A stretch of 64,000 nucleotides of DNA from Schmidtea nova. Taxonomy: Eukaryota. Location: contig CM097882.1 of assembly GCA_044892505.1 (NCBI GenBank), forward strand, positions 265,918,001-265,982,000, in the 5' to 3' direction. The position numbers were made by a program, and so were the translations under genes. Position 1 is the stretch's first letter. Each line of letters begins with the position of its first letter. Shown here piece after piece: positions 1 through 64,000 of the stretch. The notes below the pieces were generated by a model that had not been told where the DNA came from, made no database searches, and was given only the letters and a program-made list of their open reading frames with translations.

Positions 1-335
1 AATCAACCATTTAAATTATCCAAATTCGCTCCACTGTGTACATTATTTGTATAACATGTGGTATTTTTATACTGATATTTTCCTATCGATTTGAATACAA
101 TTACTATACATTGCTACAAAAATCACTAAATTTCGGTATTAAACTGATATAACTCAAATTGAGATTCCCTTTTAAAATTACTTGCACCTTTTTAATTGAT
201 ATTCATCATAAAACCTATACAATTATCAATTTAACCGTTTTAATGTATTATACCTCCATATTTCTTAGTATTCTCAAAAGTATAACACAATTTATCACGT
301 AATTATATAAAATCAGTATTGATAAATTTTCAATA

Positions 336-819
336 AAATAGCTACAAACTTTTTAGTTCAATAAAACTTACTCAAATATGTCGTTAACTTTGAAATAACT
401 CTTAAGAAACTGCATAAAATCCCCAATTAAAACGTGAAAATTTTATCAAATCTTATTAATCTTGATATTATTAATATCTTTACTAAATTATTACATGATC
501 CATCATTGAAAATTACATTATTATTCTGCTAAATTAAAATACCTGTAAATTAATTAAATTGTTAATAACAAAACACAATTTATGAAATAGCTACAAACTT
601 CTTAGTTCAATAAAACTTACTCAAATATGTCATTAATTCTGAAATAACTCTTAAGAAACTACATAAAATCCCCAATTAAAACGTGAAAATTTTATCAAAT
701 CTTATTAATCTTGATATTATTAATATCTTTACTAAATTATCACATGATCCATCATTGAAAATTACATTATTATTCTGGTATATATTAAAAAATCATTAAA
801 TTAATTAAATTGTTAATAA
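336..819. repeat. Tandem duplication, about 249-bp period, 2 copies
   Basis: AAATAGCTACAAACTT...AATTAAATTGTTAATAA occurs from 336 and again from 585 with few substitutions. Confidence 0.85.
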
Positions 820-1785
820 AAAGCTATGAAGTCATATATATTTTAAAATCCCATAAAAATGACCAAAAATCATTCCAATCATGACAAAAAGCTATTTTGT
901 CATATAATTTAAAATCACATAAAAATCACAACAAATCATTCAAAACTCAATATTCAAGTCATTATAGCTGATACTGACTATGCTTAGTGGCTTTGAGTTT
1001 CAAATTTTATCATAAAGTAATCAATAAATAAACCTAAAATTTGATATAATCTGAATTAAAAGTTTCGACCATTTAATTAACAAAGAATATTGAATTAACA
1101 CAAAATTATTTACGGTAAGACATTTCAAATTATCAACATTACTTGATTTACATCCTTAACTTCATTGAATTTCATAAAATCAATTAATTACATAAATTAC
1201 CTGTTAAAATTTATTTTACATCTAAATTCTTTCAATTATCATCATAAATTTTCCCTAATTCACTTAAAAATTGTAATGAAATTACTTTGGAAGTTATTTG
1301 AATTTTTATTAGTTTGCTATAAAATTATTATAATCAGTGTAATAATCGAAAATATTTATAATCACTGTAATAATCTAAATTTTAGTCATAACCTTTGATT
1401 AAATTGACATTAATTTCAATCTTAAATATATTTTAAATTTACTGAAATCAATAATTTGCATAAAATATTAATTGAGAGAAAATAAGTTGAAAATTTTAAA
1501 AAGGAATTTGAAATACAATCAATGTGTATTTCTAAAATATTAATTATGTTTAAATTTAGTTAGAATAAATTGTATTTAATTTTAGCAAATATTTAGTTTA
1601 TTTCGAAAAAAAGTTTATTTGAATTATTGCCAAATAAAAAGTCATGGTAACTAAATATAATTATAATATTATGATTTCAATTTTAATGTAAAATTAAATA
1701 CTGGTCATTTATAATTTGTGAAGAAATTCCTATTACTAATTTTAAAAAATCAGTTATTTTAAAAAATTTCTAATGGATTTCTAAT

Positions 1786-2215
1786 TGTGAGACCCCAGGT
1801 TTAACTCTCAAGGTTGAATAATTTTTTCTTTGACGTTTTTTATGAAAATTTTGTTAAGGAATCGGATTCAGCGTATTGAATTTGATATAAATAGAAATTT
1901 TGGTTAAAATCTGACAAGTATTAGTCGAGAAAATCATTTAAAATTTTTTTATATGTGAGAGGCCCAGGTTCAACTCCCACTTTGGACTAATTTTTTTTCC
2001 TATTTTTAGTAACAAATTCGGATTCAGCATATTGAATTTGATATAAATAGAAATTTTGGTTCAAATCTGACAAGTATTAGTCGAGTAAATCATTTAAAAT
2101 TTGTTTTTATATGTGAGAGGCCCAGGTTCAACTCCCACTTTGGACTAATTTTTTTTTCTATTTTTTGTAATAAATTCGGATTCAGCATATTGAATTTGAT
2201 ATGTATACAAGTTTT
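1786..2215. repeat. Tandem repeat, about 158-168-bp unit, about 2.5-3 copies, carrying a tRNA T-arm-like motif
   Basis: TGTGAGAGGCCCAGGTTCAACTCCC at 1954 and 2112, degenerate copy at 1786; shared flanks TCGGATTCAGC...CTGACAAGTATTAGTCGAG. Confidence 0.8.
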
Positions 2216-2580
2216 GATAAAAATCGGACCATAATTGACTAATATTGAAATAAAGATAAATTAATTAAAAAAATAAATTTGATTAATTTAAATAAAATTA
2301 TCAAATACTACTGATAAAGTAGTTAGTACACAGATTGTATAAATTTGTATATTTTTATATAAAAACCATTCCGGATTATTTTTTTACCATTAAGATACTT
2401 GATTACATAGTTCTTAAATAATGGCATGAATTAAGAATAAAAATATATGTTATATCTTTAAACTTTTATGGACTTCATGAAAGCATTACGAATCTGAATC
2501 CTTATGAGAAATCTTGCATTTATATAACTTGAAAACTAAATAATTATAATACTAATCTAGATTTTCGAAAGTTTAATGGA

Positions 2581-2960
2581 TCGCAGTTGAGCGCAGCGGG
2601 CGGATGGCAGATGGCGGTTGGTGGTCGGCGGTTGGCGGTTGGTTGTTGGCGGTGGGCGGTTAGTGATTACCTGATGGTGTGTTGGTCACTAAGTGTGCCG
2701 GTTACTATCCATAAGTGTGCTGGCCAATAAGCATGTCTGGCACGCGCGGATGATGCAATGGTCAATAAGTGTGCCGGGCACGTGCGAATGATGCAAAAAA
2801 TTTCTAAAAGTAGTAGTTGCCATTGGCAACACGTGCCATAAGTGTGTCTTTGCACAAGTGCACTGGTCACGTACGAGTGATGTAATGGTCAAGTGTCCGG
2901 TGTTATGTAACTTTAAAAAATTTAAGGGGGGGGTACTGTATCTGACGGGGACACATCCTA
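2581..2960 (+). mobile_element. GC-rich island with AAGTGTGCCGG-type sub-repeats ending in a polypurine tract plus TGT (possible 3' end of an LTR element)
   Basis: GGCGGTT repeats at 2610-2660; several AAGTGTG(C/T) motifs at 2690-2900; G-run PPT-like tract at 2924-2933, then TAC and TGT at 2937. Confidence 0.35.
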
Positions 2961-5551
2961 CTACTAATGAAATTCCCTTCAATTTTGATTTTTTCAAATT
3001 AGTAAATTAATTTCAAATTTTTTGTGTTCAATTAACATTTTCTCCTTTTAGCAACTCAAATCTCCTGAGGTGGAAGATCACTTCTCCACCGAACTGAAGC
3101 AAGCGTCAATGCAAATCGCTGCTCTCGCCTATCAGTAGATAATCAAAATCGACTTTAATAATTTCTAAACTAAAGTAACTTCCACATTATTTTCTTTGGT
3201 TTATTATTAAGATTTTTATTTTTAGCATCAATTTACCCTGAGGTTTCTCCACATTTACTGGGTTTCGTTTAGAATTTTTTGATTCTATGAAAGTTTCGCT
3301 TTGGATTTTAACCTGCCCTTCGTTATATTCTCTGGTACGGTTAGCTATGTGATTAATTTTATCAATTTTCCATGGTTTCACTTTTGATGGACTTAATACG
3401 ATTTACTGTAATCTTTTCTATTGTATAAATTTGTAAATAAAATTTTCTTTAAAAATATTTTCTTTGATTTTATTTTTATCATTATTAGTAATGCTCTATG
3501 ATTTTATTGTGAATCGATTGGATTGTCTTTATTGGTACGACACCAAAACATTTTTAAAGTAATAAAGCTTTTTATTAGGTATGGATATAAATCGTTGGCA
3601 AGTTAATGAATGAATGGGACAGAGATTTCATATGCCGTTGACTTACAATGTGAGTTCTTGGTTTACAGATATTTCGGGTTTTATTTGGGACTAAATAAAG
3701 TTCAAGTTCGCGAGTTTTCCTTTTTTTTAATATAATTTATTACAAAAAAAATATATATTGTTCGTGTATGTTTTTCTTTAAGTGAAAATTTCAGTATTCC
3801 ACCGATTTTTAGCATACTTATGATTATCTGGCAGTTCGAATTATGCTTTAAGTACTAGGTCGCGTTGATTTTCGATTTTGGGAGGGGTGATTTTGGTTTC
3901 GGTGTTCATTTAGGAACCGTTAGGGGTTAAATACTATCTCAGGGGCCTTTGTTGAGTTAGCTATATCAAAACCAATTTTTTGTCGAAGTGAATTGTATTC
4001 AAATTTGTATGGATGTGGGACATGTTGTGGTTCGGCGAGGTAAATTGAAAACAAGTTCGGGGGTGTGTGTATGTATATTTTATAGTACGTTTGAAATGAA
4101 TGCCTTATTGTTAAGATTTTTTGGGATTTTGTGTGTTTGTATGTTGGGAATGATACTGTGGTAATAGGCTATAAACAATGGGCGGGATTATATGAATATT
4201 TGTGGGGATCGTCTGGATGTATGTTGCTAGCGGATATCGTGAGATGAAATCATGTTGTGTATGTTGGTGAGTGAATGTATTGTTTATGGGATTATTTGAT
4301 ATAGAAAATCCTATTGATTGAAATGTGGTAGGGTGTGTGTGTTGGTGACTGAATGTATTTTGTATTGTATCAAGTATGGGTGTTACTATTGAATGAAATG
4401 GGTGTAAATTTTTGCAAATAAGGATGCATTATGATTTGGAGATATCGTGGGGGTATTTTATGAAGTAATATAAATTTTATAAATACTAAATATTTTCAGA
4501 AATTACAATAATAATAATATTTTTATTATGATTTTATAAATTTTTAAATTTATAATTTTATGAAAATAATAAAATTTCTAAATTTTTATAATTTACATTT
4601 CGAATTCAAATTTTTATATTTTAATATATATATTAATCGTAAAATTTTTCTATAAAATCTCGAACTTAAAATTTTACAAAATGATAAAAATTTTCAATAT
4701 AATAATATTCTCGATTTACAATTTTTATGGGTTTCAATACAAGTTTTGATTTATAAATTCTTAGGAATTTTATAAGATGACAAAATCTTTTATATAATAA
4801 CAGTGTCTTAGATTGGTAATTTTTAGATGTTCGATATAATTTTTTTGATTTACAAATTCTTTGGAAACCAATTTTTTGGTTCACAATTTTTTATAAAAAA
4901 TTTTTCAATATAATAAAAAGTAAATTTTTATTTTTTGATCAACACGAAATCCACATAATAATAAATTTTTATCCATAAATTTAGAAATCCAAATAAGCAT
5001 TCAACCTAAAGGTTTTATATACTGAATAAAAATATAAAAATAAAATAAGTTATCAATTTTTCATGAATACTTTTTTCGACATAGAGTAAAGTGAACTTCG
5101 GTTTCGTTCAAGCATGAATTTCCCAATCAAAGTGCGCGCGAATTTTTCGGGACACTTCACTTAGGAACTTCAGGCTCCCGAAAACAAGGTTCACTGGAAA
5201 ATTATTTAGATAATAAATGAGGTTTAATTCAGATTAATCAACACTTGTCTTCACAGTTCATTTCATTTCGTGATCATTATATCAGTTTTGAGCATTATTT
5301 CATATGATTCTTTTTCCAACATTAGCTTCCATTTACTTGCGTTTCGGATAAGATGACAGTTGTTGCAAGAGTGAAGGCGACGACGAGTAAAATGTTCTTG
5401 TTCCATTATTTTTCCTAATGGAAAAGACATTGCTGGAGAGAATCGTCTTTACGTTTACATGTGGTATTAATTTTTAAATGATAAATATGTCAGAAATTAT
5501 AAATTCAGATAAACTACACTTATTATAAATTAAATATCATTAATATAACAA

Positions 5552-6810
5552 CTTGCCTTTGGCCAAGCCACTGTTCCCCAGTTGGGATGAAGTGAACATG
5601 GATGTTTAGGCTATTCACCTGGACTCGGAAATATGGGCTGATCGATTTACGTATCGAACCAGCGATCCGCTCAGGCTACTTCCACCCGATCGGCACAAGG
5701 CCAGACACAGGCTTCAGGGGGTACGGAAACAAAAATAAATTAATTATACTTGTCTTTCTGCAACCAAATTTTTAAATAAATATTAATTTAATATGAGTAT
5801 TTGTGACAGTAAAACATATAGAATTAACATTTCATATAGATTTAGTGTAATAATTTATTCAATAATAAAAAAATTGATATTACATATAAATGAGTTAAAT
5901 CCATAATAAATAAATAAATGAATAATTAAATATATAAAATAACTAAAATACTGGGCATGAGATGATCAACGGGCATGACGCTTGATGATCTCATCCCCAG
6001 GAAAAGATTAAAAATAAAAATAACCTCTTACGTTACTGTTCCACGATGCGGGATAATATTACAAATTTTTCACAAATTCTTTCTTTAAAAATTTATATTC
6101 AAATTCTGCTCAGTTCTAAATACTGCTAAATTGAAAATCTTACGATTCTAAAAATTTCCACTAAATTCTGATTATTGCCATTTTGATGGCGGTATATATA
6201 CCATCGATTTTCGTCACCTTCACCAGTGTAATAAAACAAATTATTCTAGAATTTTCCTTTTAATTTTTCTAATTTAATTCTAATGATTTTCCAAAAATTA
6301 AATCCATATTTTTGTGTAATAATTTTTTACAAAACACAAATAATTTATTTTAATTCAAATTTTTTATTTTTGAATCGAAATTTGTTCGATTTGATTTAAT
6401 TTACGATATTTCGATTAATATTAGTTCTTTTTATTGTTAATGTGAAATATTTTGATAAAATCACAATTTTCGGCTAAAATTTTGTTAATTTTTTCTGCAT
6501 GAAGGTTTTATAACACAATTCCGTTTTTATGGGTATTTTCAATGGGTTTTCCGCCTATTCTAACTTTTAAACGTTCTTCTTTTGATGGCATTTGATTTTT
6601 CTCGAGGTTTCAATGTAAGGGCTTTCAGACTCACAGCTAGCGCGGTCTCTACTGGTTGATGTGTTTTGAGTTCGCTTCAACTTTTGGTGTTTTTCACTTA
6701 ATCGTTTGGATTTTTAATGGATGTTTGAGTTAAAACTGAATCTTGCGCGCTCTCTACCTATGGGGTTATTGCTTTAATTAAACAATTTGTGGTTTTTGCC
6801 CAACAAATTT
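5552..6810 (-). repeat. Dispersed repeat copy 1 (inverted homologue of 62245-63600); decayed ORF1-like 5' part and GC-rich block
   Basis: Reverse complement aligns by eye with 62245-62885 and 63437-63600. Decayed frame MPSKEERLKVRIGGKPIEN, with synonymous differences between copies (TTA AAA vs TTG AAG). Confidence 0.8.
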
Positions 6811-7023
6811 AAGGTAATCTACATAAAAATTACTGCACATCAAAAATGCAATCAAATTGCCATTCAACAATGGAAAAATTATTACACCAAAAAGTATTAT
6901 CTATGTCCATATTTTGAAGCTCTTTTCAGAACCCCTTATAAAATCTTTTATTATGACCACAATCACTATATAAAATCATTTATTACAAACAAAAAATCTC
7001 CATTTAAAAAATAATTTAACAAT

Positions 7024-7320
7024 GGTATGATAGACGTACCTAGTAAAAAACAAAAACTTAATGATAACATCATAATTATAGTTGAATCTGATGATGATGA
7101 CGATGTTATTATTATTTATAAAGGTGATGTGAGGGAAGAAGTGGTATAAGCAGTGGAAGCTGTTGAAGCGAGGTATGATAGACGTACCTAGTAAAAAACA
7201 AAAACTTAATGATAACATCATAATTATAGTTGAATCTGATGATGATGACTATGTTATTATTATTTATAAAGGTGATGTGAGGGAAGAAGTGGTATAAGCA
7301 GTGGAAGCTGTTGAAGCGAG
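7024..7320. repeat. 148-bp near-perfect tandem duplication
   Basis: GGTATGATAGACGTACC...GTTGAAGCGAG twice; only one substitution seen (GACGAT vs GACTAT). Confidence 0.95.
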
Positions 7321-7413
7321 GGAAGAAGTTGGACAACCTGATGAATGGGATGATTTTCAAATAGTTGATGAATGGCAACCTAGTGAAGAAATCGAATCTG
7401 ATTTAAATAACTG

Positions 7414-8143
7414 TGTTGGGTTCTGGGGTTGTTGGTGAAATGGTAAAAGTGACCAATCAAATATCTGACTCCAAGCGTGCCTTTATTGACAAATAACAAT
7501 AACAATTAACACTGTAAAATTTTATTGAATATCACAATTATTTTCTTAACACGGAATTGACCAAATCAACAGATTAACAACTGATTACACGGTGCTTATT
7601 ACGACATGATGGGGAAGAATAGCACTTTGTATCATCTTGGCTCAAACTATCACTCACCACTGATGGATACAATAATTGGTAATTTGGCTGGTTGTTTTCT
7701 TTATTTGACTTGGATTTACTCTGAATTTTATTCGATTGTCAACTGAATCAGCTCCTGTTGTTTATTTTCTCTGAGTTTCTTTTTAAGCCTTGTCGTGGGT
7801 TTCTGTACAATTCTCTTCACTTCTAATTCAATTATTCTACTTCACACCATCTCCTTACAATATTCAGTTCACAATTTCTCTAACAACTTTTGTTTCACAA
7901 CTTCAGTTCACAATATTTTGTTTCACACTCCTCTAATAACTTCTGTAACAGTTTCTTTCTACACTTCTGCTCTCAAATATGCTATCTAAAATTCTCGCTT
8001 CTGTCTAATCTTCTGTCTAAAAATTCTTACTTCTGTTTAAAATTCTGTCTAAAATTCTGATCTCTTCTGCTGCGTCTCTCCTTTTATATCTCGTCACTTT
8101 GTGGCACTTTATATTATCACTCGTTATTCCATTTTTTCCAACA
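7414..8143 (-). mobile_element. Possible solo or truncated LTR
   Basis: On the minus strand a purine tract is followed by TGTTGG at 8143, then TATAAAAGG, AATAAA and CCAACA at 7414/7430. No TSD found. Confidence 0.3.
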
Positions 8144-9599
8144 TAATTTCCCTTTCATTTTTCCAGCACGGAGTTATCTTTGACGAGTTTTAACGAGAAC
8201 GAAGACGAAAATCACAAGGAGACGTAAAGATTTGTTTGAATACGCAGAAATTTGAGTATAATAGATTTTTAAAATAAAGCGTGATTTTCTTGTCTTTATA
8301 GACACAACAATGAGTAATTATAACCCGCGATGTATCTCACTCACCTGCATTATAGGTGAACGGATTCATTGAAACACGGTGTACAATAAAATCATCTCCT
8401 ACATACAATCATTAGAGCAGAAAATTCATCCCAAGTCTAACATAGGATACAAACACACAAACTTGCAATTACTACAAAATATTGGCCGTTCAATCTGTTA
8501 AGGTATTTACCATTTATTAACTTGTATCTCATAACATCCTACTTACAATAACCCATTGAATCCATCCCTAACACCACATGATAATAACAATTTCACATTT
8601 AAACAAGGTATCACCCTCTATAATTTCATTGGTTTTAATTGTACTCTACACATTCTTACGAATGCGTTTACCTAGCCTACTCATGGTTATATGAGTAGCT
8701 CGTTAATAACACGATGTCTTGATCTCATTTTACTAGTGGTTCTATTGTATCGTCACCGACTATGGCACGGGTAAATGTCATAAAAACTCATTATTATCCA
8801 AATGCATAAACCCTGAACTCCGAAGACATTAAATTTATTCAAAATATCTTTATTAAATAACAAATTATTATGTTTATTCATAAATAATCTTGACGATCGT
8901 CCATCAAGTTGCAATCCATCCAGTTCACATCGACTAAAATTCCAGATGTTATGGAGATTTGCATTATATTAGACTTACAAGAATCTCGAGAGAAAGGAAG
9001 AGAGAAATAATTGAGAAATCAAATTCTCCATTTAAGCACATGAGATAAGTCATTCGATGACAAGTTTCCTTGAGATTGGTAGGAAGCCGCTACTTCAGAT
9101 GTGGAAAAATTTGAGAAATTTTCTCCATCAGCAAAAGGTCATTGAGAGAAAATCAAATCGACATCCATAAAACTCCTGATAGTCCTTGCACAATCAAGAA
9201 CGTCCTCGGTAGAGAGCTTGAGTGATCAGGACGATTATTGCTATCGAGTTATTAGTGAAAAAATGACCATGAGGTAGTGAGAGAAATTCCGTAGATTTGG
9301 TCAGTTATAATGAGTTTTTCTATGGTTAACCTGCTTCTTGAATTTTTCTGTTGTATTTTGCAGCTATTCGTGATAAAAATAACAATTGAATAAGAGAAAA
9401 TTACAAATTTTACCTATTTTCGATTGAGAATGGGAATCCGTCTTTCTAAATTTAGAATTTATTAATCGATAATTTTTAAAAAAAAATCAAACCTACTTAT
9501 CATAATTCAACCAATAGAAAACGGAGGCTATAGCTTTAAACAACAGGAATATAGAATAATTTAATAATAAAAAATTTCTACAAATTAAAATATTTTTGT

Positions 9600-9667
9600 A
9601 AATAGGGTTCCGTCAAAAATTTGAAATCAAAAAGGGTGTCGCGATGAAAAAACTTTGGGAAACGCTG
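9600..9667. mobile_element. Orphan hAT (Buster-type) MITE right end
   Basis: GGGTGTCGCGATGAAAAAACTTTGGGAAACGCTG resembles Buster/Charlie subterminal plus TIR ends; no partner TIR seen. Confidence 0.4.
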
Positions 9668-10470
9668 CCTTACTGCATTACTTTTTTTGAAATTCTTCTT
9701 GTAAATTCTTCTGACAGGTAGATACTTATCATTGGCAAATGCAAAACTTACAGTAATTAACATGTAACTGCGAGGAATTTTTGGTCATGTATTGGTTGGG
9801 TGTTGATAGCAATGTATACCAGTATTTGACAGATAATTTTTAGAACCAACATACTTTTAGTTGCTTTTTATATGATGTAGCTGATGTGCTACAGTATGCA
9901 GTAAGGGGTTAATATTTATTAATTAATAAGCATAATTGTTTTGTTATTTTATTTTAAATTAATTTTGAAAGTTTATACATTTTGAAAGTATTACTTTTTT
10001 GTTTAAATAATCTTTTAACAAATGCATCGTCCATTTTAAAAATTTATATTCTTATAATTTTGTAAATTTTCTAGTAATTTGTTAAAGTAATAATGCTTTA
10101 AAATTTTAATATTAATAATATGTTATTAATTATTAAGATAACTCTAATAATGACTCATTATAATAATTTGCAATTGCTTATTGTTTTATTGCAATAAATA
10201 TATTTGAATTGAATATAAATATAGCATGATAAAATTCACAATATAATGCTTAAACATAATTGTGATCATGTCTTAAGATTAGTGACAACAATGTACAAGA
10301 GTGTCCTAAATGCGCTTCATTTGTTGTGATGAAAATTTGCCAAATTACTCAGAAAAGAACATTAAAATCATACTAAATTCTATAGTCACAGATGAATTAG
10401 TTATTGATTTTAGTTAAATCAACCAAACTTCTTTATAAATAAATTGACCTTCTGGAACATTATAGAATTA

Positions 10471-10543
10471 TCTGAAATTTTTGCCGTTTGTGGATAAACC
10501 AAATTCTCTGAAAATTTTGCCGTTTGTGGATAAACCAAATTCT
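10471..10543. repeat. 36-bp tandem duplication
   Basis: TCTGAAA(T/A)TTTTGCCGTTTGTGGATAAACCAAATTC x2, no spacer. Confidence 0.9.
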
Positions 10544-11574
10544 AAAGTCCAGAGCAGTATGTTATTTGATCATTTAATAATATTTTTATTTCCACCTAAA
10601 TTATGTTTTTAATATTTAAAATTCCTTTTTAGTTAACAGATTAGTGATTGAAGTTATCGACTTATTTAAATTGTATTTAAAGTATAAACCTATATAATAT
10701 TATGTGATTGCTGAAAATGTATCAATTTATCGAACACTGTTCACTAAATGAGATACTTCAAGATCAAAATCAAAAGTGAAAATTTTATGACATGCCACAT
10801 CTCTTAATATTTGCCACTTTTAACTTTGCCATATAAATAGCTTTGAATATCTCTCTCACGGGTTTCCGCATAGATATTACTCTGGTCATCCAACAAATAG
10901 TTAAAATTAAAATTAAATTTTAACATTTCTAAACTTTTTTTATAACAAATGGAGTTATTCATTCATTTCATCTACCGGATTTATCCCTCCCTCCTAACCA
11001 CTGCTTATTGTCTTTGGAAATGTCTCATTAACTATTAATAAATTACCTTGGTTTGCGTTTTCCAAGTTTTTCAGACCCACATTGCTAACATGATTTTTTC
11101 TGCCGATAGTACTGTGGGATGCTTGGTTTCTCAATCATATTAAACCAGTTTTTAATTAGGAATCTCCATTCTGGGTCCTTTAGTATTTTTGGCATAATTC
11201 TTTTCATATGCTGGTTTGAATACAACCTTTTAATGCATCCTTGGCAGGCAGAAACTTTTCATGTTTCATAGAAGTTGTCCTTGATCATTCGATGGACGTT
11301 CTTGGATAGATCTTTCACATCGTGTATGGCTGTGGTTTTCTCTTTGGTTGAGAATTTTGTTCGGGTACCTAGTCAGTTGTTTTTGATTATGAATTTGATT
11401 TTTATTTAGTGTGATTGGACCAGGCTTTTAATAATGTTTTTTGATTCTAGTTTGCCAAGTTGATTTGGTGCCATACTTTGTTGACGCTGGCCATATATAT
11501 ATATATATATATAATCATAATTATCTTTTTTCACCTTTGATCTTTTTTTATTATTATTATCAATAATTCCCATA

Positions 11575-11735
11575 ATGACTATAGATCAAAAATTTTTTAT
11601 AAACAATAACACAATATTTTGGCACAGCCTTTATCAAGTGTGTATTTGAAATACATATATTGAAATACACACTTGATAAAGGCTGAGCCGAAATATTGTG
11701 TTATTGTTTATAAAAAAATTTAGATCTACAGTCAT
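11575..11735. repeat. Fold-back (inverted) repeat of a Penelope-type terminal segment, flanked by (TA)n
   Basis: Arms 11575-11647 and 11663-11735 are reverse-complementary; (TA)n runs at about 11494-11512 and 11748-11770. Confidence 0.85.
11669..11701 (+). ncRNA. Minimal type I hammerhead ribozyme motif, U3-A8 core variant (Penelope-associated type)
   Basis: ACAC TTGATAA A GGC-TGA-GCC GAA ATAT T GTGT: stem I ACAC/GTGT, core UUGAUAA, stem II GGC/GCC, GAA, palindromic stem III ATAT, cleavage triplet AUU. Confidence 0.6.
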
Positions 11736-11992
11736 CATTATTGATAATATATATATATATATATATATATAAATAATTTTAAATTTCACAATGAAACTGC
11801 AATTATCTCACATTTATACTAACTATAAGGTTAGGGGTTAAAGACATGAAACATTTGGAAAACGCCGATATAGGTAACTTAGTGAGACATTGCCAAAGAT
11901 AGTGAGCAATGGTGACAAGGGAAGGGAAAACTTTATCGAAATCATGGAGAAAATTAATTTTAAAAGATGAATAACACCAAGAAATGACCCAA

Positions 11993-12324
11993 NNNNNNNN
12001 NNNNNNNNNNNNNNNNNNNNNNNNNNNNNNNNNNNNNNNNNNNNNNNNNNNNNNNNNNNNNNNNNNNNNNNNNNNNNNNNNNNNNNNNNNNNNNNNNNNN
12101 NNNNNNNNNNNNNNNNNNNNNNNNNNNNNNNNNNNNNNNNNNNNNNNNNNNNNNNNNNNNNNNNNNNNNNNNNNNNNNNNNNNNNNNNNNNNNNNNNNNN
12201 NNNNNNNNNNNNNNNNNNNNNNNNNNNNNNNNNNNNNNNNNNNNNNNNNNNNNNNNNNNNNNNNNNNNNNNNNNNNNNNNNNNNNNNNNNNNNNNNNNNN
12301 NNNNNNNNNNNNNNNNNNNNNNNN
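11993..12324. other. Assembly gap
   Basis: Run of N. Confidence 1.
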
Positions 12325-12366
12325 ATAGAAATATATTTCAAGGACATAGTCCTCATCATCAGTCTG
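12325..12366 (-). ncRNA. Minimal hammerhead ribozyme motif with canonical CUGAUGA core, just 3' of the Penelope ORF
   Basis: CAGA CTGATGA T GAGGAC-TAT-GTCCTT GAA ATATAT T TCTA, about 70 nt after the GIY-YIG stop codon and on the same strand. Confidence 0.65.
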
Positions 12367-12433
12367 CCATCATAATCTAAATCAAATGCTATATACGGAA
12401 ACAGTAATGACGTAATGGCTATGATTTAATGAG

Positions 12434-12775
12434 TTAATTAAATAATCTCAATAAATTCGTTGCTGATTGAATATTAATTGTAGGGGATTGTGATTTAATC
12501 ACCAACGCCTCACATAAAATTCTTTCCCATTTATTGTTAAAGTTTTTTAATATAATTTTAAAATCTTTTAAATCAGTTTCTCCTTTACACATTTTTCTAT
12601 GCTCAATAAAATTACTCACACCTTTCAATCGGCTATGTTCCTGAACCCGTGTGCGGAGATGACGGGAAGTCTCTCCAATGTATGTGGCATTGCAGCCATT
12701 ACATGAAAACTTATACACTAGATCAGACACTAAACCTATTGGGGTTTGAGATTTAAATCTTTATCACATGTCAAT
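12434..12775 (-). mobile_element. Penelope-like retroelement 3' fragment (GIY-YIG endonuclease domain)
   Basis: FKSQTPIGLVSDLVYKFSCNGCNATYIGETSRHLRTRVQEH...LCEALVIK...PTINIQ: VYK...YIGET motif, RxxEH, catalytic E and N typical of PLE GIY-YIG. Confidence 0.92.
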
Positions 12776-12974
12776 TTCATGAATGTGAATTTGAAATGCA
12801 CCTGGCCGTCGAATAACGCGGAGGTTAGGTTCTACCCGGATACTACAAATTTCTAGTTACAAAAAACAAAACAAAACTGTATTATACGAGTGTCTAGTTA
12901 CGCGTTATAAGAAGGTTTTGCGGAAATTGCAATTCACGTTATAAAAGTGTCGCGTCTCAAACGAGGATCAGGAG

Positions 12975-13030
12975 TACACACTTGATAAAGGCTGTGACAA
13001 AATATCTTGTACTTGATAATCAAAAAAATT
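12975..13030 (+). repeat. Third, degraded copy of the TTGATAAAGGCTG terminal segment
   Basis: TACACACTTGATAAAGGCTG is identical to 11666-11685; stem II and GAAA are decayed. Confidence 0.75.
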
Positions 13031-13933
13031 TTTGATATACAATCATACAATTATGAAAATTGCTAATATCGTTTCAATAAAACAGAAAAATATATGAACA
13101 AAATAAAACATGTATTTCAGTTGAAAAATAATTATTAATTTTTTAATATGTTTTTATTACAAATTTAACATTGCCAATTGAATTACGTTAAGTCCAAAAA
13201 AACCAATACAATAGTACTCCTAGAAAATGAGTGTCTAAAATGAGTTTCGCATCGGGTTGCTACTAATGTTGGAGCCGGTCCTGAAGAAATGGATAAGAAT
13301 ATAAAGGGGTTAGGGTGTTAAGGCACTCTTGATTTAAGTTGAGCAACAAAAAGATGCAACTGTAATCCACATTATATATTGAGAACTTTGGTATAGTTAA
13401 TAATGCCAAAAAAAGAATCAAAGTTGAAAAACATTCTATACGAGCTGTCACTCATTATGTGCAAATGAGACACATATTAACGGCAGTAGGCAGTAATTTT
13501 GTGAGTTTTTGTTTTACTTTAAATATTTTAATATTATAATAGTATTTTGTTTTTTGAAATTAAACACAATTATGCTTTTTTATAAAAATTTGAGGATTTT
13601 TTATGTGTTTAAATATTTGAAAAATGTATATTTTAAGTGTAAATTTTATATAAATGATAATTTGTCTTTCAATGAGGTTCTTCAATACTTAGAATCTCCA
13701 AAGTTCTGTTGGACGTGTTGTTCAAAAAAAAATTCGGTTCGGACATTTCGCTATTCTCAGTCTTTCACTTACGCTAGGGTTACAACACGCACATAAAACC
13801 TTACTGCTCACGCACCCATAAATACCTTATTTATTTACGTTGGTACCGTGCATGACAGCCGACTGCAAATCGACAGGTGAGCTTCTTTACAAGAACTACT
13901 ATCGATTTGTCACTCGTACGGGTTCTACTAGAC

Positions 13934-14558
13934 CAGTGTTGTCCAAACCTTTTTGAGCCACGGCACACTTGGCTGAATTAAAAATTTTCGCGGCACACCT
14001 AAATTTTTTTTGTTGCTTTTTTTTGCAATTTTTTTTTGCATTTTTACTAATCTTTTAATAAGAAATGAAAAACTTATTTACTTGAAATAAATTTAATGTA
14101 AAAAATTTTAAATTTAGAAAAATTAGTGAATGAAAAATTCATAAAACATAGGTAATGAGATTTATGTGCTTGATGTTCCGAACAAATAAGTTCCAATCGT
14201 GGTGGAATTTTTGACAAACAAACTCTTAATTCTTGATCAATGTTAACCATACATTCCTGCTTCTTTTATTTAATTGTGGTAAGAGTTAAAAATCCCAGTT
14301 CACAGTATTTTAGATTGTCAATATTTCTAGTAAGAAATATAAATATGATTGTAAACAAATAAATTTCGCACTTAATTGACTGATTATCATTTAAATTTGA
14401 AATAACTGTTAAAATATCCACAATTCAATTTCCTTTTATTGAGTTGTTTGGAAAAACAGAGTTTTTTTGAGTTTTTTAAAAAAAATTTCAAGGCACATCT
14501 GAACACCCGCCACGGCACACCTGGGCACCCGCCGTGGCACACAGTTTGGACAACATTG
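13934..14558 (-). mobile_element. Non-autonomous hAT (Buster/Charlie) deletion derivative
   Basis: TIRs CAGTGTTGTCCAAAC / GTTTGGACAACATTG; 8-bp TSD TACTAGAC/TATTAGAC with central TA; internal minus-strand transposase C-terminus YCELGFLTLTTIK...DQELRVCLSKIPPRLELICSEHQAHKSH. Confidence 0.92.
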
Positions 14559-15573
14559 TATTAGACCAATAGAAGGTAATGTTATTTCCCTACTCTCACC
14601 CTTGCGCTGGTCACTAATTTCAGGTGTCCTTTGTCAATCCACTAATTAAACCTTATTCATTTTTTCGTCGGGAAAACAATTTCGAGCAATAATTTAATTT
14701 GGATAGAAACACAAAATTATTCAAATACTAATACGAAAGCAACAGAGATGGTTATATAATACATATAATTATATCACATAACACAATTACACCACAAGTT
14801 CATTTAGTCGTCCTTTCATTGTCAATGGGTGTTGTATTTGAGTCTGTCGACGACTTCGTCAGATATTCTTTGAGACGTCGCTTCGCACGACGCCGTCGTT
14901 GTGCATGGGTGCGTCGGAGTTTATTAATGTTTAGTCAAAAAATTATACAAACATCGCAGCAGCCTCCCATTTAGTTGGATTACGGTCTTCCACCACAACG
15001 ACTGGCATGCTTCAATAAATCAAAGTAGAAAATGGAACCCACCCACCCTAATATATTTTTAAATAAAAAACAAATAAAATCTTATCTTTAATTAATAAAT
15101 AATTTAAATTACAGATTAATTAATTTACCGTTTCCAAAGGTTTCTCTCGGAACGTTGAAATAATTTGTTATCGAAAATAAAAGTATAAATTACTAATAAA
15201 TATTACAAATTAAATTTGTTTAAATTAATTGTTTTTACTGAAATGCGTTTATTTAAAAATAATAACAAAATATTTTCTAAAAACTATTTATAATTTACTA
15301 AATATTTTTTAGATTATTAGTTTTCACTGAAATAAAAAAATTTTAAATACAAAAGTGTCCTAAAATAATCACTTAAAGTTTAATTAATAATACTAATCTT
15401 GTTTAAATTACTTATTTTCTTTAAAATGCGAAAAATTGAAATTGTTATCAAAAAATTTAATTTCACTTAAATTATCTAACATATTACGTAATATACGTTA
15501 ATTGTTTTCTTTAAATATCCTTTATTTAAAAATAATTACTAAACTTGATAAATTAAATTCATAAACTGAATTA

Positions 15574-16072
15574 CCGTAATACTCGTGTATAAACCGATCC
15601 GTATATAAGCCGAAGTGAGTTTTTATAGTCAATTTTTTGTCCAAAATCAAGTACCCGTATATAAGCCGAGGTAAAAAAAAATAGCTAAAATCTGACGAAT
15701 TATTTAAATAATCACAAAATCTTGTTTTTGACATGTGCACAATTTGAGAAATTCACAATTGAGCAACATGTTAGACAAAAAATTGTTTTTTGGGAAAATT
15801 TTTATTTCAAAGTATATGTAAATAATTCAACAATAATAATTTAATGCACATTTTAATAATTACATTTTGAAATACCGAGTGTTTGCACCAAAGTTTTTTG
15901 CAAACAATAAATACTAGTATAAAATAAATATTATAATTTTAATTTTATGATTTAAATTAATTTTTTGGCTGGCAAAAAATATTGGTCTTTGTTACCCGTG
16001 TATAAGCCGAATGGAAAAAATTAGCTTAAAAAATTGCCCAAAATTTGTCGGCTTATACACGAGTATATACGG
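15574..16072. mobile_element. pogo/Tigger-type (Tc1/mariner) MITE
   Basis: TA TSD; TIRs CCGTAATACTCGTGTATAAACCGA / TCGGCTTATACACGAGTATATACGG; internal repeats CCCGTATATAAGCCGA. Confidence 0.9.
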
Positions 16073-17526
16073 TACTTTTTCTAGATACAAACAACTTTTT
16101 ATTAATTATTTTAAAAATAAATACTTTAATAAAATTTATTAATTTTTTATTCAGAAATAATAATAATTTTAAAATAATTTGTGTTACTCTTAAATGAAAA
16201 AATTAACAAATATTGTAAAAATAGACCTGCATAACCAACCTAACCTATTTTGACTTCTGTTTTCTCCATATATTAAAAATTCTCCATATATTAAATGCGT
16301 AAATAATTTAAATTAAAAGTAAATTTATAAATTAAAAATAAAGTTACATTTTTCCAATTTAGTTTGAAAATAATTTATAAATATCTAAATAAAAAGAAGA
16401 TTTATTATTAAAAATTAAAAATAATTCTTACTTACAAATTTGAATAATCCTAAAATTTAAATATTTAATTTAAAATAATATAACAAAGACTTACTTGATT
16501 AATTAAAAAATTTTATTTTTAACAACACACTTGTTTTTAAATTTCATAAAACTAAATTAGACCGATAAATTAAGGTAAACTATAATTTTTAATATAACTT
16601 TGAAAATTTTATTTATTTTATAATTTGCAATCTAACTTATATTAAGATTTTATATTAGAGTTTGTGATAAATTTTATTTACACTTTCAAATTAGTTGAAT
16701 TATCAAGTGAAAAATCGGAGTTTTTCGTTTAACTTTTAATAAACCTTGTTCTTGAATGACTCAATAATATCAATTAAACATCTCGGAGTTTGTAAATCTT
16801 GCGTTCAAATTGCCATACTTATGTGTTTTTATCAAACATTAGGATTTTGGATCCCTTGGATCAAAAATGATAGACTAATGACGTCATCTTATTACATGGA
16901 CTTGGATTGGTCAAAGATGATATCAGCTTTTTAAAATTTTTAAAAAAATATTCTTTGTTTTTCAATTCCTATTTCTACCAACGAAAAAAATAAAATATAA
17001 TTTTTTTTGATTATATAAAACCAATTTGCATTGTCATTTTGATTTTGGGTTTTCTCGATATTGGTTCTTAGCTTGCGCTTAGTGTCTGATATTTTTAATA
17101 GAGAGTTATTGTTATTTTGTATTATATACATAAGATTTTGTTAGTAATTACAAATTGTCTTCTTTATTTTGAGTATTACAGCCTGTAAATATAGTCTTTA
17201 AAATTGCAATTTTGTTTAAAAAATAATAAATTAACAGTGTTAATTTACACTATTTTTCCATGCGTTCCGATTCTTTTTTTTAGAAATTAAGCCCTGATAT
17301 CGACTTATTATAGTAAAAGGTTGTTGTAGTTTTAATGGATGCTGATTGTAATTGACATGTACTGTAGTTAATATTTTATACAAAAATTATCATGCACATA
17401 TGCTTTATCAAAAATTTGGATTTGGGAACCGGGTCAATCAAAGCTGATAGGCGAATTGTGCTATCTTATTACATGGGATGCGATGGGTCAAAACTGATAG
17501 GATAATGTTGGTATCATGGGGTAGAG

Positions 17527-17600
17527 CAGGGCTCCTTAAACTTTATTCATTCACGACCCCATTTATGATGACGAGTTTTTTGGCGACCCCATATAAATAT
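17527..17600. mobile_element. Orphan hAT left end
   Basis: TAGAG|CAGGGCTCCTTAAAC followed by CGACCCC subterminal repeats; no right end seen. Confidence 0.45.
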
Positions 17601-18949
17601 AAAAGAAATATAAAATTTCTGTGATGATTTATTGATTATGTAAAAATATACATACATATGAAAAAATAAAGTTTCAGAATTTGTTTAAAAACATACAAAA
17701 ATAGAAAATTAAAAATTTCACAATGGAAATTTCAGATTGAATTTTTTTCTCCAACTCCTCAATTAAATTCTGAAATTTGCGTTAAATAAATAAAAAATTA
17801 TCGATTTTTTACTGTTTGTATTCATTTGATTTAATAATGCTTTTGTTTCTTATTAGGTAATTTTTAATTGACCGATTTGAAAATTAATTTTTTGAATATC
17901 TTTATCATTTAATTTTTGAATTTCTTCTTTATCGTTGATATTGAACGTAATATTTTCCTAAATTGATAGTTATATATTTTAAATTTTATGAATATTTTAA
18001 TTTACATCACGTTCTTTAATTTTCGATTCCAAATCAATAATTTCATCTTTTAATTTCTGTATTTCACTTTCTAACAGTCGATTCTTTTCCCACAATTCAA
18101 AATTCAACAAGCACCTAATGGGTGCTTGCTGTGTATTCAATTTGTAAATTTTTTGTGGAGACCTTTATTTTTCTGATCTTGGTTTTAAGTAGCTACTAAG
18201 AGTTCCTTAGAAACTAAAAATGCACAAAAGTTTAAAAGATTTTTTTTGTGTTGGTCCGTTTTTTTCTTATATTTACTATTTACCCCCTTGTTATTAACTA
18301 AATAATTAAAATAATTATTCCCTTTTTGTTATTGCTAGATAGCTACAAATAAAACAATTGCTTTATTCTGTTATTGACAATTTAATTGTCTGTTTTGATA
18401 TATGGACAATTTTCTATTTGATCTTTTGAGAAATAATCTATTAACTAATATTTATAGTTTTTATTTATTTAATATTTTATTTAATATTCTTATTTAGAAT
18501 TAAATACACATATACACACACATTAAATTACCAATTTCATATAAATATAGAGAATTAAATATCTATTTTTGACGAGAATAAAAATAACAAGATTAAATCA
18601 CAAAATTGTTAAATTGTTATAAAGTAGTTTTAATTACATAGTTATATATTGATAGTCACAATGTGATTGATTGGGGATTTGTTGACTTGGATTGACTAGT
18701 GATTGGGATTATATCTATACAAGATGTAGAATTACGAATGTGATAAAATCACGAAATGTCATTAATTCGATTGTATTGATTTTTTGATGTGTTTGAGAAC
18801 AGGGACTGCACATATTATGTTAGATCAATTATTATTGTGGGGATCGGAATGGGTTTCCGTGTAAATATTTATTCGGTCACTGTTAGGCCCCATTCTATAA
18901 TATTTATTTAGAACGAATGTCTGGATGGGCTTTCCTTGATCATCAAACA

Positions 18950-19400
18950 TCATCGCACACGCAAAATATAATCACAAAATTTCATCATACTAAACTGCAA
19001 TGACATAGAAAATACATCAAAAATTTTCAAAAATATACAAAATATCAAAAATACCAAAAATACATAGAAAATCATCAGACACAGACAAAATATCATCACA
19101 TATGAGATATCATCACTGAATTTCATCATATTATAGTGCAATATAGAAAATACATAAAAAATTCATAAAAAATTCACACAAAATATCATAAATACTTATA
19201 AAATCATCAAAAATACACAAAATATCAAGAATACATAGAAATTCATCACACACAAAATATCAAAAAGATACATAGAAATTTATTACACGCATACAAAATA
19301 TCATCACATACGTGAAATATCATCACAAAATGTCGTCATACTGTAGATTGATAACATAGAAAATACATAAAAATTAATCACAAAAGAATTATCCACACAA
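18950..19400. repeat. Degenerate A/C-rich minisatellite
   Basis: Recurring CATAGAAAATACAT / AAAATATCATCACA units. Confidence 0.75.
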
Positions 19401-19667
19401 AACTTGAAATATTAAGAAAGTGTATCAGTAATATATGTATACAATGTGTGTATGTTACTGGATAAAATTAAAATATTGTGTAATTGATCGAAACTCATCA
19501 TGGGAAATGTTAATATTTGTTGTTAAAATTGTAACAGTAATAAATATGTGTCTAATAAGCTTAGGTAGATAAAAAAAATCACAAAAGAGGTTGTGCTAGA
19601 AAGGTTCTGCTACTGAATAAAATTGTAAAAATAATAAGTGAAAATGAATCTTTCAAACATCAACGTA

Positions 19668-19782
19668 GGTTCTGTTTTATCTTTCATTTCGGAATGGGTT
19701 TCACGATATGGCATTCCAAGACAAATTATTAGCGACAGAGGAGCGCAATTCGAATCACAGCTCTTTACCTTTTTATCGGAAA
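19668..19782 (+). mobile_element. pol: Gypsy integrase core, 5' piece (continues at 22194)
   Basis: SFISEWVSRYGIPRQIISDRGAQFES contains the second catalytic D (SDRG) of the rve domain. Confidence 0.9.
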
Positions 19783-19962
19783 GCAGTGCTTCGTTCCATG
19801 AGTGTTTAATGGACATCGCAACCACACCAAAAATCAGAATACCTTGGTGTGATTTCCGGTTGCTGGGTATGAGTAATGATTATATTTTGGATATAATTTC
19901 TTCAATCGAATGTCAACAATTTCCATTGTCATGTCATCAGACAAATCCGACATAATCTCACA

Positions 19963-20130
19963 CCAATCCATCAAAGAGTGTTTTGGAGTCTTTATTATTA
20001 TGTCGATGTATCTGTTGTTTCATTGTATATTTTATGCACCATAATAGCTCTCGTTAGTAATGTTTGGATATATATTTAACTGTATGTGTTTATTTGTGTC
20101 CGTTTGAATTAATAATTGCTAATTTTGATT
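19963..20130 (+). pseudogene. Captured C-terminal fragment of a hydrophobic (membrane?) protein
   Basis: Open frame PIHQRVFWSLYYYVDVSVVSLYILCTIIALVSNVWIYLTVCVYLCPFELIIANFD*; no recognisable family. Confidence 0.3.
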
Positions 20131-20444
20131 AAATAAACTAATATGTTTGTTGATAATAACATGATATACTATGATTAGAGATGTTATAATCATTTAATGC
20201 CTTGTCTTATTTATATGTAATGTTGTGTAAATTATCTATGTAAAAATTTTGCAATACTTAATATTTTGTCATTTTTATAAATAAAAAAAACGTTTGTTTA
20301 TAAAAGGTTAGCGGATACCGCAGAATAAATTTAAAAGATATGAGTTATCGAGTTTTTGATAAATAAATTAAAAAATATATTTATTCAATTCAAAAGTACC
20401 TTTGACAACTTTAATTCAAAATTATAGTTAATAAATTATAAATT

Positions 20445-22145
20445 ATGGATTCTATGGTGTGTGTTCATGATAGATATTATGAATGCTTTCTAAAAACAGC
20501 TGATTATAAACTATTGAGGATATGCTTCAAATGTTTATCGACTATTGTGAAAAACAATCAGCAATTCAGTAGATTGACTAGAATGAAATATCTACAAGAA
20601 TCATTTGATTTGATATCCAACAGTTTGGATATAAGTTCTTCAATCGAATGTGAACAATTATGTGAGATTATGTCGGATTTGTCAGATGACATGACAATGG
20701 AAATTGTTGACAATTACAATGAATTATGCTGTAAATTAATAGTACTGATGTTAGAGCGGGTTGATGAGAAATTGGCAATGAATTGTTTGTGCAAATATCT
20801 AGACCATAATCAGGTTGATACTAGCAACGACAGCAAATACCTAATGATTATCAAGTCACTTTGCATTCATCCACATTCGCTTTTGATGGCATTTGCCCAC
20901 GGCAATAAAGGCAAATTTTTTCAAGATCTTGCAATGATGCTGGGTATGAGTAATGATTATATCAAATGCGTTGTTTGCTACATCTTGGATGTGCTGATTG
21001 ACACGGACCCGGAACTGGTCTCCTGCCTGAAGATGGAAGACATCCTGTCTACTGGTTGATATCATTATCAACCGCGATATCATTGCCAGTCACCACCTGT
21101 GCACCAATGCGACAATTTTAATGATAATTTTACTACGAAGCAGTGCTTCATTCCATGGATGTTTAATGGACATCGTGCAAACTTCCTTCGTGATACGAAA
21201 ATTGATTCTGTCATATGATAAAGAAATTGTTTACGCGAAATACGGAATAAAAATTCCGGACTTACTACTGTCTTCCGAATCCAATGGCGATATAGTTGCT
21301 CATTATTTCACGCAGTCATCAAACGTTACAGAGTACTTATTCGATCTCCTCATTACTGGTAAAAGTTTAATACCGCGCGTTATTAAATGTCTGAAGGCAT
21401 TTGTCAATTGTAAAATATTCTGTCAAACAAATATTTGCACATATGGTTTGACAAATGTCCTACGGTGTTGCCAGAACTATCTAGACGTTCAACATGTAAA
21501 AACACAAGAATTAAAAATCGCCGTTACTGATATTAAAAAAATAACATTAAATATATGGTTTTATGCAAATTATGGAATTATGAATGGACCAGAATCAGAC
21601 AATTATATCAACGCAATCCGATTTATTATACAAGCATCTTCTAATAAGAAAGCCTTCAGTGGAACACTCCCTTATGAGATCCTTCTTGGGGGATTACCCG
21701 ATGATTTCAAGCGACCTTTGGTTTGTCCTGGAATTCATCTTACATTTCTATTTGGCATAACTGAGTGTATGGTAATAATTTTCCATAAATTGAATACAAC
21801 TTATAAATATCCCAAGACACCCAAATTTACCGCATTAGGAGTAATAACCGATAACATTAAAGTGACGAGAAACTATAATATCGATAAAATCACTTACTAC
21901 GTACGTTTCTTGGAGCCAAATAGATATAATGTTCCATGCCTTTTAAAAATAATTATTTCCGAATATTGTCCGGTGATTCAAATTCAAAGTGAAAGTTCAA
22001 TTCACAGTTTCAAGTCCCCATACACAAATACAGTTGCCAAGCAACACAAACTTCGGCCACCGGAACTCTACGAAGTAGTATTGAATTTATTTGTAGAATT
22101 ATTTAAAATTAGTTTCGGGGGAACAAAAATAAAATTGATGAATCG
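20445..22145 (+). pseudogene. Intronless about 570-aa helical-repeat (ARM/HEAT-like) protein gene with one frameshift near 21030-21057, truncated by fusion to integrase
   Basis: ORF 20445-21059 and the frame of 21121-22239 (open upstream as VDIIINRDIIASHHLCTNATILM) overlap. Leu/Ile/Cys-rich amphipathic helical pattern; family not identified. Confidence 0.6.
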
Positions 22146-22193
22146 GCAACCACACCAAAAATCAGAATACCTTGGTGTGATTTCCGGTTCATC

Positions 22194-23200
22194 AAACTTG
22201 GCATCAAACGACTGCGTTCGACTGCATATCATTTGCTGACGAACGGCCTCATCGAGAGATTTCACCGGACACTCAAGCAATCGCTACGTATACTTTTTCT
22301 AAACTATCGCTGGACAAAAGCTTTGCCTTTTGTGTTATTGGGTTGGAGAAACACACCATCCAAGACAACCGAATCGTCCCCAGCTCAATTACTCTTCGGT
22401 TCCCGACGAGCTCATCGACTTCGGGGAGCAACCAACGATCTAAGAACTTATTACCGCCAGACGTCATTTCCTTGAAATTGATGGAAATCCAATCTTTTCG
22501 TCAGCAAACACCGAAAAACCTTTTTATACCGAAATCTCTATCTTCTGCTAAACACGTATGGATTCGTGCTATCGCTGATTTTGCACTAAAGCCTAGATAT
22601 ACTGGACCATTTCGACTATTAGGTATAGTCGGGAACTTTGCAACAGTCGACATTAACGGTTCATCCGAAACAATCTCTCTCACACTTATTAAACCGACAT
22701 TCGGACTTTCGAAATTTGTCCCTACTTTAACTACTTTAACAAACAGTTCAGCACAGACCAATAAAAAATCTGTCAATTCGAGATCTCCACCCATTCTTCC
22801 AGACGTGGATTTAACTATTCCTTCACCGATCGTGCTTACTGAAAATACTTGTTCGCACGAAGCAGATATATCTTCTACACATATAACCAATTGGCCTTCT
22901 AGCTCTGATGGCAAGAACACCACCGGTAGCCCGGAAACAATCGGTTCACCGGCTTACAACGAAACTCCTAGACCACTTTCAATTTTGAAAGAATCTCCCA
23001 TGGCTCATTCTAAGACTGCTTCTACTACAAAGCATCGCGTCACAATCAATCCATGGGTTCGCGAACGCCGTATAGGAGATAATCCTAACGCTCCAACTAG
23101 ACTGCATCGAATACTGTGAATATAATCTTTTCGATCTTTCCTTTTACCTTTTGTTTCTCTTGTCGCCGCACTTGCGTTTTCTTTACCACATGTTGTTCGG
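22194..23200 (+). mobile_element. pol: Gypsy integrase 3' piece and long C-terminal tail (frameshifted)
   Basis: KLGIKRLRSTAYHLLTNGLIERFHRTLKQSLR...ALPFVLLGWRNTPS; PRYTGPF (GPY/F motif); tail ...RRIGDNPNAPTRL resembles 32365-32400. Confidence 0.93.
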
Positions 23201-24199
23201 TTCGTATCAGTGACTACGAAGAACACAGATAAGCTAATTCGATACTAAATAACTTTTAATTGATTACCGGACTCCAAACGATAATCCGCTTATTTGCATA
23301 TAAATAAAATATGTGTTTTGTTGCGTGTAAATAAGAAAACAAGGTTTTGTAAAATTAGTTTTATTAATACAATACAATGTACAAAAAAGGTGTTTTGATA
23401 ATAGTGCAATGGCTGCTATGTCTAAAGGTAGATAATTGGTTGTTCAAACCGTCCTCAGATTTAAATAAACGAAAGCTGGACCTAAATGGCTCACAGCTCC
23501 GACTAAGAGATTGGACAAGAAGATGAGGGATTCCCGGTAGTTTGCGCAATAGTAATAACCCAGAATTGGTTATTACTTTTTTTCCTAATGAATTTCCCGT
23601 CTGATATTTTATTAGCTTATTAGATTGTTCTGAAGGAACAAAATAGTAAATAATACTATTGTTCCGTGATCGCACAAAATATAATATATATAATAAAATT
23701 AAAATTTACCAAATAGCTAAATAACTCCAAAGATTTGTAACTCAATTTAAAATTTGTTTATTACTGTCTCACAAAATTTGTTACTCTAAATTAACTTCTT
23801 AAAATTTTTCAACTAAAATAGTTTACTACTGTTTTTCAACTGATTACACTCAGTTTAAATATCAATGCTTGCTATGCGTAGGTCTAGACGACCAAACGCT
23901 ATTTCTTCGTGTAGGTCAAATTTGACCTTTAAAATCTACCAATTTAAAATTAAAGTAATTTATTATTACTATTTTAACTAGATTTATTATTATTATTATT
24001 ACTATAATTATTATATATCTATTCTTAGTAATTATTTATTATTATATTTATTTTCTATCTATTTCAAGTAATTATAAATTGCTATTTATATTTATATTTA
24101 TTTATAATATTTTTTATCAACAATGCATACAAAAACCCGAGATCCTTTGATCTCGAACCCTAACAATGTTACTTCTCCGCAGCTTTCGTTGGGGGCTAA

Positions 24200-24494
24200 T
24201 GTGGTGATATAATTAATACATAAATAAATAAAATATTTATATTAAAAATAAATTCAACAATACCAAACGTTTTTTTTTAAAATACAACCAAATTAAAACA
24301 AGCGTTAATACTTTCAAATTACATTATCTTTCAATGCACATAGTGAAATAGTTTTTTAATTAAACATTCTTAAAACCTATTTAAAAATATTACATTTAAA
24401 ATAGTTTAAATAAAAATGAATATAATAAAGTATATATTTAATTTATATTTAATATAAATATTATATTTATTTATATATTAATTATATCACCACA
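24200..24494. repeat. 295-bp TG...CA element with about 45-bp imperfect terminal inverted repeats
   Basis: TGTGGTGATATAATTAAT / ATTAATTATATCACCACA; no TSD seen. Confidence 0.6.
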
Positions 24495-26788
24495 GAAAGT
24501 ATGTGTGTGTAATAAGAATTGAGAGATAAAAACCATCACAAAAGACATTTTGATACTAAAGGTTCGGATAGAAAGGTTCTTCTAGCATGAAAAAAATTAT
24601 TGGAAATATATATAATTACACAACGCGGAGGTATATAAAACGAGCAATAAAACAAAAATATCAAAGTCTTAAAGATCATCACACCAATAAAATAACAAAC
24701 ACACAATATCATCACACTATAGAATTATATGGGCGGTCTGTTCCACTACCCACACGTGTGTTCTCATATTTTTAATTAAATTAAAAATAAAATTCATGTC
24801 TTTGTATTTTAAATTAAAACAAAAAATTCGTATAATTAAAACAAAAAAATTTGGTTAATTTAAACAAAATTTTACTTTATATAAACAAACATATATGTCA
24901 TTATATATGTCATTACATAATCACCGGATTTGTTAAACATTTAATTATATGATTAATATGTAATTATGTAATTAAATGTAATTGTGTGAATATATAATTA
25001 TGTAATTATATAATTAAAAAAGAGGAATAAATGAAGATCATATAAAGGTCAAAATGGGTTATTTAGTTATCTAGACATATGTAGTAGACATGTAGGAGAA
25101 GCCATATAAAATTTTTTTCAACCTGATAACAATTTAATTTATTTATAAAATATTTTATTTCTCATAGATGAAAAGCTTTCAATAAAATAAGATACTTTTT
25201 AAAACAAATTTTATATAATTATGAAGAACTCTGTAACTCGTTAAATATTTTTCTATATATTCTATTTTGATCATGGACACAACTTTTTGATTATATTTCA
25301 AAGATTATAAAAATATAATGTGCTGGTTCTACAAGGAACTTTATTTTATATTTATAAAAATTGAGGTGCGTGTTATACACAGTAAATTAGGGTAAATATA
25401 ATCTATAATTATTAATATAATTCGTGTGGTTGCGTGTAATATTTATGTTTCAATAGATTAAAAACAACTTTCTTTTTCCAAAATAAAACGATTTATTACA
25501 GTCAAATTTATAATATGTTTTTACAATTGAAAGAGCAATACAAAAACGGGATTTTGTAATCCTTGCTGTTTGTTGCAGCCTGCTTTAAATCGTTGGCTCC
25601 TATGTAGGACAAAGATCGCTCAAATAATTTAACAGAAGATCGATAAGTTAGTTGAAAGGATTTTGGCGGACCCAAAGTAAAGAACCCTTCTTTGTATTCG
25701 CTTAATTTTAATAAAAGGGATAAAATTTATCCTTCATTATGCGCCCTTTAATTCAATTTAATTTATAAAATAATAATAATTACTCTGTTTCTGGAATTTT
25801 TCGTTTTCAATTTTTTCTTTCACTAAGAATTTGGCCTGATATTAATATGATTTTCCCCAATCAGAAATCCAGGTGTATTCTAATTGTTTCTCTCATGGGC
25901 TTGAATTTTAGACTCTCTACGCTAAATTCAAGATTTCCTTTTCACTACTTCGATTATCGATTCCATAATTTTGAGCACTCAAACAGCTGCTTTCCTACTT
26001 TATTACTACTAATCCAATTTATTATTTTTCCAAAAGTACTTTTCGCTGCTAATTTTTATTATCGCTCGCACTAAAAATTGATGTCCGTTGTTTTATGTTT
26101 TACTAATATTTATATCATTTTTAAACTATAATTTTTATTTTTGGTAATTCCAAAATTACTATATATAGGGTTATCATAATTTCTCCAAGATAGATCAGTT
26201 CTATTTTTAGTAATTAATCAAAGTTTATTTTTATTTTAAGTAATTATCTATTTCTATTATTGTAATTATTCTATTTTTAGTGATTTTTAATTCTTTGATG
26301 TTTAAGACAAAGGACCAAGTAATTTTGGATTAATTTATGGTTCTTAGTGAATTGCATGATTCGAAATAAATTAAATATTACCCAAAATTTTATTTTTAAT
26401 ATATGGGCTTATACGTGGGTCATCTATTTTGGACTTTTTTCAATTATGCGATTCACATAGAACCCTAAATTAATCCAAAATTACTCGGCCTTTACGCGAA
26501 TATATACGGTTATTCAAAAAGCAATATATTATGTACGATTGACAAATTAAATAAGTAAGCTAGTGAAAACATTTTAGACAATAGAAAAATCAAAATTATT
26601 AATTTAAATTCTTTATTAATTATGAAAAATATTGTTTATCCTTAATTATAAAAATATCGGTTAACCGGTTAACTGGTTAATTAATTATTTTTTAAATCAA
26701 AATTTCCTTTTCTTTTCGATAAGAAATAATCTGCAAGCCTGACAGTATTTTCTTTCAGTGGCTAAAATGATATTTATTTGTGAGACAT

Positions 26789-28031
26789 TTATTTATGATA
26801 AAAGTTTATTCCAATTATCGGGATATATGAGTTTTTGATTAGTTCTTCCGAGATGATCTTTGAAAATATTTTAAAGAAAGATGTTTTTGCTTCATTTTCA
26901 AGCTTGTTGTGGAGGATCGACAGGTAGGATAGGTTGAGAGCTAGCTCATACTTAGGAATTGAAGAGAGATCCACGAATGAAATTAAACCAATGACAGAGT
27001 CTGCGCTAAACTCTCTTTTTGACGAAGCATATCTCACACCACTTTCGATCATAATTCTGAGAGCAGCATGACATGATCTTAGAATCCACATTAATAGTCT
27101 GCTGCGGATCATTGAATCACACTTTGCAAGGAACTTCATAGGATCCACTTCCCACGAACCTAGAGTTGTCATCTCCATGTACGCGTTTTTGATGTTCGAC
27201 ACATTCCGAGAAGTGAGCTCCTTATCTTCAAGATAGACTAGAAGGGAAATCCAAAAATGATTCCAAGTTTGTTTGCTCAATGATAGTGTCACTGTACTCT
27301 TCTTCAAATAGAAAGATCCAGTATCCAATCAATAGAGTCATTTTTAAATGGCAGTGCAAAAGATGTGAACATCTATGTAAAACTAGAGAGTAAAATCTAG
27401 TGACGAATATGCCCGAATTTTTAGATATATTTTTTGAGAATAGTGGTTCTATTTTAAAGTTGATGTCTGAAGATAACAACAGGACGCTAAAAAAGATCGG
27501 ACCTTTAAAGCTAGTCTGCTTTAACAATAACAGTGCGTTGGTTTTGGGTATTCTTTTTAAAACGAATTGGTCATTTCTACATAATTGCAATCTGCTAATG
27601 TTAACTTCCTCTACTAGAATGTTGAGGAACCACAATGAATGAAATAGGTTAGTGTGGAAAACAGTATCTAAGAAGCTATAGTTATCTTTCATTTTAAAAC
27701 CCGAAAAATCTCTTTTCTAAGTACAATCAGCTCATCTTCTTTAATATCCACCTTTGATAATAACACATCTTTAAAATCAAAGCTGCTCTCTACATCCACA
27801 GAAGGTGCATCGGATCTATATGTCTTTTTACTATTGCTTTGACGCTCTATAATCACCTTGTTATTTTTCCATGCTTTCCCACAAACTCCCATCTTTGCAA
27901 GCTCCTATCTATGTTCTTCATTTATGTTCAACTTCACTCTATTCTTGTCCATCTTTGTAACTTTCTTCTTTGGAGAATAATCTTCGTCATTTGATCTCAG
28001 TTCAAGTTCGAACTCCTCATTTGTTCTACAA
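26789..28031 (-). pseudogene. L: Endogenous bunyavirus (phenuivirus-like) L protein, downstream segment (PA-C-like region)
   Basis: LAKMGVCGK; EEVNISRLQLCRNDQFVLKRIPKTNALLLLKQTSFKGPIFFS; SLLVYLEDK...AYMEM...PMKFLAK...RSRLLMW; YLSILHNKLE. Same order as phlebovirus L motifs; one stop and two frameshifts. Confidence 0.85.
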
Positions 28032-30698
28032 CAGGGATGGCGAACCTTTTTTTGACTGCGTGCCAATAAATATTATTTTTATAAAATGAAAATACATGCG
28101 TGCCAATACAAATTATTTTTATTAAATGAAAATACATGCTTTTAAAAATTATATATAGATTCATTTCTATAATATGCTGACATATTTTTTAATGGGATTT
28201 TTGTTGCTGAATATTCCTCGATAATGCATCAATATCCGGATCATAGTTTGACAATTTTAATGAAATACAAGCCTCCCCACATTCATCGGTAAGTCTGTTT
28301 CGTACATCAGATTTTATATTATTCATAATCGAAAATAGACTTTCACAGCTATACGTTGATGAAAATATTGTTAGAATAGCTAAAGACAATTTCTTCATCG
28401 CATTAAATGTTTCTGGGAGCGAACACCATGTCTTCAACAACATATTATTCATGTTTTCGTATTCTTCTTCATTTAATCTTTTTTTTTCATTATTTTCTAT
28501 TTCTTGCCTTAACTCTATAAATTTCAGCTTCCAAATAGAACTTGATTGAAACTCTGCCAACTGCATTTCTAAATTCTCCAACTGCATTTCTAAATTCTCC
28601 AACTGTAACCAGTCTAATTGATCCATTTTAGCAGTTTCCAAATCAAACTTGTCTGGATATTTAATAAAGTTAATTAATGGTTGAAATTTTTTGAAATCTT
28701 GAAATCTCTTAGCAAAATTGTCTTGTATGTCACTTATAACTTGGCTATAAAAATTTATATTAATTTCATAGACTCCATGAATAGAAAATTTTTGAAGGTG
28801 ATCTTTCAACAAAGGAAAATACTTAAAATTATTGTTGTCAATATCGCGTTTAAATATTACTAATTTGGACTCAAAACCTTCAATAATATCGAACATTACA
28901 TCAATTGATTTTCCGGGACCTTGCAATTTAATATTTAATTCATTTCAATCGTTGGAAATATCCGTTAAAAACATTAATTTGGTGATCCAGTTATTATCAA
29001 AAAGTTCAGGAAATTCGGTTTTTTTATCATTAAGAAACATGATAATTTCATCAAAACATTCTACAAAACGTTGTAACACAAATCCTCTACTAAGCCAGCG
29101 TACGTGATTATACATTAACAATCCATGATAATTTGAACCTACCTCTTGTAGAAGCAACTGAAATTGCCGCTTATTCAAAGCTCGAGCTGCTATAAAATTT
29201 ATTATTTTGGAAACAATACTTGAAATATCATCAAATGCTGCCAATCCAGACTTCGCACATAGAACTTCTTGATGAATTATACAATGAAAATTAATAATTG
29301 GATGCCCAACGTGTTCTTGAAAAAGAGATACAAAACCAGCTTGCCGTCCTATCATTGAGGGAGCTCCATCAGTTGTAATTGACACTATTGTTGATGTATC
29401 TATCTCAGCTATTTGAAACGTTTTTATAACTGCATCACTAATATCTTTCCCAGTCGTTTTTGCTGATAAGGAAACTAGTGAAAGCAATTCCTCAACTATT
29501 TTTTTCTCCTTTAGCATAACGAGCAATTATGGACAAGCGAGCTGAAGATGTTACGTCGTTACTTTCATCAAGACATATAGAAAATAGCTTTGCTGAACGT
29601 ATATCATTTATTTTTTTAATATTAATATTTTTATGCATTTTTAATATCCTGTCTTTAACAGTATTTCGACTTATACTTAATTCTTCAATGCGCTTAAGTA
29701 TCTGCTCTTTATTTTGAAAATCTTCAAATAAATGTGGTGCACATTTAATGAAAGCTTCTTTAATATAATCTCCATCGCTAAATGGTTTGCTATGAGTAGC
29801 AATAGTCTTGGAAACCTCAAAACTAGCAGCAACTAAATAATTTGTATGTTTCAAAAATGTAATAAATGAGTTTGATTGTAAAAATCTATTTTTAACTTCA
29901 CGTGCAATATATTCTTTTTGTTCTAAATCACTTTTAGATAAAAGAAATGAATGAGTAGTTTCATAATGTCGTTTTACTGAGGATGTTCTGCACACTACTG
30001 TATTTCCACACAACGCACACAGGGCATTGTTATTGCTTTTCATCATTCCATATTTATCAGTCCACCAATCTTGAAATGGTCTTTTAGAGCTGGCCTCTGT
30101 TTTCCTTTTCTTATTTTCTGACATTCTAAAGTTGAAACATATTATTTATTTATCATTAAAATTGTTAATGAATTACCTTTTGAAATCAATTATAATTGTC
30201 TTCTAAAAATATAAATAGATTTTTTTTATTAGCAAAAAATAATACTAAAATAAGAAAACACAATTTTCAATCGCACTTACAAAGTTTTTAACTGAACTGA
30301 ATTAGAATTAGTGAATTTCAATTTTGGCGAGAATGCAAATATTCATATATATATGTATGTATATATTTGAAAATCCAAAGCATACTATGTTCATTTTAAC
30401 ATTTTTTTATATTTAAAATTACATGTTCATACTTGTACATACCTATACCTACATACGCAAATAATATAATTATATTTTAACGTTATGAATAAAGGCGCCA
30501 GAAATCTGGAAGTTTGTTTTTAAATATCAAAATTTATGCATTAAATTTGAATTGAGTTCACAATTTTTTCAATATCAAAAATGCATTTGGATTAGTCAGT
30601 ACATTACATATGTATGAAAATGAAAAATATTATACGTGCCAGCGAAAATTTATCTGCGTGCCACTTTGGGCACGCGTGCCATAGGTTCGCCATCCCTG
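28032..30698 (-). mobile_element. Complete hAT DNA transposon (Buster group, SPIN/GTF2IRD2-like transposase), 2,667 bp
   Basis: Perfect 16-bp TIRs CAGGGATGGCGAACCT; perfect 8-bp TSD TTCTACAA (28024-28031, 30699-30706). Transposase 30124-28189 with BED-like CxxC..H, LDESND, ITTDGA, FHCIIHQE, RW, STYSCESLFS; one A-run frameshift near 29500 and one in-frame stop at 28945. Confidence 0.98.
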
Positions 30699-31645
30699 TT
30701 CTACAATTTGATATGGCCAAATTCCAAATTTCATCCATAGTCGTTTCTGTGTTTAAAATCTCATTGCTCACAATTTTTAACAAAACTTCTGAACTATACA
30801 AATTATTGATATTTACAAACACTAAAGGTAATTTAATAACTGGCTTTAAGATTTTTGAACAGCTGGCCTTGGAGTTGATCTTTTCACAATAGTCCATTCA
30901 CAAGTCATCGTTTTTTTGCAAGTTGTAGTTTGGATTCTTATTGATGATTTTGCTGACTCTCACTCTATCTTTTAGAGTTTCGTCAAAAGAACTCTCGAAG
31001 TCTCCAAGAGTGTCCATAATGTTCCAAGAAAGAGATTCATTGAGCGTAGTATTAAGCTAGTCCTCTGTGATGATGAGAGGATCTTCGTCAAAATCTGATA
31101 GCACTTGTAATTTGTCAATTTCTGCCAGAATTTCTATCTTTAGCGTATCTTCCTGTCTCTGAAAGTTGAAAATAGAATTCTCCGTACAATACTTTTCAAA
31201 TCTTAATCCTAAGTACATGCCGACTCCCACTCTTCTTAATGTAGATTTTTCGAAATCAAAAAGTGCTCTCAATATTCCCGAGCCAACTACAATTGCACCT
31301 ACAGTGATTTTCTACCCTTTCGATCTTTTCTTCAGAGCCCGCAAGTACTTGGCTATTGCTAAGCTTTCTCTAGTAATTAAGCTTGATTCCTTGGCTGTAT
31401 TTACTGTCTTTAGCTCGATCACCATATAACCATCATTACCTTTAAATATAAAGTCTGGCGTCAGATTTTGATATCAATCGGCAACATCATCCACAATGTT
31501 CACAGATTGATCTGTTTTTGAACTACCAAATAAAATGTCAGCGATTAAATTATGTTGTAATCTTGCTATTTCTTTTTTGCTTAGAACTAACCTATTGCAT
31601 CTCACTAATTTTTCGCTTGCGGTTATTTGATTCATCAGTTTAATG
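30699..31645 (-). pseudogene. L: Endogenous bunyavirus (phenuivirus-like) L protein, upstream segment with cap-snatching endonuclease
   Basis: Single frame with 4 stops: LQHNL (H 31554)...KTDQ...NLTPDF (PD 31458)...VIELKT (E 31416, K 31410)...AIAKYLRALKKRSKG*KITVGAIVVG...KPVIKLP; rejoins 28023 in frame once the hAT is removed. Confidence 0.88.
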
Positions 31646-32291
31646 AATCGACATTGCAAATAATTTTAGGGGTAATTGTCGATTCATTAAAATTAAATTT
31701 TGACTCGTAAAAAGTAATAAATAAATTGAATAATACTTTGCGGTATTCCAGTGATTGAAGTTGCTGTTGCGACTGTATAAAACGAACTGCTTCGTAATGG
31801 AAGCCCAAAGAGTTTGTTTAAACATACAAAACAATTTAAACAAATACATTTTATAATTAATACTATTAATATTAAAAATAAATAATAGTTCATAACAAAA
31901 TGTTGGATTGTTTGACGGAGACACGTAGATTGAAAAAATAAATAGATTTTTTTTACATTGAGATTATCTAATTTTCTTCAAGAATTTATTAATATGAAAA
32001 TATCATTCTTGGTCTATTTTTTCAATCTCTTGTTATTAATCGCTCTTTGATTGAATGGAACTGAAAGTGGAGGTCAATTGGACGGATTAGACAATTCATA
32101 AACAATAATGTTCGCTTTCGAAATTATTAGGAAACTTCAGCGATTTGTTGTCATGGTTATTATTGACAAATTTAGATGGGTGCTGAGTATCAGTAGACGT
32201 TGTAAAAAAATCAGTATTTTTGAAAAGTATTTTCGCGACAAGAATATTAGGAACAGATGCGAGAGAAGGAATGATTAGGAATGGAAATGAT
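31646..32291 (-). repeat. 646-bp direct repeat, downstream copy (putative non-canonical 3' LTR)
   Basis: Near-identical to 36653-37298 (about 2 differences seen); begins right after the PPT GGGGGG(TA). Confidence 0.9.
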
Positions 32292-33136
32292 TACCCCCCA
32301 TCCAGAAACGCTGAGCGTTTTTAAAAAAAAATTTAGAAATGTTAATCTTGATGACAACCCCAAGTTACAAATCGTTGGTTCTAGATAAGCGAGTTGGTAA
32401 GTTTGGGTTTTCGCCGATTCTTTTAGTTCGGTCCCAGTCTGCTATACGAACTTTCTTGATTTGTTGTACTTTGGGTATCTTATTCAATGGTTTTAGAATG
32501 GGGTTCAGTGTAGATTTTGGAATAGCAGTAGGTTGAATATTTATGTCTTTCGACTGTTCCAATATAGTTGCAGGGATAAACCATGTGTTATCTGGTTGAG
32601 ATGATTGTGTTGGCCTCTGAATTGGAATTTGGTTTTGGTTAGATCTTTATTGTAATGTACTGGGTGATGGGCTTTCAATTTGTAACGATGTGACTGATTA
32701 ATTAGTTATGAGGGGTGGAGTGCTTTCGTTTTTGATTGAAAGCAATTTTGGTGGTAATAAAAATTGATGAGGTAAACGAACGACGGTCGGGTTATCCTTC
32801 TGGAAATTATGAATTTGTGTGGTGAATGGTAGTATGGGGTGTTTCAGCCAAAGTTTGCCTGAACAAACTTTGGCTGTTTTTGCTGCATGTGTATTTTTCA
32901 TTTTAAAGCGTCTGTGTGCGCTACCACCAATTGATCAGCGTCTGTGTGCGCATTTTTTAATTGGAGTTATTTTGGATAGGTAAATTTGTAATTTGGAGTT
33001 TAATTGATTTTTAGATTTAATTTTAAGAATTTTTAGATTAGGTTTATTATTGTTTAAATACTCCAATGGAATTTAATTTAGTTTTGATTTGGATTTTAGT
33101 TTCGATTTGGGTGAATTTAGGAATGGAGATCTAGAT
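32292..33136 (-). mobile_element. pol: Gypsy integrase low-complexity C-terminal tail, 3' UTR and polypurine tract
   Basis: ...KKVRIADWDRTKRIGENPNLPTRL resembles the 23119 tail; CGCTCAGCGTTTCTGGATGGGGGGTA PPT at 32292-32317. Confidence 0.75.
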
Positions 33137-33820
33137 TTGTTTCTTTTGAATATTCTTATGAATTCTGGCAAAAAGGTGTATCGAAAATGGAATTTTCATT
33201 GTTTAACTATCCTTTCGCATTCGATGGTATTACGAAAACTCATTTGATGAAAATTGAGGCTAAATGCTTAATGTCAGAAGATTTACCATGCTTCGTAGCA
33301 CAAAGCAGTTTTCATATTACTGTACGAAGAGATAATTTGCTAGGTGATACCGTTAGCCAGTTGCAGCGTGCTTCTCAATGTCACCTTAAAAGGCCATTTA
33401 GGGTTAATTTCATGGGTGAAGATGCTTTAGATGAAAGCGGGGTAATGAAGGAATTGTTCTTACTTGTTGTGCCTCAAGTTTTAAATCCCGATTATGGTCT
33501 CTTTGAAATGTATCCTGAATCAAGACTCTGCTGGTTTAACAAAATGATATTTGATGATAATCTACCGCAGTTTAATGCAATCGGTAGATTGTTTGGTCTG
33601 GCAATTTACAATAATGTTATGATTGATCTTCACTCTCCTCTTGTAATGTTCAAAACATTGTTCAATGAAAAGGCTAATCTAGATGATTTAATCGAGCTCA
33701 ATCCAACCTTGGGGAAATCATTACAGACGTTACTTTATTTCGGTCAAGATGATTTTGAGAATATATTCATGCTTAATTTTGTTATTCCCCCCGGTTCATT
33801 TGACAATAAAATTGAAAGGA
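33137..33820 (+). pseudogene. Captured HECT E3 ubiquitin ligase fragment (small HERC3/4-like N-lobe), antisense to the host Gypsy
   Basis: FNYPFAFD, VRRDNLLGDT, LKRPFRVNFMGEDALDESGVMKELF, NPDYGLF..YPESRLCWF, IGRLFGLAIYN, DDLIELNPTLGKSLQTLL. No C-lobe or catalytic Cys; no introns. Confidence 0.93.
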
Positions 33821-36652
33821 TGTTGCGTTCTGTTGGAAACATGGGGTCTGGAGGATTTGGCGGTGTAAAGTCTTGTGTCTCAGAATGAAATGTAATATTT
33901 GTAGGACTGAGGTCTTCTTCCACATAACCAAAAGCTGGCTTGAGACGGGCTAGATTTATAATTGAATCTATTCCATTAATGGAAACTTTTGCAGTGCTGT
34001 TATCGAATATTTGGAGAAGAGGACACGGTCCTTCATAGCGTGGTCTTAGGCCTATATCAGCAATTGAACGGATCCATACATGTGTTGCGCGATCGAAAGA
34101 TCTGGGAATATATGGCTTGTAAGTGTTAGCCATTGAAAAGTTTGGGTTTGAGTCCAAAGATAGGAAATGATTTCTTGCATCAGCTAGGTTTTCTAAAGTT
34201 GGTTCAGAGTTTAGCTCGACGAGTTCGTTTGGTAAAATGACGTCAGTACCAAACATGAGTTGTGATGGAGAAGAACCAGTTGTTTTCGATGGCGTATTGC
34301 GCCATCCTAGTAAAACAAAAGGTAAGGCCTTTGCCCAGTTCTTTGAAGTTGAGAGGATTCGGAGGGATGCCTTGAGTGTGCGGTGAAACCGCTCGACAGC
34401 TCCATTTGTTTGTGGGTGGTAGGCACTAGTCCTGAGGTGTTTAATTCCTAGTTGTGCAGAAAGTTGTTTAAAAAGATTGGATTCGAACTGGGGTCCTTGA
34501 TCGGTAATGAAATGTAGAGGAACACCAAATATCGAGATCCAATGTTCTATGATCGTCGATGCTACAATCTAGGCAGAAATAGATTTTAAAGGATCTGCGA
34601 CTGGGAAACGAGTTTTTCTGTCCAGCATGGTTAGTATATATGTGTAACCGTTGTCTGGAGGAAATGGTCCAACAAGATCAACATGCACCACTTCAAAACG
34701 GTTTCCAGTTGGAAAGCTATGTAAAGGTGGGCGAGTATGACTGTGGATCTTGTGTTGTTGACATCCTAAGCAAGATTCACACCAGTCTTTTGCGTCCTGT
34801 CTCATACTTGGCCAAATGACACGAGAACGGAGTAAGTTATATGTTGCAGAAATACCGGGGTGATGAAGGTTATGGGTGTGATTGAAAGCTTCGCGTCTTA
34901 GCTTTTCTTGCAAAATTGGGCGGATATTTCCAGATAAGGCGTTGTCGTAATAGATGCCTTTATCAAAAAGCGTTGTATTTTGGAAGAATGACAGGTCTCT
35001 TGCGGAAGGTGGTAAAGACCTGAGAACATCATCAGTGAAGATCGGCTCAGTAGTGATAGTTGCAACAAGATTTCGCGATAGATAATCTGCTACAATATTC
35101 TGGCGACCTGGAAGAGAGTGATAGTGAACGCAAATTCTGATAAGTAACTAATTTGACGTCCCTGTCTTGGTGAAGGAGTCTTCATTTCCATCATGTGAAC
35201 TAGAGGTTTATGGTCAGTTTGTATAGAAAAAGATCTGCCTTCGAGGAGATAACGGAAATGGCGAACTGATTCATATATTGCTAACAATTCGCGGTCGAAC
35301 TTGGAATAGCGTTGTTCCTGTGCAGTTAATTTACGTGAAAAAAATTCAATTTTCTCCTGTCAACCTGTGTTGTTTTGTTCGAGAACTCCAGCAATGCCAA
35401 TGTTGGACGCGTCGGTAGTTAAAAATAGAGGTAGGTTGCTCTTTATGTAGGACAAAGATTGTGCAGTAGAGATTGTGTCCTTAACGGATTGAAAAGCTCT
35501 TTCAAGTTCGTCATTTTACGGTAGGAGAGAGTGTTTTGGACCGCTACAGAGAGCAGAAAGAGGTGCGGTGACCTCGGATATTCTTGGGATGAATCGGTGA
35601 CAGAAATTAACAGTTCCTAAGAAGCTGCGCATTTGGGAAACTGTATTTGGTCGTGAAAATTTGCGGATTGTATCTAGGCGTTCTGGAAGTGGTCTTACTC
35701 CGGAAGTCGATACAAGACGCCCAAGAAATCTAATTACCGATTGAAAGAAAGAACATTTGTCCAAGTTAATTTGCAAATTGTTATTGTGTAGTAACTTGAA
35801 CACTTCTTTGATATGTTCCAAATGTTCCGTTGCATATTTGGAGCTGATGAGGATGTCGTCGATGTATGCCACCATATATTTCTTGTCCCTTAAAATATTA
35901 TCGATGTGTCGCTGGAAGGTTTGAGCTGGGTTCCGTAGACCGAATGGCATGTATTTGTATTCGAACAAGTCAAAAGGGGTAATGAAGGCGGTCTTTGGGA
36001 CGTCTTCTGGTGATACCAGGATTTGGCGGTAAGCCTTTTTTAGGTCTAGGGTAGAGAAGATTGTAGCTTCAAGTAATCTCGAAAGAACGTCTGATATCAG
36101 CGGCATGGGACAAGAGTCATGTACAGTGACTTTGTTGGGGCGTCTGTAGTCACATCAGGCGCGAATAGATCCGTCTTTTTTTGTAACCACGTAGATGGGT
36201 GATGCCCACGGGGAATGCGATCGGTGGATAATACCGGCTGCGAGTAGCTTATTGAATTCTTCCTTGATAAGTGTGAGCTTCTCGGGCGCGAGTGGTCGCA
36301 TGCGTTCTCTAAGAGGCATACCGTTATTGGTGACTATGACGTGTAGAAAAGAGGGAGTTTGTTGGTGATTGTTTGATCTAATTTCGACGTTTGGAAAAGT
36401 CTTTAGTAGTTGTTGTTTACAGTAAGGTGTGGCGAGTAGGACATTGAGAGCGTCGCTACAGAGATGGTCAAGAACTTGAGCTCTAGGTGAGTGCTGTGAA
36501 AGGATTAATTTGCGTTCTCTACAATCAGTCAGTAAACCTTCAGCATCGAGAAAATCGGCACCTAAGAGTGGATGAATGACCTCGGCGACTTGGAATGTCC
36601 ATGAAAAAGTTTTAGACAGGCCAGGAATTCGGAATACTAAATTCTTGGTTCC
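33821..36652 (-). mobile_element. pol: Ty3/Gypsy pol (partial protease, RT, RNase H, integrase), several frameshifts; gag and protease N-terminus absent
   Basis: PLLGADFL; SPWASP; LDLKKAYRQ; YKYMPFGLRNPAQTFQR; YIDD; TDASNIG; RELLAIY; TDHKPL; HNLHHPG..CESC; VHVDLVGP; TDQGPQFES; TNGAVERFHR; PRYEGP. Confidence 0.97.
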
Positions 36653-37298
36653 AATCGACATTGCAAATAATTTTAGGGGTAATTGTCGATTCATTAAAAT
36701 TAAATTTTGACTCGTAAAAAGTAATAAATAAATTGAATAATACTTTGCGGTATTCCAGTGATTGAAGTTGCTGTTGCGACTGTATAAAACGAACTGCTTC
36801 GTAATGGAAGCCCAAAGAGTTTGTTTAAACATACAAAACAATTTAAACAAATACATTTTATAATTAATACTTTTAATAATAAAAATAAATAATAGTTCAT
36901 AACAAAATGTTGGATTGTTTGACGGAGACACGTAGATTGAAAAAATAAATAGATTTTTTTTACATTGAGATTATCTAATTTTCTTCAAGAATTTATTAAT
37001 ATGAAAATATCATTCTTGGTCTATTTTTTCAATCTCTTGTTATTAATCGCTCTTTGATTGAATGGAACTGAAAGTGGAGGTCAATTGGACGGATTAGACA
37101 ATTCATAAACAATAATGTTCGCTTTCGAAATTATTAGGAAACTTCAGCGATTTGTTGTCATGGTTATTATTGACAAATTTAGATGGGTGCTGAGTATCAG
37201 TAGACGTTGTAAAAAAATCAGTATTTTTGAAAAGTATTTTCGCGACAAGAATATTAGGAACAGATGCGAGAGAAGGAATGATTAGGAATGGAAATGAT
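36653..37298 (-). repeat. 646-bp direct repeat, upstream copy (putative non-canonical 5' LTR)
   Basis: Identical boundaries to 31646-32291; followed on the minus strand by GG of protease codons ATT GGA ACC. Confidence 0.9.
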
Positions 37299-37556
37299 GT
37301 GACAACAGAACATTACAATCATTTTATATAAAAGTCGATTCGCATTTTATTTCTGCTCGTCATTCATATTATTAACTTCCTGATTTACTGCACCAGTTTA
37401 ATTGACATTTTCAATCATATTTCCATTTTGCCTAATTATCAGCATAAGGCCTTCGTGAAAGGTAATTATTCGTAATAATTTCATTTAATCAATAAATCCT
37501 TTAATCAGTGTAATATCAATTTATTTATATAAATGACCAAATTTGAATATTTTGAA

Positions 37557-37954
37557 CCACATGTATGCATTATAGTCGGTTTCCTATCAGCTTTTGTTTC
37601 AACTGATAATGCAACATTTTCAAATTGAATCTATTATAAGCAGAGAAATGTGTAGAGAATTCGAGGTATGCATACACACGTATTTTTGAAATTCAGTTAA
37701 ATGCACTTGAACCGATTTACATCCTTTTTAATACATCCTACTATAAGCAGAGAAATGTGTAGATCATTCGAGGAATATATACACATATTTATGAAATTCA
37801 GTAAGGCACTGGACAGCTAGATAGACTGATATAAATAAATATATTCGATCATATTTACATCCGCCCAACTTTCGCACAAAAATTATTTGAATATGACGAA
37901 AAAATTCTATGCTTATAGCAGATTGAATATAGAAATGGTGTATTTTCCACTAGA
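37557..37954. repeat. About 400-bp direct repeat, copy 1 (copy 2 at 39348-39748)
   Basis: CCACATGTATGC...TTCCACTAGA shared; internal duplicated CTATAAGCAGAGAAATGTGTAGA..ATTCGAGG. Confidence 0.88.
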
Positions 37955-38318
37955 TACAATTTTTAACTGTTTTACTGGTTTCCCTGTATGTGCATATGAC
38001 ACTTGAATAGATTTTTTCTGGAGTATCATGATTCTTGATATTTAATAGGTTTTCACTCTATATTTAGAACATTTCTAGCATTTCTTTGTTATTACAATGC
38101 AATATTATCTTCCAGCGTTTTTGTCATGCCGAACATCTCAATTTACTTCAAATTTTCCGTGATATAATTTTACATCAATAAGACACTTGAATAGATTTTA
38201 TCTGGACTATCAGGATAGAATAATGTGTAAAACATATTCAATTAATTAAAAATTGTCGGTGTACTTGATTTCGGTATCTGTTGTATCTATCATATCAAAT
38301 TCGGCCAGCTTTTTTCAA

Positions 38319-38895
38319 CTAATATCCTAAGACAAAGGGTTCGAAACTTTTATCATCATTTGCAAGAACCTGAACTGGTACACCTAAATATCGGGTAATC
38401 AAACAATCAGTCCATTCGTCTACTGTAATAGAAAATGCCCGGTTTTCTTTTTTATGTCTTTGAAAAATAGAACGATGTTCATTTCTTTTATCTTCATAAT
38501 ATCCAATAATATTAGATGTAATGGTCGTCAAACTTCTTGACATTCTATAACCTTTAGATTTTACGTAGCCTTTTATGGCTTTAGAATTACTCATTGCAGT
38601 AATTGACATACCATCCACTGCCGCTACTTTTAAAAATATTTCTGCTAAAGATTCCTTCTTCATAAAATTCAATATTGTGCTTGGTTTATCAATTTTTTTA
38701 CACTTGATTTTCAATCGGATTGTCGTTTACGGTGTTATTTATAAATATGCTATGAGATTACAAATTATTAATCAATGCAGATGTTGTGGATCCTTTACGT
38801 CCAATAATTCAACCACATTTATTACACATGACAACTGGTGACTGGTTTTCTTTCCGCAAAAAATAAGTCCATACATCTGATCATTTAGACATGGC
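38319..38895 (-). mobile_element. hAT transposase 5' fragment with BED zinc finger
   Basis: SDVWTYF...VMCNKCG...GSTTSALINNL; KESLAEIFLKVAAVDG; FSITVDEWTD (first catalytic D). Confidence 0.85.
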
Positions 38896-39347
38896 TAGAT
38901 AAAAAAATAATAAGTGATAACTCATAAGTACAAAAATTATATTTTTTATTATGTTATTAACAGTAAATAGGATAATAAATCCATATAAACTAATTATTAA
39001 GACAAAAGTTTTCTAAAAATGTAAGATTCATGATTAATAAGTTACAATTAAAGAACCAGTCAAAATATACTTCAAATAATTAAAAGTTAAATATTCTCAT
39101 CTTTCATCTCATATGGAATTATAATTGATTCTTTGGTATTATAATCCATTGCACCAAATTATTAGTGTGATACAGCCTATCCAGTTCCGTTGCTTTAGTG
39201 ATATAATTTCTGTTTCATGCCCATCACTTGAATTCATTTTCATTGCTGGTAGATTTGCCAAATCTTGCTTTCTGTCTCCCAGCGATATCATGCATACGCT
39301 CATCGTTTCGACACGTTGCAATTTCCTGTAAATCAAATCATGTGTTG

Positions 39348-39748
39348 CCACATGTATGCGTGACAGTCGGGTTTCCTAACAGTTTCCGTTTCAACTGATA
39401 ATGCAACATTTTCAATTTGAATCTGCTATACGCAGAGAAATGTGTAGAGAATTCGAGGTATGCATACACACATATTTGTGAAATTCAGTTAAATGCACGT
39501 GAACCGATTTACATCCTTTTTAATACATCCTACTATAAGCAGAGAAATGTGTAGAGCATTCGAGGTATGCATATATACATTTGTGAAATTCAGTTAAAGG
39601 CACTGGATAGCTAGATAGACTGATATAAATAAATATATTCGATCCTATTTACACCTGTCCAACTTTCGCACAAAAATTATTTGAACGTGACGAGAAAATT
39701 CTATGCTTATAGCAGATTGAATATAGAAATAGTGTATTTTCCACTAGA
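39348..39748. repeat. About 400-bp direct repeat, copy 2
   Basis: Aligns with 37557-37954 with scattered substitutions. Confidence 0.88.
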
Positions 39749-41547
39749 ACTAATAAATTTTAATGACGTTCGTGATGCTAAGAACATTTCTCTATCCATA
39801 ACTTAAATCGTAGATTTGTGTTTATTGTTAATAGACATCGTACTGAGCATTTTTTTTACTTTACTTTGTTATAATACTAAAAAACCAGATTTCGAGAAAT
39901 TATGCAGTCACGAAATTATATAATAAAATTTTATATATAAATTATCTTAAATTTTTCATGGTTTCAAAAAATATACTGTGTCCTCAAATAAGCCTGTTTA
40001 TGCTTCATCGTTCTTTATATATTAATTTGAATGCGTAGACAGATGGCTTATAACCAATCATAGTTGATCCAACTCCGCATTCTTTGTCTTCACTTCTCTT
40101 AAACAACGATTTTTCTTTATTTTGATTCCATGCTTTTCTTTTTTCTTTTATTATTTTACTAGTATTTGTTTATATTTTAATAATTCTTTATCTTAAATTT
40201 TGAATTCGCCATTTCAGACCTCATATTGGATTTTCTCAAGATTTTGATTCATTTTGATTCTTAATTGTTTGCTTTGGTTTCTTATTGGTTTCGTTTTATT
40301 AATCATTTTGATTAATTACTAATATTTTTGAGTTAGTTAGGACACTTGAATCCATCTGTAAAATTGAATAAATAACACACCTGAAACTCATTATTACAAA
40401 CACATTGTTTCTATTACACAATTAACAAAAATAGATGGCTCATTCGGTCTTTGACGTCGATGCAATATCATAACTGGGTTAAATTTCCTGATGCTTGTCT
40501 TTTTAGTGTTTGAATTTGTTTATGTTTATATTTTTGATAAGACCAAACAAAATAAATTTGTCACTGTCAACTCAACATCATTGTTATTAAAAAGCGAAAT
40601 TACGTTTACATATATCGCAGAATGCGAAAGTTCAGGTTTATTTGCTATTTCCTTTTCGTTTTAATAAATAAGATGATCCAAAATAACATTAATGTTGTGG
40701 TATATTCTCCTATGGATAATTTCATAGGTAAGAACCATATAAATCTAATATTTTTGTTTTTAATTTGTTTTATGATTTTTAAAAATAAAATTAAATAATC
40801 GTTTTGAAATAACTCATATTACATGTTTCAATCCAAATTTATCATAAATAAATGGCAGAGATCTTTATTTAAACTAATATATTTCATCAGTAATATAATC
40901 AATCAATACCGATACTCAAGATTTCGAGTGTCAATTATTTTTAGTTTACAACTAGCGAATATATTAACACAATGGGTTAAATTGCAAGTATTTCGGGTTT
41001 AAACATAAATTTTGTTTGGTCGAGACCATTTGATTAAATTAATACTGATTCCTTTAACTTATTTCAATCAAATTTTTTCAGGGCTTTAAAATATTCCAGA
41101 AAGAATTTAAAAGTCAATCAAAAATCTGTTAATTAAAAAAACAACCTTTACAACTGCACTAAATATTTAGAAATTTTTAACATACATTTTTTAAAACATC
41201 TTATAAAAAATTAACAGATATAAAACTATTAGAAAATTTTCTTTTAAAATAAAAATAAAGTTTATAGTTTGTTTAAAAAAATAAAATGTCATTTCATCTT
41301 AGATCACTACACTGGTATTTAATGGTTTCTTGCATAATACTATTATGCTTTTCTCGAATTTGAAAAATATTGGTTAAATGTTACTTCTATCAACCATTTG
41401 CTAAGTTTTTCAATTAGGTTGGATATATCATATTTTCTTCTATAATTATATTTGACAAAATATTTAATAAATATATTTAAATCTGATCTATATAATCTAT
41501 TTTTTAATAAATTCAATTAGTTGATTAATATAAACAATAACTACATA

Positions 41548-43490
41548 CAGGGGCGGACCGTGAACTTTGGGGGCCATGGGCTGACACTCTTTGGGGCCCC
41601 CTGGGCTAACTCTCTTAGGCCACGAAATTAACCCAAATTTGGTTAGTTGTGGTGACTCATTTGCCATTTTGCCAAAAAACTCTTACTATTTTTTAATTGG
41701 AAAAATTATAATGCTACAGACATTGAAGAACTCTTATNNNNNNNNNNNNNNNNNNNNNNNNNNNNNNNNNNNNNNNNNNNNNNNNNNNNNNNNNNNNNNN
41801 NNNNNNNNNNNNNNNNNNNNNNNNNNNNNNNNNNNNNNNNNNNNNNNNNNNNNNNNNNNNNNNNNNNNNNNNNNNNNNNNNNNNNNNNNNNNNNNNNNNN
41901 GAGCTATGATCAATAAACATCAAACTAAAATCAAAAATAAAATTGTAACAGACAAAAAAACGAAGTAAACAAAAAAATTCCTTAAAAATACATAAAAATA
42001 AATAAAGTTTTGAGTTAAACAATGTAAGTTTTTTTTAAAACAGTACATGCATTAAAGAGTAACTCTTCTGCATTTTTGTGCTGCAAATTCTTTTTCACAT
42101 TGCAATTCTTTTGTTATTTCACAGTTTACAGAGAGAATTGATAAATAATTTAATCTTTCATTCGTCATTGTTGACATATATTTGTTTTTTTTTATATAGG
42201 ACATCCTGGAGAAGGATCATTCTGCCTCACAAATGGTGATTGGCAATACCAAGAAAATTTTTAAAAATTTTTAGGAATTTAGCAATACATCGACAAGTTT
42301 CTTTTCAAAAATTAGATTGAATATATCACCGCACGTGTTGTTTGAGTCTGACTTAGTCTGTAAGTAGAATTTTAAATGAATGCATTCATTTACGAAATGT
42401 TCGTCTAGATAATCCGAATAATAATCAACAACATTACGTGCACTTTCCAAGTCAATATTATCAATATTAATGTCTTTTAAATCCAATAAAAATTTAAATC
42501 GTTTGTTAAATTCCCCATAGACACGGCCTCTTTTTATTTAAATCCATAATCAATTTATCTAATGCAACGTTTAGAGTGTCCCGTTTAAATTTTCCTGCTC
42601 CATTTAGCAAAAATTCCTCAGTAGATTTATCAGAAAATTTTGAAGTAATGCGTCTCTTTCTTAAATTACTTTATTCTATTTACACACATGTACTGAATTT
42701 TTTGACTGTCTCCTCCTATTCATTTAGCTTTTGATCTGAATGAATTCGTATGTTGCTCAAGAAAGCTTCTAGTGACGATTTAATTTATAACCTTCACATA
42801 TGTCTAAGCCTGGAGTCTGCAGTTTTTTGTTAACTAAATTGAATCTCTCTAAAATTTCTTCCCAAAAAGCAGTTACAATTTCAGTTTCAAGTTTCGCAGA
42901 CTTAATATATATATAAATTCTGTGCCTCTCTTCTGAAATCAAGTTTCTCTTCAATATTGTCACTTAATGTTTTTAATATGTTCATAATATCACCGTAACT
43001 ATTTTTTAAAGCTCTAACAGCATCATAGTGACAAGACCATCTAGTCTGGCTTAAACGTTAATATGATATAATTAATGAATTGATTATATGCATTAGTTAT
43101 ATTTTAATTATGTAGGCCACAAACCTATGTCATTTATAACATTAACATATTTACTAGAAAGCACCTCAGGATTTTCTACTGCCTCTTTGAATATTTTTGC
43201 CTGGCACTGAGTGATCAACATCAACATCGTTTTTAGAGGTTCTCGGCTGTAATTCTTGTCCTAGTATTGGTTCGTTATTGTTAATTACACCTTGGCTTTG
43301 TTATTTTCTCTCTCTTTTTGTTTAAGTTGTTATCTTTCGCTTATTACTGCACCTAAATCATTTAATTTCTCATTTTTATTTTCCAAAGCAAAAATATTTG
43401 AAATTTTGACACATTTACTAGTTTCTTTTTCTCTATTTAATTGTATTTATCGTTTTTCGGCTCCGCTTTTATATTTCCTACCCATCATTT
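41548..43490 (-). mobile_element. Decayed, internally deleted hAT (Tip100/ZMYM1-like) transposon
   Basis: Left terminus CAGGGGCGGACC...GGGGCCCC; GRKYKSGAEKR N-terminus; LSQTRWSCHYDAV; LKIFLVLPITICEAE*SFSRM...MTNERLNYLSILS dimerisation domain; N-gap at 41738-41900. Confidence 0.85.
41738..41900. other. Assembly gap
   Basis: Run of N. Confidence 1.
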
Positions 43491-43707
43491 TAACATTTTA
43501 TTAATTATTTATTTAACCTGAAAAGATAATTAAAAACTAATAAAATATCTACCATATAGTACCATCATACTTGGCTAGTTGTCATTTGAAATTACAATTT
43601 AAATGACATTACTAAATTAGGACTAGTTTATGTACTAGAATTCATTACCTAAACTTAAACATCACATATCAGCACCAGAGCACCTGCATAGCAGTATACA
43701 CTTAGAT

Positions 43708-43920
43708 TTCAGCATTAGGTCTTTCGCTCTGTATATATGTTGGATGAGAATGAGAATCTAAATGAGTCGCTTTATCGGATTGAGAATCTGAACTAGTGCG
43801 TTCAGCTTTAGGTCTTTTTCTCTGTATATATGTTGGATCAGAATGAGAATCTGAATGAGCCGCTTTATCGGATTGAAAATCTGAACTAGTTCGTTCAGCA
43901 TTAGGTCTTTCGCTCTGTAT
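43708..43920. repeat. 93-bp tandem repeat, 2.3 copies
   Basis: TTCAGCATTAGGTCTTTCGCTCTGTAT at 43708, 43801, 43894. Confidence 0.92.
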
Positions 43921-45110
43921 AACTATTACATATCAACTATTATTTCTAATATCAACTATTATTACGATCTTTAACTATTACATATCAATAGTGATTCATT
44001 CGCCTTTAAATCATGTTTTACAAAATAAAGAATATAATTATCTCAAATTTATACAATAATAACATTTCTCACAAAATTTCCTGCGAACTAAATTTACAAA
44101 TCTATTATTGATCGGTTGAAGCAAATTGGCGGATTTCTTTTCACGATAATGAAGTTATTTGAAATCTATTTCACTGAAATTTAGTTTAATAAAATATGAT
44201 ATTTTATGTAGTATTCTTTATTGATCACGATTAAAAATCGATTTATAAGACAATATATTGACATGCAATCGTTACATACAATTTTGTTCATTTTTGATTA
44301 TTTGGCATTCCGATAAACTTAGTGCTTATTTTGTTCGTTTTGTAAATTCTTAAGTTTCGAATTATTGTTTAATGCTGCACTGATAATACAAATTTATTAT
44401 AGATTGTGATCGTACCGTAACCTTAAAAAATGATATGTAAATAAGACTTAAATTTTGAATTAAATAAAATAAAATAAACCTTTAATTAATAAAAAGGCTG
44501 CTGGGACTTAAGTTGATATAAGAGGGTTCGCAGTGAACCAAAGATGACAAGAGTTTTACAATTTCTGCTCTGGACCGTTTGACAGTCTTATAAAAATCTA
44601 TATAAATCTCATGTTTCTTATTGTTCAATTTTTTATCATATAATATCCTTAAAATAATAATTGAATAAGACATAAAATTAGAATTAAATAAAATAAATCA
44701 TGTAATTATTATATTTTTTTAGCTACTGAGATTAACATCAATACAAAAAGAATCAACGCTTATTTTCAAATAGTGTTTTTATCGCCTCTTTTAAACTCGG
44801 AAGGTCATGTAATGATTTGATTATCTTTCAAGTTGAATTCAACACTTCGAATCATCTTCGATATATACATTTACTCACAGAATTATATCAATAATATAAA
44901 TTTTGAATATTTCTTGCCGCCTTCCTCGTTTTAGTCTTGTTCTTATACTCATAAAGAATTACATGTAGTAGATGTGGTTTTTGTAAGTTCCATTTATAAT
45001 AAAGCAACAAAATAATTAATATAATGTATACATATTAAAATTTCCATAAATACTGTGTACAATATTACGAATACAAACAATATAACGTATTACATCTTAT
45101 CTTGCTATCT

Positions 45111-45113
<3 letters not shown>

Positions 45114-45182
<69 letters not shown>

Positions 45183-45341
45183 GCCCTGGTGGCTTTTGGG
45201 TTATAACGGGCTCTCATTCCTTGTAGCATCTTAGAATGGGCTCTGTAACACCAACATTTTGACCATGTCTACCGCAATGGGGTTCAAGGTATTCGAACCT
45301 CTTACGGAGGTTTGCAGGATCCACCAAGTGTCCACATGGGC
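45114..45341 (-). mobile_element. Candidate tRNA-derived SINE with (TA)n tail
   Basis: Minus strand: GCCCATG TGGACACTTGG (A-box-like)...GGTTCGAATACC (B-box-like)...GC-rich body, then (TA)n at 45114-45179. Confidence 0.45.
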
Positions 45342-45719
45342 GAGATAAGTGAATATAGCGAAATATGGAACATCTCAAGATTTAGAGATAAATCTCTTCG
45401 TGAGAAAAGTAATATTTATGTAAAATTTTATTTAAATCTGTAACCACATAAATTAGAGGCGTCTCGTATAACAACTATAACGTATAGAATTTTCTATTTA
45501 TAAAAAATACAGAATTTCTATGATATACAATTGAACCATATAATTTTAATAATTCATATATTATTAACCCTTAAAATTTTGTATACTTTTTGACAACACT
45601 AATAACGATGTATTTATTGATGTAATTATGGTATAAAAACAAAATTAAATTTTATTCTCTTTACAAAAAAATTGATACATCAAGATTCTAAACAATAGAA
45701 TGTACTCTTCATTAGCCAT

Positions 45720-46130
45720 GGTCCAAGCAACGTACAGTTTTTTATTTTGTTTCTACTCTGTTATCTTTGCAGATGAACATTCGATATTCTTCACAAAAAA
45801 TGTCCCATAATTCTCGAATGGTTGCTACTTTATATTATTCCTTTCGCTGTGGTATTGTTGCTTTATCCTCGAAACATAAATATTTACGGATTGAGATGAT
45901 TCGATCACGAGAAATTTAAGCTGTGAAGATCGCTCTTCGTATTGACTTATATATGGTCAACATTTCATTTGTATCCTCTTTTTGACATCGTAAAACACCA
46001 GCTAAAATCAAAATTCCAAAAAATGCATTCAATTCTACTTTTTCAATTGGGCTACCATAGATTTGGTTTACTAGGATTTTTATCATTGTGTCGTATTTTT
46101 TGTTTCTATTATAGTTGTTGCTGCAGCTAA
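45720..46130 (-). mobile_element. piggyBac transposase pseudogene fragment
   Basis: VELNAFFGILILAGVLRC...SIRRAIFTA*ISRDR...KYLCFEDK...IRELWDIF. Possible TTAA|CCCTT end at 45564 and an acidic N-terminal remnant at 46567-46896. Confidence 0.88.
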
Positions 46131-47743
46131 GTAAGCCATCAGTCAGGTGGTCGTGTCACAAAATTATGCATGACACATCGTTATCGTCTCAAGTAGTTAA
46201 TTGCGAAAGTTTTCCAGATTTATATGTAAAGCTATGACATCCGGTTTCTTCTTCCATCTCAAGATTGGTAATTTTGTTAGGCACTTCCTCATACTTTCTT
46301 CAATAAACTCGATTTTATATTCTACTTCTAATACTAGATTGTTCTAAGGCGCCAAGGCGCCCCCTTAGTCATTTTTTCACTTTTGGCAGTTTCATTTTTT
46401 AGTATTAAATAATTGAAAAAAATTAATATTTTTTTTAAAGTTGTTAACTTTTAACTTAGAATTTTATTCAACTTTTTATGATTGGCCTAAAGAATTTCAT
46501 TGTACACAATGTTTCGTGTGAATACACGATCGTCACCTAACAAATGTCCATCTTCAATCTTGATTTTTACATTTTTTGCGTTTCTTGATCTTGATCTTGA
46601 TCCTGTATATCCAAGATCAATATGGTCATAAACTCTCTTAAAAATCCCCAAAAAGAAAAAATGTGGAAAACATTGAATAAAAAAAAATAATTGTAGTAAA
46701 CTTTGAGCGTTCCGGAATCACAGATAAATAAATAAACATATAATGTTGGGTAAATATTATATACATTATAATTAGGATCATCAATACTGTTATCTTCGCC
46801 ACTTTCAATTTCTGACAGGCCTACATCAATACGCAACACTTCAATCTCCTGAGTAAGTTGGTGGTTTTGGTAATTTTTACGTTTTAGTTTTGGCATTTTT
46901 CTTTAAAGCTAGTGCTAAATAAGAAAGTCAACACTAAAATGAAAAATCTTTTATAATACTTACAATGGTAATTGTATTCACAAAAGAGAGGATGAAAAGT
47001 GGTACAAATTCAGGACATGTTCTAACAAATCGACTGACGGCAAAACAAAACAATCGATAATTGAACCAGTATGTGTCTTTATAATGCGACTCCTCTGACC
47101 CATCGTGTGGCCGTAAAACATGATAAATGTGTTTGTTCGGCATTATCTGCCAATTTATTGCGCGAGAAATGAGTGCACACTAATTAAGATATGGGTCTCC
47201 TGGAGATCCTGGTATGTTTATAGCTAAAAACAAAATAACGGTAATGTTTTTAGAATAGACAAATCATTCATAATACTTGGTGATGAAAAAGCGAAAATAT
47301 GAAAAATATGAAAAATTACTTAATAACTTTGTAAGTAATGGAAAATAAGTAAACTTTCTGGGGTCCCTATAGGATCTCACATAGTATTTTAGGGGTTTCT
47401 ATGTAACACTTTATAATTCTTTTTTAAATTTATTAGAGATTTTAGCTAATTCGCCATAAATAATTCTTTCCAAATCAGGAATGGAGAAATTAAGGAAATA
47501 ATAAGCTGATGCAGCAATTTTTGTGATATTAAAATGCAAATAGTCTCAAATTGATTATATAACGACGAGAATTTATGAATATTAGACGATCATTATTAAC
47601 CGATATATAATTTTTTCTAAAGAAGCCTCTTTTATTTCAAATCAATTTATGAATAATCAAGATAATTTTAAAAAAAAACTTTTTTTTAATTAAAAAAAAT
47701 TAACTAAACTTATAAAAAATGCTCTATTTGGTTTATATTTTCT

Positions 47744-50530
47744 AGTTGGATATTTAAATTAACTTGTGTTTAAATAATTGATTATTTGACACCTTAAAAT
47801 TTTAATTAAATAAATTTATGACGGAATTGAAGTTCTTTAAAACCGAGTTTGATTTAACTGGCGACCACGCCGAAAATCAGAATGTCAATGCAGTTTCAAA
47901 ATCAACAAAGTCGTTAATGGAATGCCTTCCAAAATCATGCCAAGAAATGCTCACACTGAACATACGATATGATGGACGAGGATCAAAAGAAGCAAAAGAA
48001 TGGATCAGGACATAGAAGAATGGCTGTTGATAAATGGACAGCAGAAGCTAAGACATTTCGGGGAAACGTCAGAGACAAAGAAACAACTGATGTGAAAGTC
48101 AAAAAATGGTTTATAAATACGTTCACAATTACGAAATCAATAACTGACAAAATCAGAGAATTGGCAATTCTGGAACACGAAGATGATGAACGCTTTGCTG
48201 CTTTTGAGATACGATTAAGGAAAGCTTTAGCTGAAATTATAAATTCAGGCCGATCAGAAGAATATATTGTTCAAGATCTCATCGCAAATAAAGCACGCGA
48301 TGCGAAACTGAGGGAGATATAATTGACGAAACCAGAAACAAAAGTTGAAGAAACGAGATCATTGCAAAGATTTTTGAGAGTAACAAAAGTGGAAGCAATA
48401 AAACTGAATTTATTAAAGCACAATCGGGCAAAGAACATATGCTAGCGTGAATGAGCGAGGGCAGATGAGAATTCAACAGAATACTCAAGATACCAGACCT
48501 ACATCATCACAAAGAAGACGATTAGAAGAGCCATTTAGTCATCACAAATCCAGAAGAGAGGAACATCATGTACGCGAATCAATACAATACGAAGAAAATA
48601 ATATTCGAAGCAATTAAGATCGTTTCTCGGAATAACGAATTACTATAGAAGATTCATTAAAGACTATGCCAAAATCGCATAACCATTATATGCCGCAACA
48701 TCTGGATGCGATAAAGATATAATTTGGACTAAAGAATGCAATCAAAATTTCCAAACACTGAAGGAACGGTTGTACGAGTCACTTATCCTTGATTATCTAA
48801 GAAAATAGCACATTTATCATAGACACAGACGCTAGCTTAAGAGCTATTGGAGCAGTTCTGAGCCAAATTAAAGAAGATAGAGAAGAATCTGTTATAGCTT
48901 ATGGTTCGAGAGATATAACATAACATGAAAAGGGTTACTGTGTAACCAGGAAAGAGTATGTTATACATTTTTAGAGAATATCTTTACGGGAAAAGATTCA
49001 TAATTCGCACCGACCACAAAGCATTGGTTTTCATGAGAACTACAAAAACACCAATCAGTCCGCAGTTTCAAACATGGTTAGCTAACCTGTTTGAATATGA
49101 TTTTGAACTAAAATATCGGAAAGGTGAAGAACATTCGAATGTAGATGAGCTATCAAGATTAAAAAGTATAATTTGTTCCCAGTGTCAAACAAGACATGAA
49201 GAAGCCAAGGACGATAAGTCAAAAATCATATACATTATCCAAAGAACAGAAGCTATGGAAAAATTATTGGAGCAACAGCAGGACATTAGGTTTCGAAAGA
49301 TATTGAAAAATGGATGCGCACAGGAAAAAAGAATTGTTTCCCAATTTACACAAAAATATACACGAATTGATGGATGATTTATAACAGTAGAAAAGAACAA
49401 AAATATTTTAATGTTAGTTACAGAAACCTTTGCAGGCTTATTGACAACAACCCTACATGAAGAACTATGTCATTTTGGAGTTAAGAAACTATTCCATTAT
49501 ATGTAAAAGATATGTTACTGGCCGAAGATGCAAGAAACAATTCAGCTCTATTTACGATGTTGTGATATCTTCTTTAAAAGAAAGATCGATCAGACAAGAA
49601 CCAAGGAAATATTTATCCCTAGGTGTAGTTCTGAATTCCTAGAACAGATTGTTATGGATGTGTCCTACACCATTAAAAATATGGTAGTAATGGTGGACTA
49701 GTTTAGTAAATTGATTTCTTTGACCCCAATTACAAAGCAAGACGAAGGTACAATTTTCAAGACGATACTTAATAGTTGAATCTATTGATTCGGAAAAATG
49801 ATGAGCATTTTAACAGATAGAGGCCGCTATTTCGAAGGGAATTTTCTAAGACAGAAACTAAAGAAACTTGCAATCAAGCATGAATTCAGCTTACCTTACC
49901 AGCACCAATCAAATGAATTAGCTGAACGAGCCATACGAACGGCAAGAGATCTTATTACAGCAACATTGGCAGGTGGGTATGAAGAGAGAAACTGGCATGA
50001 ACTTCTATTTAGAATAGAGTTCAGTATAAATTGCAGTCGAGAAAGTGCTACAGGTTTATCACCATTTGAGATAATTTATGGACGGAGTGTTAACCTGAAT
50101 TCAAACCTGAAACAATCAGAGATATCAAGAAGCGAATGGATGGGAGACGTGAGATATAACTCGAGTAAAGCCGCAGACACTGTGATGCTATGAATACGAC
50201 AAAGATAGGCACTCGTGTTTTTGAGGTGGGTGAGGAGGTTCTCGTACACAAAGAACTGCAAAACAGGCACAATGATAATATGCAGAACGATGACCCATAT
50301 AAAATCGTCATATTTCTATCACCTCATCGAGTCGAACTACACTAGCAAGAAGGAATGAAAGAAAGAAGAATCGAGGGGCTGAAGAAGTGGAAAAATCTTA
50401 TGAAGTGGAGAGTTGAATATTTAAAAAAAACCTGAGTTTAAATAATTGATTATTTAGCATTTTATATAAATTTTAAATTAAATAAATTTATGACGGAATT
50501 AAGTCTTTTAAAACCGATTTTGATTTAACT
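47744..50530 (+). mobile_element. Gypsy LTR retrotransposon with short LTRs (47744-47859, 50411-50530), internally deleted and decayed
   Basis: LTR termini AGTT...AACT; 4-bp TSD TTCT; PBS TGGCGACCACG; purine tract GAAGTGGAG before the 3' LTR. Gag YDGRGSKEAKEW; LRSFLGITNYYRRFIKDY; IDTDAS; RTDHKAL; HEELCHFG; QSNELAER. Protease and most of RT missing. Confidence 0.93.
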
Positions 50531-51559
50531 TTCTAAAACTCCATATTTTTCAATAATTCAATATATATATATATATAAATATAAATTACCATTATCCTTC
50601 CCACGAATATTATTCATTGATTATTTAAATAATGTTATATGTAACAATTAATGGCTGTTACGTTCATCTAAATATATAATTTTCTATGTAACAATATTTG
50701 GCTGTAACGCTAGTCTAAATGCATAATTTTTTAAGTATCAATGATTGGCTGTAACGCTACAAGATTGTGCAATTTTCAATAATTTAAACACAATTCTAAG
50801 TGCTACGAGTTGGTGACCATTTCAATTATTTAACAATAATTAATGTAAAGCTGAAATTTAAAAAGGCCGTCATTTTTGACTTATTATACATAGTTAATGA
50901 AATATTATTTATTGATTTAAGAATTCTCTTAAAATAAAAAAAAATATTTCTTATATCATGGAAATACTGTATTTTATTGTTGTAAAGTATAGTAAAGGGA
51001 GTGTTAAATATTCTCTATTTTTTCAACATATACGTTATATCAAAGGAAAAATGTTTCATGCATATACTTATACTTAGTAAATTTAAAAAATGCGACCGTT
51101 ATTTGACACGCTTGCTTCATAACTAGTATTTATTATTTAGCAGTTTATATACAAAATTGCATATAAAGAAAGCTATTATCTATTATTATGAAGAAAATAT
51201 AGTTAAAGCAAAATTATAATTTTAAAATATAAGATACATCTAAATATATAAAAAATTCTTTTTTTAACAAAATCCAAGTTATCATTCAAATCAATAATTG
51301 GTATTTCTTGCTGATTTTAATAAAACTAATTCAACACACACATACACATATTGACTTTGCTTAGGTGCTGCTTTACAAACATTATATTTTGATAGTCTTG
51401 TTAAGCTTAACATTTTGCACTTTCTGTTAAGTTTTTTGGTTCACTTGAAATTTTTGGCTACTTTAAATTTTGTTAATAACTTGTTTAAAATTTAAAATAT
51501 TGATATAGTTATAGTATTTTTGGGATTATACATAATCGTACAAAATTCAATAGAAATGG

Positions 51560-51800
51560 AAAAAGTGGGAACTAATTGAGTGTCCCTGGGTGGGGCCAGA
51601 GCAAAAATAAAAATTAATTAAATTATTAATCTCATTAATCATCAAGGTAATCCCATCAATTATTGTGGGAAGGCAAATTATCAGATTTGACAATCTGGAA
51701 AAACCTACATACAGAATTGAAATATATTAGAATATGGGTTTAAGATCGGTTCAAATATCTAACTTCTCGTGTCCTTTTTAATTAATCGAAAAACAATAAA
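51560..51800 (+). mobile_element. Possible retroelement protease-region remnant
   Basis: LINHQGNPINYCGKANYQI resembles the G..I...G protease flap region; stops present. Confidence 0.3.
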
Positions 51801-51979
51801 ACCCCAACACAGAATATTTTATTGAATGGAAACCACTGATACAATTCGTCATTGAAATAAACTCTTTTTAATCTATACAATTTACACTCTCAATAATTTG
51901 CACTTTCTCACGTTCCCGCTTTGATTCACGTTACGGCGTAAAATCCAAGAAGTAATAGCCTCTTCTGGTACGTTTTGTT

Positions 51980-53420
51980 TAACTGGATTTTATTAAAATC
52001 TTTTGTCACTTCTCTTTACTATCTTTACAAACTCAATATTTATCTGTTTAATGTTCTTCTCGACTACTTTCGATTTAACCAACTGACACCAATAATTTAA
52101 GTTTTATAATATTTCTAACTCCGCGACAATATTTCCAATTTTCCCTCTCGACCATTGGCCTTTTTTTCTTTTTTGGCTGCCCTTTTATACACATAACACA
52201 TTCAAAGGATAGAAGGTTCTTACAATCAATCCTGGGTGAACTAGCTCTGCGCTTTCCGAATTCCATCGGATCGATAATAGGTTGGGCTTGGATTCCAACA
52301 TAGGCGATCGTGATATAGAAATATTTCATGGAACACAATGGTCTCTGTCCACGGTGACTTTGACTTCCAATCTCCATAAAAAGTTCCACGGCTTTTTCGG
52401 GTAGTCTATCGCCTCACCGGTGTAGATGTTTCTTGGCTGGTCCAGCAGGATATAACCTAGCCGGTTCAAGATATGTAGTTTGATGGGTTGTAGGAGTAGC
52501 AACCAATGAGGGGTGCCGTGCTCATTCTTGATCTCCAAGAACCAATGGGTACGCCTGGTTTTGGGAGTCTCTCCGGTTAAGGGCCAACTCGGTCCTCTTT
52601 CCCATTTTATTTCAAAATCATCGCCGTTCCAAGTGCCTTTCGGAGTCAATGAATTAAATTTACGCTTCCAGTGTCGGATGTGGCGTTGTACCTCCTTTTG
52701 TACAGAACTTGGAACGCCGTCATAAATTGTAGCTTTGTGGAAAGCTCCCCTCCCTTTCTCTGACCCGGCCCGTCGGATGCAATGAATGCGGAAATGAAAG
52801 TGTCGTAATTATCCTCTTGCAATCAGGTATATATCTTTAATTATTTTTCCGAAATAATTCATGACTGCGATTGATAACGGCACCATTTGTCCACTTTCTG
52901 ATTTGCCATATTCTGCGTCAATAAACAATATTTTGTTTCTTATTTCTTCCTGGTTTAATTCTTTTGTAATGAAAGATAATCTTCAATTCCGAATCAATTT
53001 GTGGAATCTCTTGCCTGTCGTTTCTGAATCTTGTTTCCAGAAAAATTAACGCGTCTTCATGTGCTGCTCTCAACCTTTTCTTTAATGCTTCTTCTCGCAT
53101 TTTCCACTATGAACCTTGGTGCAGCTCCCATCATCTCTGCTGATTTTCGTCTATTATTTCTACTCTTCCTTTTACCACGCTTTTTTATTTACTCTTATGA
53201 TTCTTGTTTTTATCCTACTATCGTCAATTCTCAGGTAATTTAGAATTTTTGTATTATCATAATTGTGAAACGGACCTTGTCCCATATAATTTTGGTGTAG
53301 TCATATTCCTCCTTTGGGATAGGCTGAAATCGAATTATTCTCGCCGGTTCCCAGTCGTTTCCAGGAAATCGTGCGAACCAAGTGGCATTCTCCAAGCTAT
53401 AGGTATGTTCGACGTATATT
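51980..53420 (-). pseudogene. Long decayed ORF containing a DEDD-superfamily 3'-5' exonuclease-like domain
   Basis: KILFIDAEYG...VPLSIAVMNYFGKIIKDIYL...RHFHFRIHCI (ExoI DxE at 52919, then the T/R-x-HGI-like motif); frame stays open into ORF 52326-52649; upstream pieces are frameshifted. Confidence 0.55.
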
Positions 53421-54779
53421 AGTCAAAGTTGACTCCCTAACAATTAGATTTCATTTTGGCCACTGTCCCATTTGGTAAACGGTGACTTGCTATTCCGTTC
53501 TCTGTGCCATTTCATCATAGTGACTTCAACCTGCATTAAAATCTCGTGAGATTAGGGTTTCATGGCTCCTAATACCCTGGGTTTCTGGTAAGTCATTCTC
53601 CTATAATTGATTAAGGGTTTCCTGAACCCGATTGATGGGCGAATGTCGTGACATGGTGTTGAGTTGTTTGCGATTTGCATTATTAGAATTTTCTAAATTT
53701 AGTTGAAGATAATTAAATGAGTGATCTCACGAATGAAAACGTTTATACAAGTAAGAATAACAATTGACCGTGTAGATTCCATGTAATTAGAGTGAGATAC
53801 ATTAAATTGACTTTGACCTGTCGTTTGGTATATAGATTCTGAGGTCAGAATTTCGAACGAAGTGATTACCGGTATTATATCGGTGTATTGCACTATATTT
53901 ATGTTCTATGTTAATCATCATCACGATGGTGATTGTTGACGCCTCTAAATTGAAATTCGTATTTTGATTTTTACTCACCTGGGGGACATTTTTTTCTTTT
54001 CTAAGTCTTCGATTTTTAGGATCGCATTATATTAATACCATCACTATCTATACGCAACTTAATGACTCCTTTCCTTATTGACTCTAACCTTTTACATGAA
54101 TCCTCTCTCAGTCGAAAATATCCCTTAATCATATCGAAAAAGATTCTTTGGATTATTCCATTGCTGACGAAACGGCGCAACTCATAAGTCGCGACGGCTT
54201 CCATGAAATTTACGGCTTGTCACCGCGAAGACTCAGAAACATTATTTGTGAATGGAAAAATGAGGATTTATTTACTCAATTGAGTTATTTAAACAATAGA
54301 AAGTGTTTATTATTTCTAAATACCTATTTTCAAATATATATTTTTAAATTCACTAATTTTAGAGAAAAAACTATTTTGTTTTATTACATTACATTATTGG
54401 TTTAAAATTATAAGTTATATTCACATTTCAAATATGGGAATAATATATTCAACAATGATCAATGTAATAGCATCGATCATAAGGTTATTTCTTTTTAAAC
54501 GTTTTTATTATTATTAAATGATATTATTATTTTTTCTAGTAAATTTTCATTATCAATTTGAATCGTTCTAAAGAGTCAGAGAAAATAAGGAACCGATAAG
54601 GAATAATTTAAGCACAAAAGACGTAGAGCTTACTAGAAAATGTGAAAACAAAATTACATCAAAAAATAATACTAATTTACACATTAATGTTAAATTATTT
54701 AAATAGAGATAGATAAAGATAGATAGATAGTAACACTTATCATTTCGAAAACACTTTTAAGATTGAAATAAATATTATA

Positions 54780-56000
54780 TGATATCACAGAAGATGTTGG
54801 GAAATGGTGCCATACTTGTGAAATATGCCTAACTTGTCGAAATACAGGTAGAAAATAGAAGTTCGTCAAAAAAAGTATACTGGTTACCGAAGCTGCAACG
54901 GAAATAACATCAATGTACATTTCTGGTCCATTACCTGGAACAAATAATGGCAACAAACATATCATTGTATTTTGTGATTATAAAACTATAAATTTCCAGA
55001 AGTTTATCCATTGCAAAAGCAAAAGGCGGAAACAGTTGCAAACATCTTTGTAGAAAATATTATCTTCCATATGGAGCTCCAAAGAAATTATTCAAAGAAA
55101 AAGGAAAAACTTTTCAAAGTGATTTATTAAGCGGTTACATTACCGAAATATTTCGAATAATAAAATCATCGTATCACCCTCAAGTAGGCGGTCTAGTTGA
55201 AAGATTTTAGGGAACATTCATAATGTTCACCTACAGTCGGGAACAAATTAATAGGGACACTATCATTTTTCTCCGTTTTCCCAAATAACGAGATACATCT
55301 TGTAGTAATCGAGTTAAAACCAACACACAATACATGTTATATGCAAAGCAGAAATCATAATATTGATAAAATGTTTTTAAAATTTAAATAGAAAACAAAG
55401 GTATCAGGACAATATCCCATCGGACAATACCCTCCTGGACAATATCATCTGAACAATATCCCCCATGGACAATACCCACCTTGGACAATCTCAAACCAGA
55501 AAAATTCCCAACATCAATTAATTTAATATTAAAAATTCATTTAACCTAAATATTGCAGTATTGGTTTCGTTTGCGCATTTAGGGCGAAATTAAACTAAAT
55601 ATTGTAGTTTTTTGGTCATTGATTTTGGGAATTTTACAGGGTGGAAATTGTTCAGGGGGTATTGACCGGAGAGATATTGTCCGGGGGATATTGTCTAAGA
55701 GGGTAATTGTCTAAGGGTATATTGTTAGTAGGATGTTGTCGGAGGTATATTGTCCTAGAACTGAAAAAAAACATTTGAATTTATTCACTAAAAATATTTA
55801 CTTACAATTCAAAATACAATGAATAGCAGTACCGATGAAGCATCTTTCAATCTCATGTATTTACGACGAATTAATATGCCAATTATCGTAAAAACTACAA
55901 CGACTGTTTAAAGGATCATATTTAGTATGTGATACAACAAAGACTAATCTAAAATTACGTCCACAAAACAATAAACAGGCTGGAACAATTACATAGGACA
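54780..56000 (+). mobile_element. pol: Decayed Gypsy integrase, interrupted by a MITE
   Basis: WCHTCEICL; SGPLPGTNNGNKHIIV; FPEVYPL..QKAETVA; YHPQVGGLVERF; KLQRLFKGSY (GPY/F) after the MITE. Confidence 0.8.
55400..55762. mobile_element. MULE-type MITE with GGACAAT subterminal arrays
   Basis: Ends GGTATCAGGACAATA / TATTGTCCTAGAACT; inverted GGACAAT/ATTGTCC arrays; 9-bp TSD GAAAACAAA/GAAAAAAAA. Confidence 0.75.
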
Positions 56001-56531
56001 ACAAAGATTTTTCTAGTGTTTGAGATATCAGATGCGATTTTGTATAATTTTGATACGCTGAATTCAAAAATAATATCGAATTTTATGCATCAAGTCCAGT
56101 TTTCTTGCTACGCTTACTCTACCTACGGATAGATATTCCAAAAGGCAACAAAATAATACCACAAGCACAGCTTTTATTCAATTATAATTATAATATTATT
56201 CTAACAAATTGATTAGAAAATGAAAATTGTTAATGGTTCGGTAAAAATCTTCGCCTTTTTCTTTTGTGCTGGTTGTTCAGACAGTCACGTTTAATTGTCC
56301 GACATAATTTTGGCACCTCATCTTCCTTTATATCTAAAATACAATTTCATTAGCAATATTAATGCTATTTTAAAATAAATATTGTAACTAATTTGTTCCT
56401 ACCTTTCTTCCATGATTTTTATGTCATGATGGAAACGTTCACTTTGTCACTTGCGATCTATTTAAATCACCCACTGATTTCGGTAATATTTTGTTTTCTG
56501 CAGCACAAATTAAATATTTTCATATGTTTCT

Positions 56532-56810
56532 GCAGGGGTTGGCTGGAGCTGGCTCGGTTTGGCTCTTGCGAGCCGATTGTTAAAACTTTTGAAACTCGGC
56601 GAGCCGCTTNNNNNNNNNNNNNNNNNNNNNNNNNNNNNNNNNNNNNNNNNNNNNNNNNNNNNNNNNNNNNNNNNNNNNNNNNNNNNNNNNNNNNNNNNNN
56701 NNNNNNNNNNNNNNNNNNNNNNNNNNNNNNNNNNNNNNNNNNNNNNNAAATGAAGACAATGTACTCATTTACCGTTTTTTTCTTCGAAATATTAGCGAGC
56801 CGGTTGTTCA
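56532..56810. mobile_element. hAT-like MITE remnant spanning a gap
   Basis: CAGGGGTTGGCTGGAGCTGGCTC start and GCGAGCCG repeats on both sides of the N-gap. Confidence 0.4.
56610..56747. other. Assembly gap
   Basis: Run of N. Confidence 1.
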
Positions 56811-56819
56811 AAATTTGGC

Positions 56820-57090
56820 CGTCCACATCTGTTTCTGGCATTTTTGTAGAATGATCAATTGGAATCGAACCATAAACATTGCCTATTTGAAGAAGAACGC
56901 ATTTCAAACTTCATTTGCAACTATTGCTAAATAGGCGCCATTCTTCTTGCCTGTATTTTTAGTGCCCATTTCCAAAGGAAGGCGTTCAACATTATTAAAA
57001 GATACAAAGTTATCCTTGGTGAAAAAAGGTATAAAGTTGATGTTTCTTCGCTTTCCTTGAGTCCATTGTTGGAGATACTCTGCGCACATT
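56820..57090 (-). mobile_element. Chapaev-type (CMC superfamily) transposase fragment
   Basis: FFTKDNFV...EEWRLFSNSCK*SLKCVLLQIGNVYGSIPIDHSTKM matches the WRLFIDSS..SLKxVLLHNGN..SIP..HS motif. Confidence 0.8.
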
Positions 57091-57108
57091 TTGTATATAA
57101 TTTGTGGC

Positions 57109-57210
57109 TAGTGCATCCAATACCGGTATTACCGATACCGGAATTCCGGTATTACCGGACTTTTTCCTCCCGATTGGGTTGGCTCAATACCGGTATTTCG
57201 GTATTGGATA
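57109..57210. mobile_element. DNA-transposon end with ATACCGG subterminal repeats
   Basis: TAGTGCATCCAATACCGGTATTACCGATACCGGAATTCCGGTATTACCGG. Confidence 0.45.
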
Positions 57211-59268
57211 TATAAAAAATATTTGAAATTATTTCCCAATTTAATTAAAAAATATAATATTAATAAGATATTGCTTTTTTAACTGAAAATAAATTAGACT
57301 TTTCATAACTAAATTGACGAATGCAGGGCTATTATTGGTTTTGCGAGACTGTTTATGCCAGACTAAAAATTGCAAAATTCATGACCAATTACAATTTTTA
57401 CTGACTAAATTTATTAATTCCTGACTATTTCATTAGCAACTAGTGTTTAAAAAGACAAATGTCTCAATTATGTCTTCATAACTGATGCAAAAACTTTATG
57501 TCTAATAGATTATTAGGCATAAAGTTTTCTAAGTAATTATAATTACTTTAAATAGAAAAAGACTGCATTTTGAATTGTATTTTACCCACGCAAATAAACT
57601 TAAAGTTTTTTTCTGTAACGGAATTCCCTTACAGAAAAAAACTTTCGAGTACTCGACAAACTAGCCTCTGATAAATATATAGAGGCTTGCATAGCGTGTT
57701 TTTTTTCCAGAAATTTGAACTGGTCCAATAATAATGTAGAAAGGCTTTTTTATGAATGTGTTTTTATTTATTTATTGACTTTTCAATTTGAAACCATCGC
57801 AAATATTTTTTGACAAATCAAAATGATTTTAATCGGTCCACGAATACAACAGTGCCACATAATATGCTTATTATATTTAACTTATTATTTTAATTTAGTA
57901 AATTGTTCATTTGTTTTAAAATTGAGCGTTTTTTATTACAATAGCTATTTGTAGTGAATTTTTTTAGTTTTTTTAAACTCATGCATTTATTTTGCAAAAA
58001 AATATTTTTTCAATGAATGTTGTACAAATTAAAACAGTTTTTGTAACAATTGTGAGTTTCTTATCTAGATCGTCATATAATTTGAAGTCTAAAAAATATA
58101 AAAAATAATCAAGATGTTATTTTGGCATGATTTTAAAATTAATTTTGATTTGGATCTTTAAAAATAAATCCCATTAACCAACATTATCTAGTTTGCGATG
58201 TGTTAGATTTTTTCATTTTATTGACCCGAATTTCAGAAACATACTTTTAAATTCAACAATAACAATAAATAATAATTTAATACTCAAATTGAAAAAAATT
58301 GGCAACCTGTTTTAATCTGCAGTCTTTCTTTCACATCTTTATGATTGCGCATTCGAGTTCGAGTACGTAGTATCCAGTTGGCAAAAGTTCATGAAATTTT
58401 TATCACAATGCAAGAATTCACTTTTATTGGTAATTCCGATTGAAATTCATTTAAATAAATACTTCTACGTTAGTTACTTCACTCTTCGCATTGAAATAGT
58501 AAGGATATTTTGTCTGAAAAATTTAATTTCTTCTAGATTTTTCAAGATTTTTCTTCAAAGAAAAATTACCATAAAATATTTTTTTGGAAATGAGTTTACG
58601 AGTCGATTATCGATCTCCATTAAACTCAAAATTCCGAGTAAACTACTTGACCAATTTCAAGATGATGCATATCATTAGTCTCTAAAACATGTGCCTCATA
58701 TTTTGGCCAAAAGATATTTTGTAAAAATATAGATTATAAATAGTTTGTTTTTCCCAGCGACAGAAACATTATATCAACATAATTTTACATCGTTAGACTC
58801 ATAATCAAATGAGCTTTGAGCAGATATAAAAACTTTGCAAAATACTATTGATTTTTATTTTTTCACACACTGCACTTTTAGTTTTTCATAGGTGCTCTAA
58901 ACTATTTTCGTGAATATTGTACATCATTAGACTTGTAAATAAATTCTTTACAAAGACGTATATATATTTTTGTGTAAATATTGATTTTTCAGTTTTGCAC
59001 CTTTTGCACTTTGACATTTTTACAAGTTCTATAAATATTTTTCAACATATTTTTACATCATTCAACTCGTAATCGTGTATACTACAAAGTCATATCATTA
59101 CTTTTATGAAATTATTTATTTTCAAATTTTTCAAATTTTCATTTACTAATTTTAATTATTTTCAAAATATTTTTACATCAATGTATTCAACAAGTAAATA
59201 ATTTGTAAACGTGTATTGAAACAAACACAATAATCAATCAAAACACACGTAATTTTAGAATTTATTAA

Positions 59269-59578
59269 CTAAAATATTAATAGTTTGTATTCAATGCATT
59301 CTTGACAATTGAAAGGACAAACAAATGTCTTGAGTAATTTGGCTTGCTTTTTGTATCCATGTAGCATTAGTTTATGAAGATATATAATACGTTCGACATT
59401 GATTCCAGTGGCTTGATAGATTTTGGTACTAGCAAGTTCTGGAGCACAATTTAATATTTCATCCTTAATATCAAGATAAATCTGAGCAATTTAATTAATA
59501 AGGACTTCAATCTGAAATGCTAGACAAAATTAAAATAATAAAGTAAAAATTTTTACCAATATCTGAAACTTGAGACAT
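59269..59578 (-). pseudogene. Small about 90-aa gene with a 37-nt intron and a C-terminal CxxxCxxC cluster; one premature stop
   Basis: MSQVSDI|AFQIEVLIN*IAQIYLDIKDEILNCAPELAS...FVCPFNCQECIEYKLLIF; GT..AG intron 59556-59520; TATAAATA about 35 nt upstream; AATAAA just after the stop. Confidence 0.5.
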
Positions 59579-59619
59579 TGTAAAAAAATGTAAAGTGTGA
59601 AATATTTCTCTGTATTTAT

Positions 59620-60041
59620 AGTTTTTATGAACAATTTTTTTTACCATCCAATCAAAGTTGAGAGTTTTTATACCAAGTATAACTATTTTTCCACTGGAAA
59701 ATAAATTTATACATAATGGTTTGTAATTACAAAGTCTTAAAGCAGGAAATATTTCTGGTTCATATATGCAATTTGTTTTCTTTGATAGATAATGTAAACT
59801 ATTTTTTTTCTCCAATATCCACATTAACTGTACATGATTGAAGACGAACATCTTTAATGTCATAGTGTATGCTTTCTAGGGGTTTCTTGCAACCCATTAT
59901 CCTACATTTACCAGATTTAAAAAATAAAATTGTATATTTTTCTTTTTTGTCTATAATCTGTTGGGGTTTCAATCTTGGAAATCTCATGTTTTGTACAACT
60001 TTCATTGGAACGCGTCCTTTATAATTAATATTAACCAACAT
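59620..60041 (-). pseudogene. Compact TATA-binding-protein-like gene, frameshift in an A8 run near 59805
   Basis: Two TBP-fold repeats: YTILFFKSGKCRIMGCK and YEPEIFPAL...CINLFSSGKIVILGIK; no N-terminal extension; far from canonical TBP. Confidence 0.8.
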
Positions 60042-60479
60042 TTCTGAAACTTGTTATTATTTAATTGATGTTTAAACAAACATTTTATTAATTATGTTGT
60101 TATGCTTTTGGTTTCTTTGTAATTTTTTAAAAAAATATAAAGACAATAAATTAAAGACACATCTTTTAAAAATTATAATTATTATAACAATACAACTAAT
60201 TATTAACTCTACCGCCTAAGATCTTCCAACCAGGTAAGATGGCAGAACTTGGAGCTATTTTGTAACCTTGAATACGGACGATTAAGTTCCATTTATAGTT
60301 TTCTTTGAAATGTATCTGAGTATTTTCTTCAAAAAGCTTTGTTAATGGACCACCGATGAATGCACCATCTTCACCTAATAATAGTTGTTTGTTGATTCGA
60401 CTAAATAACGTTCTAATTGTCTCTCAATCTTCTAGCTCGAAATCTTCTATCCAGTAATTGTAACTAGTCTTCACTAAGG

Positions 60480-61600
60480 GAACAGGATTTGTTGGGTTTA
60501 ATTAAAACAGATATTATCGTCGGTGTCGGACTCCTCGTGTTCAAACAAATCAATAAGTAATAACACTCCCAACGTATATTTGTTTAAATCGACACAATCT
60601 TTTTACAATTCACATCAATAATAATACAACGTCCTAATTATTCGATCGAGCTCCGCCGTGGGATGTCTTGACCTTGTGCGCTCTATAACAATAATCACCT
60701 TGTATATCAGAATCCTCTGGATTGATCTCTTTTTCTTTATTAATTTCGTCTTCCTTTGATTCAGCTCCTTTTCAATTTCTTTACTCTTTTTCTCTCGTAT
60801 TTTCCTATTTCTTCTGACTGCTACCTTTAACCTAATCTCGTTTTCTTCTCCCTAACTGAGACAAAATGCCGATTGTTTTCAATTTAGTTTTCCTTATATA
60901 CTAAGATAATCATTTTGATTAATTAGTAATTTGGCCAAATCGCCTTTGTCTGACAATGCTTTGACGATCGGTTTTCTTGAATATCGTCTGAGAGCTTATA
61001 GTGATTGATTGCCCTCTTCTGTTACCCTTTCGTATTAACCAATTTTGTTTACTCCTATTACTCATAATGACAGGATAATGCCTTTTCCGAAATCCGCTTT
61101 GTTTACTCTCCTTGTTTGCCGAGCTCGGATTTTCTTCATCGCTCGGGTTCTCCATTAGCTCGGGTTTCCCATTCGCTCGGGTTTTCCATTATCCAATTAA
61201 TTAATTAATTAACGGTTTTCTGTTTTTGTGCATTTGTATGCTTTCCGACACTTTCTGAACATTTTCTGACCGATTCCTAATCATTATGTTCTTCACCAAT
61301 AGCTAATCTATACCTGTCCTGTTTTCCTCATTCAATTTCGATAAATTAACCATTTATTCATTTTTCTCAATTTGCACATTTGCATTTCGAATTTCACTGT
61401 ACCATATCCTAACTCTGTTTCCCTTATAATTTCCTTGGTTATTCGTTCTGTGCTTAATCAAACTTTTCCATATACCTGTTTCATTCAATTTTCATCTAGA
61501 ATTTCATTTAAAATTTTATTTAAAATTTTATTTAAAATAATTTTGATTTAAAGACCTTAAAATACCTCCCCCTTTAAAAAAAATTTTCGTCCTCGAAATA
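60480..61600 (-). mobile_element. Decayed Gypsy segment: PPT, LTR-like spacer, PBS-like TGG, gag and protease remnants
   Basis: TTTCGAGGACGAAAATTTTTTTTAAAGGGGGAGG at 61566-61600; TGGTGAAG at 61298; ENPS 18-bp repeats at 61110-61190; degenerate zinc knuckle near 60660; CLNTRSPTPTII near 60530. Confidence 0.5.
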
Positions 61601-62244
61601 TGCCTTTATATATGCACACATATACGCATTTTAAAATTTAACTGGGAACAGAGGTTAATTATTGATAATTTTATGAATTATTATTTCTTTACTATAAAAA
61701 GTAATTTATTTATTTTTTTTACAAAACTCTATTAATTTATTGTTTAATTTTTTTGATTTAATTTTTTCTCTATTGCTGTTATTTATTTAATCTTAAACTA
61801 AGAATTAGTGGATCTGTACAGACGCAATGCACTAAAAATCCCCATACATCTTTATTTTTATAATTTTATCGTTACATCAGGCGATTATTATTATATTTAT
61901 TCTTATTATAATTATAATTATAATTATTATTTTTATCATTATCTTTATTTGTCTTTTTGCCTATTATTAATTTATTTTTTTTATCAATTGATGACGATAA
62001 ATTTTCGAAAACTGCCCAACAATTCACCGATAAAAGTGAAATCAATTAATTATTTTATTAATTACCGACAAAATATTTCTTTGAAAGCCGCCCAATAATT
62101 CACCGGCATAGATTAATCGTTCTTTTTCCCATTTAAAGAGACCTCAGTCTCGTTAAGTTCAGAATTTTATTCTCTGTCATCAGGTAATTTTTTTTTTGAA
62201 TGATACATAAAAAATATTTTTTTTAGAATAATAAATTTAGAATA

Positions 62245-63600
62245 ATGTTAAGCAAAAACTGCAAATTGTTTTAATAAAGCAGTAACCCCATAAGTAGAGA
62301 GCGCGCAAGATTCAATTATAACCCAAATATCCATTAAAAACCCAAGCGATTAGGTGAAAAACATCAAAAAGGTGAAGTGGACTCAAGCACATTAACCAGT
62401 AGAGAACGCGCTAGCTGTGAATTTGCAAGTCCTTACACTGAAATCTCGAGAAAAATTAAAAGTCGTCAAAAGAAGAACGTTTGAAGGTTAGAATAGGCGG
62501 AAAACCCATTGAAAATAACCATAAAAAACGGAATTGTGTTTTAAAACTTCAGTGCAGAAAAATTTAACAAAATTTTAGCAGAAAATTGTGATTTTATCAA
62601 AAAATTTCACATTAACAATAAAAAGAACTAATCTTGATCGAAATATCGTAAATTAAATCAAATCGAACAAATTTTGATTCAAAAATAAAAATAATGAATT
62701 AAAATAAATTATTTATGGTTTATAAAAAATTATTACATAAAAATATGGATTTAATTTTTCGGAAAATCATTAGAATTAATTTAGAAAAATTAAAAAGAAC
62801 ATTCTAGAACAATTTGTTTTACTGCACTAGTGAAGGTAATGCAAAATCGATGGTATATATACCGCCATCAAAATGGCAAGAAGTAGAATTTGTTGTAAGA
62901 AATTTTTTTTTGAGTTTGAAAGAATTTGTTAATTTTTAAAGTTTGGCAGAATTTGTAGTGGAAATTTTACAGAGTTTTGGCAGAATCTTTGAATTTCTGT
63001 GAAAGAATTGAGGAAGAAGGCACTGATCCCGGAAGACGAGGATAAAAACAAGCATTTTATAGAAAAATCTTTCGTACGAATTTGAAGATTTTCCAGAGTT
63101 TGCGAACCACTGAAAGCAATGTAAGGATTATTTTTCTTTTTAAACTTGTTTTGAAGGGTTTGGGATCGTCGATCATCATGCCTGACGATCATCCCATTCC
63201 TCGCGCTTTATTGATTAATACTTTATTTGTTATTTTTATTCGAATGTTAATATATTATTATGTTATTATTAAAATAAATATTTAACTCATATTTTATTCA
63301 ATTTTGTTTTAAATTTTTTTTGTTTGTTATTATTATCATAAATTCCCAAAAATAACTAAAATCTCATATGAACATTTGCCTAAATAAAAATACAAAAATA
63401 AATTTTTTTAATTTCCATATCATCTGACGATTCGTCCAGCCTTGCGTTGTGCGGATTTGTTAGTAGCCTGGGTGGATCGTTGTCTGATTGGTAATCGGTC
63501 AGCCCATTTGTTCTCCTTAAGGTGAGGCTCACACATCCATAATCACATCATCCCAACTGGGGAATCGTGGTATGGCCAAGAGCAAGGATTTTTTATATTA
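62245..63600 (+). repeat. Dispersed repeat copy 2 (inverted relative to 5552-6810)
   Basis: Shares ATCGATGGTATATATACCGCCATCAAAATGGCAA, GTAGAGAGCGCGCAAGATTCA and CATCCCAACTGGGGAA blocks with copy 1. Confidence 0.8.
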
Positions 63601-64000
63601 ATGATTTTTATTATAATATAGTAGAGTATTTATACTACATTACATAAGTAATTCGTAACATAACATAAATTCGTCCAGCTCATGTCTTGAGATCTAAAAT
63701 AGGCAATATAATACTAAATAAAATCGACTCGCACTCACCTTCGCCTTCACAGAAACTTTTTCGTCTTATTAGAATTCATCATATGTGAAATCAGAAATCA
63801 ATAAAAATTGCTCAATTGAAAACCATTTATTAAATAATGAACTAGGTAAAGGAGCGACGAATTAGTAGTTGAAAAATTATGATTTTTTATGAATTTTTAG
63901 GTAAAGAATTCGAACTCGTGGAAAATTTTGACGAAGAATAGTATTAAAAAAGTTTTAGTCTTTTATATGAATTTTTATCTCATTTAATTTACGAAAAATT

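Follow-up and report, generated by a model that had tools for sequence, protein, structure and literature searches.

The window analysed here, i.e. the whole stretch of 64,000 nt, has a G+C content of 29.6%, includes 633 N and is rich in transposon remains. Its AT-richness and these remains identify it as eukaryotic repeat DNA. Within it lies a 5'-truncated Gypsy integrase, which is interrupted by other DNA (Table 1). A preliminary description of the region reported a mosaic of five copied snippets at 19781-19962 and missed the insertion; the mosaic is the left junction of an LTR-like element which has inserted in the integrase.

Insertion site

When the integrase of the window's other Gypsy was used as the tblastn query, its residues 5-37 matched 19680-19778, where a weak rve match was also recorded (E 0.044), and residues 39-108 matched 22194-22403, followed by pieces in other frames. 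Since the two halves correspond to consecutive residues of the relative, approximately 2.41 kb interrupts one integrase. Sister contigs were available from four public runs belonging to one study and derived from at most three samples. Uninterrupted copies of the target occur among them: a joint from 19781 to 22195 was found in three of the four runs, as was one from 19781 to 22197, and at least one such joint was present in every run. The bridging joints hold one to three other letters between the two halves. By comparison with these sister copies the loss of target at insertion was no more than 3 nt, and a target duplication is absent. The two bridging records listed show 10 differences in the 103 letters of their left side and therefore represent paralogous Gypsy copies. 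Just upstream, a repeat of very high depth (19541-19681) truncates the integrase on its 5' side; part of this region (19544-19607) resembles 24501-24565.

Table 1. Features of the interrupted integrase, the insert and the mosaic at its left junction
Feature	Position	Strand	Remarks
Gypsy integrase core (5'-truncated), left half	19680..19781	+	Insertion target; located by tblastn with the integrase of the window's other Gypsy
Snippet 1	19781..19818	+	Copy of 21138-21175, 35/38; from passenger ORF 2
Snippet 2	19818..19861	+	Exact copy of 22146-22189, 44/44
Snippet 3	19861..19885	+	Exact copy of 20938-20962, 25/25; from passenger ORF 1
Snippet 4	19886..19913	+	Copy of 20624-20651, 27/28; from passenger ORF 1
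Snippet 5	19911..19962	-	Inverted copy (reverse complement) of 20661-20712, 51/52; from passenger ORF 1
Repeated LTR-like element, ~2.25 kb	19958..22194	+	First ~15 nt absent; right boundary 22194-22197
Passenger ORF 1, 205 aa, helical	20442..21059	+	Source of snippets 3-5
Passenger ORF 2, 402 aa	21031..22239	+	Extends beyond the end of the element; source of snippet 1
Terminal hairpin	22135..22195	.	~24-bp stem, 13-nt loop
Integrase, right half (Gypsy)	22194..23119	+	Frameshifted further on

The inserted element

On the basis of sequence comparisons the insert is read as a long, lone LTR-like unit minus its first ~15 nt, in place of which, including the TG end, the mosaic now stands. Sister contigs fit from 19958 onwards and carry other letters upstream in three of the four runs. 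In two runs the upstream end consists of 15 letters beginning with TG, and this 15-mer agrees at 14 of 15 positions with 37303-37317 (minus strand), the LTR start of the window's other Gypsy. The latter possesses two direct repeats (99.7% over 646 nt) around pol, which are LTRs because the 3' repeat follows a polypurine tract approximately 60 nt after the integrase stop. At the opposite end of the insert, 22028-22163 aligns over ~135 nt to the 3' end of this related LTR with a score of 77 (200 shuffles: mean 29.6, maximum 50). No alignment was obtained between the interior of the element and the related LTR, the homology being found at both ends only. No copy of the 19958-22194 family with paired LTRs was seen, and the term LTR rests on its two ends.

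The termini are TG...CA, the TG being taken from sister contigs and the CA lying at 22193-94, where the related LTR has TA. The right end is intact: the terminal hairpin is complete to 22195, and the integrase resumes at 22194-22197. Folding energies for the two strands of the hairpin are -16.7 and -17.5 kcal/mol (z -4.85 and -6.10). All twelve of its outer pairs also form in the related LTR, two of them changed on both sides (n=2 sequences); this covariation is not significant, being reached by 126 of 500 shuffles and drawn from two sequences only.

The summed contig depth in run X1, which is not a copy number and is used only to show repetition, was 56,000-70,000 at 19964-20245, 161,000 at 22079-22219, 1,500-34,000 over 20387-22078, and 1,900-3,500 over the integrase. 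No sister loci of the element were found in metagenome or viral collections, and the two metagenome matches to its 20-nt end motif were both 22-nt chance matches in contigs of 50-53% GC.

Passenger ORFs

Neither of the two passenger ORFs possessed homologs by word search or among metagenome or viral contigs, with the exception of P0001 for ORF 2. ORF 1 had no Pfam match; its atlas leads are ARM-like and weak, and its single-sequence fold model (pLDDT 48) gave no structural match at E<=0.001. A resemblance to the Lines protein was set aside for want of Pfam support. Residues 151-261 of ORF 2 gave P0001 as the sole match (E 1.5e-8; 31-32% over 111 aa). P0001 is ABCA-like by its ATPase domains, and this part of ORF 2 appears similar to the N-terminal region of an ABCA-type transporter, the transporter nature of the matched part of P0001 being judged from its position. 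The stretch 21400-21900 had no homologue among solved sequences. Sister contigs suggest that ORFs 1 and 2 were once a single ORF.

The ABCA-like piece is suggestive of a captured host piece of the kind known from LTR-mediated retroposition (PMC5131818, in the part available), through which, by this analogy, the passenger ORFs probably arose; no parent genes were found. As in that process, the ends of an LTR element enclose partial host-like coding sequence in a non-autonomous, re-amplified unit. In the cases outlined in that part of the paper the host piece replaces the internal ORFs between two LTRs, whereas here it apparently lies within one LTR-like unit.

The five snippets

A blastn comparison of the mosaic with the window returned five snippet matches (E 6e-20 to 7e-7), with coordinates and identities (Table 1) exactly as first described. 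Exact 14-mers of 19990-22300 cover 81% of 19781-19962, versus 8.8% or less in 336 other 182-nt tiles. Among 39 short local matches in the window, a chain of at least three abutting ones occurs in the mosaic only. The five snippets are genuine and far above chance. All five derive from the element and none from the flanks, giving a filler of 177 nt in total; four have the same orientation as the element and one is inverted. The left limit of snippet 1 is ambiguous by the 1-3 nt which it has in common with the integrase target. Snippet 2 was copied from the inner part of the terminal hairpin and ends approximately 5 nt before the right end of the element. The match of snippet 4 continues to 20659, through a 10/11 quasi-palindrome, and snippet 5 shares its final 5 nt (19958-19962) with the element, of which they are the first bases to survive.

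The snippets had been described as copied from the downstream gene. The source is indeed downstream, but it is a repeated LTR-like element and not a host gene, and at 20635 and 21159 the mosaic has the letter of the family instead of the local one. These are two of the five sites at which the mosaic and its local source are mismatched; at both, all the aligned contigs in each of the four runs carry the letter of the mosaic, whereas the other three sites are not among the 40 variants listed. To judge from these letters, the template was either a sister copy or the local copy in its state before mutation. Since the mosaic keeps the family letter at the two sites, it is old, and no chimera of today's locus. 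None of the contigs listed from the four runs spans the mosaic; these runs contain a fraction of 0.36-0.42 of the words, without the private letters of this copy. The mosaic is real-looking and well-preserved, yet unproven.

The ORF at 19638-19955 is open, as had been noted, because snippets 1, 3 and 4 sit in their native frame. An open frame was kept in 3.4% of 20,000 random patchworks, a property noticed post hoc. A functional fusion protein is unsupported, the target being a truncated integrase and the 3.4% figure having been noted after the fact. Splicing as the origin of the joins was ruled out by inspection: the order is scrambled and the GT-AG pattern is absent.

Joins and microhomology

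From left to right the overlaps at the six joins are 1-3 (ambiguous), 1, 1, 0, 3 (exact, within the 10/11 match) and 5 nt. The last of these, at 19958-19962, leads into the element itself and has a chance probability of 0.009 per join. The overlap of 1-3 nt originally given for the joins therefore fits those between snippets with 1, 1 and 3 nt and fails at 19885/19886, where it is 0 nt. Random switches inside the element give a mean overlap of 0.8 nt. At the three inner joins the overlaps sum to 2 versus 2.39 expected by chance [P(sum<=2)=0.59]. Over all six the summed overlap is modestly above chance (P 0.016 for a sum of 12, 0.052 for a sum of 10), the excess coming from the last two joins, i.e. 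from the 5-nt overlap and the inverted 11-mer. An inverted partner like the 10/11 quasi-palindrome within 60 nt exists at 4 of 1655 coding-region positions, and the strand flip at this site is non-random.

Two joins, the strand flip and the join to the element, thus provide the only convincing microhomology. The preliminary description had called the mosaic a clear record of serial template switching with microhomology and attributed it to a process like that of polymerase theta or MMBIR, or to a jumping reverse transcriptase. Templated copying with switches is indeed the best reading; the microhomology stands at the flip (3 nt exact, 10/11; 4/1655 positions) and not at the inner joins (1, 1 and 0 nt), and the mosaic is no clear record of polymerase theta or MMBIR, three of the six joins being without microhomology above chance. 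Overlap of the size looked for in polymerase-theta joining, approximately 2 nt or more per switch, is seen at the flip (3) and where the filler meets the element (5), is ambiguous where it meets the host (1-3), and is missing from the three inner joins.

Origin of the mosaic

On balance we regard it as probable that the element underwent a one-ended insertion, and that serial priming on its own DNA served to repair the free end. The first step would have been the joining of the right end, either through integrase acting at the CA or through end joining. Integrase-independent insertion exists too (PMC11042837, in the part available), and the right end therefore need not be integrase-made; its boundary is ambiguous over 22194-22197, which could hide an overlap of 1-3 nt. 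The free left end would then have been trimmed and exposed as a single strand, and a host repair polymerase would have gone through several rounds of priming on the element's DNA, copying of 25-52 nt, and release. An economical path would use the minus strand of the element as the only template for all five snippets: the 3' end of the host would copy snippets 1-4, that of the element would fold back via the 5 nt of homology at 19958-19962 to produce snippet 5, and the two new ends would anneal via the 10/11 quasi-palindrome. Appending all five snippets to the 3' end of the element leads to the same sequence, and the direction is therefore unreadable. The lone LTR may be a later product of LTR-LTR recombination or may have inserted at its present size.

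Two findings fit this one-ended insertion poorly. The chance-level inner overlaps (1, 1 and 0 nt) do not suit priming by microhomology, and the distance of the templates from the left end (666-2188 nt) exceeds that of the usual flank-adjacent fillers (PMC10923293, from the portion seen). The sequence names no enzyme and does not establish the mosaic as a case of polymerase-theta end joining. The mosaic is a known kind of error-prone joining, of which it provides a new natural example, and no new gene or system.

An unlikely alternative is that a reverse transcriptase, while completing the cDNA, made snippet 5 by folding back and snippets 4 to 1 by subsequent end-to-end jumps between pieces of LTR RNA or DNA, whereby the left attachment end was destroyed and closure was left to host end joining. 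End-to-end jumping is a property of some reverse transcriptases, and the overlaps of 0-1 nt at three joins suit it. Snippet 2, moreover, comes from the last stretch of the LTR, the region with which copying begins in reverse transcription. Host-like sequence is present in the element, and template switching by the reverse transcriptases of LTR elements captures mRNAs; the switch points reported in the accessible part of the same paper (PMC5131818) show microsimilarity in 25 of 29 cases (median 6 bp), unlike the inner joins here. Snippets from gag-pol are absent, and five jumps within 180 nt would be required.

Somewhat more doubtful is the capture of shards, in which a broken chromosome would have received short, degraded cDNA pieces of the element along with the large one, all ligated in series by NHEJ or alternative end joining. 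The inner overlaps at chance level and the absence of a target duplication agree with this, as does the joining of 2-4 fragments at yeast breaks, for which the Ty1 3' LTR is a hotspot (PMC11372161 and PMC11724301, as far as available). Four snippets in one orientation would be expected in 1 in 8 cases if orientation were random, and snippets 4 and 5, whose sources are neighbours, are joined at a quasi-palindrome of the kind found at 4/1655 positions, which points to synthesis.

It is improbable that a normal integration came first and that a later break at the left junction removed the duplication and the tip of the LTR, to be filled from a nearby copy. The chemistry of the filler would be alike, and all templates are local. 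The deletion, however, would have had to stop by chance no more than 3 nt from the original site, the Gypsy flank gave no snippet, and the mosaic lacks the two private local letters, so that the break would be nearly as old as the insertion.

Just as improbable in our estimate, and bearing on the reverse transcriptase again, is that the LTR of this Gypsy lineage ends in a conserved long hairpin which is possibly self-priming, the mosaic representing its reverse-transcription intermediates, stitched by near-blunt jumps of the enzyme. The basis for this is a pair of coincidences, one at either end of snippet 2. The snippet starts within the hairpin, at its 12th base (22146), which we take to be where an 11-nt Tf1-type self-primer would be cut, and the end of the snippet (22189) and the break in the 5' LTR of the second Gypsy (36653) both lie at the base which is homologous in the two elements, 5 nt into the 3' arm (n=2). 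If true, the same activity would build the LTR-borne captured genes (the ABCA-like piece, and a HECT piece behind an LTR-like start at 32651), and scrambled in-frame patchworks would be a repeatable product of the family and no one-off scar.

An artefact, either an amplification chimera or gap filling with repeat reads, is very improbable. In its favour are the gaps in the window (633 N), the high repetition of the family and the lack of a listed contig across the mosaic. At 20635 and 21159, however, the mosaic does not show the local letters expected of a chimera of the present locus. Overlaps of 0-5 nt between pieces of 25-52 nt would also be unlike the joins made by overlap or k-mer assemblers, and the mosaic lies exactly at the edge of the insertion, where it replaces the attachment end.

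Least probable of all is that the insert is a non-autonomous Helentron/Helitron2 (HLE2) of which one terminus failed to join: a terminal stem-loop, a captured gene piece, the missing target duplication and a 9-nt inverted repeat (19958-66/22172-80) would suit it, but the terminal inverted repeats by which HLE2 is searched for have 12-17 nt (PMC11417382, in the part consulted), the one here is 9 nt and subterminal (the left 15 nt, absent in this copy, being judged from sister contigs), it is not seen in the listed ends of the related element, and both ends match a direct repeat which, with a polypurine tract, flanks a Gypsy pol. An HLE2 insertion between T and T would hinge on where in 22194-22197 the right boundary falls. 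A canonical Helitron (HLE1) was rejected, the 5' TC and the 3' hairpin plus CTRR being absent from the ends in either orientation.

Comparison with known systems

The nearest counterpart of a one-ended insertion is aberrant integration of HIV-1 and ASLV (PMC5041404, from the portion available), in which a normal end is accompanied by a truncated end to which multiple viral segments, from either strand, are appended by the host polymerase. Here too one end is normal-looking and the other truncated, segments in either orientation stand at the bad end, and the normal target duplication (4-6 bp) is absent. In contrast to those proviruses this is an old, natural insertion of a piece of an LTR retrotransposon, with five segments of 25-52 nt and an almost unharmed target. 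The model in that part of the paper ends with copying of, and recombination with, host DNA, whereas a host-derived segment was not seen here.

The short templated junction pieces, some of them from the far end, and the repeated priming and release are also features of polymerase-theta insertions and of T-DNA filler. According to the part of PMC10923293 at hand, T-DNA fillers map to the other T-DNA end, and microhomology averages 2.4 bp at filler-free left-border junctions. The present junction differs in that three of its six joins have no microhomology above chance, the filler is 177 nt in length, and the templates lie up to 2.2 kb away. Breaks in yeast (PMC11724301 and PMC11372161, each in part) provide parallels both for the inverted piece, formed via a short imperfect inverted repeat with a spacer of approximately 40 nt (in PMC11724301 a foldback via a 10-nt imperfect repeat with a 41-nt spacer), and for multi-piece insertions of retrotransposon DNA; unlike there, foldback inversion and multi-piece insertion are combined here in a single large-insert junction. 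A literature search over titles and the starts of abstracts, which was partial and is no proof of absence, returned no natural multi-piece filler at an LTR-retrotransposon junction.

The locus is an unusually legible natural fossil, in which an element minus one end still inserted and was patched by copies of itself, in parallel with retroviruses under integrase stress and with T-DNA. It records a single event in a decayed repeat and has no evident function. A scan of junctions in a repeat-rich genome would gauge how frequent such integration of LTR elements is, and strand bias, template position and overlap length across junctions would separate host polymerase, reverse transcriptase and shard capture.

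Other elements in the window

The second Gypsy (31639-37317, minus strand), with LTRs 99.7% identical, has no gag, its 5' LTR being joined directly to the protease. Its 3' LTR has an altered start, the terminal hairpin is perfect (14-15 bp), and there is a possible target duplication of 4-5 nt, dependent on the end chosen. In the tail of its integrase an LTR-like start at 32651 (plus strand; 11/12 nt match to the LTR start) opens a segment extending to ~33790, and a fragment of a HECT ligase comes after it (33121-33888; E 5.8e-19), antisense to the Gypsy. Possibly, this is a second case of an integrase with a gene-carrying insert. Four such matches to the LTR start occur in the window versus 0.5 in shuffles; no 3' end matching the start at 32651 was found, and a further 11/12 match at 30608 (minus strand) is without an identified partner end. 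A second pair of direct repeats (47744-47859 and 50411-50530; 85%) surrounds another decayed Gypsy pol.

Broken transposase pieces lie at 28189-30145 (minus strand); by eye they are presumably hAT/SPIN-like, and the one piece which was scanned had no Pfam match. Long, palindromic, MITE-like elements occur at 11555-11749, 24200-24494, 26309-26493 and 55409-55725, that at 24200 having TG...CA termini and being preceded by a G-run. A GIY-YIG ORF fragment at 12434-12760 (minus strand; E 5.5e-4, below the Pfam cut-off) is, we assume, probably from a Penelope-like element, and a TBP-like ORF fragment is present at 59507-59875 (minus strand; Pfam TBP, E 1.3e-7).

What the first reader, a model, noticed from the sequence alone, without database searches (positions are those of the whole stretch)
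19668..37298. Candidate system: one Gypsy family repeatedly capturing host and viral sequence in one locus
Within 18 kb, two related integrases (both with ALPFVLLGWRNTPSKTT and RIGxNPNxPTRL) are associated with three foreign cargos: a helical-repeat gene with a scrambled junction, an antisense HECT fragment and a bunyavirus L gene. In mosquitoes, LTR retrotransposon RT makes chimeric viral DNA that ends up in piRNA clusters. This window may be an equivalent capture-and-archive locus in a different lineage, with a family prone to template switching. The shared mechanism and any immune function are inference.
Basis: inference. Interest (0 to 1): 0.78.

Follow-up and report, generated by a model that had tools for sequence, protein, structure and literature searches.

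The report
Retrotransposon ends carrying host gene pieces
The supposed virus-archiving locus is a pile of separate transposon insertions, but it reveals two retrotransposon families whose end repeats carry stacked pieces of host messenger RNAs, read in frame with their capsid gene and spread in hundreds of copies.

Summary
The parts exist, but they were not captured by one family at one locus.

The two integrases belong to different families (73% nt over 153 nt). The HECT piece is the cargo of a solo LTR of an unrelated BEL/Pao element, inserted with a perfect 5-bp TSD. The bunyaviral L fossil (5' third only) is joined to a third repeat; the Gypsy element sits inside that repeat, 39 nt away. 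None of 20 other L-fossil stretches has that family beside it. The helical gene is cargo inside a Gypsy LTR.

The real finding is genome-wide. This CsRn1-like Gypsy family (500 exact LTR ends) has LTRs of 0.43-2.26 kb whose middle is a stack of sense host-gene fragments (CNOT1, PRP38, TMEM131, FMN reductase, ankyrin, ARM-like). One cargo has lost an intron precisely. The cargo frame is depleted of stops and runs through the primer-binding site into gag. The BEL/Pao family shows the same layout (HECT, Hsp70, ubiquitin).

Template switching during strong-stop synthesis, filtered for an open frame, is the likely cause (inferred). Expression and small RNAs are untested.

The parts
19640..19776 (+). 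5' piece of an older Gypsy integrase (family B), split by the family-A LTR
   Evidence: 44% aa to family-A integrase 781-812; continues at 22197
19781..19962 (+). Scrambled junction: five 25-52 nt pieces templated from inside the LTR (last one inverted), replacing the first 15 nt of the LTR; no TSD
   Evidence: same junction in the twin at G000:C1:264.18 Mb
19958..22196 (+). Family-A LTR variant (about 2.25 kb) with ARM-like cargo stacked on older cargo blocks; one frameshift here, a single ~600-aa ORF to the LTR end in intact copies
   Evidence: ends shared with LTR pairs of pol-bearing copies; 72 candidates, 37 near-full-length at 90% or more among 40 scored; ORFs and TSDs
22135..22195 (+). 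Hairpin at the LTR 3' end, part of the minimal 73-nt block shared by the LTR variants that have this end type
   Evidence: z = -7.0; block map
22197..23116 (+). 3' piece of the family-B integrase with tail ending RIGDNPNAPTRL
26792..28031 (-). Bunyavirus-like L fossil, distal part, with frame changes
   Evidence: 40-48% aa to residues 511-795 of P0003, named Tricladiphe virus protein
28032..30698 (-). hAT transposon (Spin-doc zinc finger, hAT dimerisation domain) inserted into the fossil; terminal inverted repeats and 8-bp TSD TTCTACAA
30699..31599 (-). Bunyavirus-like L fossil, endonuclease region, four in-frame stops, 5'-truncated
   Evidence: L_protein_N weak hit
31600..31638 (-). 39 nt of repeat X between the family-A LTR and the L fossil
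   Evidence: 82-90% match to the empty site in L104, L107, L110
31639..32291 (-). 3' LTR of the family-A element (CNOT1-type LTR with most of the cargo deleted), after the PPT GGATGGGGGG
   Evidence: 99.7% (2 mismatches in 646) to the 5' LTR; CNOT1-bearing full versions elsewhere
32292..32839 (-). Family-A integrase tail (RIGENPNLPTRL) and PPT
32840..33841 (+). Solo LTR of a BEL/Pao family (C), TG...CA, TSD TGGGG, carrying a sense HECT fragment
   Evidence: full elements with PPT, PBS TGGTAGCAGAGC, DUF1759 gag and pol; 1174 candidates
33842..36652 (-). Family-A pol (end of protease, RT, RNase H, integrase), broken; gag and PBS deleted
   Evidence: Pfam; 92-96% to 39 other copies, 512 candidates
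36653..37317 (-). 5' LTR of the family-A element, starting TGTAATG, fused to the protease by a deletion with short microhomology
37318..37441 (-). Repeat X, upstream part (target of the family-A insertion); copies elsewhere lie upstream of a Monjiviricetes-type fusion glycoprotein ORF

Best explanation
The 18 kb is an ordinary nest built in steps. An L-segment cDNA joined a fragment of repeat X; a hAT inserted in the fossil; a family-A Gypsy element inserted in X; a BEL/Pao solo LTR inserted in its integrase tail; separately, a family-A LTR entered an older integrase through a template-jumping repair event. What the nest exposes is a cargo-LTR system. SHOWN: family-A LTRs have a 5' block of about 340-480 nt (three variants seen), a short 3' hairpin block, and between them a stack of sense host-gene pieces. 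Newer pieces lie 5', older shared blocks 3'. One cargo has lost an intron precisely, and the stack keeps one open frame that crosses the PBS into gag. Family C has the same layout. INFERRED: transcription starts upstream of the cargo, so the cargo lies in R/U5. During minus-strand strong-stop synthesis RT jumps to a co-packaged mRNA, copies it towards its 5' end and returns near the U3 border. Both LTRs then inherit the piece. Products survive only if the frame from the captured start codon into gag stays open.
For: LTR status: TGTAATG...CATYAAA ends, PBS, PPT; within-element pairs 97-99.8%; perfect 5-bp TSD in 8 of 10 correctly delimited solo LTRs, 4 of 6 with both ends called, and 5-6 bp in 5 of 5 full elements with both ends called. 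Cargo: CNOT1_1st, PRP38, Ig_TMEM131_2, FMN_red and Ank_2 above Pfam cut-off, all sense. Nested 3' blocks of 73, 124, ~185, ~395 and ~840 nt. A 48-nt GT..AG intron present in L151 is missing in the FMN-reductase cargo, which also holds about 75 nt of 5' untranslated sequence. Stops: 154 in the gag frame against 477-807 in each other frame over 9154 codons; the gag frame is best in 20 of 23 long LTRs. Frame to gag: open in 2 of 9 elements, same frame with stops in 2, one shift in 4, deleted in 1. Stops are 0 of 94 shared against 15 of 267 singleton non-synonymous changes, p = 0.014. Family C: 1359 codons with one stop from HECT through Hsp70 and ubiquitin into DUF1759 gag.
Against: No start site, transcript or protein evidence was obtained. 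Intron loss is shown for one cargo only, against a truncated intron-bearing copy rather than the intact parent. The 23 LTRs share ancestry and include pairs, so they are not independent; they come from best-hit lists. Only 2 of 9 elements are fully open into gag. Cargo-free LTRs of 433-495 nt exist, so cargo is not required. The HECT cargo is an internal piece of its gene (recalled from HERC-type domain order), so capture does not always reach the mRNA 5' end. Microhomology at cargo junctions was not measured.
Confidence: 0.7

Rival explanations
1. Cargo enters LTRs at the DNA level (repair of breaks with cDNA or retrocopies, ectopic conversion between LTRs), and open frames persist because transcripts with early stops are destroyed by nonsense-mediated decay, not because of a Gag fusion.
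For: Repair-type events occur here: the scrambled junction and the twin locus, best read as a circle of window 14899-22798 recombined into a solo LTR. Cargo amino acids are weakly constrained: shared omega 0.35-0.88 in the five cargo sets where it could be computed, against 0.10 for pol; pooled shared-versus-singleton N/S p = 0.15.
Against: It does not predict a fixed 5' entry point with nested 3' blocks, a captured 5' untranslated region, or that two different LTR end types both cross the PBS in the gag frame.
Confidence: 0.2
2. Cargo proteins are selected accessory factors (for example truncated CNOT1, PRP38, HECT or Hsp70 acting against silencing or aiding assembly), like the host domains of Burro.
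For: Several cargos come from RNA-decay, splicing and ubiquitin genes; shared omega is below singleton omega in 5 of 5 computable cargo sets; some variants reach dozens of copies or more.
Against: No cargo set shows significant constraint (p 0.06-1.0); cargos are functionally unrelated, often internally deleted, and dispensable.
Confidence: 0.2
3. One reading: one family captured host and viral RNA at this locus, which acts as a piRNA archive.
For: Two family-A insertions, a cargo LTR of family C and an L fossil lie within 18 kb, while family-A LTR ends occur about once per 2.5 Mb. The X-to-L junction is sense to sense and X belongs to an env-bearing repeat, so some retroelement may have made the viral cDNA. 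Repeated insertion into one spot is compatible with a heterochromatic trap.
Against: L is not joined to family A; HECT came with family C; no enrichment of family A, of the X core or of retroelement proteins at 20 other fossil stretches; mixed strands.
Confidence: 0.08

Closest known systems
LTR-mediated retroposition in animals (Tan et al. 2016, PMC5131818; passages read)
   Same: mRNA pieces joined to LTR-element sequence, proposed template switches in the particle, multi-gene chimeras, sense bias, further rounds of copying.
   Different: There the retrocopy replaces part of the internal ORFs in a few copies. Here it sits inside both LTRs, pol stays in place, pieces stack, solo LTRs spread them in dozens to over a thousand candidate copies, and the frame runs into gag.
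BARE-2 LTR and Veju-L (review PMC13317346; passages read)
   Same: Foreign sequence brought into an LTR element by abnormal template switching; in BARE-2 into the LTR itself.
   Different: Single events involving another retrotransposon or unknown DNA, not repeated capture of many host mRNAs as one open frame.
Maize Bs1 (seen as cited; paper itself not read)
   Same: Hybrid ORF built from several host genes by an LTR element.
   Different: Described as flanked by the element, not inside the LTR; a single lineage.
Burro/GYPSM1 giant Gypsy of planarians (PMC6431247; passages read)
   Same: Host-like domains (ankyrin, ubiquitin-related) fused into the polyprotein of an LTR element.
   Different: Burro exceeds 30 kb with fixed domains after an N-terminal Gag; family A is about 6-9 kb with variable cargo upstream of Gag in the LTR.
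CsRn1 clade of Ty3/Gypsy (PMC2582038; passages read)
   Same: Gag motif CX2HX9CX3C, present twice in family A; PR-RT-RH-IN order.
   Different: PBS TGGTGTCAGAAG (read from recall as tRNA-Leu, not Trp), 5-bp instead of 4-bp TSD, long variable LTRs.
Mosquito viral-DNA / EVE-piRNA system (review PMC9962485; passages read)
   Same: Fragments of an RNA virus in a transposon-rich region; many independent fossils in the genome.
   Different: No retrotransposon-virus hybrid junction with the family in question, no enrichment next to retroelements in the sample tested, small RNAs untested.

Membership tests
LTR retrotransposon LTR (families A and C) | Paired near-identical terminal repeats with PBS, PPT and TSD | tested here: met
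   family A ends in ...CATYAAA rather than CA
CsRn1 clade | CHCC Gag motif | tested here: met
   two CX2HX9CX3C matches; DUF7041
CsRn1 clade | tRNA-Trp primer-binding site | tested here: inconclusive
   PBS is TGGTGTCAGAAG; tRNA identity recalled as Leu, not matched to a tRNA here
CsRn1 clade | RT phylogeny within the clade | not tested
   no tree built
BEL/Pao (family C) | DUF1759 Gag followed by pol with integrase; 5-6 bp TSD | tested here: met
   no RT tree
LTR-mediated retrocopy | Intron loss relative to genomic copy | tested here: met
   one of one cargo compared
LTR-mediated retrocopy | Microhomology at mRNA/element junctions | not tested
   parent genes mostly not retrieved
LTR-mediated retrocopy | Retrocopy replaces internal ORFs | tested here: not met
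   cargo is inside the LTRs; pol is in place in the 20 copies examined, which were chosen by pol match
Mosquito-type EVE archive | Hybrid junction between virus and the LTR family | tested here: not met
   39 nt of repeat X separate LTR and L; X continues on the far side
Mosquito-type EVE archive | EVEs enriched next to the family or to retroelements | tested here: not met
   0 of 20 for family A; 2 of 20 versus 5 of 20 controls with a limited protein set
Mosquito-type EVE archive | Antisense 1U piRNAs and ping-pong | not testable with these tools
   no small-RNA data laid
Bunyavirus-like L EVE | Homology to L proteins with L_protein_N and Bunya_RdRp | tested here: met
   only the 5' third is present

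The most novel reading that the evidence does not exclude
Two unrelated LTR superfamilies in this animal independently use the LTR as a renewable N-terminal cassette. They take the leader and start codon of host mRNAs and translate a host-fragment/Gag fusion. Solo LTRs then scatter promoter-plus-fragment units in hundreds to over a thousand copies. Cargo from essential genes could shield the element from piRNA silencing or feed back on those genes.
Probability: 0.3. Interest if true: 0.88.

Novelty: new variant of a known kind. Interest (0 to 1): 0.72.

Why it matters
It gives a recurrent, countable record of template switching onto host mRNAs, with a built-in order (newest piece 5'). It is a high-copy route for exon shuffling in which every solo LTR delivers a promoter and an open host-derived frame. 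It would mislead annotation: dozens of false paralogues of CNOT1, PRP38, TMEM131 or HECT genes, and repeat libraries that mask real genes. It raises a testable problem for piRNA self/non-self discrimination when a transposon's most abundant part is host mRNA. Separately, 18 bunyavirus-like L fossil loci document repeated endogenisation in what is probably a flatworm.

Tried and rejected
L N-terminus against longer proteins by word search: nothing; a profile-free HMMER search with a related fossil worked although the first ~310 query residues were out of frame. Idea that the Gypsy inserted into the L gene itself: the far flank is not viral. Idea that the 650-nt repeat is a Helitron or MITE: it has PBS, PPT and 5-bp TSDs. 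Identity and parent of the ARM-like cargo: no Pfam or homologue hit, atlas leads only, two partial hits were other cargo-bearing repeats. Parents of TMEM131 and PRP38 cargos: searches were dominated by LTR copies, and candidates were not fetched. Sequencing runs: no RNA holder listed; four runs of one study hold 0.73-0.78 of the words and 16 others 0.26-0.29, none laid, so no evidence either way. In some searches the start pattern mis-delimited ARM/FMN-type LTRs (17 of 45 rows); these and 5 cargo-free LTRs were left out of the stop count. Horizontal transfer of the hAT: best protein relatives only 52%. Earlier scan notes: nothing in three look-ups. Literature: searches showed no description of repeated host-mRNA capture inside LTRs in the listings and passages I saw. 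The original Burro paper is not held, and its supplements and Repbase entries, which I could not see, may describe these families. PMC3726574, PMC11410931 and PMC9241645 were seen as passages only.
Full report
Setting. The window is G000:C1:265918001-265982000 in a 1.25-Gb, AT-rich genome. The best relative of the viral fossils is named Tricladiphe virus, so a triclad flatworm host is likely; this is inference.

Observation. The motifs, the HECT ORF, the L-like fossil, the ARM-like ORF and the scrambled junction are all present. The two integrases are relatives, not one family: 73% nt over 153 nt, 77% aa in a 69-residue core, 30% in the tail. I call the minus-strand one family A and the plus-strand relic family B.

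Family A. Its pol has 512 candidates genome-wide. I fetched the 20 best copies (19 best plus one, skipping a near-duplicate). In 20 of 20 the integrase runs straight across the place where the window has HECT, and 18 of 20 have a recognisable 3' LTR start. The LTR starts TGTAATG, ends CATYAAA, is followed by a PBS and preceded by a PPT. One exact end pattern occurs 500 times, the reversed control 0 times; the PPT-LTR junction pattern occurs 127 times. Gag has DUF7041 and two CHCC motifs, as in the CsRn1 clade.

The L fossil was not captured by family A. Related fossils extend 65-80 codons further upstream, and the far flank of the element is not viral. That flank and the 39 nt after the 3' LTR are contiguous parts of a third repeat, X: 3 of 9 compared loci match both sides in order. 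The flanking five-mers match 4 of 5. The LTR pair differs at 2 of 646 sites, while the fossil has four stops in about 300 codons, frame changes and a hAT insertion, so the element is the later arrival. The fossil covers residues 85-795 of a 2077-aa L and lacks the RdRp core. One search gave 44 matches, which merge to 18 loci. Of 20 ten-kb stretches around fossils other than the window's, none has family-A DNA beyond one 62-nt hit. Retroelement protein hits from a limited query set occur in 2 of 20, against 5 of 20 eight-kb controls. The X core was not found at them.

HECT came with another element. 32840-33841 is TG...CA with a perfect TGGGG duplication. Elsewhere the same unit follows a PPT and precedes a PBS and a DUF1759 gag and pol, so it is the LTR of a BEL/Pao family, C, with 1174 candidates. 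HECT is sense in its own element. In one element the frame runs 1359 codons with one stop from HECT through Hsp70 and ubiquitin pieces into gag; in another it overlaps gag-pol with a frame shift.

The helical gene is LTR cargo. 19958-22196 shares both ends with family-A LTRs. 37 near-full-length copies at 90% or more were among 40 scored of 72 candidates; intact ones hold one ~600-aa ORF to the LTR end. Here it splits the family-B integrase without a TSD, and its first 15 nt are replaced by five templated pieces, which suggests repair by template jumping. A twin 1.76 Mb away is a circular permutation of window 14899-22798 with an AGGTG duplication, best read as a circle recombined into a solo LTR; it carries the same junction at 98%.

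The cargo-LTR system. Family-A LTRs range from 433 to about 2260 nt; each element's pair is 97-99.8% identical. Their middles encode CNOT1 N-terminus, PRP38, TMEM131 Ig, FMN reductase plus ankyrin, a DUF5586-like piece (below cut-off) and unassigned ORFs, all sense. Shared blocks are nested from the 3' end (73, 124, ~185, ~395, ~840 nt), so new pieces are added 5'. Two end types fold into hairpins (z -7.0 and -5.6). The FMN-reductase cargo has the upstream untranslated sequence and lacks exactly a 48-nt GT..AG intron found in a truncated genomic copy. In 23 long LTRs the frame that continues into gag has 154 stops against 477-807 in the other five, and is the best frame in 20 (22 of 45 rows left out, 17 mis-delimited and 5 cargo-free; the LTRs are not independent). 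Across the PBS the frame reaches the gag motif openly in 2 of 9 elements, with stops in 2, with one shift in 4; one is deleted. Cargo amino acids are weakly constrained compared with pol (shared omega 0.35-0.88 versus 0.10), but stops are missing among shared changes (0 of 94 versus 15 of 267, p = 0.014). The PBS-to-gag leader itself shows no amino-acid constraint (shared omega 1.37).

Mechanism. Most likely RT, while copying a long R/U5 from the tRNA primer, jumps to a co-packaged mRNA, copies towards its 5' end and returns near the U3 border; plus-strand synthesis then puts the piece in both LTRs. Selection acts on an open frame, probably because the captured start codon becomes the first one upstream of gag. 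The start site, the jump and the fusion protein are inferred, not shown. DNA-level capture with decay-based filtering, and selected accessory proteins, remain open.

Comparison. Template-switch capture by LTR elements is known, as is a single foreign insertion into an LTR (BARE-2) and host domains in Burro polyproteins. Repeated, stacked, in-frame host-mRNA capture inside LTRs in two superfamilies did not appear in searches; Repbase and subscription papers were not visible.

Verdict. The proposed capture-and-archive locus is not supported. Read-level checks of assembly, expression and small RNAs remain open.

Noticed in passing
G000:C2:5.8-19.2 Mb: 6 of 18 merged bunyavirus-like L fossil loci fall in 13.3 Mb (simulated scan P about 1e-5, window size chosen after seeing the data). 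A better candidate for an EVE-rich or piRNA region than this window.
   Followed up: partly
G000:C1:610.29-610.33 Mb (L037-L042, L066, L067): An L fossil with long open stretches is tandemly repeated seven times with a period of about 4.4 kb.
   Followed up: partly
L064, L077, L079: Some L fossils put the N-terminal region next to distant parts of L (residues 1065-1142 or 1716-1924), suggesting rearranged templates.
   Followed up: no
G000:C1:264171000-264181233 (L132-L133): Circular permutation of window 14899-22798 integrated into a solo family-A LTR: a likely record of extrachromosomal circle capture.
   Followed up: partly
L130, L131: The ARM-like fragment also occurs, fused to a kinase-like piece (recalled motif), in a repeat with other ends; possibly a third cargo-bearing family.
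   Followed up: no
L025, L027-L032: Family-C LTRs are often bordered or cut by long (AAT)n tracts containing a short inverted repeat like window 11572-11738.
   Followed up: no
L107, L109: Repeat X lies upstream of a Monjiviricetes-type fusion glycoprotein ORF, as reported for the Burro env region.
   Followed up: partly
window 12437-12760 (-); 48946-50190 (+); 59510-59875 (-); 38322-38726 (-): GIY-YIG (Penelope-like) fragment, another Gypsy pol relic, a TBP-domain ORF, and a transposase-like relic (recalled resemblance).
   Followed up: no
L050:505-2625 versus 7597-9039: The two LTRs of one element differ by a ~680-nt cargo block, showing cargo loss within a single copy.
   Followed up: no

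What the first reader, a model, noticed from the sequence alone, without database searches (positions are those of the whole stretch)
26710..31645. Endogenous bunyavirus (phenuivirus-like) L polymerase gene
With the hAT removed, about 2.2 kb of minus-strand sequence encodes roughly the N-terminal 700 aa of a negative-strand RNA virus L protein. It has the His-type cap-snatching endonuclease (H...D...LTPD...ELKT...AKY..KRS), then GVxGK, QFVLKR...LLLKQTS...IFFS, VTRFYS, LEDK...YME...P.K and YL..L.NK.E, in the same order as in Phenuiviridae such as RVFV. It stops before the RdRp core (pre-motif A, SDD). Five stops and two frameshifts show an old fossil. The ORF track shows only fragments, so automated annotation would miss it. 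An RNA virus gene in DNA requires reverse transcription, and it is evidence that a divergent bunyavirus lineage infected this host lineage.
Basis: partly seen in the sequence, partly recalled or inferred. Interest (0 to 1): 0.9.

Follow-up and report, generated by a model that had tools for sequence, protein, structure and literature searches.

The report
Bunyavirus polymerase fossil in a planarian
A broken piece of an RNA virus's polymerase gene sits in the chromosome of a free-living flatworm, one of dozens of such pieces from the same little-known virus group, which shows that these viruses have infected the worm's heritable cells again and again.

Summary
Confirmed. Window 31600-26835 (minus strand, split by a young 2.7-kb hAT transposon) is a decayed fragment of a bunyavirus L gene: endonuclease, linker and PA-C-like region, no polymerase core, five stops and two frameshifts. 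It matches residues about 85-795 of the 2077-aa L of Tricladiphe virus, a family-unassigned, phenuivirus-related virus reported once from a triclad transcriptome. It is not nested in Phenuiviridae. The host is a triclad flatworm. It is not alone: the genome holds at least 44 loci with L or nucleoprotein fragments of this lineage. Synonymous sites between this copy and 25 others are at or near saturation, so they came from different viruses by separate integrations. 13 of 44 loci lie in one 25-Mb region, and 9 of 21 copies that reach their 5' end keep the exact viral terminus. Here the viral 5' edge is fused to a scrap of an env-bearing gypsy element, but such junctions are not enriched among other copies. 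A known kind of element, in a host group where I found no report of it.

The parts
30699..31600 (-). L gene fragment, part 1: cap-snatching endonuclease (His, LTPD, ELKT, AKY) and linker; about residues 84-380 of Tricladiphe L; four stops
26835..28031 (-). L gene fragment, part 2: linker and PA-C-like region, about residues 381-795; one stop, two frameshifts; ends before pre-motif A
28032..30698 (-). hAT DNA transposon inserted in the fragment: 16-nt terminal inverted repeats, 8-nt target duplication, broken transposase (zf-C2H2_12, Dimer_Tnp_hAT); about 10 copies by depth; 5-7 substitutions from the family contig
31600..31639 (-). 3' 40 nt of a scrap of a GAG-ENV-POL gypsy element (stretch between gag and the gB-type env), fused directly to the first viral codon
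37321..37441 (-). 5' 120 nt of the same retroelement scrap, pushed away by the later nested insertion
31640..37320 (-). Younger nested block: two 646-nt copies (31646-32291 and 36653-37298, 99.7% identical) of an LTR-like element enclosing a gypsy pol (about 36652-33841) and a high-copy HECT-domain piece (33047-33841)
26514..26828 (-). Unrelated degenerate host repeat at the 3' junction

Best explanation
A non-retroviral endogenous viral element. A negative-strand, phenuivirus-related bunyavirus of the Tricladiphe lineage infected heritable cells of this triclad. A host retrotransposon reverse transcriptase copied part of its L RNA, and the cDNA was joined into chromosome C1. The piece then decayed neutrally; later a hAT and an LTR-like block inserted in and beside it. 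It makes no working protein. The same thing happened independently dozens of times, with different viruses of the lineage and with both L and N RNAs. Shown: viral identity, lineage, host group, chromosomal location, order of insertions, independence of copies. Inferred: the reverse-transcription step and the enzyme, neutrality of this copy. For this locus I put the joining route at about 40% template switch between viral RNA and the gypsy element, and about 55% capture by end-joining or a later deletion that brought the two together.
For: Pfam L_protein_N. Best relative among 1.84 billion representatives is Tricladiphe L at 297 bits against 203 for the next, using a polymerase-core piece from another locus; the same protein is best hit among 152 for three of the four window pieces. 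Trees: the 6 genome copies including this one form a clade (SH-aLRT 98) sister to Tricladiphe (98) on the PA-C-like piece; 10 polymerase-core copies give 99 and 100. The top named COX1 hits are triclads, and a decayed COX1 copy on the window's own chromosome is 81% identical to it over 1084 nt. 44 matches to piece 1, 27 to piece 4, 17 to Bunya_RdRp, 16 to Tenui_N. Against 25 other loci pS is 0.62-0.89 and pN 0.13-0.48; dS is saturated in 19 of 25 and dN/dS is 0.09-0.35 in the other 6. Exact viral terminus ACACAAAG in 9 of 21 copies that reach their 5' end, against 0.1% of control windows. Single-copy depth and bridged junctions.
Against: No route is shown: retroelement sequence is not enriched at copy edges (protein level 4 of 138 edges against 11 of 357 control positions; DNA level 2 of 136 against 9 of 323; small home-made library), and no target duplication stands out in 14 copies with a terminus. 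Trees are quick searches with SH-aLRT only, without an outgroup, and the window copy is only in the 164-column tree. Neutrality rests on stop counts, not on orthologues. Expression was not testable.
Confidence: 0.85

Rival explanations
1. The fragments, this one included, are an antiviral memory: they gather in piRNA-producing regions and yield small RNAs against circulating viruses of this lineage in the worm's stem cells, as in Aedes mosquitoes.
For: 13 of 44 loci in the first 25 Mb of C2, 0.9 expected; none of 5000 uniform simulations reached this in any 25-Mb window. A seven-copy tandem array of an L fragment on C1. N and L pieces lie on the same strand within 2.1 kb at several loci. The mosquito precedent is described in PMC6797480 (abstract and passages).
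Against: No small-RNA data seen. This copy lies on C1, outside the cluster. Clustering can also come from low recombination or weak selection against insertions. Synonymous saturation means each copy would match only its own source virus.
Confidence: 0.25
2. This locus arose as one chimeric cDNA by template switching between a GAG-ENV-POL gypsy RNA and viral L RNA inside a retrotransposon particle.
For: The first viral codon is fused, in the same orientation, to an internal point of the element, not to an end; other copies of the element run on into env. The scrap differs from its closest copy at 18 of 159 aligned bases (11%), about twice the 5-7% decay of the viral piece, so the ages are compatible. 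Copy-choice recombination is reported for mosquito Ty3/gypsy elements (PMC6797480, passages).
Against: Only 160 nt of the element remain and none resumes after the viral piece. No enrichment of such junctions in other copies. In a repeat-rich genome a later deletion gives the same picture.
Confidence: 0.4
3. All copies descend from one or a few integrations spread by duplication or transposition, or from a domesticated gene family.
For: Local duplications exist: the seven-copy array on C1, and near-identical pairs on C2.
Against: Synonymous saturation with low amino-acid change and few stops; different breakpoints and flanks in each copy; viral segment termini kept.
Confidence: 0.05
4. Assembly artefact or contaminating viral sequence.
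For: All four runs come from one study and may be the assembly's source.
Against: An RNA virus has no DNA stage; stops and frameshifts; a host transposon with target duplication inside it; single-copy depth; junction-spanning contigs.
Confidence: 0.02

Closest known systems
Tricladiphe virus L (DAZ87940.1; PMC9241645, supplementary tables S2/S3 and figures S3/S11 read as text, section 5 and passages)
   Same: Sister lineage in both trees; triclad host (Procotyla fluviatilis); only L and N segments reported there, and only L and N fragments found here.
   Different: That is an exogenous virus from a transcriptome, said by the authors to be absent from available flatworm genomes. This is a decayed chromosomal piece at 29-48% identity (56% in the polymerase core of another copy), so a different, unsampled branch; the host's COX1 places it in Tricladida without fixing the family.
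Phenuiviridae L proteins
   Same: Endonuclease motif order; polymerase-core pieces elsewhere in the genome hit 2084-2123-aa L structures at E=1e-19 to 1e-24 against 2e-4 for La Crosse virus (that those entries are SFTSV and RVFV is my recall from the codes); Tenui_N nucleoprotein; ACACAAAG terminus (reported for tenuiviruses and a disco-like virus in PMC9228739, passages).
   Different: Not nested in the clade of named phenuiviruses; no Phlebovirus_G2 match in the genome.
Non-retroviral EVEs of Aedes mosquitoes (PMC6797480, abstract and passages) and the endogenous phasmavirus nucleoprotein of Chaoborus (PMC6620529, abstract and outline)
   Same: Many fragments of RNA viruses, clustered, sometimes joined to LTR retrotransposon sequence.
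   Different: Host is a flatworm; retroelement junctions are not enriched here; piRNA production untested.
Endogenous densovirus NS1 in Platyhelminthes (PMC13055364, abstract start and passages)
   Same: Viral fossils in flatworm chromosomes.
   Different: DNA virus; no reverse transcription needed; the words bunya and Tricladida do not occur in its main text.

Membership tests
Non-retroviral endogenous viral element | Significant homology to an RNA virus gene, better than to any cellular family | tested here: met
Non-retroviral endogenous viral element | Embedded in host chromosomal DNA with host flanks | tested here: met
   C1 position; host repeats at both edges; junction-bridging contigs at single-copy depth, one study
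Non-retroviral endogenous viral element | Decay or host insertions after integration | tested here: met
   five stops, two frameshifts, hAT with target duplication
Bunyavirus L protein | N-terminal His-type PD-(D/E)xK endonuclease | tested here: met
   PF15518 above cut-off; motif residues align with Tricladiphe L
Bunyavirus L protein | Polymerase core, pre-motif A to motif E | tested here: not met
   absent from this copy, which ends at about residue 795; present in related copies that also carry the region shared with this one
Bunyavirus L protein | Endonuclease fold | tested here: inconclusive
   single-sequence model pLDDT 35; not searched further
Phenuiviridae | L nested within the family in a polymerase tree | tested here: not met
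   a branch with SH-aLRT 97-100 separates all named phenuivirus rows from the copies plus Tricladiphe (names); unrooted, so a sister position is not excluded
Phenuiviridae | Tenui/phlebo-type nucleoprotein | tested here: met
   16 PF05733 matches in the genome; linked to the L lineage by shared terminal sequences and direct N-L fusions, not by this locus
Phenuiviridae | ACACAAAG-type segment termini | tested here: met
   9 of 21 related copies exact; this copy has no terminus; the motif is shared with neighbouring families, so it does not decide membership
Phenuiviridae | Gn/Gc glycoprotein segment | tested here: inconclusive
   0 matches to PF07245; nothing rang in the controls either
Retrotransposon-virus template-switch chimera | Viral sequence fused to an internal point of an LTR element, same orientation | tested here: met
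Retrotransposon-virus template-switch chimera | Return to the element or its LTR at the other edge; enrichment of such junctions across copies | tested here: not met
piRNA-producing antiviral EVE | Strand-biased PIWI-bound small RNAs from the locus | not testable with these tools
   no small-RNA data available

The most novel reading that the evidence does not exclude
This planarian keeps a large, clustered archive of independently captured L and N fragments from a whole radiation of two-segment, glycoprotein-less, vertically inherited bunyaviruses, and uses it as a piRNA-based heritable antiviral memory in its stem cells: the mosquito system, but in a lophotrochozoan laboratory model where PIWI genes can be knocked down.
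Probability: 0.25. Interest if true: 0.8.

Novelty: new member of a known kind. Interest (0 to 1): 0.55.

Why it matters
Bunyavirus fossils are well known from arthropods. In the held library I found no report of them from planarians (most subscription papers are not searched, and bioRxiv supplements were closed). They give genomic proof that the Tricladiphe lineage, known from one transcriptome, really infects triclads and reaches their heritable cells, and they show it to be a diverse group sampled dozens of times. The termini and the L-plus-N-only content describe a virus group that has almost no sequenced members. The clustering makes a piRNA role directly testable with existing planarian small-RNA methods. 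This single copy, on its own, is an ordinary dead fragment.

Tried and rejected
Piece 1 against solved-structure sequences: 0 hits. Word-index protein searches among longer proteins found nothing for piece 1 or for the CNOT1-like cargo; that search stops at 2000 aa, so most full-length L proteins could not appear. Single-sequence fold: pLDDT 35, not used. Idea that the 646-nt repeat abutting the fragment delivered it: rejected, because it is the end of a younger block inserted into the older retroelement scrap. Idea that the missing L start lies beyond that block: not found in the window or 30 kb before it. Idea that the Met at about 31635 is the viral start: rejected, it lies in host repeat sequence. 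Idea that only N-terminal L pieces were captured: rejected, core and C-terminal pieces exist elsewhere. General LTR association and target duplications: not found; the protein-level test also missed this locus's own junction, so it is insensitive to short scraps. AU test holding the copies with 11 phenuivirus rows was rejected (p=9e-7), but four phenui-related rows had been left outside the group and 23 of 61 rows were dropped for speed, so I give it no weight. Three loci that repeat others were dropped before the count. The 44-locus count merges 57 places taken at 100 kb (53 at 20 kb, 40 at 500 kb); places were not added. No RNA holder listed for the stretch. Earlier findings of the scan: three look-ups, nothing returned. 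Relatives in viral contigs: 26 loci at 38-50% identity, none as close as Tricladiphe.

Full report
Observation. Between them lies a 2667-nt hAT (28032-30698) with 16-nt inverted ends and an 8-nt target duplication. Five stops (31476, 31314, 31059, 30900, 27907) and two frame changes (near 27710 and 27290) fall inside the homologous part. The first piece hits Pfam L_protein_N above its cut-off (E=3e-7). Contigs of four runs from one study cover both parts at single-copy depth and bridge both outer junctions; the hAT shows about ten times that depth and 5-7 substitutions, so it is recent. These runs may be the assembly's own source.

What virus. The window piece alone found nothing among solved structures or in the word-index search. 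The genome, however, holds polymerase-core pieces directly downstream of sequence homologous to the window's last piece. One uninterrupted core frame, searched against 1.84 billion representatives, gave 520 hits; the best (297 bits, 56%; next 203 bits) is the L protein of Tricladiphe virus. The four window pieces map in order onto its residues 85-380, 420-488, 511-640 and 647-795. Tricladiphe virus was assembled from a transcriptome of the triclad Procotyla fluviatilis, has only an L and an N segment on record, and is family-unassigned. In the paper's tree, read as text, it is listed next to Wuhan spider virus and Laurel Lake virus (PMC9241645 supplements). My trees agree. On the PA-C-like piece (125 rows, 164 columns) six genome copies, this one included, form a clade (98) sister to Tricladiphe (98). 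On the core (61 rows, 396 columns) ten copies give 99 and 100. All rows named as phenuiviruses lie across a branch with support 97-100. These are quick, unrooted trees with SH-aLRT only: 'not nested in Phenuiviridae' is supported, the exact family is not.

What host. The assembly's mitochondrial COX1 reads through under the flatworm code and its best named hits are triclads: Bipalium, Obama, Bdellocephala, Dugesiidae. A decayed copy on the window's chromosome ties it to this genome. Virus lineage and host group thus match independently.

Edges and order of events. The 646 nt upstream of the fragment are 99.7% identical to 36653-37298. They are deleted copies of an LTR-like element whose solo copies show 5-nt target duplications. 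The block they bound (37320-31640, with a gypsy pol and a HECT piece) is an insertion: the 120 nt above it and the 40 nt below it are contiguous in other copies of an older repeat. That repeat is the stretch between gag and a gB-type env in a GAG-ENV-POL gypsy family, a type described for flatworms (PMC13524379, passages). So the real 5' edge is at about 31600, where viral sequence is fused in the same orientation to an internal point of this element. The first 84 or so L residues are missing and were not found nearby. The 3' edge, at about 26835, runs into an unrelated repeat. Five stops in 2019 nt correspond to 4.5-7% neutral change (range 1.5-17%), far more than the 0.3% seen in the hAT and the LTR-like pair, so both came later.

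One of many. Searches of the genome gave 44, 27, 17 and 16 matches for the first piece, the last piece, Bunya_RdRp and Tenui_N (lower bounds), which merge to 44 loci at 100 kb. No glycoprotein match was found, in a search without a positive control. Between this copy and 25 other loci, synonymous sites are saturated in 19 and dN/dS is 0.09-0.35 in 6, while each copy has 0-9 stops. The divergence therefore built up in replicating viruses, and the copies are separate integrations, apart from local duplications. Of 21 copies that reach their 5' end, 9 keep ACACAAAG exactly and 13 within one mismatch, against 0.1% and 5.8% of control windows; many cDNAs thus ran to the very end of the viral RNA. 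13 of 44 loci lie in the first 25 Mb of C2. N and L pieces are fused or adjacent at six loci.

How it most likely works. Established knowledge: bunyaviruses have no DNA stage, so a host reverse transcriptase must have made the copy. Mosquito work shows LTR elements doing this by copy-choice recombination (PMC6797480, passages). The junction here fits that, and the ages are compatible (11% between element copies). But the element does not resume at the other edge, retroelement sequence is no more common at the edges of other copies than at control positions, and no target duplications were seen. I therefore commit to reverse transcription by a host retroelement followed by integration, and leave the joining route open: about 40% template switch, about 55% end-joining or later deletion. 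This copy cannot encode a working protein. Whether it or the C2 cluster yields antiviral piRNAs is untested (25%).

Novelty. Endogenous bunyavirus fragments are a known kind of element. Five searches of the held library returned no report from planarians, and the paper that described Tricladiphe virus states that its viruses were not in available flatworm genomes (section 5). Verdict: a real element, a new member of a known kind; modest alone, more valuable as the entry point to a large fossil record of an almost unsampled virus lineage in a model animal group. Interest 0.55.

Noticed in passing
G000:C2 0-25 Mb (e.g. L034, L043, L063, L069-L072, L109, L111, L130-L133, L137, L141): 13 of 44 viral-fragment loci lie in this 2% of the genome; 0.9 expected.
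   Followed up: partly
L109:1866-1337; L130:4625-5582; also L031, L069, L070, L136: N and L fragments lie on the same strand, directly fused in L109 and L130 (both entering L just before the endonuclease His) or within 2.1 kb; suggests switching between viral RNAs during copying.
   Followed up: partly
L109-L116: Nucleoprotein fragments; 13 of 16 matches have no stop inside the matched stretch, several lie in frames of 200 aa or more, and many keep the viral 5' terminus. Recent integration or host use is undecided.
   Followed up: partly
G000:C1 610.30-610.33 Mb (L036, L037): Seven-copy tandem array with a unit of about 4.4 kb, each holding the same L fragment.
   Followed up: no
L065 (25 kb before the window start): A second L fragment on the same strand, 72% identical in the shared piece, synonymous sites saturated: a separate integration nearby.
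   Followed up: partly
window 31646-32291 and 36653-37320; L003-L012: LTR-like element with short imperfect inverted ends, a 3' hairpin and 5-nt target duplications (exact in 5 of the 7 distinct full copies seen). Other copies carry host-gene pieces: CNOT1 N-terminus, PRP38.
   Followed up: partly
window 33047-33841; L141:7241-8029; L039: HECT ubiquitin-ligase piece at very high read depth, 96% identical to a copy beside a BEL/Pao-type pol: a host domain carried by mobile elements.
   Followed up: partly
L146-L153, L158, L160: Gypsy family with the order gag, gB-type env (Monjiviricetes_fusion), pol. This order is already described for Platyhelminthes (PMC13524379, passages).
   Followed up: yes
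L027:8231-10000: One frame holding HSP90, ubiquitin and BEL gag (DUF1759) matches: another retroelement with captured host pieces.
   Followed up: no
L041:7692-8366: Parvovirus NS1-like frame about 1 kb from an L fragment.
   Followed up: no
window 31016-31782, run X4: One contig spans the 5' junction with 5 differences at about 3.5 times the local depth; another allele or copy in that sample, unexplained.
   Followed up: no
window 20442-22239 (+): Two long frames (205 and 402 aa) with no Pfam match, followed by a gypsy 3' remnant at 22181-23119.
   Followed up: no
G000:C1 352.4 Mb (L108): Decayed nuclear copy of mitochondrial COX1, 81% identical to the gene on contig C101.
   Followed up: yes
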